Positions 1 to 64,000 are shown, counted from the stretch's first letter. The stretch is DNA of 64,000 nt from Auanema rhodensis (GCA_964057225.1 OZ059894.1:8060001-8124000), one strand, 5' to 3'. Numbers and translations: made by a program. Notes: generated by a model from the letters alone, not told the origin.

Positions 1-35
1 TTATGATGATTTTACTGTTTAAAATCAGTTGAAAG

Positions 36-3000
36 ATGATAGTAACACTTGAAGAAGAGAAAGTTTACGCAAATACAGATTTTATACTGAATTCTATTCA
101 TGTTTTTCAAAGTTATTTTTCTGAAAAAAGGTTGAAATCTTTGTTATGTGGCATTTCAAGAGTATGAGCATCTTCATTTGAATTTCAGTCTGCTGATCAA
201 AGCGAGCTTCAAACACCCATAACAAATCGTCGCTCAACTATCGAAATATATAGCAATTCCAACAGTATGAGTCCTGCTCATGATGATGTTTGGAGCTCTT
301 CCAGATGTTCAAGGTACAGCATTGCGATCATTTTTTACTTTAATGAAGCTTACTTTCAAACATTTGGTTTTCAAAAGTATTTCTGACATATGACGTATTT
401 GCAGAGACGGATGGTCTCCAGTACAAATTGCACCACGTGATGTCTGGAGTCCAGCTCAACGAAGCAGTCAGAACTCCGGCTATAGGTGAGAATTCCGAAG
501 AGTTTGCTCATTTGCCAAACTTCATTCGCAATAAAGGCTTCCTCTGCTTTTTCTTTCATTTTCTTTTTTTATATAATATTATATATATTTATATAAATAT
601 ACATAAATAAATCAAAATTTCAGAATTAGTCCGGGGTCTCGGAATACCTCAGCACGTTCCCGGCTAAGCATGTCGTCACTTCAAAGTCCACTCAGCTTTT
701 TACCCACACGGGAATGCTCACCGAGATCGGTTAGTTTATCTTTTCTATCTATTAGTTATTTTTCGAGGTCTTATGAGAATACACACACGTCACTTTTCCA
801 TCATTCAGGCTCCAAGTCCTTCACTTGTTCCACTTCGCAACGGAATTACTTCATGTCATGACATACATCATACTGGATCTGCTGAAAGTCATAGTCCTCT
901 GAGCCATACCGGCTCAACACCTGAACCTCTCCCCATGCCTGAAAATTTAAGGAAACCTCCTCCACCTAATGTTCCAATTCCCAAAAGACGTTCATTACCC
1001 GGACGGTATGATGACTCCCCCAACCTACTATTCCAATCTTATGATTTTAGATGGATCAAGGAAACTGATGTTGATGATCCCTGTTCACTTCCCATGACAC
1101 CACTAAGTTCTCCTTCAATTGCCGCTTATTCTCAGGAAGATGTAACATGATCTTTGTACTGAATTTATATTCTAAGCAATGCATACAGATTGACAGTCGG
1201 AACAGCCATAATATGATGAAGTCGTGCAGTCCTGAAGAAAACCAGCCAATCGGAAAACCAAAGTTAAACGTGAGTTCTCACTTCAACTTATTCTTCTTCT
1301 TCGCTTGAACTTTGGTCTGACGCAGTCGCATTTCACATGTATTCAAACTAGACAAAGTTTAATTTTGTGAAATTTCAGGGTCGTTATTCCGGAAGTTGCC
1401 GACGTGTGTTATCCGGATTAGATAATAATAATCAATCTGGTCCTAACGGTGTTTATGTGAGAAGGTTAGTCTAATACTAATTATTATCATTAGTATTATT
1501 AATTTTAATTTTTTTTCTAATTTTGTGTTCCTTTAATTAGAAGCCGATCCAAAGATGATAGACCTCTTACAACATACAATGCCGTTGCAGCTAAATCCTA
1601 TAGCGGATCAGGTAAGCATTATCAATATTTTAAATAATTATCTTTATTTCTTTCTACTGTATACTAACTTTATGATTTATAGCTAACTCAATTTCTCGTG
1701 GAACTCTTCATAACATTCCTGTTTTTATGTCAGCTGAAAGCGTCAGCAGTCCCCAACGAAGTCCTACTCCTCCTAAAAAGGAAAAGGAATACGATCATTA
1801 TAAGCATTTCCAACAAGTAAATATCATTGTAAGTAATATTTAAAGTTTTTATATTGTTTAGATATCAATCAATCATGTACAAACATTGTCAATGGTTGCT
1901 GATCGTTTAGCAGATGATTTGAGGTAATTCTGAATACTTTTATAGACAAAGAAGTCATAATTCCATTTAAAATTTTAATATTTCTTTAATATCAGATATA
2001 CATTATATTAAAACTTTTCAATTATAGAAGAGGAGAAGAGCCAGTTTCTCGTAATCGTCTTTTATCTCTGGATTTTTCAAACTTTGTTGTTTCGCCACAG
2101 CCTGTGCTTACGAAAGGCAAAAGCCTGTTCTATAATGCTGTTCTGCCTCGACAAGGTCTCGTAGATTATCCTGTAACTTTGATGGTATAGAGAAGCATTC
2201 TGAACACAATTCATTATTCTTGTTATAGATTGCTCCATGCTCTCAGTATGCTCCTCTGATGCGACGTGGTGACTCTCAGATATTTGGAGTGCCCGGCTTC
2301 CTTGAGATGGAAGATCATGATGGTAGTATTCGTCGGTTTTTAGAAAATACTGGAACTCATAACTTGGATGGAAGACGTGTTAAAGTATGTTCTGGGATTT
2401 CAATATAGTCTCAGATATAAGTTTCTTAGGTAATTGCTATGCCTCGCCAAAATCTCTGTTCATTCCATTCTTTGGCAGCTCACCATCTTAATGAGGTTTG
2501 GAATATTAGCACTGTTCTTTTAACTATTATTTCTTCATTCAGAGAATGGATCGAACTTCTCACGAAGAATTAGTATGCTTCATACTTCTTCAATTGATGG
2601 CAGCTCTAAAGATGCTTCAAAGTGAAGGAATTGAAGCCTTGAGCGCCAACTTCAAGGTATATCTTGCAGCATAGTATATGTTCCTGCATACTGTATATTT
2701 CAGGAATTCTTATTGGCATATCGTTTCTCAGCTATGGATTCACAAACCCAAATGCGTGATTTTCCCCGATTAATATTCTTATCTGTATGATTATTCATTT
2801 AAATTTATGATAAATAATATAATTATTTTAAGGAAACCTTAGGAGCTGAAGTTGAAACTGGATCAGATGAGTTAGTAGGATTATGTAGATATGCTCTAAG
2901 AGCGTTATGTACTCTTTTGCATCATCGTATGGACGGTCGGGCACCTCCTATTAAATTTAGGTAAATCTAAATATTTCTTCAATAAACATAAATTGAATTC

Positions 3001-3448
3001 TTCAACAATGTTTTTTATTTAGATCCCGTTATAGTAGAGCACTTCAAGCTTGTGCTAACCTTCTAGCTGAGGATAAATCAAGCAGCTTAACAAAGGTTTT
3101 AGTTTAAGTAGTTTGATTTAAACATCAATCATGTTATTAGGCAAAGAATGTGCTTGAATTAGCTCTATGGTGGAATGGAGACTCTCCTCGAAATGAAATT
3201 GAATGTCGGCGTAGCATAGATACTACTCGGGCCGAATATGTTGATCTTTTGGTAAGTCTGAACTATCCGTTCATTTTCCATGGGAAATTATTTTTCAATT
3301 CCAATTATTACAGCTTCGTCAGTTGATCTGTGAACCAGGGTGTCGAATGGGACCAAAAGAAAGATTACGTGTTGAATTTTTGCTCACAGCTACTCCACGC
3401 TCCTTACTTGATAGTCAAAACGCTATTTTAAGTGCTCGAGTTTCATAA
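36..3448 (+). CDS. PEAK1/pragmin-like pseudokinase scaffold (multi-exon; 5' end uncertain, may extend beyond window)
   Basis: Spliced translation gives a low-complexity N-terminus with YxN and PxxP motifs (PPPNVPIPKR, SPTPPKKE), a helix (ISINHVQTLSMVADRLADDL), then a degenerate kinase-like region (HEELVCFILLQLMAALKMLQSEG...FPRLIF...SRYSRALQACANLL...AKNVLELALW...RLRVEFLL). No HRD or DFG is visible. Stop TAA 3446-3448. Confidence 0.6.
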
Positions 3449-4143
3449 CTATGAAGAATCTTTATTTTGTTTTTGAAACTCTTAACTTCTATTGACCTTC
3501 TTCCAAATTCCTGAATTTCCCATATACTCATGTGCTGATTTCCCTCCCAGCTGTTGAATACTTAGGAAATTTTTAATATCACCCTTTCCATATCCTGATA
3601 TAGAATTATATTTTATTAATTTTTAAATACTATATCAGGTGTATATAAGTGATTTTCAGTTTTTTTTTTAAACAAGATTTCAAACTGATAGGAATCACTG
3701 ACTTGGTATTCAGCAGCTATTTCCCCATCTTCATGTTAAATGGAAATCATAACCTTCGATGATATATAATATATATCTGTTTGAAAAATTGGATCTTCCC
3801 ACAAACTCTGTTCAATACATACAAGAGAAATAAAAGAAACTGCAAAATTACGATTTGAACTTTGATCCAATTTGCCTGAACTTCGCTCAGTCATAACTTG
3901 TCTGTTTTTAACTTAAAAAAAATGTATAATGAAATAAATGATATTTTATTGAAATCTGTAAATACATATATACGAAGAAAAAAAACTTGATTACTACTAC
4001 TACTTGCACAATGGGGTTGTCCAAAATACATAAGCATATCAAAAGTAGTAATCATACATCAAAATTAAGATACACATGAGAAATCAAATAGGTATAATTC
4101 GAGCGACATAATATATTCTATTTATAATTTTGCCGATAACTTA

Positions 4144-6193
4144 CTATATCTCATCTTGATATTCATTTCCTTCAAAAAAAAATTTTTTTCATAAGAAAAA
4201 TAATCTCAAAAGCAGTGCTTCCTACTTGTTGCATTGATAGTAATAGTGCTTGTTCTTCGAGAACATCTGCATTTTGAAAAAACTTTTCTCAAAACTCTTA
4301 AAAATGCTGTTGCAATTGCTCCAAAAAAGCTCGGCTTTTTGAATTCTTGTATCGAGCCTGCATGTGAACGTCTACTAGAACATCCAGGTGTGGATGGTCG
4401 GCTGTAAGTAACTGAAAGAGAGAGAAATATGAAGGTTAAAAATATTGTTAATCACTAACCATGCTTTCCAGACGTTGAAGATGGAGTACGACTTGAACTT
4501 GTTGATTTCATGATTGTTTTGAGATTAGCAGGTGAAGCCGAAGATGCGTAATTCGAAGGAACTAAAATAATTTCGTGTTAAAACTTATATGAATTGAAAT
4601 ATAAGCAAACCTTCAAGGTGACATTGGGAAGATTTTCTGTTATTATTCAAAGAAGAAGAGACGGGAATTATTTTACTTTTGCCCATTTCTTGGTTTTGTT
4701 CCTTCAATTGAATATGGCTAGACTGTTGTTGTTGGTTAGAAGTCGGGATTTGTTTTAATGGTCGACGTTGGCTGGAAGGTGCACGATCTCTAGAAGATTG
4801 AAGGGTAGACGATTGAAGAGAGCTAGATGGTTTCTGTTGATCACAAGGGTGAACTTTGTTAGAAAGATGCTGATTCAAAGGTTTGTTTTGGTTAGGAGAC
4901 TGATTCTGGATGGAAGTGTGAAGCTCGTGCGAAGGTCGATATTGGTTCGGAGGACGATGTTCCGACTGTGGATTTGTAGATACTATCAAAAAAAAAAGTT
5001 CTTGAATCAAATTTAAAAGTACCAGATGAATTAATTTGAGTTAATGAAGATGATTTGGAAGAATCTAATCGTTGTTTTACTTTATTGGCTAAACAGTTTC
5101 CGATAAATAAAAAATAAAAAAGAATAAATTTTACCAGAATGTAATATAGCACTATGACTTCGTATATGAGCCGGGCTATTTGATCTAGATAACGAACGAT
5201 TTTTTTCTGAACAATATTTTTTTCTTAAATAAGAAATGACATGAAAATATAAATAGAAAGATGTTTAGAAGATAATGAAGCGAAACCTTGGCTACGATCA
5301 CGACGGCGAGGAGCCAGACTGGTGCTTGATATAGTTAATCTTGCTAAGATATCAGCCTGAGAAATGAAACTAGACCTCAAAAATTTCGTTTATATACGTA
5401 CTGCCTCATTTCCAGGATCAGGGTAATTTTGATCGTGCGAATAAACATGCTGAAACTCAACATCGTTCCGAAATTTCTCGCATAACTTTCTTATGTCGTT
5501 GACATCCCTCTGAAATTTTCTCAAATGGGAGAAAAATTAAATAATGATTCTAAACACGTCATACTTTACATATCCACTATCAAGAGCTTGAATTAATGGC
5601 AAACAATCAGTTCGAATTACAATGTTCTTTTTACTGAAGTACAAGAGATGCAAATTTTTAAATTACAAAGATCTGATATGAAACTGATAATATACCTTAG
5701 GTCTTCATTTCCTAATATATCATTCAAAGCAGTCTTAACAGCAATAATCTCTGCATAATAACTGTCTTGAATATTACCCAATATTTTTTCTGATCTGAAG
5801 TAAGAAATAACTAATGAAGACACTTGTTGTTTCAAAAAATACTTATTCAATGGATGACTAGGACCATGATAGATTCCAAACCCTGAGCCTGTGTACTTCT
5901 TAAAAGATCCGTCAGTATATACCTGAAAGCATCTATTACACATTTTCAATAAAAATTTTTTTACATAATGCTTATTAGGTTCAAAACGTCTATTCCATTC
6001 AGTTGATTGGTTTGTGCTTTCTCTCAACTCTCGAAAGTCATCATTCTGACTTCTGAGGTAATTATCCAAATTTGTATTATTATTCTATAAATATTGTTCT
6101 ACTAAACTTAACAAATAAAAATATATTTACGTGTGTATTTCCTCGATATAAATCACGATTTCTAAACTGACTTCTTCTATGAGAATAGCCCAT
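4144..6193 (-). CDS. Ribonuclease H1-family protein with long Ser/Pro/Arg-rich C-terminal tail (start uncertain)
   Basis: Spliced motifs VYTDGS, GFGIYHGPSHPLN, SYYAEIIAV, IVIRTDC, FQHVYSH and PGNEAADILAR supply all four acidic catalytic residues of RNase H. Intron-containing, so a host gene rather than a retroelement domain. Confidence 0.8.
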
Positions 6194-7332
6194 TACAGTA
6201 CTTTGGGTCTGTATGAATATATTTAATTTAGATTTAAGTTAATTTCATACATCTTCTGTACCGCCATGGTTTTCTTCCTGATTTTTACTATTATTTTCGG
6301 TCTTATCTCGCTAAAAACGTAATAAAAGCAAACAAGTTTAGAAACTAAAAAGACATTAAATATATAACAATATACTATTTTGTTGAGATATAAAAAAAAC
6401 AAAATAGTAACCTGCATATCGAGAATTGAATATATAATTTGTAAACCTAAAAAATTTTGATTCAAACATTTAATCGAGCTTTTTAAATTTCAGTTGTCAT
6501 AGTAACTGAGATATTCTATAATTTATCTTGTTATTAGTCATACTTGTATTATGCCGGAATTTTCGCTGAATCACCAAATTGACAGGGCTTCGAACAGCCG
6601 ATGTCACCAATAAAATTTTTAAAAATGACAAGCTATAAGTTCGAGAAAAGTTGGAAACGTTTTAACGTGACATTTTAATAGTAATAGGAATGAACTTTAT
6701 GTTATGATTTCAATTAATTTCAACTAATTTGAATACGTGAATATCTAATCAATCCTACGTGAAATGACTTAGTATTTGGTAGCAAATGAAGAATAAACGC
6801 TAATATTAATTTATTGGTATTTTATTGAAATTTTTTTTAATTCATAAATTAACTAGTTTTATCTTATTTTATACTAATTGTTTTGATAAATATTTGATTG
6901 AATCAGATGTCGCCATGTAGTGTACTAATCCGTGGGGTAACATTTCGAACTGGAATACTTGGCTAGACCGCCTGCATAAAAGCTTACTATGCCCTTTTGC
7001 CCTTACCAGGCCTATGTTATAAAATTAATATATTATCTACTGTTACATTGATCGAATTTTAATTATCAGTAGTTGCATGTATTTCACTATCTCTTTTTTT
7101 GAAACTATCATGAAAATATGAAACGTAACCTTATTTGAAATCAGATTACAAAGCATCTAATTCGTTTCCTAATTTTAACTTTGTAATCGCACTTTATAAG
7201 TTATGTTGATACACAATTGTTTTTATGCTTAGTGTGCGTTTTTTTTGTTGATATCATTTTTATTTATTATACTTGGCTACCCTTTTGTGCTGCTATAGTT
7301 TGTCTTTACAGTCTTTAGATTGTGTTAATATA

Positions 7333-9165
7333 ATGGAAGTTAATAATGTAGGAATCAGTGGTATTCAAATTTATTTTCCTAAAAATGTGATTCGACAAAC
7401 GGATTTTGAAAAGGTGTGTGAATTTATACATTGTTATTTTACTTTACGGTTTCTTTAGCATTGCAATGTCTCTGCTGGAAAATATACGATTGGCCTTGGC
7501 CAACAGGAAATGGGATTTTGCTCTGATAATGAGGATATAGTGTCCATTTCTTTAACAGTAACTGATAAACTTCTACGGGACTATAATGTTAATTTTTTCA
7601 CAAGTTTTTTTTACGAATTGCTTCCTTGTTTAGATTGACACCAATTCCATTGGCTTTTTAGCCGTGGGGACGGAAACTCTTATCGATAAAAGCAAAAGTG
7701 TCAAAACAGAACTTATGCGGTTGTTCCCAAATAACACGGACATTGAGGTTTATACTTTGCGTATTAATTTTATTCAAGTTTAATTCTCAGGGAGTCGATG
7801 TAAAAAATGCTTGTTACGGTGGTACTCAAGCCGTTTTTCATGCTGTAGACTGGATTTATGCCAACTATGGCACAGAAAAAAGAAATGCCATTGCTGTTTT
7901 ATCAGATATTGCTGTATACGAGGAAGGATCTGCTAGATGCACTGGAGGTACGTGAAGTCAAACATTTTAATCAAATATATTTTCTGTGCAGGAGTTGGAG
8001 CCATTGCTGTTCTCATAACACCTGATGCTCCTATTGTTTTTGAGCGAGGTTTAAGAGGAATACATATGGCTTATAACTGGGACTTTTACAAGCCTATCTG
8101 TAATCTGGTTTTATACATTATTCCTTACTTTTCTTATTGGTACAGGCAAAAAAGTTTCGGAGTATCCCTTAGTTGATGGACACAATAGTTTGAAATGTTA
8201 TATGGATGCATTAGACAAGAGTTATAATTCCTATAAAAATAAAGCGAAAGCTATTACAGGGGAAGGTATGTTAAAGTTTGTTATCTTTTTTATAATTAGT
8301 TTTTGTCAAGAGCGATCAGTGCACTCATTTGATGCCTTAATGTTTCACTCACCTTTTGTGAAAATGGTGCAAAAAGCAGTCGGTCGGCTAGCTTATTCTG
8401 ATTACCTCTCAGGTACCTATAATGTTCCTGAATATGAAGAACTCAAGTTAGTTTTGATTCACTTATTAAATTATCAAATATTTTGAAGAACACTTCCTTC
8501 AAACTCTCCTGATGATCCTAGCTTCATAAAAGTTTTATTAAAAGCCGCGAACTCTTTATGGAATGAGAAAACAGAACCAAATATAGAATTTAATAGGTGG
8601 TTTCGTAGAACAATATTATTTATTCCGATTATGACGTTTCAGAAGAATTGGAAATATGTACACCTCTTCCCTTTTTGCCCAGCTAGTCAGTTACATATCT
8701 AAAAGGTAAAAGCTTGTTGATTTATAGATATTTATTGTTTCATTTTGTTTAGAAATATATCATCTAATAGTCGAATTTTATTTTTTGCTTACGGAAGTGG
8801 CTCAGCTTCTGCTACCTTTTCCGCTATTGTAAAACCAGATCACGAAAAACTATCCAAGATGCAAGAAGTATGCCTTCGCTCCGTTAAACGGATGGATAAT
8901 CGTGAAGTTCACTCATGCTCATCCTATTATGATGCATTGAATGCTCGCGAAAAGTTTTTATTAGCAGATGGTGAGTTACTTAGTGGCTTTATAACTAATG
9001 TTATATTAATATATTTCAGTTCCATATATTCCACTATCTATTTCGGATTCCAGGTTTTCTTTCTTTGATAATACATATTACTTGTCGTCAATTGATGAAT
9101 TCTATAGAAGATCTTATTCTCAAATATCGCGCTTAGAAATGAACGGCCATTGTAGAAATACTTAA
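7333..9165 (+). CDS. hmgs-1: Hydroxymethylglutaryl-CoA synthase
   Basis: [35 protein letters not shown], catalytic [33 protein letters not shown], and C-terminal [15 protein letters not shown]. Confidence 0.97.
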
Positions 9166-9423
9166 AGAGTTTTTATTTTTGTTGATTCTGTTATTTTGTT
9201 AACTAACATTGTTTCTAGATTTTATTATTACTTCTAATATTATTATTACAATCATTGTTTTTTTCAAAGGATAGTTTATAGTAATTTTATACAAATTTTT
9301 ACTCAAGGTTGAGTATAAAATATATTTCTAATCAAATGTTCCAAGTTTATATACAAGATTCAAGTTCTTAGCATATCTATTCGCTTTTTTTATTCAAGCT
9401 GAATTCATCCGGAGTTTTTAGAA

Positions 9424-12400
9424 ATGACATCTAGGTCAAGAAGTAGATCTCTCGAAAGCAGTGCAAGGTATACACCAGCTTAATGTTGATTCACTTTTTA
9501 GCTATTTACAGTAGAAAAAGTGCTTCGTCAAAATCACCCAGTCGTTCTCCTGATAAAAGCAGAGGTCGCACTAGAAGGAAAAAGAGGGATTCTGGATCCA
9601 GAAGGTTTAGTTATGATCTAGTTATGATCTCCAATACTCATTATTTATAGCGTTTCACCTAGTAAGTCTTCGCATGAGACTTTACGAGTGGCATGGAGGG
9701 AGTTGAAGTTAGATGAAAACAATTTCGATGTTTGGATGAATGTTGTTCAGTTAGCAGACCAGCTTGTACGCATTAAAAATGTATTATGCTCTAAATGCTT
9801 TTGTTTCAGAATGAATCTGATATTACTAAAGAAGTTTACGAACGTTTTTTAGCCCGTTATCCGTTTTGTTACGGGTTCTGGAAGAAGTTAGCTGACTTCG
9901 AGAAAAGAAACAACCATATTGAATCTGCGCTTAAAGTGAGTTGGGTTTTCCTATTTTTACATAAGTTTTACGTTTTCCGGTATGGGATCAAAGTGTCACT
10001 GCTATACCATTGTCTATAGACTTATGGCTTGGTTACATCGGATTTGCTCGTGAAGTCTATGGAGCTGTGGGAGATTTTGATACAATTAATTGGTAGGGAA
10101 AATACGCCATTTACTTTTCTAATAGTATTTTTTAAAGTTTGTACAGTCGAGCCTTGACAACAGCCGGTTTGGAGTTCAAGAGTGATAGTTTATGGAATAA
10201 TGCAATTGCTTGGAAAGAATCACGAGGAGATTGGAAAACAGTTTCTGAGATATACGACAAATTGTTAACGATTCCAACTATGATGTATAAAAGTCATTAT
10301 GAAAGGTTTATCATTCGTTCTTGAATGCTTAGTCAGTGATTCTATTCAGATATGAGTCAATTATTAATGCATATGAGCCTGACGTGTTCTTATCAAACGA
10401 AGAATACGAAAAAATTATGAGTAAAACTCGTAAGCATTTGAATTTAGGGGTTAGTTAAAAGTGAAAAAGTTGAAAGCATTCCATTAGCTTAATTCAGAGT
10501 GACGAATGCTACATTAAAGAAGAAGTTCCTGAAACAAATTCTTCAGTTGAATCCCCCGTAGAGGAGACTAAACCCAGTGTTCTCACAGTTCAAAAGGTTC
10601 GAAAAATTCTCTGTTTAGAGATTTTCGAAATCTTTGCATTTTAGCATAAACCAGAAGTTCTTATGTTTTTCCGAAGTGAAATTTTGTCTCGTCGTAGGAA
10701 GCTGCACGAGAAAACAATTGAAAAATATAACGCAAGAGCAGGGTTTGAAGGACAAGTTAGTTTGAAGAGAAATAGAAAGTATTTAGTTTTCTTTTCAGAT
10801 TAAACGGCCGTATTTTCATGTCAAAGCTTTAGAAACTGCTCAATTGAAAAATTGGAAGCAGTATATTCAGTATGAAATGGATCAAGGAGATCGTGAAAGA
10901 GTTTATGTACTTTTCGAACGATGTGTAATTGCCTGTGCATTGTATGATGAAATTTGGCTCATGGTTGGTTATGATGTTGTCATGATTTCTAATGAATTTA
11001 TAGTATTCACGGTGGGCATCTGTGCATAAAGATAGGAAGGAAGCTCGTGCTATAATAAAAAGAGGACTTGTTCATTGCCCTAAAAGCATTCATTTAACTT
11101 TGGCTTTATCCGCATTATATGAGCAAGGAGGTATTTGATTTTGCTGATTTTACCTTCACCTCATTGCTTCAATTTCTTTTTTTGAATTCATAATAGCGTT
11201 TTTGTTATCTGTTCTGTTTTTCACGATCTGTTTTATAGGAAACTTCAAAGATGCTTTGTATGTATTAGATTCCTTTGATAGAAGAAATGATGGGTTTGCA
11301 GCCATTCAAATTCGAAGGTTAGGAGTTCATCGGCGAATGGAACAAGCTGAGAGGTACTATCTTTGATGTTGTACAGAACTACATGTATCTTTTTCAGTAA
11401 ACCTAATTATTCCACTGTAATCAGTAAGTGGGAAACTTTGATTCATTCACCTGATTCAACCCGAAGTCTTAGTAGTTATTATTCCATTAAACTAGCAAGG
11501 TTGAATCATTTTATTCATAAGCATTAATTTTTTTTCGTATTTTAGATTTCATTTGAAGATTCGAAGTGATAGAAAATTGGCTGAAAAGGTTATTAAAAAG
11601 GCTTTAGAACGTGACAGGGTAATAAATTTTTAATTTTTATTCAAATTAAGTATATTTTTAGGATAATATGCAATTACATCTTCAACTCATAGATTTAGCT
11701 TACACTGACCCTGAATTTTCACAGGTCTTATTAAATCGTTTCCCCGTGAAAATATGATTATACTTTTCTTTAGTCTCGTGTCATAGAAGCTTTTGATAAT
11801 GCTCTTCGTGCTAAATTTCCTCCTAATGATAGATTGAGAATAAGCCAAAGAAAGTTAGACTTCTTAGAAGACCTCTGTTATGATGTTGCTGTGTATGATT
11901 TTAAAATTTCTGAATCATTCAAGATTAATTTGTTTTAGTTTACAAGAGCATTATGAAATGCATCACTCATTACTTAAAGAAATCGAAAATCCTGATCTCC
12001 ATACCAGAAAAAGAAAATATGAAAGGACTGATCGACGGTATGTTTTCAATATTTGAAAAAGTATTTGCTATTTTCTTTATTTGTAGCGATGATGAAAGAG
12101 GGGGCCGTGGATATGACCGGTCGTCACATGGGCAACAGTCTTATGGTTACTCTGCACAACAGCAACAACAACAGCAACAACCATATTACATGCCGAACGG
12201 TAGGTACAGCTCATCAAGGCTGCACTAGACAACGCTAGATGTGATAAAGTTATTGTCTTTTGTCTTTTTTCTTCTATTTTAATTGCATGTTTGATTGCTC
12301 AAGTATAACAGCATGTCTTAGCTTTATAAAAAAAACTCACTCTTCTTTGATATTTAATTTTTTTCCGACTTTTATCTGTATTGCTATAGGCTCTATCCCT

Positions 12401-12554
12401 GTTCACCTAACTAAGCATGTATATTCTGCTTTTTTGTGTAGTTATACCTGTGTTAATGAAAATGCTTCTATTGAAAACTCTTAATATTCCAGGGTATGTG
12501 GACCAGTATAATCAGCAGATGGCTGGGGGTAATATGAACTATCAATACTATTAA
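9424..12554 (+). CDS. prp-39: Pre-mRNA processing factor 39 (U1 snRNP HAT-repeat protein) with RS-rich N-terminus and Q/Y-rich C-terminus
   Basis: [60 protein letters not shown] and [17 protein letters not shown] are characteristic PRP39 motifs. Confidence 0.92.
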
Positions 12555-12640
12555 GTTGTTCTTGTTATCGTCACTTCAAATAATGTTATCGATATATCTT
12601 TTCTGATCTGTTTATATGGGGATTTTTACAAATAAATATT

Positions 12641-13853
12641 TCATATTCCATTATCACAGTTGCCGTTTTTGAAGACCACCAGAGTGGTTTCTGATGGGAT
12701 GTGTTTGGATGGACGTTCGCAATTGCTGTATGTCTTACCAACTGAAAATAACTTTTTTCGGATTATAGCAAATCTAAGCTGAATGCAAACCTAATGATCC
12801 ACTTTTCCAAGCCATAGCGCATCCAGTTAAATACACGATAACGTAAATGCAAAGAAGCAGTAAAGCACTTCCAATAAAAATTGTACCTCTGAAAGAAAAA
12901 ATGACTCGCTTTATAAACATAAAAAGAAATTTGATAGTTACATGAGAGTCATTTGTAGATCTCTCTGACAGCATTCCATAGCACAACACGTATCATCACA
13001 TAGGAAATATGTGTGGAACCACTAAAGACATTTGAAATTTAATGCTTAAGACTATGACACTTACGGGATTTTCTAGTTTTGAGGCTTCTGCAGCACCAAT
13101 AATATGTTTCATATGTACTGCATAGGTACAAATAGTGTTGTCGATCTGAAAATTTTTTATTAATTTTGTGAAAAAAGCCCTTGAATATGCTATTCTGGCA
13201 AGTATGCTCATCAAACTTTTGCGTGACTTTTGATGGAACTTTTGCTTTAGTTTCGTGTCGTTCTGAACTCAAAGAGACTTTTGAAAAATGATTGTTATTA
13301 TCAAAGAATCGAGTCAAAAGGTCATACGTATATCACAATAAAGTTCATGTTTCTGCTTTCAGAAGCATTTAGTGAAAAAAAATCAAAGTACAAGCCCCCT
13401 GTTTTGGAAAAAATTGAAATTTTGCAGTTGCACATGAATTTGATGCTTGCTTTTTCTCAACAAATCATAAATCTATATCCACTTCCTTCTTCCAGGAACA
13501 GCATTTTCAAAATTGCTGTCTAGTGAAGCGTATATTCTGATACTCATGAGATCATAAGCCATATGGAATGATATTCGGATACTAGATTGTGAAAAAGCCG
13601 TGTACTCTTAAGTTTGATGATAACATGATTTGAAGATTTAAAGATTTAAAGATTATATTTCGAGAAAGCTGAGATAAAATTGTGAGAAAACTTACATCTT
13701 TAAATAAATAAACCAATTTGGTATCATTTTGATAATAATGGGTGATGCCTGATATGGTTGAGAAAGTTATGGAACAGTTGACACAAAAATCTTTAAAATT
13801 TTCGCTGGCTGTTTGATTAATTTCGTGCCACATCTTTGGTCGATACAGATTTC
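12641..13853 (-). CDS. Nematode CX-module single-pass membrane protein (5' structure unresolved)
   Basis: Last exons splice to ICTYAV...WFHTYFLCDDTCCAMECCQRD, a hydrophobic TM (LIGTIFIGSALLLLCIYVIVYLTGC) and a short tail ending at TGA 12641-12643. The C.Y...C...CC...CC + TM pattern fits a CX module. Confidence 0.55.
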
Positions 13854-15103
13854 CTGAAAAAAAAACACAATGTATTTGATGTAAGATGTAGCATTGAAAC
13901 CCGGATGTTAAATCACTTTAACAATGTTCTTTCTATCTTTTTTCTTATTGAGAAAGATGAATTTATTTTTGTTATTTTAATTAAAATATTTTTGAAACAA
14001 CATATGTTAGTTTTTCATAGCTTATCCTGCTATTTTCTTCATGTGCAGAACAGCAAGAAATCATAGGCAGCAGCAGCTTCCTGGTTTAACTGACATTTTT
14101 TATATTTGTTTCAGGATAAGTTGGTCGAGTTAATCTTCAACATTCACACTTTTTTATGAGAGAAGTGAATAAAAAAATATGATAATGTTGTTCACTATGT
14201 GAAAAAATGCATGAAAATATGTTATATTTGAGACATCTATGGATTTATTTGGTAATATCAAGTAGGCTAAATAGTTCAAATATTCATGAAAGTTTCATTG
14301 AGATACAGAAAAAAAGCTCTGATAACAGAAGGAATTTAAAATATTATATACTATAGGATTAGAAATTTCAAGCCCCACCAGTATTGTCGTTCAATTTCTT
14401 AAAAGCATTGCTTAAAAGTTATTTTTCTTCGATTGAAACCAAACAAGTAGAAATTGTCCGATGGACGAGTGATAAGTTTGAAGTCAGAGAGATGTTTTCT
14501 TTAAAAATTTTGTAAAATATCGAACTTGCCCTCTGTTTTGCATTCTTTTCAGATATGTCGGCTGTCTAATTTTTTTTGCTGCATTGGTCTCATTTTACTA
14601 TTTTCTGTCGAAGTGGTTTTATTTTTGTAGAAAAATATAAAACAAAAGGAAGATGAATAGAAAAAAGCAAACAAATAATAGTTTTAGATAACAGATTAAA
14701 TCTGATAAAACTATCCTTTGGGACTTGTTTTATGACGGAGGTCACTAGTTTTTAACTTAAAACAACGATGTATTTTCATTGTTTTTAAGATGACAATGTC
14801 CGTTTACTACGTGATTCTCCATGGGCACAATATCTTTAGGTTTTACTCTTCGTCTTAGGCCAAGTGTTCAACTTCATACTCAACTGTGGCTTAACTATAT
14901 TTCTCAACAAAAAAAAACAACAGAGGATGCAATGAAACAGAAAGAAAACAAGGGCATATCGAAGAATACCAAATTCATGATGGTCACCATGATGATTACA
15001 TATTCATTTGTTCAGTACGATGACAACAAACCAAATTCTACTTACTCATACCTCTCTGGTTTCTTCTATTTCTTCTCCTTATGGGCTCATTTTACTTCTT
15101 TTT

Positions 15104-15111
<8 letters not shown>

Positions 15112-15176
<65 letters not shown>
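15112..15176. repeat. (CT)n microsatellite preceded by a poly-C tract
   Basis: Directly visible run. Confidence 0.95.
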
Positions 15177-15180
<4 letters not shown>

Positions 15181-17782
15181 ATTCGGCTTTTTCAATGTCA
15201 GTTCAGCTAAAGCTTAAGTGAAATTCAAATTGTCAATGTTATATTTTGAATTGATCTGTTTATGATGAAAAAAGCTTTTCCAGTAACATCAACAACACAG
15301 CTCGAAACGCTTAAGATTTGAAAATGCTTTTGGATTACCTAATGCTCAGTGCATAGATTAGAAAAAGCTCCTGGGTAACTAAGGCATAGAGCTAGAATGT
15401 GAGAGATGAGGACTTTTAAAGATTTGATGACGTAAGTCTAGTTTCATATCCGGGATGCTGAGCTTGTCTGCAACAACGTTTGACCTCTTCTGTTCACTTT
15501 GTCACTGATTTGAATAAAGTAAATTTCATAAACCTCACCCCTCATGTTTTGTTAAGCTTCAGTTCTTTGATTCAAAAAAAAATAAGAAATTTCTTCAACT
15601 TGAATATCTAATTAGTATATTTCTTTAGAATTAAAAGAAAAAGTTATTCATGAACTCCATCTCGTTTCTTGTGTTTGTAATGGCGGCAGGATGAGCAATG
15701 CTTGTTCTATTTGAATTTAGATTGGAATAGCTACCTTATATTCTAAACAAAGAGAAAATAAACTTTTTCTGAGGTAACAATGATTCTCATACTTAGTTAG
15801 AAGTAGAAGAATTTGCTCAAAATGTCTTTCCTAGTATGCATTGTCAATTTAATGATTAGGTTAATCTAATATATGCATAAGAAAATGTCACTTCTTCAAT
15901 TTCATGAGAAGATAAAGCAAGTTTTAGATCGAAAAACTCCTAAGAAAAAGAAGATGAGCAAACTAAAAGAAAGATCTTTTAACCAAATGAAAGGAAAATG
16001 AATCAGATATATAGGCTAGATATAATTCAGGCACTCACATTTCACACGAAATTGCTTTGAAAAAATATTTAATGTTTTCCATTTGCTTTTACTTTTCCCT
16101 TTTTCAACATTGTAATTTTGATTCATAGTATTTTGAATATATTAATGCTAACCATATAGACAAAAACAAGCAAACTAAATATCTTTTGTGATAAAACAGA
16201 TTTGAAACATAAAACGAGTCAGAGACTCGAAATTACTCCAAGTTTCAAATACTACTAAGCTTCAAAGAAAGCTTTCTCAACTAAACCGAACTACTAATGT
16301 AAATAGCTTGACATGAGCTAAATCTGACTGTTAACAGTAAATTAGAAAACATACCTTTTTTAGGAATATCGAACAGCTGGTACCTAGTGGCTGAGCATAG
16401 TGCAACAAGCTCATCCAGTATTAGGAATAGATAAATGGTTAGTAGCATGGCACATGTTATTGCATAGTACAACAGATCACAATAATCGGCATAGAAAGTA
16501 GTATGGCTGAGCTAAAAGAATAAGTTTAATGCATATTTCAAAAGTAAAACACGAAAAAGAGAAGAACCGCAGCTTCGAAACAAAATTATTCTCATACTGA
16601 TAAATATATACGAGCTAGTTAGACATCGGGTAATGGGGTTTTACAGAAGCCATTCAAAAGTTCAGAGTTTTTTGAATGTTGCAAAGCGTTTTATGCATTA
16701 AAGAGCGTTCAAGCTTGAATTTCGTGACAACGGATTTTGGAAGAGCAAATGCATCTGAGTGAAGAAAATTTCGGAAAAAAACTGAGAAAAGAGAAGAAGG
16801 AATAGAAACACTGAGATGATTCTGTTGTGGGAATAACAGCTTACAGAGGAAACTAATTCAGAGATGAGCTTGCAGACAGCCGACGATGAATGGCAGAGTA
16901 TGAGATAGTATTCTTTACTTCATTTATTCTTAACATAGTGTATTAGAACGCGGTGGAAGAAAAAAGAGAGAAACATGCATAGGTTGGAATTCCTATTCGG
17001 TAATAGATGGAGAAAGTATTATTCCATTCATTTCCCAAGCCCAAGTATCTGCAAGAAACCAGGTTTGGATCATCTTGGCTTAACGTCTTGCAGTTATCCA
17101 ATGAATGTAGTAAGTAAAAATAAATGCTCATATCTTTTAAATTTCCGGATGGAACAGGCGGATAGATAGAAAATCAGAGAAAAAACGAAACCAACGAGAG
17201 AGCAAGTGAGTGTAGTTTGGAGAATGAAGGCAGGGAAGGGGTGTGTATGAGGGGAAGAGGAGGAGTAGAAGAAAAAAAATGAAAATTGGGAGTGAATGAT
17301 AGAAAAAAAATTCTTGAAAGTAATAGGAAATTAAAGGCAGCCGTTCAAAGAGAGCATATAGCGTGAAATGACACTTATAGTTCACGCTATTTTCACGTAA
17401 AAGAACATCACGCAATTTTCACGTGAACTTAATTGATGTTGAATTCAAAAATTAATGAAAGAATAAAAGAATAAAGCAAATTACGTTTATGCTAATTATT
17501 AGAATAACAAATAAATAATCATAATTCGTAAAAAGCAAATGATTTTGTGGGAATTTATATTGCAAAGATGTATTTGTGTTCATATTATTTTGAAAATGAA
17601 AGATAAAGAAAGATATGAAACGAGAATTGGACGTAGTAGCAATTAGGATGTGTCGAGGATTTGTTTTCAAGACCGATGATTCGGAAACAAAGAGAAAAAA
17701 AAGGAAAAAAAAAACGAATTGAAGCTTTGCGACCGCTGCTCACAGACTGGCTCCCTTTCCGACTTCTTGTTTCTTTTTCCCC

Positions 17783-17820
17783 CTCTCTCTCTCTCTCTCT
17801 CTCCCTCTCTCTCTCTTTCT
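17783..17820. repeat. Imperfect (CT)n microsatellite
   Basis: Directly visible. Confidence 0.9.
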
Positions 17821-18716
17821 CATTTTTCCACTTTTCATCAATTTTTTACCCTTTCTTCTCTTTTATCTTTTCCTTCTCTTCCTAATCTTCCCTTTTAGCA
17901 ATAACCCCAGTCCTTATTCTATCAAAAAAAAACTTACTCAATTTAAATATGGTTGAATGACGTGAATGACAACAAGGTTTTTGAACATCAAAACGTCACA
18001 AAGACATTTTTAATAGAAAATGTGAGTTGAAGCAATTAATTGAGAAAATAAGAAAAAAGACAAAGACAAACTTTTGTTTCAAATTATAATACCATCATTG
18101 TGTGGTCTATTTTATCATTCATGTCCTGTTATAACCAAAAAAAAAGAAGAAACAATCAAAGCATGGAAGTATAGTTAGTATAGATATGTGAATATAGTAT
18201 ATATTAGTATATGTACATATATTTATATAGTTAGAAATCAAATGAGAGCAAAATACATATAATAATCATTATATTCTATAAAAATTTAAATATATCATGA
18301 ATGAATTTATCAAAAATTATGTTAATGCTTTAAGAATATTCGGAGTCATTCAGAAGCTTTGGTTCAAAAGATATGCATTAAAATACATTTTCTGGCTAAA
18401 TGAAATCTAAGCTCAGCATTAGAACTATATTTTGAGCCTGACGAATGCAGGAACTTTAAAACGTTCTATACGAAAATAGATTTGAATTTGGCTTGCAATT
18501 CCTTGTTCGTTGCACTTGAATGACAATATCATGAATATTAGCAAGTTTATCTTACTAACTTAGTAAAGGATTATATCACAAAACCAGGAGAGGTTGCTAT
18601 GGAAATTTCATATCATTACTTATACTTCAAGTGATTCTCACAATAAAACCAAAATTTTTTTGATATATACAAATACACAGAGAAAAACACTTTAATACGA
18701 GCTCGGGGTTTTTTTT

Positions 18717-18731
18717 GGGGGGGGGGGGGGG
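18717..18731. repeat. Poly-G tract (~15 G; G-quadruplex-capable)
   Basis: Directly visible. Confidence 0.9.
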
Positions 18732-19653
18732 AGAGATGAAACCACTGAAGGCTGTAGTAGTCAACTCAAGTTCTAGTTAGAGAATGCAGCTGCTTGAAGC
18801 AATATTTTGGTCATTTTTTGCAAAAAGCACTCAACAGCTTCTGTAGACTTCTAATGTCAAAAGAATAAACACTACTCCCCATATATGAATATAAAGAGTA
18901 TAGCGTTATCAAGAAAAAAGGATGGTGCAACAGCTCAAACTTAGCATTGTCTCATCCCATACTTTTTCTCCTTTTATTCTTTTTTTCTTTCTCCTTTTTC
19001 TTCTCTTTTATCTTTTCATCTTTTCATCTAGCCTGTGTTGAAATATTATTCTAAACATTTCATTCCGAGATTCTGTTCTCATAGAGTCTGTCTTTTCTCA
19101 TCAATTTTTCAGTTGAAATCATTTATTTCCCAAATGATTATTCATTCAGCTAGGGTAATGAGTCAATGAGGATGAGGTAAATCTCATTTGTAGCTTGTGA
19201 ATCTGAAAAAATGACAAAGATGTTGTCGTGCTCAAGCGTGATTAGAGGTCGGGACATCGCTCTAAATCTTTGAAGAAGCACGTGTTGTTTATCATCCACA
19301 CAATTGTCTTCATAAAACTATGAAAAGAGAAAGAAGGAAGAAGTTTTTTTTGAATGAGATCATAAAGAAGAAACAATGAGTGAAATTAATCAAAATCTGT
19401 AAAAACAAACGTAACATCAATAAAACTTACTGTCACCCATCAATGAGTTTGTTATAGTTTTATTTTACGTTTAAGATGACAACAGTTTGATATAAATGTG
19501 TAAATACTAATAGCAAAAAAAGTTTAAAAATAAAAAAAACGACATGAAGAAGGGTATTTTGGAATATATTGTTGAGAATTACATGTACGGAAATCCGTAT
19601 ACATATATTCATATATTATATATATTATTATTATTATTACATGTTATATTAGT

Positions 19654-19677
19654 AACTAACTAACTAACTAACTAACT
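19654..19677. repeat. (AACT)n tetranucleotide repeat
   Basis: taactaactaactaactaactaact visible. Confidence 0.9.
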
Positions 19678-21083
19678 GAAGCTTTAGACAAAAATTTGAT
19701 GAAAAAAAAAACAAAGCTTTTGGTTATACTATGCACAGCAGTACGTAGCATAGTCAGATTATTAGTAGAAAAATATAATTCAACTGATATTTGAAAATAC
19801 GAAATTCTTTTTCATTTAACAGATTTATAATTTTTTTTGAATATATATATACCAAGTGAATTTGAATAAGAGTTATTGCTTTGAAGCATAAGTGGATGTT
19901 CTAACGCTAACTGGGGAGGGGGGGGAGGACGAAAGATAGAGAAGTGAATGCAGAAATATGCTTGGATATCAACACATACACATCCATAGTATGAATTCAT
20001 TTTATCAGATTCTTCCACATACTCACACAGAGAAATTTAAAATTTTCAATTTCACATTGAGTGAAGAGAAAAGTTTTCAAAGTGAGGGTCTTATATGGAA
20101 AGACATTACTAAATTGTGATAAAAGAAATAAGCATGGACAAAGCGCAAGATGTTTGATTTGGGATGGATATGAAGTTTTTTCATTTATCTGAGTACTACT
20201 TAAAAAATTATAAAATGATTTTTAGTTTCTTTTTCATAAATTCTATTTAAATTAAACTAATTAAACAACAAAAAATTGGCAAAATAAGTGATGAAGAGAG
20301 AGAATAAAATCAAAAGTTGTAAGTAGCAACTAATTTCTAACTTATTGAGATGAAAAACTGAAATATGTATGCAGTTTAGAGAATATGAATAATAACTATA
20401 AGTCATTAAAACATTCTGAGAACAATATGAATTATATATTTAAATATATATGTATATAAGTTCAATAAGTTCTTTTTAAATATGTTCAAAATATTATATT
20501 TAATGTTTGTAAAATGACAAGTACATTTATTTTTGGAAGAAAGACAATGAAAAGAACAGGAATTTTCTTTTCATTTATGTACATAATGATAGAAAATTCG
20601 GATAAGAAGGCTTTCTATTTTAATATTAAATAAGAAAAATTATTATTTTCACTTCAAAAATTATTTAAAATACATAAAATGATAAGATGATGATTAAATT
20701 GAAAGATCAGCCTATTTGATCGTGTTCATTCTTTCATTAAATCTATAAATATATATAAATTAAATTATATTTATAATATATGAACAGATATAAGGACAAC
20801 AATTATTTAAAGTTATAAAGAAGTCATGCGAATTGGAACATTGAGCTCTTGGAATAGGAAAAATGTTTCATAAAGTAATAAATAAAAACAGCATAATATA
20901 TATAGTAATGTGAAAAGTTTCTTGAACTTTTAAAATTTCTTCTTAGAATAATAAAAGTAATTAAACACTTTAAATATTAAAAAAATTATTAAATTATCAA
21001 TAAACATATAAAATGATCATTAAGAGATTCAAATTTTCTTGTTCCTCATTCCTATTTATCATTACTACTTGTGTTTATGATAA

Positions 21084-21085
<2 letters not shown>

Positions 21086-21125
<40 letters not shown>
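21086..21125. repeat. (CT)n microsatellite
   Basis: Directly visible. Confidence 0.95.
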
Positions 21126-21127
<2 letters not shown>

Positions 21128-21649
21128 ATCTTTTCTTCAATTTCTCTCTTTCCATACTTTTTCTTTTTTTATATAAAAATTATATTTATACATCTATCTG
21201 TCTCTATTCATTTAGACATTCAAAAAAACAATGCCAAGCAATATTTGGCAAATTTGTTTCGTTTTTTTGTGAGTCCCGTGAACCTTATTGCTTTTCAATG
21301 ACAAAAAAAATTATTTATGGCAGAAAAACAATCCGTAAAGCCAAATGTAAGTAAAGTTGAGAATGAATGATGGACATGGTATGACAAAGAGTGTGAAGGA
21401 ATTTATGGATGAACATACAAAATTGTTAAATTTCTTGTTGTTAGAATGAATGTGTGAGAGATTAGAAGAAGATGATGAAGGTAGTAGAATAAAGATTGAG
21501 AATTACAGAGAGATTTACGAGGAAACTACTGCATTTATCCGACATCTACACTAGAAGGACTTATACACGAACAAAGATGCAAGAAATAGAAGTCAGAAGT
21601 TATGCTGATGAGGAAAAAAGCTATTATATTCAGAGAAAGAAACAAATGT

Positions 21650-21652
<3 letters not shown>

Positions 21653-21696
<44 letters not shown>
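21653..21696. repeat. (TA)n microsatellite
   Basis: Directly visible. Confidence 0.95.
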
Positions 21697-21701
<5 letters not shown>

Positions 21702-21915
21702 TTGTGTGTATTATTTACAAATAATAATATATTTAGTTAAAAAAGAGAATATAAGGCAAAAAATAGATTTCTTGACGATGACATCAAAGCGAATATTTGA
21801 TTGAGTATTGAATTGGAATAAGATATGTATACAATATATGTATGTATATTACATGTATGTATGTATATGTTGAAGAAACAGAAAAATGAGACTTTTCTCT
21901 TATAAAATGAAAGAT

Positions 21916-21917
<2 letters not shown>

Positions 21918-21968
<51 letters not shown>
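21918..21968. repeat. (GA)n microsatellite
   Basis: Directly visible. Confidence 0.95.
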
Positions 21969-21972
<4 letters not shown>

Positions 21973-24900
21973 CAGAGAAACAGATAGAACATTTAGAAGG
22001 TAAATTAACTATTGTTCATATAATAATAAACAATGAAAAAGTCTATATAGCTTTATTCTCATAACAAACAAAATGAAAAATGACTTTCAACTATTAAAAC
22101 TACATTTTCATTACTTTAAAAACTCCATACTAAGTGTATGTATGTATTTTTAAAATTAAATTTATTTTATACAAGAAAATAGAGAAAAACTATAATTGTC
22201 TGGTCAGAAATATCATTAGTTTTTCAAGAAACAATAACAAAAACAGGAAAATAGTTAAAAATAAATTTTTAAAATTTGGAAAAATTTAAAAAGAAAACTG
22301 AGAAAGTTGAAAAAAAAATTATTGAAAGATACAATAAATGTGTTGTGCGAAAAGCGTAACTCATCTTATGAAAATAAAAAAAAATTCTGTTGTTGTTACA
22401 TTCGCATATGAAATGTTGATTTATGTTGTTTAAGCTTTCGACTTTCATTAAAAAATAATAAATCTTTAGTTTTGAAACATAGGTATTGAGGTTTGAAACA
22501 TGGTCTCAACCCATGTATCTCCAACAAGCTTAACTGGAAGACGCCCGAATTTAACAAGAAACGTACCGACTTACATGATCTAGAAATACAAAGAACATGC
22601 CGAGAAATTTACTTGAAAGCAGCTTACATTCCTTAGAAGAAGGAAAAGAAAACAAACCTATGAAGTCAACGTTTCTTTTTATTTTTTTTGTTCAAAAAAA
22701 TAAAAGAAAAAGGTATTTCAATTTCATATTTTAGGGAATAGAATGGTAGTTTTCACATGTTTAATATGAGCATTTCATTTTGGGATAAAAAAATTGTTTT
22801 TCCACTGTTGGTTATGGCTTTCAAACAGTTTTTAGAAGTAAAAGTACAAATAGATTATAATATGCAATTGGGAGTATGAGGCAAATATCAAAAATAGTAT
22901 TTAAACAAGAAACATGTAACATCAATTAATTTTTAATTTTTTTTATAATTTAATTATAAAAAATTAAAGAAATAAATAAATTTTCTTATATACATAGTTG
23001 ATTATGAATATAATATTGATGAGCATTTGCACCATAAATCTTTTTTTTTTTCTAAAAATAGCGACAAAAAAATAATTTTTTTGAAAAGAAACTTCAATAA
23101 TTTTAGTCTAAAAATATTTTTTTGATATTTTTTTAGTTTCCAAATGTAAAACAACGTGACTGAAATCTCAGATTTGAAAATGTTTTTAAGTTATTTCAAT
23201 GAAAAATTAATGAAAAAATATAATTTTTTACATATCAAACTCATTTTTAATATTTTCAGATTTTTCATCTCATAAGGGGATTTGGAAAAAATATTCTAGC
23301 ATTTCCATGTAAAAAAATTAAATTTTGCTGAACAAATAATCAATTCATCATTATGATCTCGATGATTATTTGAGCTGAAATGGAAACTCTGAAAGCTTAC
23401 TCTGCTCACTAGCCAAATTTGATTTCGAAAGCACTTCATCAGATAATTTTTTTTGTTGTAAAAACTTTTTCAATTTTATGATTGATCACTTTATTCTTTA
23501 TCTTGTTTTCTATTTGAAAATAGAAGCAATTGGTTATCAATTCATAAAAACCTCATCTTTCTCACCATCTCCCTTCTCCTCTTCCTCTTCTGATCACTGT
23601 TCTTCTATCACCTCCTTCTCTCTCTCTCTCTCTCTCTCTCATTTGCTGTTTCACTTTTGTCTTTTAATTTGATGAATCTATCATAGTTAAAACTGTTGTT
23701 TCTTCAAAATTTAATGGAAATTATCAATTGTTTCTGGAAAACAATGCATTCTATGGAAAAATCTAAATATATAATGTGATTTGACAAAGAAATATATCAA
23801 CTTTGAATGACGTCAACGATTAATCTTCATGAAAAACTTCTTCAATCATATATTTTTACGTAAAAAAGTGAGAATATTTTCAATTATTTGTTAATAAAAA
23901 ATTATTTTGTGATGACTAACAATTCAATTACAAGTTACAGAGGGATTTATCTAGATTATATAATATTCTGGCAAATAGTCTGAATAACTATCTCTTATAT
24001 ATTATGTTATAGTTAGTTAAATATATTAATTTTTTATATGATTTAAAACAAAAAAAGGTTAAATTATATATTTATATATTATACTATATGAATGATATAG
24101 CTAAATATAGTATAGTATCTATGATATATAGAAGATAAGTACAAAAATCCAGTTTTATATGAGATTTATTATATAGATGTTCACATATAGAAAGAGAATT
24201 TTCTTTTAATATATAATATATCTTCAATCAAATATATATTTTAATAATAATTCAGACTTCAACAGTCTAACATCTGTTTAGTTTATACCAAAAACGAAAA
24301 AAAAAAAAGGATTTTTTTGAATATCTGGTGAAGTTAACTATACGCGCCAATAACATATTTAAATTATTACATTTATGTATATTTAATATATTTTGATAAG
24401 AAAACAAATTTTATAAAGTTTATTGTTGTTGTTGTTGTTGTTTATATGTATGTATATTCATAAATATTTGTTATTTATAAATATATGTATATTCAAGACT
24501 ATTTTTCAACCTTTTTTATAACCTTATATGTTTATTGTTAATATAATTTACTTTTAGTTATCTGTTTTGATCATTTGAAAGAATGTTCAAATCAGTTTTT
24601 AAAAAATGTTTAAACAACGTCATTGCAAATGCTTGAATGGCTACTATTCCAATTTTGAATTCGAAAAAAATTGTTTAGTTAGCTGAGCAAGTTTGAACTT
24701 GACATCCTTGAGCGAATATTATAATTATTCCTTCTTCTTTTTCAATATTTAATGTTAATTATTGGTTTAAATTTCTCATTTTAACTCTCGAATTCTTAAT
24801 ATTTCTTCTTAAATCTTCAATTTCTTATGAATCATGACTAATATCCCAACTATATCTCACTGTTGCTATTGATGTTCATGATGATGATGGTGATATTATC

Positions 24901-25416
24901 CTGTTATTGGCTTCTCCTTCTCTTTCTCTCTTGCTATTCGGCAATATTGATAGTCGGGCATGAGTCATCGGCATCATATATACACATACAGACTGTCTGA
25001 CAGACACTAGATGAACAGGAAAGCCGGCCCTAAAGGGACAACCCGGTTCTTATGACATCGTGTGTGCTGTTGACATCTTCTGGAATTAATGCAGAAGAAG
25101 TTGAAGACGAGTACAGCAAAGAGAAAAATGACAAACACCTCAGACTAGCATACGTGAATGACATCATCTGCCGTACATCGAAGAAGCAATTTCGAGAAAA
25201 AAATATCTCATCTTACAAGATGCTTTGTCCGATTACACCTCAAGCTCCATGCACTCGATGTTTGCTTGATATAACTAATTTTTAAAGGAATGTCATATAC
25301 ACAGTTGGCATCATTTGATTCATATCTCCGTATATCTTGTTATCTTACACAGTTTGATTTTTGCCATTTCTCGTTCCTAATATAATTCACTTTGTATATC
25401 TCATCTAGTATATTGC

Positions 25417-25424
25417 TGTCTCTC

Positions 25425-25455
<31 letters not shown>

Positions 25456-25469
25456 CCCTCTCTCTCTCC

Positions 25470-25522
<53 letters not shown>

Positions 25523-25550
25523 GCACGCTATCTTTCACTCTCTCTCTCTC
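25417..25550. repeat. Long imperfect (CT)n tract
   Basis: Directly visible; explains the spurious SLSL/ERER ORFs here. Confidence 0.95.
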
Positions 25551-28500
25551 TGCCTTCAGCTTCTCATTTGCTAAGATTGCACTGTTTGGAATTGAAGGGA
25601 ATGCCCTCAACGGTAGACCGGTTCAGTCTCGTGGATTCGCTACCTCTTCTACTCTCACTCTTTCTTTATCTTTCTTTTCTCCGTTTTCTTTGTTTTCTTC
25701 ACCGATTCTTAACTGTATTCTTCTATTTCTCATTTCCTCTCTCTCTCCTCAATATATTTCTGAATTTCTCTTCACTTTCTGCTTCACAACTATAGGCTTG
25801 ATATACGGAGTATATGAGATAGAAAAGTTTTCTTTTTCTTTCTTACTTCTCCTATATTCACGTAGTTCAAATGAGCAAAGAGGAATAGTAAATTGAGAGA
25901 ATTCGATTTGAAAATATCGGAGAGAGAAGCGAGTTGAGCGGAAAAAGAACCTGGTTGAGCGTTGAAAAGACTCGATAGTTAGGAAAGTCATCGAAAAACC
26001 GAGAGGAAACCGTTCTTTTCATGCTGCCCTGTACGGAGTATTGTAAGTTAGTTCAGCAAACTTTCTCTCACCTACCAAACTACTTTCAAATTAACTATTA
26101 TCTCTAACTATGTCTCAATCTCCTATTCAATCGGCGAAATCTCTCTTTACTCTGATTTAGGAGAGAGCTTGAAATCCCATTCCTTTCGTTCTTTCATCTT
26201 CTCTCATATTTCATTTGTCTCAGATCAAATATGAAACTGTCTGTTTCATGTTCTTACCGTTGAGTTCTTGTTTCCAATCAAAACCTCTTGCATCCATAAC
26301 TTCGCATTTCAATTCGTTTTGCTTATTTATGTGAATCAAGACCCTTTAACAGTTCATAGAACCGTATTTGTTATAAACAAATCGTTGATCGTCGAGCAGA
26401 ATTCTGTTCTGTCTACACCCAGACAGGTTGCAGAGACACCCATTGTCGACATCATTGATTTTCTGTGTTCGACCATCATCAGATGGACTTCACATTAACG
26501 GTCAGCTGAGAGCGCAATCGTTCCATGAAGCTGCAACTGCAAAGTTTAATTGTCTTCCTATATTATCATTTGTTTTATAAATTTTTTGTGTCTAAGGTAA
26601 TGAAGTTGATGATATGTTTTATGGTTAACAGCCTTATCAACCGAACATCAAGCTATTTTCATTATAAATTGTTGCTGTTTATTCACTAATTATTCTAAGA
26701 CTTATTATAATATGTTGTTTCTCTTACCTTGTAATACGTTAATTGAATTCAAGTTTTTAAGCTACTTATGAGGTTGCGATGTGTGATGATTCATTACAAT
26801 GTTCCATCTTTCTCTACTTTTCCCGACCTTTAATTTTAAAACTCACATAAGCAATATGCAATTTTTTTTTCTATTTTGTCATAAAATATGTAAAATTTTA
26901 CACTTTTCATCTGATCATAAACAAAATATTTGATGTATTTCCAAATATTGAGTATTACTTACAGTTTATAGTTTTGATTCTCCTTCTCTGCAAATCGTTC
27001 AGATATTCTGAAACTTTTTGACCACAAGTATTGGTATTCTTCTACTGCTCTCATTTTCCATCTTCTACAACTGTTACTCGTGTTTGCTTGTTGAGCAAGA
27101 TGTTGAAATAAAGTGCATTTCGTGAACTTTTCCCACAATTTTCAGCCAAAAAATTATTGGAAAAAGACATCTCAAGTTGATCTCATAAAGTTGTTAATGA
27201 AGTAGATAAAAGTTTTATTGCATAAATCGATTTAGTAATGTCAATACGTTTGTCATAAGTGCTCTCTGAACGGTAGTTACAGAATTATTTGTTCTCTTTC
27301 AATCAAAACTTTTCAAAACTTTCCACACCCTCACAATTCCTTTCCTTATTTCCATATTGAGATCAGGATTCTTGATATTTCTGCAGAATATAGGTACACA
27401 TAGTGGTACGCAAATAAATTGTGTACATGTGAATGTCTGTATAAGATTTCACACAGAATTCCTAGTTCCTTCTCGACCTCTTCTCACATCTCTTACAATG
27501 TCATTGTTTTCCTGCCGTCCGTCTGGCTTTTCTGTTAATTTTCGAACATCTTTCTTCGTATTTATCAAATATTTTTGTTCTTTTCGTTCTCTTTTCAACT
27601 TTTGCAATATTGAAAATAACCTATTTTACCCATAGAAATAGTGAAATCATTCCGTATACTCCAATGATTCCATCTTACTCATTCGCTTTTGTACCGACGG
27701 CTAACACGCCTCCTCACATGAAATTTCGTTTTTTATGTTATTTCATCTCATGTCCTGCCTCTTACTCTTGTCAAATTGAAATTCATCTAATGATCTAATT
27801 GATAACAATATTTTTTCGAGATTGAATATCACTCAGCAGAAGAAAATCAAGCCATCTAAGATTGTGCCGATTCGCCAATTCTTCATTGAATTGCCTACTG
27901 TTTACTTAAGTTTGGCTTAACACTTATCGCCGCCATATGTATTGATTTTCCGGATTTTTTTGTCTTTTCCGCATTATGAATGCTTTTTCCACTTGCAAAT
28001 ACCTTATTCTGCACCATGACACTTTTAAAAGATTTTTATCAAATTGAAGTATCTCGTCAAGCAATCTCCGTTCATTCATCCACCTTTCATCCATACGCAA
28101 CGACCTCTCTTTTTCTTTTTCTCTCTCAACTATTTCCTTAATTTCGTTCTATCTCTGCTTTTCAATGCTGCTATAGTTTTCATATTTAATGTTGCCGTAT
28201 TTGACGTTGAACTATCTCCAGCAGTTGTGAACTAGAACGGCAGATCGACACGTCGTTTCTTTGGGTTGTTAATATTCTTGTTCAACATTTCTTTTTAATA
28301 AAATATGTTTTCACTTCTAATCTATTAGAGCTTTCTCTCCTTTCTTCTTGTTTATTCTAATCCAATATACATATATGAAGTTGTATGTATGTACTTGATA
28401 TGAAGTAACGTCCTGCAATTTTCCTATTCAGTTAATCGTTCATACATCTAGGTACTAGATGTTTGTTAATTCTTTGAAATTCAAAGCAATATTTCCAATT

Positions 28501-29622
28501 ATCAACGTGTCCTCGCCCGATTTATAACATAACTTTGATGCTTTGAACCCAATTACGGTAGCTGAACGTTGAAACGAACTGGAGGATTATCGTCCTCTCT
28601 CTCGCTGTGCATCTCGTTTTGTGAATATCACGCATCCTCTTTACCTAGATATCTTCCTTACTCTTCTGATTTCCGTTTATACTCTAATTCTCTCATATTT
28701 ATATAATCCTTTCGTTTATCTTTCTCACCGATTTCCTGTCCATTTTCATCTTGTTCATTTTTCTGCCAGTTTATTGTCTTCTATATAAAATAATCCACCT
28801 GAACAATGCTCTCAACCTATCTGATCGATTCGCGTAAGGCTATAACAGTTTGGAATTGATTTCAAAAAAAAAAAATATTACCTAGAACAGTCGGCAATCA
28901 AATTCCATTGTGATGCGTTCGAAATCTGCTGATTTGCAGTCAGTTACTTCTGAAAAAAAGACATACTTGCTATACTTTTTCAATAAACTTGAACTTTCAC
29001 TTACTTATTTCATGATAAAAAGTGAAAAATTCGAAAATTAAAAAATTATCTAGATGAATTGCGTTAGCTATAATGGAACTAAATTATTCTTACTTCTGTC
29101 TGGTGATGAAAAAAAACGAATTTGTTTGAAGTTCTAGGCATGTGACGTAGCCCTTTTATAGTTAGTTTGTTATTTGGCTTGCCCATTTAGAATTATCGCT
29201 AAGTGATTCGCCCAACTAATTTTTCTAATTTTTCGTTGCCTGACCCAGTCATCCCTCTCTTCTGTGTCTTGTCTCCTTCCTCCATTTTCATCCTGTCTGT
29301 TTGGAGTCTCATCAAATGACATCATAACGATAACAATCAAACCATTATATTCTTCAGCATAACTCAGCTTTCAATTCATAATCATACCATAAATGTGTCT
29401 TTCTATTCATTTTCTATGCCACTTATGATGATTAAATTAGATTTTTTCTGAGAAGTTCCTCCTTCTTTCTTATCTGTTGATATTTCTTTTTCTCGAAAAA
29501 AAAACTTTTCTTCGTTTCTTGTAAACTTTTCTTTGTTCTCTCTCTACGAAATACAATTTAATTATTTTTCAGAAACAAATTACAAGTATTATTCTATGTA
29601 AGGTTAGCATACCAAAGAACCC

Positions 29623-32600
29623 ATGAGACATTCCATTTATATTTTTCTCATCAACTTATTTCTCTTACTAAATAATTCATATTGCCAATCATTGGTACCT
29701 GCTCAGATCTGCTTATTACGATGCACAGCTGGATGTCTTCAGAATCCACAGGTATATCTCTTTCATCTTTCTATCATATATGACACAAACAACTTCAGAA
29801 TTCTAATTCACCAGTAGATTGTCAATCATCATGTTCTAAATACAATAACGCCACCTTATGTGTAAGACTTTAATAAACTTTATGAGTTTGTTATATCAAA
29901 TATATGTTTAGGATACTCCATCATGTTGGGCTTCCTGTAATGATTTGGGACCTCAAATACCTATTAATGCCACACAACAAACCTTTCAACTTACCGGGCG
30001 AAAGGTATAAATATTTGAATAGATGTTGTTTTAAATGGAATGTCTTAGATAAGCTGGAAAGCATCACCGGGAAACCCGTTGTATATCATTCTCTTCAAAA
30101 ATGCTAGCTCACCCAAATATAATCCAAACGATATTTTGGTAAATTCAAAAAAAAAATCTTTATTTCATTTTTTAAAAATATTTAGCTTGTAACAAATAAT
30201 ACATTAGGTATCTTTGATTTTCCTGGAATGACACCGTGTGATTCTATTGATATAAGGTATTTTTAATCTATTTTTTCATTATTTTAACTCAAATTTAAAT
30301 AGTTTGGCTTCTGTATATGCTGAGGGTATTACAAACTTCACCACAACCAAAACGATTGAACCTCCAAAACCTATGGTTTCTCCGAAACTATCATTGGAAC
30401 AGATGGTTTATGAGGTATAACCATCTTTAGTTTTCTCATCTATGAAGTAATTTTATAGAATAAAGAATACGTCAATGATTTCTATAGAGCTAATGGTACT
30501 ATTCGTGTTATATTCAAATATACTCCGGAAGGTAAACTATTTATTTGATTTTATTCTTTTAACTATATATACATATATATTCAATTATTCAACTAATTCA
30601 TTCAATATGCTTACATATTTCTTATTTTATTTTATTTTTTTACAAACAAAAATGAAAATTAGTTGCAAGTTAATCTGATTATTGATTACGTCAGTTGTTT
30701 TCATTTTAAATTTTCACGTGAACTACGTGAAAATCATTTGATGAGTCAAATTTTTTTATTATTTGTCTAATAGAAGAACATTAAACGGTCGCATTTAACA
30801 GAAAGCTTAAAACAAGAGGATCAATGGTTAGAAAATTGTAAAAAAAAAATTTTTTTTTATTCTTTACTTATACTTTCTACTTTTAATCTGTTTATTCATG
30901 CTCTTGTCGTAATAGTTTTTGAATATCATAAAGAGTATTTAGATTATAATAATATGTAGATTATAAAAAAAAAGTTTATATTTATTTTAAAAATACATAT
31001 AGTTTATGTTATTGCACATATAGTTTATGGTTTTGTTGTTTTTTGAAATTTTTATTTCTAATTTAACAGATAATTGCTCAAGTTGATTGAAGCTATTTTT
31101 TTGAAAACATTTCAAACTTTGAAACTGAATGATTTAAGCAAGATTAAATTCTAATAATTGAACTTTCTGTTTTGTTTTTTTGATGACGTAATAGAACACT
31201 TTTTCTTTATTTTCAATGTTCATAAATTAATTCTTTATGAATCATAGAAGATTATAATTATTTTATTTTCAGACTGGCCATTAGGAAGTAATGATCTCGT
31301 TGTTGAGCCAATGTTTCACCTCATTAACTGTGTTGAGCCGGATCTCAGTCAAGGAATGCCCATGCCTGAATTTGTAAGCTTCTTCTTAATATTTTATTGA
31401 AAATTCAACAAAACGATGTTCATATGTTGATTTGATGTTGTGCAGAATTCTGCCAAACATCACAATTACTTTTATCTATGTTCTCTTTTCCTTTTTTTTT
31501 CAAAAAGAAAACAATTTAGAATCCAGGCCCAAACAACACGCTAATCGGCTTTGTTGGATCGGATATGATGTACCGAACGTGCCGATTTCTGTATTATGCA
31601 CAAGGTGTTACAAGTACTCAATGTGATACAACATCCTATATTCATTCCCCATCAGCTGAAGCAATGCAAACGTTGGAAATAAGTACGTATTAAGCCTTTT
31701 TCACTTGTTATTTCCATTATTTTCAACAATTCGGTAGATCTATGTATATTTCGCAAAATATATATTTCTCAACTAACTTGATAGTTTAGTATTACAAGTT
31801 CAACGGATTTCAGATTGCGATACCGTTGAAAAGGCTCCATGTGTTCGTGTAGAGAGATATCAAGCTCCAATATGTGGTCAAATTGAGGACATTCTGTACT
31901 CGGTAACAATATTATTTATAAACTTGTAGTTATTGTTAATCGGATTCTAGCCAATAGAGGAGAATGTGTCATCAAAAAGTTCAAATTTAACATTGAATGT
32001 CACATTTACACCATCCATCAGAGATAATGAAGAGCCAACAATATATGTTGTCGCCTTCTATGGAAATGCCACAGAGTATACAACCAAAGAAGAGGTTAGA
32101 TTCTATCGAATTTCTTGAGATATTTGATATTTTTATTCTTTAGGAAACATTCCTTGGTGTTAATATCACTAACCTATTAGGAAATGTTAGTAATTGTCTT
32201 GAATTTACTAAAGAAGGCTTCTGTGCTGTAAGTTGAAATTTGAAAAAATATTTTAGAGCTATAATCAAAAATATTTTCTTTCCAGCATGAACCGAACAAT
32301 TCTGTGATATTAAGCCAAATTGAAATGGATCATCTGTATGGAGTTACGTTTTGTGCTGTGAAAGATCCAAGGAACTTAACTTTCCCAAAACTCTTGGTGG
32401 ACTCAAAAGCTTTTCGAACAAAAGCAAACAAAATTTTGGTTAATTCTAAAGGTAGATTACAACTTTCTCTCTGTTCAAAATCTTTGATTTCTCTTAATTT
32501 TTGTGATTTTTTCAATAGAAAAATTGTATTTCATTTAAAAAAAAAGAATTAATTCTTTTGTTTATTTATAGATTATGAAAAAAATTATACTGGCGCTATT

Positions 32601-34566
32601 ATTGGTGGAGTTATTGGTGGAATGAGTTTGGTCATTATTTCCATCCTAGCATGCTGGTACTGTTTCCATAAAAAAATGAAACGAAAGAATAGAAAGCTTG
32701 GGCTGGAGAATTCTCAACTCAAAATGGAACGAGGAAATGAATACACAGATTTTCCTACTCCGTATGTCGATTCAATAATTTTTCTGTTTGTTCTGACCTC
32801 TGTGTATCGTTTCAGTGAAGAACATGATGATTGGGAAATCGACAGAGCTTTACTGATTACGGATGAAGATTGTAAGCTTGGATCAGGTGCATTTGGATCA
32901 GTATTTGCTGGTTTGTTTTACAAAGGAGATATACAAACATGTTTACATTCAGGACGACTATTGGGAGTTCCACGTGGATACAAACATGCTTCATCTCTTG
33001 TTAGAATATTAGAAACAGATACACAAGATGTGAGTAAAAGCTATATTAACTATATGTTATAAATTATTTTAAAAAATCAATATTTGATTTTAAAATTTTG
33101 AATAATTTTATGATTTAGGTTGCTGTCAAAAGACTTCCAGAATATTCTGATGAGAAATCGAGAGATGACTTCTTGAGAGAAATTGCCTTAATGAAGCGAT
33201 TAGGATATCATGAAAGGTATGTTACCTGTACAATGATCTTCTAACTGTGTTTAAACAATTAGAATATTTATCTTTTACCACCAAAAATAATAATTTTAAC
33301 TTAATTTGCTTCAGATTAGCAAACATAGTAGCCTGTGTTGTTTTATCTGAGCCACTATGTTTGGTTATGGAATACTGTAGCGACGGTGATTTACTCCATT
33401 TCTTATCTGATCGATGTAAATATATGATGGATGTATGTTTACAAATAATAATTATTTTATATAAAATTTGTTTTCTTATAGTTGGATGAGAAAGGAATTA
33501 ACTATCAAGATCCACCAATTGATCTTAGTTATGATCCAACAATGATTATAACTATGAAGCAATTGCTTATGTATTCTGTTCAAATTAGTTATGGATTGGT
33601 ATGAATTATACAGAAATTCTTGTATTGAACAATGTATTTTAGGAATATTTATCACAAAAAGGGTTTGTGCATCGTGATGTAGCCGCCAGAAATATTTTGG
33701 TTCACGATAAGAAATTGTGCAAAATTGGAGATTTTGGATTATGTCGTTACATGAATTCTGAGAACCCTCACTACAAATGCAAAGTAAGTTGTAAGTTATG
33801 AAGTATTCTTCAACTTCGAACCTTCTAGGGTGGTCGTCTGCCATTGAAATGGATGTCACCAGAAGCTATTCGGCATTATGAATTTTCAACAAAGAGTGAT
33901 GTGTATGTTACTTGAAAAGGACAAAAGTTTAAAAATTGAAAAAATATTTCAGTTGGTCATTCGGTATTTTACTTTTTGAAATAATAACACTTGGTGGAGC
34001 ACCTTACCCAGGAATGAAAATGGATGAGTTATTAAGCTTTTTAGAAGAAGGAGGTCGTATACCTCAACCCGATAATTGTCCGGAAGAATTGTAAGTTAAC
34101 TATAACTTATGTATACAAACTATATTCTATTATTTATATAATTTTAATACTATATTTACTTTATTTAGTTATTCTGTTATGAAGGAATGCTGGATTGCGG
34201 AGGCGGAAAAACGACCAGATTTCGGACAATTACGAAAACGATTAGCAAAGCAATTAGAAGATGTAACAGAAGAATATAGTTATTTACGATTAGATGCTCA
34301 AAAGGATTATTACAATGTACAAAGTAGTGATAGTGTAAGTATTTCGTTTTCATATCCATTCATTAATTATATTTTCTTGATTATAGCCTGATATTATACT
34401 CATTCCCGAAGAAATACCTGAAAAGATGGCTTTATCAACAACTTCAACTACTGAAACTGAAGCAATCGATGATTTGGAACAATATAAGAATACAAATCGA
34501 TTAGAAAAAGATTTGACTATAAATGATTTAATGCCTGAAGGCACAGAAAAAATTGAATTACGGTAA
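29623..34566 (+). CDS. Receptor tyrosine kinase (nematode FGFR/RET-like, KIN-16/F09A5.2-type) with Cys-rich ectodomain
   Basis: Signal peptide [21 protein letters not shown]; Cys-rich N-terminus ([19 protein letters not shown]); [26 protein letters not shown]; kinase motifs [59 protein letters not shown]. Confidence 0.93.
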
Positions 34567-35722
34567 TTTTTGTAGCAATACTCAAATATTTTCAATGCAA
34601 AACGGGCGAAAACTTGCTGGCAATTGTTTCTTTTCTTTTGTTGTTTGTTTGTTTTTATTTTTCTTTTTCAAAGTTTTTTTTTTAAATTGTTTCTAATAAT
34701 CTGAAACAAAAATAAGAAAAATCAACAATTATTCATCTTCCATATTATACATTGTTATATGTATATAAATGCATAATTAACGAAAAGTTGAGTAATCCTG
34801 AAACGATATGTTCAAATCTTCCTGTAAATATATTTTTTTAATTTTAGTTTTATACTTCTTTTTTCTTTTTTTTTACACATTTTTCATTCTCACATACCTT
34901 TTTTTTTGTTCATGACATTCAACTATTCAACAATCTTTTCCGTTCAGAGTATTGCTCAATTTTTATTTTTTTTTTGTAAAAAAAAATTTCCTTAAATGCC
35001 TTAGAAAATAAAATTTTCATAAATAAATGAATATCTTTATGTCATTTTGCTTTTAAAATCTACATTGTTGTCCAATTATCTTGCAATAATACATAGGGTC
35101 TCATTTACTATATTATATATATTATTCAATATAATTAAAATAGATTTTCATATATTATTTGTAGATACTGTAATCATTTATATAACTATTTATAGAAAGT
35201 TTTCATATTTTTTACTTCTTTTTGTCGTCGTCAATTTCAATTTCATCTTGTTATATTTAGAATTATTCTGACTTCATTTCATGAATAAATCTATTATATT
35301 TTCATTTTTGTTTGTTGTAAAATAAATTACAAAAATGAAATAACTTTATTTACAAACAATTGGAGACATCATTTCGAGCTTGAAAGATCATAGATGTATG
35401 GAAATCAGTAATAGTATAAGATTATGTATAGTAGATAGTTCAGATGAGATGAGTAGATTAAACTTTTTAAAAGAAAATCATATTTTATGTTTATTTTGTT
35501 TTTTTTTCTTTCACATTTTTAATCGCTTTACCTATTTTGGCTATGAATCTTATTTGCCAGTTTACATATTCAATTTGGTTTAAGCGAGAAATACGGAACT
35601 ATAACATACATGAGGAACTGATTTTTCTCTATGAGAGATGCGAAATTGATTTCAAAAAAGCGAAAAGATCAGAAAAAAGTTTTAGGATTTGATAGATTAT
35701 TGAAAATATTAGAATTTTCTTT

Positions 35723-37193
35723 CTAATTATGTTGGAATGCATAACAGAAAACATCATTGACGGATGTCTGACAGTATACTTCACTACGAGCCACATAAGA
35801 GAAATCTTCGCGAGAGCAGAACACGGAGAATAAGCCTAAAAAAAAGGTTCAAATACTATATTGCATCATGATTGTGTAAAGTATTTTAGTATTAAGATTA
35901 TAATTGTTTTACATAATCATAAATCAAACATCACCAACCTCCCATATCATCTTCAGCTTTTTTCTGAATTAGTCGCTTTGATAATGCCGCTGTTTGTGTT
36001 GTGGACTAAACGAATTTATCAAAACACTTACAGTATTTTGTCATTTAGAACTTACTTTCTCCATGATTCGCCGTAAAGCATCGCTAGAACATTTAGCATC
36101 TTTCTTGAGTAGCTCACTCTTATCAGAAGAAGGATTGATTGATTTTCCATCTTGAATTTTCGTTCCATGGACCTAAATGGGAAGAATGAAAACCTGTTAC
36201 TCTCTTTCCTGTATTTTCTTCAAAAGTACAGTAATACCTTCAAACGACATGGTGCCCCACATCGACCACAGCAATCGTTAATTGGACGATAATAAGTTCC
36301 TAATGGATTTGGAGCTGGGGTCACATAGAGAGGCTCTTAACAGCAACTTTAATTAAAACATTAATGTTGTGATACTTACGAAGTGGTGGAAGAGTTGGGA
36401 ATGTGAATGGCTGAGGTGGTGGTGGTGGTGGAGGAGGAGCAATGTACGAGATAGGAGTAACATATCCACGTGGCATGTAAGGAGTTGGGCGAAGATATTG
36501 AGGTGGAAGAATAGGACATCCTGAGAAAGTTTAAATACAAGTCATAACATCAGATCAGTCACGATTTAGAAAAATATATTCGAAAGTTCTAACCTGATGG
36601 AATAAGTGGATGAGGTCTGTAAGGCATTGGTCGTGGAAGATATGGTTCAGGAATATATTTCTCACGGATATATGTAGTTTGATTAGCTGGAGGCTGAAAT
36701 GAAAGATAGCGGTTGGATTCTGAATTGTTGAATACCGTAACAATAGGAACTGGAGTATTTACTTCTAATTCATCTACCTTTGGCTCATATCGTTCGTAAA
36801 CCTGGAAAAATGAATAACAAAACACATTACACAAGATCTTACGTTGGCTTTGTTATCAACTGAAGCTGGAGTAGTCGTGAGATCAGCATCAACGTTGGCG
36901 AGTAAAGCTGGTGCTGGTGGTGGCTGAGCATATCCTCCTGGAGTTAATATACAAATTATTTATGCATTCACAATGTTTTATCTACCTGTGTAATAGTAAG
37001 ATGGTTGTGGCTGGGGAAGAGGATTTTGTTGTGGATACGCTGCTCTATAAGGTTGTAACGGTTGAGGTTGTAAAGGTTGAGGCTGAGGCTGAGATATAGG
37101 ATATGGTCTAAATCCGTTGCACATAGGCATTCCACAGCCAGGGCTCTGACCTAACGCCAATGGTATTAGAAGCATGAAGATGATTGAGATCAT
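35723..37193 (-). CDS. Hedgehog-related ground-like domain protein (grl family), Pro/Gln-rich
   Basis: Signal peptide, PQ/PY-rich region, NDCCGRCGAPC, and a C-terminal ground-like domain: KCSSDALRRIM...SKRLIQ...FSVFCSREDFSYVARSEVYCQTSVNDVFCYAF. Confidence 0.92.
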
Positions 37194-37401
37194 TGTAGCT
37201 TGAACTTAGAAACTGAAAAGTTGTTATTGAAGTCAGGAAAGAGTGAAAAGAATAGCAAGACGGTGATCTACAATGCTCATGAATAAAATATGAAATGAAG
37301 TTTAGAATGTAGAGAGGAGGAGTTAGATGATGTAAAGTTCTGACTAGACGACTTAACGATATGGCAGGAAATCCGGAGTTTGAACCATTTCTAGTTTTGT
37401 T

Positions 37402-37411
37402 GTTATATAAG
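37402..37411 (-). promoter_or_regulatory. Putative TATA box of the grl gene
   Basis: CTTATATAAC on the minus strand ~210 nt upstream of the ATG, next to a GC-rich promoter-like stretch. Confidence 0.4.
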
Positions 37412-39027
37412 GTAGTGAAAACTTAAAGCCTTGACTCCTCCTCTTACCGCTCTTCCGCGCATATTTGCAGCCCGAGGCTATTCCGGTCTTGCCAAATCCT
37501 TTAAAGGGCGGATTTGAGGAAGGTTTGAAACGACGATGAGAGGGTAATTAGCTAGCGCCGACCACCTAGATTGTCTGTGAAGGCAAGAAAAACGTGAAAT
37601 GCCATAAGGTACTGAATTTGTTTCTTTTAGGAATAAAGTCCAGATCTCACATATTCTCTCACTCTATTTCTCCATTTTCTCTATGTAGCTTTAGACTTTA
37701 GATAGACACTGTCACCTTGAAAGTTCACACGTTACAACATTGGAAGATGTGAGTGATACTTCACATGATTTATGTTTTTTCCTCAAAAAGAAAGTCAAAT
37801 CGTCGTTGTTCGAGTAATTTCTGTGCGAACATGTGAAACAAAAGTCTTTTTGTTTTGTTTTTTTTAATTTGAGGAACAAGAATATATGAACATGAAAGAA
37901 AGAATAGTAATATCTGAAAGTTTTGTGAAAGTGCCGGAAAACTAATAATAGCAAGACATAAAAAAAAATTTCATATAGTATTCAGATAGCAGAAACGGAA
38001 ACAGCACAGGACATCCTAGTACCATCTTCGCAGACGTCAATGAGCTCTATGATGTAATTCCAAAGCTTTACAACCTTCAAACGGGTGGATTAGCTACTTC
38101 AGTCCATACAGTAGCTATTCCGTTTTGAAAAGAGCCGTATGCCAACTGGTCTCAAATCTTCCCCCCCCCACTCTCTCTCTCTCTTATCCTCTTAAGCTAT
38201 CATACTCTTTTCCTGTTTCTATTCGACTGGGCAGCTAGCTTTACTTTGGCTTGTCTAATCGCTGCGTTTAGGATTGTCTAGATTTCAGGTTGACAACGAG
38301 CTTTACGCTAGTCTAAGCTTCTTACGGTCCATGCCTTTTGTCGTCTGAAGGACATGAAGATGATGACGATTACATGAGCGCATTTGTCATAGCATGAAAG
38401 TTACATGTATATACATCAAAACGAAAAGTCAGAGAAGAAACTTGAAGTAATTTTTATAAAAATTAATAATTTAAAATAACAAAATAATAATTTTCTAGAT
38501 ATATTACAAAACCAGAAAGTTGAAAAGTTTGATGAAATAGGTCAATTTGATAATATTTTGAGTTAAATTCTTCAAGTATTGAATCAGATCATTGAGCAAT
38601 GTTCTCAAATCATCTCGTATACTTATCATTTATGAAATAATTGTGAGAGATTTCAATGGAGAAGTGAATACAATGTCCATTTGTCGCTTATCTTCAGACT
38701 ACTTATTGGAGTACTATCTCCGCTAACATAACATGTCATCATTGTTCAAATTTGAATAAGCCTTTTTGAACTTTCACCATGTTCATCATGACTGCTGGAA
38801 TTTTGTTATAAATTCTCAGAATCTTTATCATTCATTGTCATTTTGATGGACATTGTGGTCGTTTATTCAGCAGTTTTTTTTCTTTTAGCCTATCTATATG
38901 TGAAAACATGTCTTCATGTTTATAATAATTTCATATTCATTGACTATATATATATTATATATACTTAACTATTCTGAATTATATTAACTATACAGTTCTG
39001 TAACTTGTAGTAATTGTCCGAATATTC

Positions 39028-41391
39028 ATGGAGCAAAATGGTGTCTATGGCGGTATTATGGCGGCTATTTCAATTGTTGCATATGGATCATGCTATCTAC
39101 CTGTAAGATGGTTTGAAGCTAAAGATGGTACACATATACTATATAGTTATATAAATTTGAATAACTTAATCAGTTAATTAAAGGTATTTTCTTTCAATGG
39201 CTCATGTGCTTAGGTCAATTTATAATTGGAGCAATAGTTTTTATATTTTCTGGGTGCCCTCCAGTCAATATAATATCTATGCTTGGTGGAGTATTCTTTG
39301 CTATAGGTACTCATATTATCTAATCATCACATGTTCTTGATGGCTTTTCTTTCTAAGGTAATGCTACTACAATATTTATAATGGATGGAGTCGGTATGGC
39401 TGTCGGAGTGTTGTTGTGGAATTCCGGCTGTTGTGTAGTTGGTTGGGCAGTAAGCCGTTTTGGCTTATTTGGTACTCCTCAATCAATTCCCGAACACAAT
39501 ATGCTCAATATAATTGGAGTGACTGCCATTTGCATTGGGTACGTAATGGCTTACATTCATAAAAAAACTGGTAGAAACAAGAATTCATTATTGATACCGT
39601 GGTTGTTTCGTTGTAGTTGGCGTTCAAAATGAACAGAGATGCATGAACAGTGAAATACATGAATACATATATACATGTATATATACATTAATATATTTAA
39701 ATTTAAATTATAAAAGAAAATGCTAGTAAATAAGTTGTTTCAAAATTTAATAGACCAAGTTTCAGAGGAATATTTTTTGCACCGATTAAGCATCATCCAA
39801 TGAAAGTTCGACCAGCACCCGGACAAGTGAGTTCAGATTTAACATATTTTAAAATATTATGTTAAATATTGCAAATAAAACATTTACATAGATTATCATA
39901 TAGTCTATATATTTTTTTAAAATTTATAACTAAATTTAAAATATTAATTTTATAATATTTTGAAACTTAATTATCAAAATTAAATAAATAAGTGACTTTG
40001 GTTAAATTAATATATAAATAAAATTTAATATTTATAAATTATTGAGACTAAAAAACGTGTTACTTCGATGTTGAATTAGATATACCTTATAGATCCGTAT
40101 CTATATTTGCAGTATTTTAGAAATTAAATAACAAAACAAATTTAAATAAATTATTAATTGTAATAGTTTAGATTATTTAATTAAAATAATACGATTAAAT
40201 ATAATTAAATGAAATAGAAATGTGATTGAACCGTTCATCTGACCGAAAAAAATTAAAATGACCTACGTGAATGTTACGTCATAATTTATATTCTAATTTA
40301 TATAATTAAATATTTCATAAAATGCAAATTATTTATAGTTTATCGATGAAGATAGCGAAAAAGCTTCTCTGAAGAATGCATATCCTTCGACGACACGAAG
40401 ATTAATGTGAGTTTTAAAAATTTACAAGATACTATTGTATATAGTTATCTTCAAGTTGTTATTTTGAGCTTTTTCTTACAAAATTTATAATTTTTCATCA
40501 AATACACTCATACAAACTATATACAGATCTATTACATTATGCTTATTTGTTGGCTTTTTATATGGAAATATGCTAACACCTATTAACTATGCAATAGGTT
40601 AGTTTAAAATATAAATTTAATTATATCAATATTCTTAGAAAAATGCTATTTTAAAACTTTTTATTTTAATTTCTTCAAATTGTTATTTATTTCAGCACAA
40701 GGTGCAAATCCAGAGATGTACACACACTTCTTTGCTCATGCATTAGGCACATTCCTAACTTCTACTATAGTTTTCATCATTTATGCTTTTTATAAGTAAG
40801 TTTTGTAATATTTTCTAGTTTTGAAAGATTATAGCAATGTTTTACAGGAAAAATCGTCCGTTTGTTAATCCTGAACTTGCTATACCATCATTATTATCCG
40901 GCATGATCTATGGTACAGCAGCATGTTGTATGTTAATTGCGAACCAGCATTTGAGTCAAGTACGTATTTTATCAAAACATCTAATATTTTAAATTATTTA
41001 TTTAATTAAATATTTTCATTAACTATAACTAAATATATTTCAATTAATTACTATTCGTTATGATTAAGTTTAAACTATGAAATACCGTTTGCAGATTATT
41101 GCATATCCCATCATCTCCAAATCTCCTGGCATTGTGACTTCTCTATGGGCTGTTCTGTTATTCAAAGAGATTAAGGTATAAACATATTCACAATATACAT
41201 GTCAACTTGCCCATTTTAACAAGTTATATATTCAATTCATCAGTTCAAACAAGAATATTTTTAGATTATTCACATATACAATACATCTTTTCAAATTTTA
41301 GGGAAAATGGAATCTTATTTCTCTGTTCACTGGAATATTTATTACAATTGCCGGAGTTGTTATCATATCTATATCAAAAATATCTTTTTGA
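39028..41391 (+). CDS. TMEM144-like multi-pass membrane transporter (DMT superfamily)
   Basis: YGSCYLPVRWFEAKDGIFFQW, MLGGVFFAIGN, GMAVGVLLW..GWAVSRFGLFG, LYGNMLTP, IAYPIISKSPGIVTSLWAVLLFKEIKG. Confidence 0.88.
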
Positions 41392-41684
41392 GAAAACTAA
41401 ATTAGATGATTTAGATCTAATTATATAATTCTATTTCTAATAAATATTTCAAACTAAACAGTATTCAAAGAATAATAGTATTTCTCTTATATACATATTA
41501 CTAGATGCCAGACACTTTCGTGGCACAACTCAATACTCTGTGTGAATTCATAGTCAAAATAAAACTTTAAAAAAGCATATTTATTTATCAGAATATATAT
41601 TAAAAAGATTCTTTAAAAATTGTAAAACTTAAATCATGCTTGGTAAGAGATAGTTACAAGAATTAGCTAGTTATTTCATAGAAA

Positions 41685-42538
41685 TTAGCAGAAGCATCGT
41701 CCAGTGTTGCATGGAAGTCCGAGGCAGTCATCAGCAGCAGTCTTCTTCTCGCACTTCTGGATGTTACAGAGCTTTCCAAGAGCCTCGAATGAATCAGTAA
41801 ATCCATTCATGACGTGGGCCTTTATATATAAGATAACATAAATACTTGGAAACCTTCAACTTACGGTGAAACAGTCGCACATTCCAGTGGTGCTGTTGCA
41901 GGCGTTTTGAAGTCCTCCACAGTCAGCATGGCTCTCGCACCTATACAGTCAAAAGTTTAACTTAGATCATACTATTAGGTAAACTGACTTCCAGAAGTTA
42001 ACGCAGGCATTGCAGTTGCAAGTTCCGAGGAAAGCTCCAAGGCACTGTCCTCCGTGGCAGTCATCATTATCGTGGCAGACAGAGAGGGTTTCACACTTCT
42101 TCTCCTCAGCCATGCCAGATCCCTAAACGAAATGTTACTTGAGGAATAAAGACTGATGATTCACCTCGATTTGTTCAATTTGGCTCTCGACTTCTTCAAC
42201 TTGTTCCTTGAGCTCGTCGACGTCTTTCTTGATTTCTACAACTTCTTCTTCAATAGAAAGAGCCTCCTTCTCAATTTCTTCGGCGGCTTCTTCAAGTCTT
42301 TCAGCGTTCTCCTCAGCTACAGTTTCCTCAGTCTCTTCGGTGTCCCTCTTCATACGGTAGACGGATTCAGCGTAGAATCCAGAGGCTTCAATGCCAGATC
42401 CTTCCTCATTGATTCCAGATCCTTCTTCAATAGCTGGGAAAGCTGCGACAACTAAAAAGCCAGAGATAAACATCCATTAACGAGCATAGTGAACATACCA
42501 GCAAATCCAAAGGCAAGGAGAGCCAATAACTTCATCAT
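41685..42538 (-). CDS. cpg-3: Chondroitin proteoglycan 3-like secreted protein
   Basis: Signal peptide; repeated EEGSG/EASG attachment sites; acidic coiled region; Cys-rich domain CHDNDDCHGGQCLGAFLGTCNCNAC...DCGGLQNAC...CLGLPCNTGRCFC. Confidence 0.85.
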
Positions 42539-42617
42539 TTTGGTTAGACGGTATATATTAGTTATAAGAAATAATAAGATGATAAGATGAGTGTAGAACT
42601 AACGTATATCTTCATCC

Positions 42618-42626
42618 TTATATAGT
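42618..42626 (-). promoter_or_regulatory. Putative TATA box of cpg-3
   Basis: CTATATAAG on the minus strand ~80 nt upstream of the ATG. Confidence 0.5.
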
Positions 42627-43857
42627 CCTCAAAGATCAAATATCTAGCGCCTAAGATCAGTACGTCCTTACTACATCATACAAAGCCATTCAATCTGATC
42701 AAACATATATTTTCTTTGCATTTATTCTTTTATTTTATTTTTAGTTTTATCTTCATACTTATTCATGAGTTTTTCAACAAAAATAGTTAATTACAGGAGA
42801 GTATGAGATCATGCTGCAGTTCAATTTGAAGTGTTGTTGAAATGTATGCAGGAACTTGGATTGAAGCCTAGCTTTTTTTTTTGCAAAAATAGAAAGAAAA
42901 AAAAACAGTTATTTTGGCCAACTAAAAATACACAGCTTTTGTGTTTAATGATTAAAAATTAGTTAGAATCGTAACTTTCACGGTTCTCATGCTTACCCCA
43001 ATTCGAGACATTCCTCGGCTTTCCTTCTCCCACCACTTCAATTTCAGTGAATCCTGTTCTCGCACGACGTCGTGGCTGTTGCATAGTGTCTCCACCTCCT
43101 CTATATACTCTAGCTAATATATATATATATATAACATATCTGATATGAATTTGAATAGCTTCTTTAGTTCATTTGTTATAATATAAGTAAGATTGTTATG
43201 TATGTATTCATTCATATCTGATTTAAACATGTTTCTGATTTTACGTGTTAGAAGTTCAATGTTCAACTTAGGTAGTTCAGGTACTTTCTACTCAAATCTG
43301 AAAGATGTTTGATCTTCAATTTTCCTTTATTAATATGTTATTCGTTAACTCATCCAAGTTTTTAAAAACCTATTTGATTATATTGCTTGTAGTTTGTATT
43401 TATACTTTTTGCTGATCATTGAACTAACACTACTTCGTTATTTAGCCTTTTGAAAACAGAAATTGAAAATATAAATTAAACTTTTTTCCTCATTTAGCTC
43501 AGATTGATAAGTTTTGTTCCTTTTATCACAAAATATTGTTGTATTCTCAAATTTCTTTGAAGATTCGTCGTTGTTGCCCATATGGAAAATACATTTTTTT
43601 GTACTTTATTGAAGACAAAATTTATTTTTCTTGAAAATGAACTTAATATTTTAAATGATAAGATGACGAAACATTATGTGTATAACCTATGTGACAATTA
43701 TTTCCTCAAATTTGAAAATTTCTTTCAAAGTTCAAGGAATATTCATTTGCATCATAAGTTAATTTTATCAATAATTCGTTTGTAGTCGTATATGATAGAA
43801 AATACAGAAAACTTATTTTTCTTACTCCCTTGTAGTCATGGTATATATGCTTCAGAC

Positions 43858-45733
43858 ATGCAAAATAATAAATCAGATGCTCAAATGGATTTGGTCGTTA
43901 ACGTGGGCGCTACAGGATTTATGTGTCTTCTATACATAACTCTTGGTAAAATATAATATATTTTTTTTGTATATAATATTTATAATTATTAAAGGATTTG
44001 TTGCTTGTATGTGTAATATAATGAATCTCATCATCTATAATTCCAGTCGTAATTTTAGAAAAAAATATTTGTATATGATGGCATTAGATGCTGGAGAATT
44101 AGTTAATGGTAAATTTTGAATTCAAAAAAAAAATTCTTTTTATGAAGAAAAAATAAAGACTTAAATCATAATTTTATAGGAATTAGTTATTTATTAGTTG
44201 GATCAGGTAGAGGATTAGGTTTAATAATCGGTTATATTAATGTTCCAATTACTGTTTACGATTGTTTTTTCAAAGTAATTGTTTTATTTTTTTTTAAATT
44301 TTAATTGAAAACAATTAATTTTTTTTTTTGCAAAAGTACTATAATTAGAAGTAATTATTTCATTATTCTCATGCTTGTTTCAATAATAGTACAAAAGTGA
44401 TTTTTGAAAAACTAAACAGTAAAAGAAACGAAAATCAGTGATCATTTTGAAAAAATGTCTGAAGCGATTTTTGAATTCTAAGTTTTTACAAAATCTTTTT
44501 CAGCATTATTGGGTTCATTCTCTTATTCTTGGCACGGAATTACCAGCTTATTGTATTGTATTAATCTCAATAGAAAGAACCTGTGCTGTTTTTCGACCTC
44601 TGCTTTATAAACGAATTTTTGATGGACGATACAAATATTTTATTCTTTTAACAGTTCCTTTTCTAGGATTGGTATGTTACTGTTTTTTAACAATACTATA
44701 TTTTCAATATATCTAACTATATCATATAATATTTTCAATATTATAAACTTATCATATAATCATTTTTGCAGTGTTCTGTTGTAGTAGCTGGAATTAGCGC
44801 TGTTTTGGATCAGGATCGAATTATAACGACTCAGCATTGCCCTATTATCTCAAGTACAGCTAAATGGTATTATTTTCTTATTCTTATCCTTAATATAAAT
44901 ATTCAATTTAATTATTTCAAGGTACTCAACTTATCATTTTATAACTATTACTATTGTATATGTTATTTCATTTGTTTCATTAGCTGTAATCAAATTTCGA
45001 ATGAGGGTATGTTATATTAACTCATAACTAGAAGCATTCCCAGTACTAATCAATTGATTAAATTTAAAAAAAACTCTATTCTTAATTTAAAACTTGTTGA
45101 AGATAACATTCTTTTTTCCAGCATTATTCAAATTTACGGTCTGAAGATTTCCGAATTGGCATGATGCTTACCATTACCGGAGCTAGTATTATTCTTGTTG
45201 GTAGTTCAGCATTTATTATGTTAACTATACGATGGAATATTTTTAATTTTTCTGATATTGTTGTATCACTGACGTATTCTATGCCAGGGTAAGCTTACAT
45301 GTATATACATATATATGCTAATAAATTTTCACGTCAATGACGTGATTAACGTAACGTGTCACGTGGGCGACTATTATATCGTATTATATGTAAATATATG
45401 AGAATCGTTAACAAGCTGTGCTTAAATTTTATTTTACAAATATATTTTTTATTATTTTAATCTTTTTTTTTTTCAGATTTTTATCAATTTTAAATACTAT
45501 TGTCAATCTGACTTTCCGTAGAGAATTGAAAAATCAATTATTTTATCTTTTAGGAAAATTGTAAGCTTAGATTTTTCTATTCAGTATAATTAAGTGCATT
45601 TTCCAGACAAAAAAAATCAAGACCACAAACTATATCTGCGGGTATTACAATAGCTCATCACCATACGAGTCCAAGACATTCCGTAATACCTGTTCGCCAT
45701 ACGGGTTCTTTGTATTCCATATATCGTAATTAA
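43858..45733 (+). CDS. Serpentine 7TM chemoreceptor (Srsx-like), copy 1
   Basis: Seven hydrophobic segments; TM3 motif VLISIERTCAVFRPLLY; TM7 NTIVNLTFRRELK. Confidence 0.85.
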
Positions 45734-48139
45734 CTGATTTATATGAACTTAATAATCAATTCATTTCATCTATATATAATAGAAATATTTTAGAATTTAT
45801 CATATTTTGTATTGAAAACCGTATTATCTAAACGAACAATTCCTCTATTTTACCTCATTTCATGTATGTTTCTTGAATTTTCCATTCAAAATTATCATGA
45901 ATACTAGATGATTTATTTACTTTGAAATTTTTGCTCAAAACGATTATGATTATGATTGAACTTCTCTCCCAATGTTTCAAATATCTCAACATACATATTC
46001 TCACAAAATACTTAAAGGGATACTTTAGTTTCTTAATCATCTCATAATTCTCAAAAGCCTTTGATTAACATAAGTTTGAAAAGCTAAAAGTCAAAGTTAT
46101 AAAAAATAAAATTCTATTAAATTAGACCTATTATAATATGAATAATTATTATATTATATACTAAATTTAGTTTGTTCAATCTCTAAATATATCATATAAT
46201 ATGTTTGAATTTCTTCTAACATTTATCAAAATTTTAATTTTTTTTTGTGTTTTCTTATTCTTATTTCACTTTATTGTTATTTAACTTGTTTATAGGAATT
46301 TTTAAAATAAATTTTAATATAATTTTATCTAAAATTAACAAAAGTCCTAATAATTTATGAGACAAAATTTGAAATAGAAAATAACAATTATTATTTTTTC
46401 TAAAAGTCTCACAAATAATGAAACAAAGTTTAAGTTTTAGAATATACTTTTTTGATTCTTTTGATTTGTTTTGAATGTTTTTTGGTTTTTGTTCGTTAGA
46501 TATTTCTATTTTTTTTGTTCATTTTCTCCCTTATAAGTGAACACATCCAATATGTTATATAATAAAGTAATATTGAGAATATTATATTTTTTTTGCAAAA
46601 TAAAAAATTGAATAATAGAAAAACTGTAATATCCAACTAAGAGTTCAAAGAAAAGTACATAAGAACATATTACTCTGTTTGATCACTGATGAAATAACGC
46701 AATGTTCTCTAAATTTTATGAAAGACACAAAAAAATTGACTTTTTTTATAATTATCAAAACAAATTTTGAAGGATTTTGAATCTATTTTAGTTCAGAAAA
46801 AAAAACATATGACTTATTCATGTAAGAGTTTCGAAATAGTTTCTATATAATGTTTCTATATTACATTTATTATATTTTTCTATTGTTCTTTGTAAAAATA
46901 CTGTAAATATCTGCCAAAATTGCAAAAAAAACAATATTTTTTTATTGATGCAAATCATTTTCAAGACATAATTTGCATGATTAAGAGAGTTTCTCATAGC
47001 TAATTTCGAAAAAATGTCGACGTCGTTATCAGACATAGACTAACCATAAACAAGGAAATATATAATTAAAAATCCTGAGAATATAGTGTGATGTATTATC
47101 TTAACTCGAAAGGTTCAATGTTAGTTTATAAATTATGAAAAATATTCTAAAAGATGCTTTAATCTTTAATAAAAGTTGAAGTTTGTCATGCTTTCCAGAA
47201 GATAGTTAAGTTAACATGTTAAAAAAGCTGAAAACGTGCACATAAATGTATTTAACTATTACAAAATTAAAATTATCACATAATTATTTTGATTTTTATA
47301 CATAACTATGTATTTATTTTATGATATTATTTTGTTCCATTGGTCTTATTATATACATTTTCTATTTAAATGAGATGAAAATTATTTTATATCCATATCT
47401 TATAATATACTTTATTAAATACAATTTTTGTTATCGTTATAGTAACATATAAATATTATATTATTATTATTATTATTCTCAAAATGGAGTTGTACAACCT
47501 AATCGCAACAACTGATGATTTCTTGATTTTTAATTTTTATTATGATCTCATTCTATTTATGAAGAAGAAGTAAGCGTTGATGAATCAAATTGTTTAACGT
47601 TCTATTGAATGAGAATGAGAGTAATCAGATTGAGAAGAAAAGAAAGAGGGGGAGGGGAAGAACTAACTGGATAAAGCCAAGTTAGACAAATGTGGAATCA
47701 GTAGTCACAAGAGTCGCATGTTGCCAACTGATCACATTGACATCTTATCAGCCCTGACCATTATATTTCAAATAAATCGTCTAATGATGTCTCTTATGTC
47801 ATTTTGATCTTTTAATATATATTTTTTCCGATTACTATATATCTCCAATTGACGTTGAAAGCACTATTTCATAAAATTTGACATTTTTCAAATCGTTGAC
47901 TATACACATAGTTCTTAATATTTTTAAAAATCATTGTGTGAAAGTAATTTGTATGTCAATTTCAATTAGATTTCTTCTTTTCTCGATATTTGTTCGATAT
48001 CTTTCTTTCATATGATTTACTTACTTCAACATTTTATTATAAGCTTATAGAGATTAATTCTGTCTTTCTAACCACAATTTCATATAAATAATCCGAAGTT
48101 AAGTTACTACAGTGTATTCTTATTATTACTAATTTCCAA

Positions 48140-49401
48140 ATGATGACCGATTTAAAAGTAGATACTATATCTACAGGTTTTATGTGTATATTATATGTTG
48201 TTTTAGGTTAATTTTTAATTTTTATTCATTTTTTTTAATAATTTTACTTTAGGATTAATAGTATGTGCATTTAAAATTTTAAATATTTTATTGTATAGCT
48301 CAAAAAAAAGTCTTTTACATAAATATACATATATGGTTGCTCTTGAAGTTGGAGATTTTGTAAATGGTAAAACAAATTTTTATTTTTTTTATACTAAAAT
48401 TATTATAATTTTAAATATTTTATTAAAATAATTATAATTAAAGGTATAAGTTATATATATGTTGGATTTGGACGAGGAATAGCTTTAATCAATGGATATT
48501 TAAATGAGCCAACCACATTGTATAATTGTTTTTTCGGAGTAACATCTTTTTAAAGTTTTCAAATTTAATTTTAATATTTTCCAGCATTATTGGGTTTATT
48601 TACTAATTTTGGGTACAGAATTACCAGCATTCTGTATAGTTCTTATTTCAATAGAAAGAGTCTGTGCTGTTGTTCGCCCAGTTACATTTATGAAAATCTT
48701 TGATGGAAGATATAAATATGTTCTTCTAGCCATAGTTCCAACACTTGGAATTGTATGTTTTTGAAAAAAAAAACATTTGGTTATACATATATAATGGAAA
48801 ATTATTTATTTATTTTTAGATATCATTGATTGTAGCTGCATTCAGTGCAGTAGCAGAAGGTGATCGAAGAGTTACAACAAGACATTGTCCCATAATTTCA
48901 AGTACTTCAATATGGTTTGTTATAGATTAAAGTATATCAAATAATTTATCAGAAAAATTTTATTTGAATGAAAGAATATTCATGCTTGAAATTTTAGTAT
49001 TTAACTCAAATTAATCAACCATATACAATTGTATTGTTAGAAAGTATAAGTTGATGTTTAATTTCACAACAAAAAAAATGAATACTATGAAGATTAAGAA
49101 GGAAGTTCAATATAAATTAATATGATCATTAACTATATATTCATATAATAAACTTATAATTATTTATACATATATGCGATTTACGTGGCTATCTATGTAG
49201 TAAGATATCATATGAGTGTTGAATTATTATATTAACGAATATATATTTCCGCTTTTCATATGATTACAATTGAATTTCAAAAAGATACTCATGTTCAAAA
49301 TAGAAAATAATGTCCAACGTGGGCTACCACTTTCTGGAGATATAACTTTCCCCTCCTCTCCCTTTCTCTCTCACGTGTACGCGGACACACGTACATACTC
49401 T

Positions 49402-49470
<69 letters not shown>

Positions 49471-50282
49471 GATCTTCAATTGAATTTTGACTAATCATTT
49501 CCAAATATGAAGTAAGTAAAACTTTACGTGATTTTTCGAACCAATAAAGTCATTTGTGTCAGCTGTTGTGACTAATTTTCCATAAAAATACCAATAAAAT
49601 TAAATTCATATAATAAGGAAGAAATATAATATTTGAAAGAAAAATAATTCTAATTTCACGTAATTTGTATAAATTTTCAGGTTTGCGACATATCACTTCG
49701 TTACTATAACAGCTGTATATATTATAACTTTTACAGCTTTAGGTATAGTTAAATATCGTGTACAGGTGAGTTAAAATACAATTTGTTTTCTGTATATTTG
49801 TATACGGTATTTCCTATTTTCTTCAGAAAATGTTAAGTGGAGGTAGTTCATATGATAGTCGTGTGAATATGATGATGGTTATAACAGGTAAACTTGCATG
49901 AAAACATATAAAAAAAATTAAAAAATTTTCTCAGGAGCTTCACTTATTCTAGTAGGAAGTTCAGCGTTTGTTATGCTTGTTATACGATATGATCTTATGA
50001 ATATATCTGATACAATTGTTGGAATCACTTATTCTATGCCCGGGTATTAAAATTTTCAATGTAATTATAAATATAAATACTTGTATTTCAGGTTTTTATC
50101 TATCGTTAATTCACTTGCAAATATATTTTTCCTGGCAGAGCTTAAAGTGCAGCTATATCGTAAACTAGGAATACGGTATCGTTTACTATATTTCCTTTTT
50201 ACATTAATTAATTTTCAATTGTAGACAAGATCAAAAAAGTATAATTGGATCAACATTTGCACACCATACAACACATTCTTAA
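48140..50282 (+). CDS. Serpentine 7TM chemoreceptor (Srsx-like), copy 2 (tandem paralogue)
   Basis: Colinear with copy 1: HYWVYLLILGTELPAFCIVLISIERVCAVVRP, HCPIISST, TYSMPGFLSI. Confidence 0.85.
49404..49470. repeat. (CT)n microsatellite in a GPCR intron
   Basis: Directly visible. Confidence 0.95.
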
Positions 50283-50404
50283 TTTTCATTTTTTAAATGT
50301 ACAGTTGTTTTATTGAAAAACAATTAATTATATTATATGAATATGTTGTTGAAATTTTGAAAAATAATATGTAAAATAATTAAAAAAAAAGAAAAATACA
50401 TAAT

Positions 50405-53400
50405 TTATAATGTTTGAACTTTTTGGATTGAAGTATAGTGGGATGAAACATTATCTAAGCCTAAGTATGAAATGGACATATTTTTTAGTTCAAACTTCTT
50501 TACTTTTCCTGTTGCTGTTAATGGAAAATCTTTCCTTTCCTTAATAAATATGTATTTGGGAACTTTGTAATAAGCCATCTGAAAGTATTTGATCATTTGA
50601 TTTCTCAAAAAAAAAACAAAAAAGACCGTTTTCTTGCAATCATTGATAATATCCTCATGAGATATTTTGTCAACATATTCATCTTTCAAGATAATCCATG
50701 CACAAATATTCTCACCATATCGTTCATCAGGAACACCAATTACCTTAAATTCAAAAAGTATATGATATTTCAACATATAGTATAAGTAATATACAAAAGG
50801 TTGACGCTGGCGTGCAGATTTTCAACATTTTAAAAACATTTTTTCATTGAAAATCATACTTAATTTCCCCAAAATGTGTCATTTTTGAAAAATAACCAAA
50901 ATGTGTCTTAAGATTAAGAACTTCCGGGGAATCTTTATGAGAAACAATGTGCCGAGTGAAGGAATTAAAGAAAAAGAAGTAGGTATTATCAATCTAGACT
51001 CTTCTAATAATAAAGGAACTCATTGGGTTTGCTACTCCAAGAATAAAGAAAATATTTATTATTTTGATTCCTTTGGATTGAATCCACCAGAAGAAATCAT
51101 AAAATATCTTAAAGATAGAAAAGATAGAAGAATAGAACTTTCAACATTTCAAATTCAAAAATTCGGAACCCATCATTGTGGTTAAAAAATTGAAAGTGGG
51201 CAAAATGGGTGCGCCAGCGTCAACCTTTTGTATACTACTAGTATATGTATATTCATACATGAACATCAGACACATATGGAAACTTGAAAATAGCTGCTTC
51301 AATTTCGGTTGGATAAACATTTTCACCGCCTGAAGTAATAGAATACGATTTTGATTTGAACGTATGTATATGAAAACCTTTAAGTATCATATCCTTACTT
51401 CTTCCAACTATATTCACAGAGCCATTCTCATTCATTATACCTGTATCGCTGCAAACAAGAAAAATAAAAAATAACAACTTCTTTCACTCCAAATGTACCC
51501 AGTCTTATACCAATTCTGAGGTGTTATATCTTGTTTTGTTTTTTCTTCATCTCCCCAATAACCACTCATTGTCATATATCTTAAAGCATTTTAAAATAAT
51601 ATTCGGTACTGTAGCTTTCATCGTCATACCCTCGTGCCCACAGCTCGCCAGGTACACCACGTGGAACAGGACATCCGTCTTTATCAACAATAACAGCCTC
51701 AAATAAAATATTTAACGAATAAACTTAAAAGTAGAATAACTTCAGCTGAAGACATTACATAACCGGCACTTTTGATTCTCTCAACTGGTTCTTCTGATTG
51801 TTTTGACATTAAAATACATGGAGATAACTCAGTTGAACCATATACAACATAAATATCTTTAACATTCAAATATTCAACCAGTTGTTCAGCAAGAGATAAA
51901 GGACATGGTGCTCCCCCAATATAGCCTGCAAAACAGTTTTAAAACAAAATTAATCATAAAGTATGCTCGTACAGATTACGTGAATAATTTGAATATTTGC
52001 GTGTAAATATCATTTTTGCAAAAAGTGCGCACGAAATCGGTTGATTGCATCTTGTGGATAAATTACAAAAAAAATAGATAAAAATAGATATTCAATATTT
52101 ACGTAAATATAATATTTCGAAATTTTATTTTAATTAATTAATTAATTACCTCCTCTTAAGCTTTGTATATTAGCATGTTTCAAATGGGGTGATGATAATA
52201 TATCAATAAGCATAGTTGGAGTACCAAATAGGAATGTGCATCTAGAGTATAGTAAATTCAAAATTTAAAAGAATATCCCAAGAAACTTTTCATTTTCAAT
52301 AGCTTTTAAAATGGCCTTTGCATCATAAGCTACCGATGGAAATACACAAGTTTGTCCATGATTTAAAGCATTCAATACACCCAATACACAGCCAAAACAA
52401 TGATAAAGTGGATTTGGTATACAGATACGATGATTCTAAAAAATAATTTATATAGTTAATTCATTCAAAATTAAGATATTTACCTGGTTATTCCATCCCG
52501 AAGTCATACCCACAATATTTGAGTTATTAATAATATTAAAATGAGTAAGAGTTACAGCTTTAGGATGACCTGTTGTACCCTTAAATAGTTATAATTATTT
52601 GATATTCTATATCAAATACAAACACTTGTATATTGAATATTAATTGGATCATCAGGAACTATCCGATTTTCAATTTCGTTTAGAAGTTTCATTTCGTGTG
52701 TACCGCCAGCTTTGAAAATTTCATTAAAACTCCATGCACCTCTGAATTCAAGCGATTATATAATATGATTAAGATTATTTAATACGGAATTTTCTCATCT
52801 TCACCAAAGATAATCAAATGCTTCAACTCTGGTAGTTTGTGATCATTAACAAGCCCAACACCTGGCTTATTATTGTGCCCAATACTTCCCGCAACCTGTG
52901 ATCAAAGAAGTTAATGTTCAAGAAATGAATATATTAGTTTTATATCCTCACTTCGGTCAACGTTGCCAGAAATGAGTTTTGCTTATATGATTTAGGAGTT
53001 ACTAATGCTTTAACTCCAACTTTTTTTAAAGCATATTCAAGTTCTGGAGCTTTGTAAAATGGATTTATGTTAACCTGAAAAATTTTAAATATAATAAGAA
53101 AATGTTTTGCAGCGAAATAATGATCAACAAGATTGAATATTTTTCAAAAAATATCATCAGCACAATTTTAAATTTGAAACTTGGGTCACCTGTTTTTGCT
53201 CACGTCATAACTCAAAAAATTGAAAAAAGAAAGAAAAAAAGTTTGCATCAAGTTGAAAAAAACATACCTGAATCATTCCACATAATGCTGTAGCGTACTG
53301 AACAAGGACCCATTCATAATAGTTCTGACCCCACATTCCAACACGATCTCCCTTTTCCAGCCCTAGAGCTAATAACCCAGTGGCCATTTTATGAACATCT

Positions 53401-53656
53401 TCATAAAATTTTGAATATGTTCCTCGCTTGTTTTGCTGACAAAAAATCAAAAAATCTTTGTCCGGACAAGCTTCAGTTGTTCGACGAAGTTGCTCGCCGA
53501 TAGTTATGTGTTTCAGTTGAAGTTCAGAAGCGCCATGAGCATAACTTTTTTGGGAAAAATATCTTATGCTAGAAGAATTTTAATTTTTAATGAACATATA
53601 ATACAGACTCACGTGATACCATAAACTGATGAAAATTTAGGAAACTGGTAGAACAT
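50405..53656 (-). CDS. ACSF2-like fatty acyl-CoA synthetase (acs-1/acs-2 type, probably mitochondrial)
   Basis: SYAHG, GLEKGDRVGMW, NIQYTSGTTGHPK, PNPLYHCFG, YGSTELSP, GELWARG, WYKTGD, GRSKDMILKGGENVYPTEIE, GVPDERYGE, YKVPKY, PLTATGKVKK. Confidence 0.95.
50785..51239. mobile_element. 455-bp non-autonomous Maverick/Polinton (adintovirus-like) derivative inserted in an intron
   Basis: TIRs 50785-50812 (AGTAATATACAAAAGGTTGACGCTGGCG) and 51212-51239 match at 27/28 nt; termini AGTAAT...ACTACT; identical 6-bp TSD AGTATA at 50779-50784 and 51240-51245; internal adenain-like ORF. Confidence 0.9.
50901..51185 (+). pseudogene. Truncated Polinton/adenovirus-type cysteine protease (adenain, PRO) ORF, intronless
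   Basis: KIKNFRGIFMR, IINLDSS..GTHWV (His), YYFDSFG..PP (Asp), QIQ...HCG (Gln/Cys); stop immediately after CG. Confidence 0.85.
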
Positions 53657-54060
53657 TATTTGCTGCAGAAGTCAAGAATGAAATGCTCTGTTTATTTCCA
53701 GATACTCAAATTTTCAAACAAAAAAAAAATAACAAGAGTCAAGTGAAACAGCATATGAAAAGAGAAGAGCACGCGGAGAAAAAAGATAATAAGCGCATAA
53801 TAGATATTTGAAATACACAAGAAAGAGAGAAAAACATGAAATAGAGAGCATATTCTAACTCTTTGCCAGTCTCTTCTTAAGAAGATTTTCATGTTTTTCC
53901 TCTCTTATTTACTTTTGAGTTCCTGCTTATTTATGTTTTTCCAAAAAACATTGATTAAAATAAGTTCATCTAAAATTCGAACTATTTATCATATTAATAA
54001 AATGTTTTTTTACAAAATTATAAAGAAAATATGTTTAATATCAAACACATAAAGAAAGGT

Positions 54061-56243
54061 TTAATAAGATTTCAGTTGAGCCCATATTTGGTTTTTCCGG
54101 TTAATGTAATATGACCAGTAAACAATCTGAAATATGACATTCTTGACATATTTTTAAATTAAAAATTTACATTAAAGATGAAGAATGATAGAGGAAACAT
54201 CACACTGGAAATAGCATCAATTCTCTCTGGTGGCCAATTTGACTTTGATGATGACTATAATAAATATTTTCGTAAACCTTAAAGAACATTTTCAACATAC
54301 CGGAGTAGCGGGACCTCCACAACCCGGAGGGAACATGAATCGCCGTTCATAAAATCCTAAACCTTGCGGAGATCCAGAAGCATCGATCTGCACAGTCTGT
54401 AAAATTAAGCATAGGTGAGCATGTTCATAAAGCAAATAAACAAACTTTTTGCTTTTTGATTGAATTTTTTTTTGATGAGGGGGGCTCATCGCGCACTTTA
54501 AATCCAATTATGGCCAATTCTAACAGACTACAAAAAATGAAAGTCATAGAGACCAGCATCCAGACATCTTAAATTTGACGGCTTTTAAGGAATTTAGTTT
54601 TAAATCCTTGTTTACCTATTGCTTTGATGTAGGAAACACGTGGTAAATTCCTCATAATGTTTCCAAATTGAAAAATCATAGCTAGTAATGCGTTTACGCA
54701 CAGCATTGTACGTGCAGGAATTGCTTTAGGACCCAAAGAAAATGAAATCCAACTGAAAAAAAAAAAAAAAATATATTTTGTGAAGCATTATCCAACCTTA
54801 TGAATATTGTCAGATAAGTTGGAAGATAGGCTTGCATGAAATACCAAATAAAGCGTCGTTGAAACATCAAAGTTACATGTAATTCATCCCACATTCCAGC
54901 CGGATATGGCTGAAAATATACATATTTTTAATTGCTTAAAGATTGGTTATTTTATATGATTTGTCTTAAAATTGTTCCCCTTGAAAAATCTTTGCTACGG
55001 TTTTTCTTAAACTTTTAAAATGCTCACTTTAGAATATTTGTTTTTAGTATTACTACAGCAATTATTTTTTAATATTATTTTGTAAACAACATATCGAGAA
55101 ATAACATCAAATTCACCTCTCTTACAGCTTTCGCTTTTATTTTGAACAGATCAAAATCGGGTAAAACGATTTCGTTAACTTTATAGACGGGCTCACTGAT
55201 ATCAGCCCACTTCATCATTACTTCTTGACGATTATAATTGAAACTATAAGCAAATCAGTTCAATAAAAATGAATATCTTCCAAACCTTTCATAGATTAAT
55301 CCACAAGTTTGAAGATCTAATGGAAAGTTACTTAATTCTAATGAACAAGGTCCTTTTACACGAACCCTATAGTTGACCATTACCGTACCATTAGGGAATA
55401 GCATGAGAAAGACACTTCTGAAATCTTTTGCGGTGAACAAATTCTACATCTTAGCTAACCTAAATGGTGAATCGTGAATTTGAGCAACTTTGCTATTAAT
55501 GAAACAACTATTTGGAGTCCAAAGCCTTTCCAAAACTTGATGATTCAATGATAAATTTCCTAAAATTTGGAAACAATCATGCATTACAAGGTCAAATAAA
55601 TTACCTTTACATGGAGATAATTTTTCAAAATTAAGAGCTGGATCAAGCCATTTTTCAGTAATATAAATATCCATTTCAAAATCATTAGTTAATTCATCAA
55701 TTGAAGTTATAGCTTGTATCCAAATTTCAACAAAAACTGTCATTCCTTCATCTTCTGAAAACAACTTTTCAATTACTCCTGAACAGCATTTTTATCAAAA
55801 ACCTGGAATTCGGAACTTGTTATATCCAGTTCCATTAAGTAATTTATCTATTATATCAGTATCTCGTGTACAGTTATGATATCTTGAAATAAAGTTTTAT
55901 ATTTAAAAGTTTTAAAGTTAAGAAATTTTATTATAAAAGGTGTATAAGTGAGTGAACAGTTTTAAATATATTCATAATATCGTCTTGTTTTGGATTTTGA
56001 AAAGAAAAAAAAGACGGTGATATCTGCCATCAGCTGTCACATTTTTGACAGATTGAAAGAAAAAGTGAATGTGTTAGAAGCATGGGTATAGTATAATCAG
56101 GTAAGAAAAACATTTATTTTCAATTTGAAGACAAACCTTCTCTTGGGGATGTAGACATCATCATCATCATCAGGCTTCCAATCATAACCAACACTGGTTA
56201 CAAATGAGCATCGTAAAAATAGAAAAAAGAAGAGAATTTTCAT
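54061..56243 (-). CDS. Cys-loop ligand-gated chloride channel subunit (ACC / lgc-46-49 group)
   Basis: Signal peptide, [12 protein letters not shown], Cys loop [38 protein letters not shown], anion-selective PAR motif, [11 protein letters not shown]. Confidence 0.93.
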
Positions 56244-57116
56244 CAATCCTATAAGAAAAATTTGAAGAATTCATAACGTTAATCGAAAAATAAATCACAG
56301 AAAATAAAATATTTTATGAGTATATGTCGTAGTAAAACCAATAAAAAGACTAAAAACATAATTTGAATTAATCTATAGAGGATTACATGAATTGAAGATT
56401 TGTTTGAATAAAAAATAGCTGACTTCTGATTCAGAGATTTTCGACCAACATCCAGCATTTGAATGCAAGTAGAGTAAGAAAATATTGGACATAAACGAAA
56501 AAGATAAAATGAACCCAGGAAATAGGAGAGGAATAAAACGTAATAGAAAGAAGGATAGGGAGAGAGAGAAAAAGAGATAAAGCCAGAGGTTAGGACAAGA
56601 AACGTCTACTTTCTCTCTTCGATTTCTTATTAAGCAGTCAGGAATCCTTATGCTCTTCCTCTTGAACGTCACACAGGAGTCAACTCATGCCCGGAAGGAA
56701 TCGAAATTTGCTAATACGTTATTGATGAGATTACGGAAGAACAAAGTCAAGTATACAACTATTAAATAGAATACAGACAACAATTAAAGTAATATCCTGC
56801 AGAAGGTCCTTCTAGGTTTATATTGAGATGGAAAAGGCTTGAAAAAACTATACACCTTGTTATGAAATAGGAAAAGCAATAGCGAAAACTATAGAAAAGA
56901 GAAAAAAAATTAATTTTTCCTATTTATAAGAATGCGATTCACTCACTACGCGATTATTTTTCAAAAAGGAACGAACAGAAATATAAAAGCACGTCTGCAA
57001 ATTTTCTAATAGAAGCAGTGGGCGCTTGAAAGAGCTGAGAAGCATGTCTTTTTTTCTGTCATCATTTCTGCTCTCTATCTCCATATCTCTCTATCTCCTT
57101 TTTTGCCTTTGTCGGA

Positions 57117-57148
57117 TATGAGAGAGAGAGAGAGATAGAGAGAGAGAA
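57117..57148. repeat. Imperfect (GA)n tract upstream of the channel gene
   Basis: Directly visible. Confidence 0.8.
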
Positions 57149-59167
57149 AGAGGGTTGGAAAGATATCAAGTATAATATGGAATGAAATAAACATCTGTTC
57201 CTCAGGTGTCAAGCAGCATTCAGACTTCGTTAAGATTCTGTTGATATTTGTAGCATTTTCATCTGTTCATCACATTGAATCAAGAAAATTTATCTCAGGA
57301 ACAAGCAATAGAAGTGTCCATTAGGATACTCAGAGACAAAATTGCTCTTCTGTTTTTCTAAGAAATGGCTTCTAAAAAGCATTCAGCAAGAGGACATTTT
57401 ACCCTTATGAATATTGAAACATTGTATTTATGAAGGCAGTACAGCAGGAGGAATGAAGAAGCATTAAAGAACTTAACGTTAAAGCTAGTATTTCTAATTT
57501 TGCTAAAACTTTAAAATCATAATATTATTAGAAATTAGAAAACATAAAAATAAGTTTAATATACATAAACTTTTCTAGAAACATATGAAACATGTTGTTT
57601 CCTTAATAAAGTGTTGCAAATAGACGGCTTGTAAAAAAAATTGTGAATGCATTAATAACAATAAGAGCAGCTTCAATTGGAGAATAAAAGAGAGAATAAT
57701 TCTTTCTTCTATCAATACATTAAAGAACAATTAATATATTCCGGAAGTTTAAGTAGAATCTATCATGAAAGGTAGAAAAATGCTTTAGCGGCTATCGAAA
57801 CTTACTTGACGAGCAAAAGAAAAGAAATTGCCTAATTGCTTGGTTGAGCGCTCTCAATCTCTCTTGTCGTCCACAATTATCCTTCTTTCGAAGTTTATTG
57901 AGTAGAAAGAAGCAATTTAAGAATTAATAAACAAAAATTGATTAGTACGAGCAATAAAAAAACTGTAATTGGGAAATTTAGACATTACATTAATTAAAAT
58001 TAATTTTTGGGTGTAAGTTCAGAAAAAGTTTTTGTTTGATATGCAACTGACCGATAGTGCCACTTTTATAAGAAAAATGAAAAAGAACACGTGAACGTAG
58101 ACGTCAAAGTTTCACACAAAGCTTCTTAATACAGCGAAACCTTTCTGAGAAAAAGTTCGGTTTCAAGCTGACGAATATCTGCATTCAGGAGTAAAATGCC
58201 AAGCGCTTTGGTGACACAACTGAATACTCTTTCCTGTGTGAATAAATACGAAAAGCAATTTGGGGATAATTTAGCATTTGCATTCGTAAATATAGTAGTA
58301 GCAATCAAAAAGAATTGAAAGTTATCTAAAATATTCTTTTCATAACATGATCTATTCTGGATACATGCTAGGTCATTGGAACAATATAGTATTCAGAGAA
58401 ATTTAAACAATAATTCAAAAGGCTTAGAAACATGAGACTGGCATGTAACAAAACCTTAAATCTACTACCTCTCCTACACTTCTATAGACAATGATTGCAA
58501 GACTAGCAAGCTTTATAATTAAATAAATTATATGAAAAATACTTTTAGGCACTCAGGCTAGGAGCAAAAACATCATATTTTCGTGATCATAGAAAGCAAT
58601 CCCATTTAAATTCCACATAATTCCACTCGGATGACTTTTAACCTACCTCTGATCAATGCACTTTTTTTGACATAGATAATTATAGCTTATTTTTTATTAT
58701 TTTTGCCGTTTAATATGAACCCTTATTTTATTTTATGCCAAATTATTGGGGAGTGAGACTTATTGAATCCAAGCATCATGATTTATAGGTTCAACTTCAA
58801 ATTCTATAATTTGTTTCTCGTTGACATCATATTTTCAGCCTCTAAGCAGAAAATGGATTTAGAAAATGCTCAATATTGTTGCACAATTCTATCAAAAAAA
58901 TTCATGCCCTTAAATATATTTATATAATTACAATTGTTAACGTTAATTATTAGTCCACTGAATGCAATACTGAACAGACTGCCATTAAAGGATTTATACA
59001 TTTGTAAAAAGGTCCCGTCGCGCGCGAAAAGAAAAATTTAGGATTTCGCGGTTTTCGAATTTACTTTGAATATTTTAGACGGTTTCTTTCATTAAGCTCT
59101 TGTTTTAAAACATTTCATGTTAGTTATGTTTATTTAGATTAAATAATATAGAATTTACAGGTAATAA

Positions 59168-60497
<1,330 letters not shown>

Positions 60498-60806
60498 GTG
60501 GTTAGATTTTGTTATTTTTTTAAACTTCTGATTGTTTAACTTGATACTCATTTCTCATAGTTCCCTGCTGATTGTTCATCCCTGGGTGTTGAAATATCTT
60601 TTTGTTATTTGTTATGTTGCTGTACATACCTTGAGCCGAATGCCATTACAAGATACTACGCGCATCGCTCGGTTGTTATTTGCTAGCTTGTTGTTTTTTT
60701 CACCAATAAAACTCAAAAGCTTAAATTATTAGAAGACGTTATGGTTTTTTTCCAAGGAATACTTAACAGTTCACATAAATACAATATATAATCAAACACA
60801 ATAGGC

Positions 60807-63800
60807 ATGTTTCCATCTGGGTCAGGGTTTGTCCCAGGTCCAGGCAAGAAAGGCGCTCGTATAGCTTTGGAGCCATTTGAAGATTGGAAAATACAAGAAA
60901 TTGGATATGATGGAGTCGAAAGATATTTAAGGTCTGTTAATTGAGTAAAATGTGTTGGACATCATGATTTAAGACCTGAATCATTCTCTGACCACGTGGG
61001 CAAGTTAGCTCGTCAAGTGGATTGGAAACAAGTTGTATCTTCTTCGTTGACTTACGATGATCCAAATGCTGTAGAAGAAGAAGAGGAAGAGGAAGAGGTG
61101 TTTAATGATTATGGCTACTAACTCTCTGTGTATTTAAGGTTGAAAAGAAACCTATTCCAGGATCACGAGAAAGAGTTCTTCCAGAAGCAGGCCCATGGCA
61201 TAATGTTGCTAAGAATTTACAGTATGATTTATATAATACATCTAGTTTCAATTATTATGTTAAGTGAATCCTTGATACAACTTCATGTCCTCCTAGACGA
61301 TCTCGGTATTATAACCAAAACTAATTACATGGCTCCTCTAACTATACTGGACCCGATCCATAATGAACCCAGTGATAAAGTTGCAGATAATAAAGCAATG
61401 CAGTGGATTTGGAGAAGAAAAGTTTGCTCAATTTTTAGAAGTATATTATTCACATATGTACTTAGGCGCTTGTTGAAGCTGCTTCTGTTCTTGAAAAATC
61501 TCATGAACGCCTCTCACAGCCTAAACAATGTGACACGGACATGGATAACTTTTTTTTGTAAATTTTAAATAATTTTTTCTTATTTATTATATATGATTAT
61601 AGAGAATTAAAGAAAATGAGAGAATACTGGCGTGTTCGAAAAACGGGTGATCACATTTACGGAGATCTCGGTTACCATATTTGTGAGTTGCATGTTGATT
61701 CTTTTTTAAACTTTTTAATTTTTGGTTCTGCTCTTAATTTTTTATTTAAATTACATATCCAACCGTTTCATATCTGATAACATAATAAATAACATTTCAC
61801 GTAAATTTGACGTAATAACTGCAATTCAAATTAAAACTATACTGCTGAGAAAAGTTTTCTTGTTCCATACGAGCTTATAGATATATTTATTGAAATTACT
61901 CACACGTATATCTAATTCAAATTAAATAGTATACATTAACATCTAAATATGAGTTCTTTTATTTTTTAAAAATTATTTTAGTTGGGCCAAAATATAACAG
62001 TCGGGAACTGTTTGATATAACACGCCGATCCACTGCTTTAAAATATTATGAACGTGGTCTTTCAATGTATAATGGGTGCAATCCTTCAAAAGATCAAGTA
62101 ATATCATCAGTTCTTCAAGTAAGATCTTGCAAACATAAATTGGTTATTCATTTTCTTATTAAGGTCTCAGTTCCTCGTGACTTAACAAGAAGATCAACAC
62201 TGTCATTGTCAATAGTTCGTGGTTTGTGATTTTTTAAATTTCTTGTAAGGTTAAAGATTTGTAGATGATGCATCTGCTCAAAATCTTTTTGCAAATCTGG
62301 ACGATTCAAATTTCGAATGGATGAAGATTGATAGTAAAAAAATTGAAAATATTCATTGGAGCAATGCATTGAAATGGGCACAAGATACTTTAATATGTAG
62401 AGACACGTTCGATACAGTATGTTCATGATAATTTTACATGAATTTATGATTTATTGTTTAGCTCTGTACAGAATCTGTTCAAATGCGACATCGCCGATCA
62501 ACAATACGAGACGGAGTATTACTCGTTGCTTTACAAGATGGTTTTATGCTTCGTATTGAACTTAAATATTATCCATTTGTGGTATTAATTATCTAGTTAC
62601 ATCATAATATTTAGTATTTGTTTTAAGGATGGAGAATTTGAAGCTGAGGGTGATTCATATTTGAATAGATCTTTGAGACAAATGATAGTAGCTAAAGAAT
62701 GTACACGATGGATCAGACCACAGGTATTCATTGATCAGTATACGATCTTCATTTAAGTTTATAATTAAGTTGTATGTTTCCTTGCCTACCACTCAATTAC
62801 CTGAAAGTCTCGATGTAAGGGGCCCTCGAGCTTTCACTCAGTATGAAGTGAGTTTTCAAAATAAGTTAATCAGGTCATATTTTAAAATTATAGATTGAGT
62901 CTTGTGCTTATAAACCTGAATTCCTGTTAGAAAAGATGATACAAGTAGCTAGTCACTATAATTTGATAAAAATTGCAATCGAAACATTGAAGGAGTTTAT
63001 ACAGACCACTAATGATCCTCAGGTACAATTGTATTTTGTATGCTTTCCTGTAATCAAGTACCTTTTAGGTACAATGGAGATTTTTACGTTGTACCCCTAC
63101 ACATTCCCAACTTATCATTGTTATGTCTAATAGAAGTTATGATTATTTAATGGGAAAGTATGTATATTCTTTTCAATCCAAGTTTTTAAAACTATTTTTC
63201 TTTAAGAACAACATATTATATGCAAGTTTCTCCGGATTCAATTACAATTGTTAATAAAGAAGGACAATCCATCCATTGCTATCGAGATAAAACACTTCTT
63301 ATGAATACTTTGAAATTCATGGTTGGCTCCTTATTAACAAATATTATTTATCAAAAATATTTTTCAGCTATGTACATTTTCCCTTAATACTGTGTCTGGT
63401 TTAGCACGATCCTGGTGGTTCCAAGTATGTCTTTTAGAAATTGTTTCCAGATTAATGATTCTTGATATAATAGATATTGCACGCGAATATGAATGCTGTA
63501 GATGAAAACGGAGATCCTGCTCCATCTTTGTATATGTGTACGTATGCGTCAGAATGGTTAGTAGTTTTTAAATATGAAAATATAATAGATCAGTTTTTAG
63601 GCAAGTTCTAATACAATTCCGGGTACAGGGTAGTCCAGCTGTAAAAATTCGGAAGTTTGTAGTTACACCAGTAAGCTTTATGTGTGTATCGAATTTCACT
63701 GTGATCAATGTTCTAGAGTGAGAATCCAGAAGATGATAAATTCACAGTCCTCAACTATAAGCGGATTCCGGGATCAACCCTATGTAAGAAAATGGATAAT

Positions 63801-63848
63801 CTTCTTGGTTTATTACGAGAGCCATCGATTGAACCTATTTTGACATGA
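60807..63848 (+). CDS. mdt-17: Mediator complex subunit 17
   Basis: RIALEPFEDWKIQEIGYDGVERYL, GPWHNVAKNLHESL, MREYWRVRKTGDHIYGDLGY, C-terminal LNYKRIPGSTLCKKMD. Confidence 0.85.
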
Positions 63849-64000
63849 TCAAAGCAATAATTATGGAATCCGGAAACGTTGGAGCCTATTTATATAAATA
63901 ATGATTGTGAGCCACTTATTAAAGTTTTGTATTCTGTTAAAAGATACATAATGAAAACTGTCAAAACCAGTATATAAACGCTGTATTCTTATTGACCTTA

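What the first reader, a model, noticed from the sequence alone, without database searches (positions are those of the whole stretch)
50779..51245. Miniature Maverick/Polinton element (455 bp) with intact ends, carrying only a viral protease, inserted in a host intron
Seen: 28-bp TIRs (27/28 identical), termini AGTAAT / ACTACT (= AGTAGT on the other strand), a perfect 6-bp TSD AGTATA, and an internal adenain-like ORF. Established: Mavericks/Polintons have AG(T)-repeat termini, make 6-bp TSDs with a retroviral-like integrase, are normally ~15-20 kb with much longer TIRs, and are implicated in horizontal gene transfer in nematodes. Inference: this is either a MITE-like non-autonomous Maverick mobilised in trans, or a full element that collapsed by internal deletion after insertion. 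The near-perfect ends suggest a recent event and a recently active partner in this genome.
Basis: partly seen in the sequence, partly recalled or inferred. Interest (0 to 1): 0.92.

Follow-up and report, generated by a model that had tools for sequence, protein, structure and literature searches.

The report
Miniature Maverick remnant in worm intron
A 455-base leftover of a virus-like "Maverick" jumping gene, reduced to its two ends and a dead piece of its protease gene, sits in a tiny intron of a nematode metabolic gene. It is real and correctly identified, but whether it moved there as a miniature could not be tested.

Summary
Window 50785-51239 (455 bp) has 28-nt terminal inverted repeats (27/28) and a perfect 6-bp target-site duplication (AGTATA). 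Its ends, AGTAAT...ACTACT, match the published Maverick end motif 5'-(AGT)2//(ACT)2-3' at 11 of 12 positions.

The interior holds a 275-nt piece of an adenain-type protease gene. The gene is cut at both ends, so the first helix and the last two helices of the fold are missing and the protein cannot work. The ORF's ATG lies in non-coding DNA.

The closest relative, metagenome contig L003, has the same tip followed by the same protease gene (98% identical over 221 nt). A complete 15.3-kb relative (L014) carries integrase, capsid, nematode-type fusogen, ATPase and an HNH-bearing polymerase. Its protease is the gene next to a TIR of at least 133 nt.

The host is a nematode. The element lies antisense in an intron of an acyl-CoA synthetase gene and enlarges it from 54 to 515 nt.

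The window holds no second copy and no autonomous partner, and the source genome could not be reached. Insertion as a miniature (about 0.55) and collapse in place (about 0.35) therefore stay unresolved. Interest is moderate.

The parts
50779..50784 (.). Target-site duplication, left copy (AGTATA)
   Evidence: identical to 51240-51245.
50785..51239 (+). The whole miniature element, 455 bp; orientation given by the protease fragment
   Evidence: Bounded by the TIRs and the TSD. It is the only Maverick-related DNA in the window.
50785..50812 (+). Left terminal inverted repeat, 28 nt, tip AGTAAT
   Evidence: The tip region matches the terminus at L003:442 onward.
50813..50909 (+). Left subterminal non-coding stretch. 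It holds a 19-nt near-palindrome (50878-50896) flanked by a 12-nt direct repeat (50869-50880 and 50896-50907)
   Evidence: nt 94-124 of the element is 87% identical to L003:560-590. The palindrome is also present at L003:560-578.
50910..51184 (+). Fragment of the Maverick adenain-type cysteine protease gene (a broken gene). It is truncated at both ends, with 0 internal stops and 0 frameshifts in what is left
   Evidence: blastn to L003, L006, L004/L005. Alignments A2/A3 keep His, Asp, Gln and Cys. It corresponds to residues about 25-116 of the 147-residue relative P0160, so helices 15-25, 115-125 and 131-143 of the model are missing or cut.
50901..51185 (+). Open reading frame of 94 codons plus stop. 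Its first two codons come from non-coding subterminal DNA
   Evidence: Pfam Peptidase_C5 reaches only 15 bits against a cut-off of 21.3.
51185..51211 (-). Right subterminal stretch, 27 nt
   Evidence: 25/26 identical to L003:603-628, reverse strand. Together with the TIR it is 84% identical to L003:442-496.
51212..51239 (-). Right terminal inverted repeat, 28 nt. The tip reads AGTAGT on the minus strand, so the element ends ...ACTACT
51240..51245 (.). Target-site duplication, right copy (AGTATA)
50744..51258 (-). Host intron (GT...AG, phase 0), now 515 nt. Without the element and one TSD copy it would be 54 nt
   Evidence: Read. The joined exons read ...SDVH|VIGVPDE..., matching acyl-CoA synthetases.
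51259..51448 (-). Host exon upstream of the intron (AMP-binding enzyme / acyl-CoA synthetase); the upper bound is approximate
   Evidence: ORF map. Residues 46-73 match FadD13 residues 415-442.
50627..50743 (-). Host exon downstream of the intron (start of the AMP-binding C-terminal domain); the lower bound is approximate
   Evidence: Pfam AMP-binding_C, E=4e-7. Matches FadD-1 residues 459-506.

Best explanation
This is a non-autonomous, internally deleted derivative of a nematode Maverick/Polinton.

The parent lineage has the adenain-type protease as the gene next to one terminal repeat, followed by an HNH-bearing protein-primed polymerase. It also carries a nematode-type fusogen, capsid, ATPase and a chromodomain integrase. 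What survives here is the left end (28-nt TIR plus about 100 nt of subterminal DNA), 275 nt from the middle of the protease gene, and the last 54 nt of the right end. Two deletions account for this: one removed the start of the protease gene, the other removed everything from the protease's active-site cysteine to near the right tip.

Shown:
- the identity of the ends, the TSD, the protease fragment and the host intron;
- the fragment cannot encode an active protease.

Inferred:
- a Maverick integrase made the staggered 6-bp cut and joined the (AGT)2-type tips;
- the element was most likely already short when it was integrated, either as a defective short genome made during replication or as a deleted copy served in trans by a full-length element. 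It would then behave like a MITE;
- it is now an inert passenger that lengthens a 54-nt intron to 515 nt, antisense to the host gene.

The Maverick origin I hold at about 0.95. The confidence given below is for the whole statement, including 'inserted as a miniature'.
For: - TIR, TSD and uniqueness in the window.
- End motif 5'-(AGT)2//(ACT)2-3' and perfect 6-bp TSDs are the published signature of Mavericks (PMC8097293). Here 11 of 12 motif positions fit, and L003 has (AGT)2 exactly.
- L003 carries the same tip and then, about 190 nt further in, the same protease gene. The protein is 91% identical, and the DNA is 98.2% identical over 221 nt.
- Protease next to the end and convergent with the polymerase gene: L004/L014 and L007.
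- L014 is a complete 15,348-bp element with rve+chromo integrase, DJR capsid, Pox_A32 ATPase and a polymerase with an Endonuclease_7 insert. This matches the pPolB2 class of terrestrial nematodes. Its 725-residue glycoprotein is 51-58% identical to Caenorhabditis, Heterorhabditis and Panagrellus proteins.
- Adenain family: profile hits to ASFV pS273R (4.4e-7) and adenovirus proteinase (6.4e-6). The P0160 model (pLDDT 88.7) best matches adenovirus proteinase 1nln (E=5e-8). A named hit is 'adenain [Trichoplax MELD virus]'.
- For 'already short at insertion':
  - the tips and TSD are nearly perfect (1 difference in 34 positions) while the arms just inside differ at 9 of 22 positions (Fisher p=0.003). 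In the complete relative the two arms are 98.9% identical over the same region. That pattern fits ends kept by use, not uniform decay in place;
  - a 15-kb multi-gene insertion in a 54-nt intron of a conserved enzyme gene is less likely to persist than a 455-bp one (inference).
Against: - There is only one copy in the 64-kb window and no autonomous partner there.
- The tip pattern was not found in IMG/VR, JGI metagenome contigs or the GTDB genomes.
- The source genome could not be reached, so copy number is unknown.
- Decayed remnants that keep the protease end occur elsewhere. L003 has no polymerase downstream, and L006 keeps only a 42-residue polymerase remnant. Deletion in place is therefore a common fate.
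- The unequal arms can also be explained without mobility. The subterminal region holds two similar repeat modules, and the inner right arm matches L003's second module best (25/26). A further deletion between repeats could therefore produce the difference.
- The host's need to keep its exons, 13 and 35 nt away, would by itself confine any surviving deletion to the inside of the element.
Confidence: 0.55

Rival explanations
1. Collapse in place. A full-length Maverick of about 15 kb integrated into this intron, making the 6-bp duplication. Two (or three) internal deletions at this locus then shrank it to 455 bp. Host selection spared only deletions that stayed inside the element. The 455-bp form itself never moved.
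For: - Degraded copies are the rule for Mavericks: 96% of vertebrate loci (PMC8097293).
- The protease-end remnants L003 and L006 have lost the neighbouring polymerase gene.
- Only one copy was seen, and none in the public sets searched.
- The exons lie 13 and 35 nt from the insertion, so only internal deletions would be viable.
Against: - It needs at least two independent large deletions in a copy young enough to have a perfect TSD and 27/28 tips.
- The right breakpoint would have to fall within the last 54 nt of about 15 kb.
- The arms differ sharply inside the 28-nt tips, although the arms of the complete relative are 98.9% alike there.
- A 15-kb insertion in a 54-nt intron had first to be tolerated.
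Confidence: 0.35
2. The element is not a Maverick derivative. It would be a MITE of another DNA-transposon superfamily, or a chance inverted repeat, that happens to contain a captured protease fragment.
For: - The 28-nt TIR is far shorter than published Maverick TIRs: 46-1447 nt and 100-1500 nt.
- The ORF alone misses Pfam's Peptidase_C5 cut-off.
Against: - The tip, subterminal stretch and protease are collinear with L003, so the protease is not captured cargo but the parent's own end gene.
- The end motif and the 6-bp TSD are the Maverick signature.
- The inverted repeat is not a chance match.
Confidence: 0.03
3. The element is an assembly artefact or chimera: a mis-joined read placing Maverick end sequence inside the host gene.
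For: None was found. The raw reads cannot be inspected here.
Against: A mis-join does not create a perfect 6-bp duplication of the target around two matched inverted tips inside an otherwise continuous GT-AG intron.
Confidence: 0.02

Closest known systems
Nematode Polintons/Mavericks of the pPolB2 (HNH-insert) class with a fusogen gene (bioRxiv 10.1101/2023.08.22.554363; 10.1101/2022.07.12.499685)
   Same: - The protease is 72% identical to that of the complete element L014, which carries the HNH/Endonuclease_7-bearing polymerase and the nematode fusogen.
- The protease lies next to the terminal repeat.
- 6-bp TSD.
- The host is a nematode.
   Different: - 455 bp instead of 13-25 kb.
- No polymerase, integrase, capsid, ATPase or fusogen.
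- The protease is reduced to its middle 63%.
- The near-perfect TIR is 28 nt, against at least 133 nt in L014.
Vertebrate Mavericks with end motif 5'-(AGT)2//(ACT)2-3' and 6-bp TSD (PMC8097293)
   Same: The end motif fits (the right end exactly, the left end at 5 of 6 positions), and the 6-bp duplication is perfect.
   Different: The host phylum, the size and the coding content all differ. The intact vertebrate elements described are 12.7-24.6 kb with TIRs of 46-1447 nt.
Internally deleted non-autonomous DNA transposons and MITEs (for example Ds-del derived from Ac, PMC3260210)
   Same: Both ends are kept, a piece of the parent's own gene lies between them, there is no coding capacity, and the size is a few hundred bases with a TSD.
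   Different: The parent is a self-synthesising, virus-like element rather than a cut-and-paste transposon. No copy number or autonomous partner has been shown.
'Maverick' MITE bins in automated MITE surveys (Helicoverpa, PMC9033116)
   Same: They are short elements (50-800 bp) with TIRs of 10-42 nt and a 6-bp TSD.
   Different: In that paper's table the 6-bp TSD is the only feature given for the Maverick class, and the passages I read report no homology to a Maverick. The element here is tied to Mavericks by terminal sequence, end motif and a piece of a Maverick gene.
Adenain (adenovirus proteinase, PDB 1avp/1nln) and ASFV pS273R, clan CE cysteine proteases
   Same: The family profile and the model of the full-length relative match them best. 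His, Asp, Gln and Cys are conserved in order.
   Different: The window copy lacks the N-terminal helix, the helix that starts at the catalytic Cys and the last helix. It is a gene fragment, not an enzyme.

Membership tests
Maverick/Polinton (as a derivative) | 6-bp target-site duplication | tested here: met
   AGTATA on both sides, 6/6. Criterion.
Maverick/Polinton (as a derivative) | Conserved end motif 5'-(AGT)2//(ACT)2-3' or (AG)3//(CT)3 | tested here: met
   AGTAAT//ACTACT fits 11 of 12 positions. The relative L003 has AGTAGT. Criterion.
Maverick/Polinton (as a derivative) | Terminal inverted repeats of about 50-1500 nt | tested here: inconclusive
   A TIR is present but near-perfect for only 28 nt (27/28), then 13/22. 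This is shorter than any published range.
Maverick/Polinton (as a derivative) | Ends homologous to those of an element with the Maverick gene set | tested here: met
   The tip and subterminal DNA match L003. L003's end region and protease are collinear with the start of L004, which is the end of the complete L014. L003 itself is only an end fragment.
Maverick/Polinton (autonomous element) | [quoted passage not shown] | tested here: not met
   Absent from the element and from the whole window.
Maverick/Polinton (autonomous element) | Retrovirus-like integrase gene | tested here: not met
   Absent. It is present in the relatives L002, L008 and L014.
Maverick/Polinton (autonomous element) | Capsid proteins and packaging ATPase | tested here: not met
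   Absent. They are present in the relatives.
MITE / trans-mobilised non-autonomous family | Short, non-coding, with TIRs and a TSD | tested here: met
   455 bp, with only a dead gene fragment.
MITE / trans-mobilised non-autonomous family | Several copies of like length at different sites with different TSDs | not testable with these tools
   One copy in the window and none in the public sets searched.
MITE / trans-mobilised non-autonomous family | Autonomous partner with the same tips in the same genome | not testable with these tools
   None in the window. The rest of the genome was not available.
Adenain / Peptidase C5 (clan CE) | Catalytic His, Asp/Glu, Gln and Cys in order | tested here: met
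   H41, D56 and Q86 are invariant and C93 nearly so in A2. The same columns are conserved in A3.
Adenain / Peptidase C5 (clan CE) | Match to the family model above its curated threshold | tested here: not met
   The window ORF scores 15 bits against a cut-off of 21.3. Of the 18 aligned sequences, 9 match Peptidase_C5 at E<=0.01, and the family profile hits adenain at 6.4e-6.
Adenain / Peptidase C5 (clan CE) | Complete catalytic fold | tested here: not met
   The model of the full-length relative has the adenain fold (1nln, E=5e-8). The window fragment covers only residues about 25-116 of 147 and loses 3 of 9 secondary-structure elements.

The most novel reading that the evidence does not exclude
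The 455-bp unit is one member of a family of miniature Mavericks that full-length elements in this nematode move in trans. It would be the first MITE-type family tied to Mavericks by sequence rather than by TSD length. It would show that about 28-54 nt of each end is enough for the Maverick machinery to recognise and integrate a DNA, and that this machinery was active recently in the germ line.
Probability: 0.3. Interest if true: 0.65.

Novelty: new variant of a known kind. Interest (0 to 1): 0.45.

Why it matters
Mavericks are known as 13-25-kb virus-like elements and are implicated in gene transfer between nematodes.

- A 455-bp copy with both tips and a perfect duplication marks out, in a natural example, how little of each end accompanies an integration event.
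- It points to integrase activity recent enough that tips and duplication have barely changed.
- It exposes a blind spot. Published nematode surveys required five Maverick proteins within 20 kb, so short derivatives like this would not be counted.

If it proves to be one of many copies, it offers simple presence/absence markers for Maverick activity in populations. If it is a lone collapsed copy, it is an ordinary, though unusually tidy, relic.

Tried and rejected
- **Reaching the source genome.** Exact-product look-ups of four window ORFs were all negative: the 94-codon ORF, its shorter start, the 123-residue host ORF next to the element, and a 112-residue ORF at 42135-42473. Copy number and empty-site alleles therefore could not be examined.
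- **Searching for the tip elsewhere.** The tip pattern had no match in IMG/VR, JGI metagenome contigs or GTDB genomes.
- **Related loci in JGI metagenomes.** Only 37-47% relatives turned up. IMG/VR gave 67 loci, the best 60% identical. None of the fetched contigs ends in an (AGT)2 or (AG)3 motif.
- **L007.** This is the second-closest protease (76%). Its 198 nt upstream show no recognisable tip.
- **Naming the L004 polymerase.** The 1276-residue ORF had no sequence hit in the PDB. It was identified only through its size, position, Endonuclease_7 insert and homology to the large ORFs of L001, L002, L007 and L008.
- **RNA genes.** Rfam and tRNA scans of the window found nothing. A tRNA-looking stretch upstream of the L006 protease was not confirmed.
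- **Rejected idea: a protease inside a long TIR.** Butterfly polintons carry adenain inside 2-kb TIRs. I considered a parent with a protease at both ends and dropped it, because L014's TIR stops just before the protease gene.
- **Kapitonov and Jurka 2006.** The paper is not held.

Full report
**1. Observation**

- A 28-nt inverted repeat (50785-50812 and 51212-51239, 27/28) bounds 455 bp.
- It is flanked by a perfect direct repeat AGTATA (50779-50784 and 51240-51245).
- With up to three mismatches the 28-mer occurs only at these two places in 64 kb, against 0 expected from shuffles. The same holds for its 15-nt core.
- A scan of the whole window for non-simple perfect inverted repeats within 5 kb puts this pair first (23-nt core). 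The runner-up is an 18-nt A-rich pair.
- The arms continue imperfectly to 50 nt (80%). Identity is 27/28, then 13/22, then 2/10.
- Neither the repeat nor the duplication can be extended outward consistently, so a 6-bp duplication and an AG tip are the best reading.

**2. The interior**

The only long ORF (50901-51185, + strand, 94 codons) is weakly adenain-like on its own. Pfam Peptidase_C5 gives E=0.02, below the cut-off. The best PDB match is the ASFV pS273R protease, E=0.03.

It nevertheless has many relatives:
- 2,856 cluster representatives at E<=0.001;
- among 90% clusters, one at 91% identity (P0157) and several at 71-76%;
- named hits from the nematodes Auanema and Heterorhabditis, and 'adenain [Trichoplax MELD virus]'.

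A profile of 18 aligned members hits ASFV pS273R (4.4e-7), adenovirus proteinase (6.4e-6) and then SUMO proteases. Nine of the 18 match Peptidase_C5. A model of the closest full-length relative from a complete element (P0160, 147 residues, pLDDT 88.7) matches adenovirus proteinase 1nln best (E=5e-8, TM 0.66).

The alignments show that the window ORF covers only the middle of the protein, about residues 25-116 of 147.
- His, Asp, Gln and Cys are kept.
- The first helix, the helix that begins at the catalytic Cys and the last helix are gone.
- The ORF's ATG lies in the non-coding subterminal DNA, not at the protease's own start.

Count of breaks:
- protease gene: two truncating deletions, one at each end, with no stops or frameshifts in the 275 nt retained;
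- every other Maverick gene: absent altogether.

**3. Link to Mavericks**

Relatives of the protease lie in loci with a DJR capsid, Pox_A32-type ATPase, rve integrase, a PLA2-domain protein and an ORF of 1,100-1,280 residues (L001, L002, L008).

The closest relative is the 1,468-bp metagenome contig L003. It carries the same terminal sequence, beginning AGTAGTATAC at L003:442. About 190 nt further in lies the protease gene.

blastn places the element's parts on L003 in order:

| Part of the element | Identity to L003 |
|---|---|
| Tip | 84-88% |
| Subterminal stretch | 87% over 31 nt |
| Protease fragment | 92.7% overall, 98.2% over 221 nt |
| Right-end 54 nt, on the opposite strand | 84% |

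In L004/L014 and L007 the protease is likewise the end gene, convergent with the polymerase gene.

L014 is the whole 15,348-bp contig. It has:
- an integrase with rve and chromo domains;
- a DJR capsid;
- a 725-residue glycoprotein whose homologues (51-58%) are Caenorhabditis, Heterorhabditis and Panagrellus proteins, which I take to be the fusogen described for nematode Mavericks;
- an ATPase;
- a polymerase-sized ORF with an Endonuclease_7/HNH insert. This fits the pPolB2 class reported for terrestrial nematode Polintons.

Its two arms are 98.9% identical over 91 nt. The repeat reaches at least 133 nt and ends just before the protease gene.

The published signature of Mavericks is the end motif 5'-(AGT)2//(ACT)2-3' with a perfect 6-bp duplication (PMC8097293). 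The element shows AGTAAT//ACTACT.

**4. Host and insertion site**

The flanking exons on the minus strand belong to an AMP-binding enzyme, an acyl-CoA synthetase (Pfam; PDB matches to FadD13 and FadD-1).
- The exon ending ...SDVH at 51259 is followed by GT. The exon starting VIGVPDE at 50743 is preceded by AG, phase 0.
- The intron is 50744-51258, 515 nt. Without the element and one copy of the duplication it would be 54 nt.
- The element lies antisense to the host gene, 13 and 35 nt from the exons.

The host is a nematode. Every named relative of a ligand-gated channel exon in the window comes from a nematode (Diploscapter 70%, Ancylostoma, Meloidogyne and others). This agrees with the relatives of the protease and the fusogen. 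The species was not identified.

**5. How it got there**

That a Maverick integrase made the insertion is inferred from the 6-bp duplication and the end motif. Whether the DNA was already short could not be settled.

For 'already short':
- the tips and the duplication are nearly perfect, while the arms just inside differ at 9 of 22 positions (Fisher p=0.003). The complete relative's arms are 98.9% alike over that region;
- a 455-bp insertion in a 54-nt intron is more likely to be tolerated than a 15-kb one.

Against:
- only one copy was seen;
- L003 and L006 show that remnants keeping the protease end arise by decay;
- the subterminal region holds two similar repeat modules, so a further deletion could also make the arms unequal;
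- the host's exons, so close by, would confine surviving deletions to the element.

I put insertion as a miniature at about 0.55, collapse in place at about 0.35, and anything else at less than 0.1.

**6. Comparison and novelty**

- Full-length nematode Mavericks are well described.
- 96% of vertebrate Maverick loci are degraded.
- A study of the lizard Anolis noted an apparent absence of non-autonomous copies.
- Automated surveys list 'Maverick' MITEs whose only stated feature is a 6-bp duplication.
- In the papers I could search I found no miniature copy tied to a Maverick by end sequence, end motif and a piece of a Maverick gene. From memory, Repbase lists non-autonomous Polintons, but I could not check this.

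I therefore rate it a new variant of a known kind, of moderate interest.

**7. Limits and slips**

The tip was absent from the collections I could scan.

Slips, declared as required:
- Later I wrote the terminal letters of adenovirus and phage genomes.
- I also worked out there where the deletion junctions lie.
- None of the remembered letters went into a tool call, a note or this report.
- The report gives only the bounds of the parts and counts of breaks.
The consensus lines that the alignment tools printed were not used.

Noticed in passing
window 50910-51184 compared with L003:735-1006: Identity to L003 is mosaic: 39/52 in the first 55 nt of the protease fragment, then 216/220 in the rest. 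The first part is about equally distant (about 70-75%) from L003, L006 and L007. This suggests recombination between Maverick lineages, or local change next to the deletion.
   Followed up: partly
window 50869-50907; L003:560-578: A 19-nt near-palindrome (window 50878-50896) is conserved in the subterminal DNA of both the window element and L003. In the window it is flanked by a 12-nt direct repeat, CCAAAATGTGTC. It may be a protein-binding or promoter element next to the protease gene.
   Followed up: partly
L003:462-473 and 588-600; L014 right end: The terminal repeat of the relatives holds two copies of a module of the type CTGGCG...GCCCA, about 110-125 nt apart. The window's right arm keeps one such module, and its left arm keeps a degenerate one.
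   Followed up: partly
L014 (ENA ERZ922514, bioreactor metagenome), 1-15348: This 15.3-kb contig has a full, uninterrupted Maverick gene set of nematode type and both terminal repeats, lacking only the extreme tips. Several other relatives also lie on contigs of about 15 kb. This suggests whole elements are being assembled from environmental samples.
   Followed up: partly
L008:10410-12449 (Logan ERR13731157): Two Peptidase_M10 (matrixin-type metalloprotease) genes lie directly after the adenain gene in a 15.2-kb Maverick-like contig. They may be cargo.
   Followed up: no
L001:13641-15699 (7.3-Mb eukaryotic contig, ENA ERZ26273219): Three RING-finger (zf-C3HC4_3) genes in a row lie between the protease and the capsid gene of a Maverick-like locus.
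   Followed up: no
P0004, P0009; L001:9336-9851, L002:3221-4468, L008:2062-2616: A parvovirus-type phospholipase A2 domain (PF08398) recurs in these elements. It is sometimes predicted as one protein with the adenain domain.
   Followed up: no
L003:40-130 and 370-430: The DNA into which the L003 Maverick end is inserted looks by eye like an inverted-repeat (foldback or MITE-like) element. This was not tested.
   Followed up: no
window 21087-21133, 21918-21968, 23617-23640, about 49330-49480: Long (CT)n/(GA)n microsatellites occur at several places in the window.
   Followed up: no
window 55444-55764 (-): An exon of a Cys-loop ligand-gated ion channel (PF02931 in all hits). It was used only to place the host among nematodes.
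   Followed up: partly
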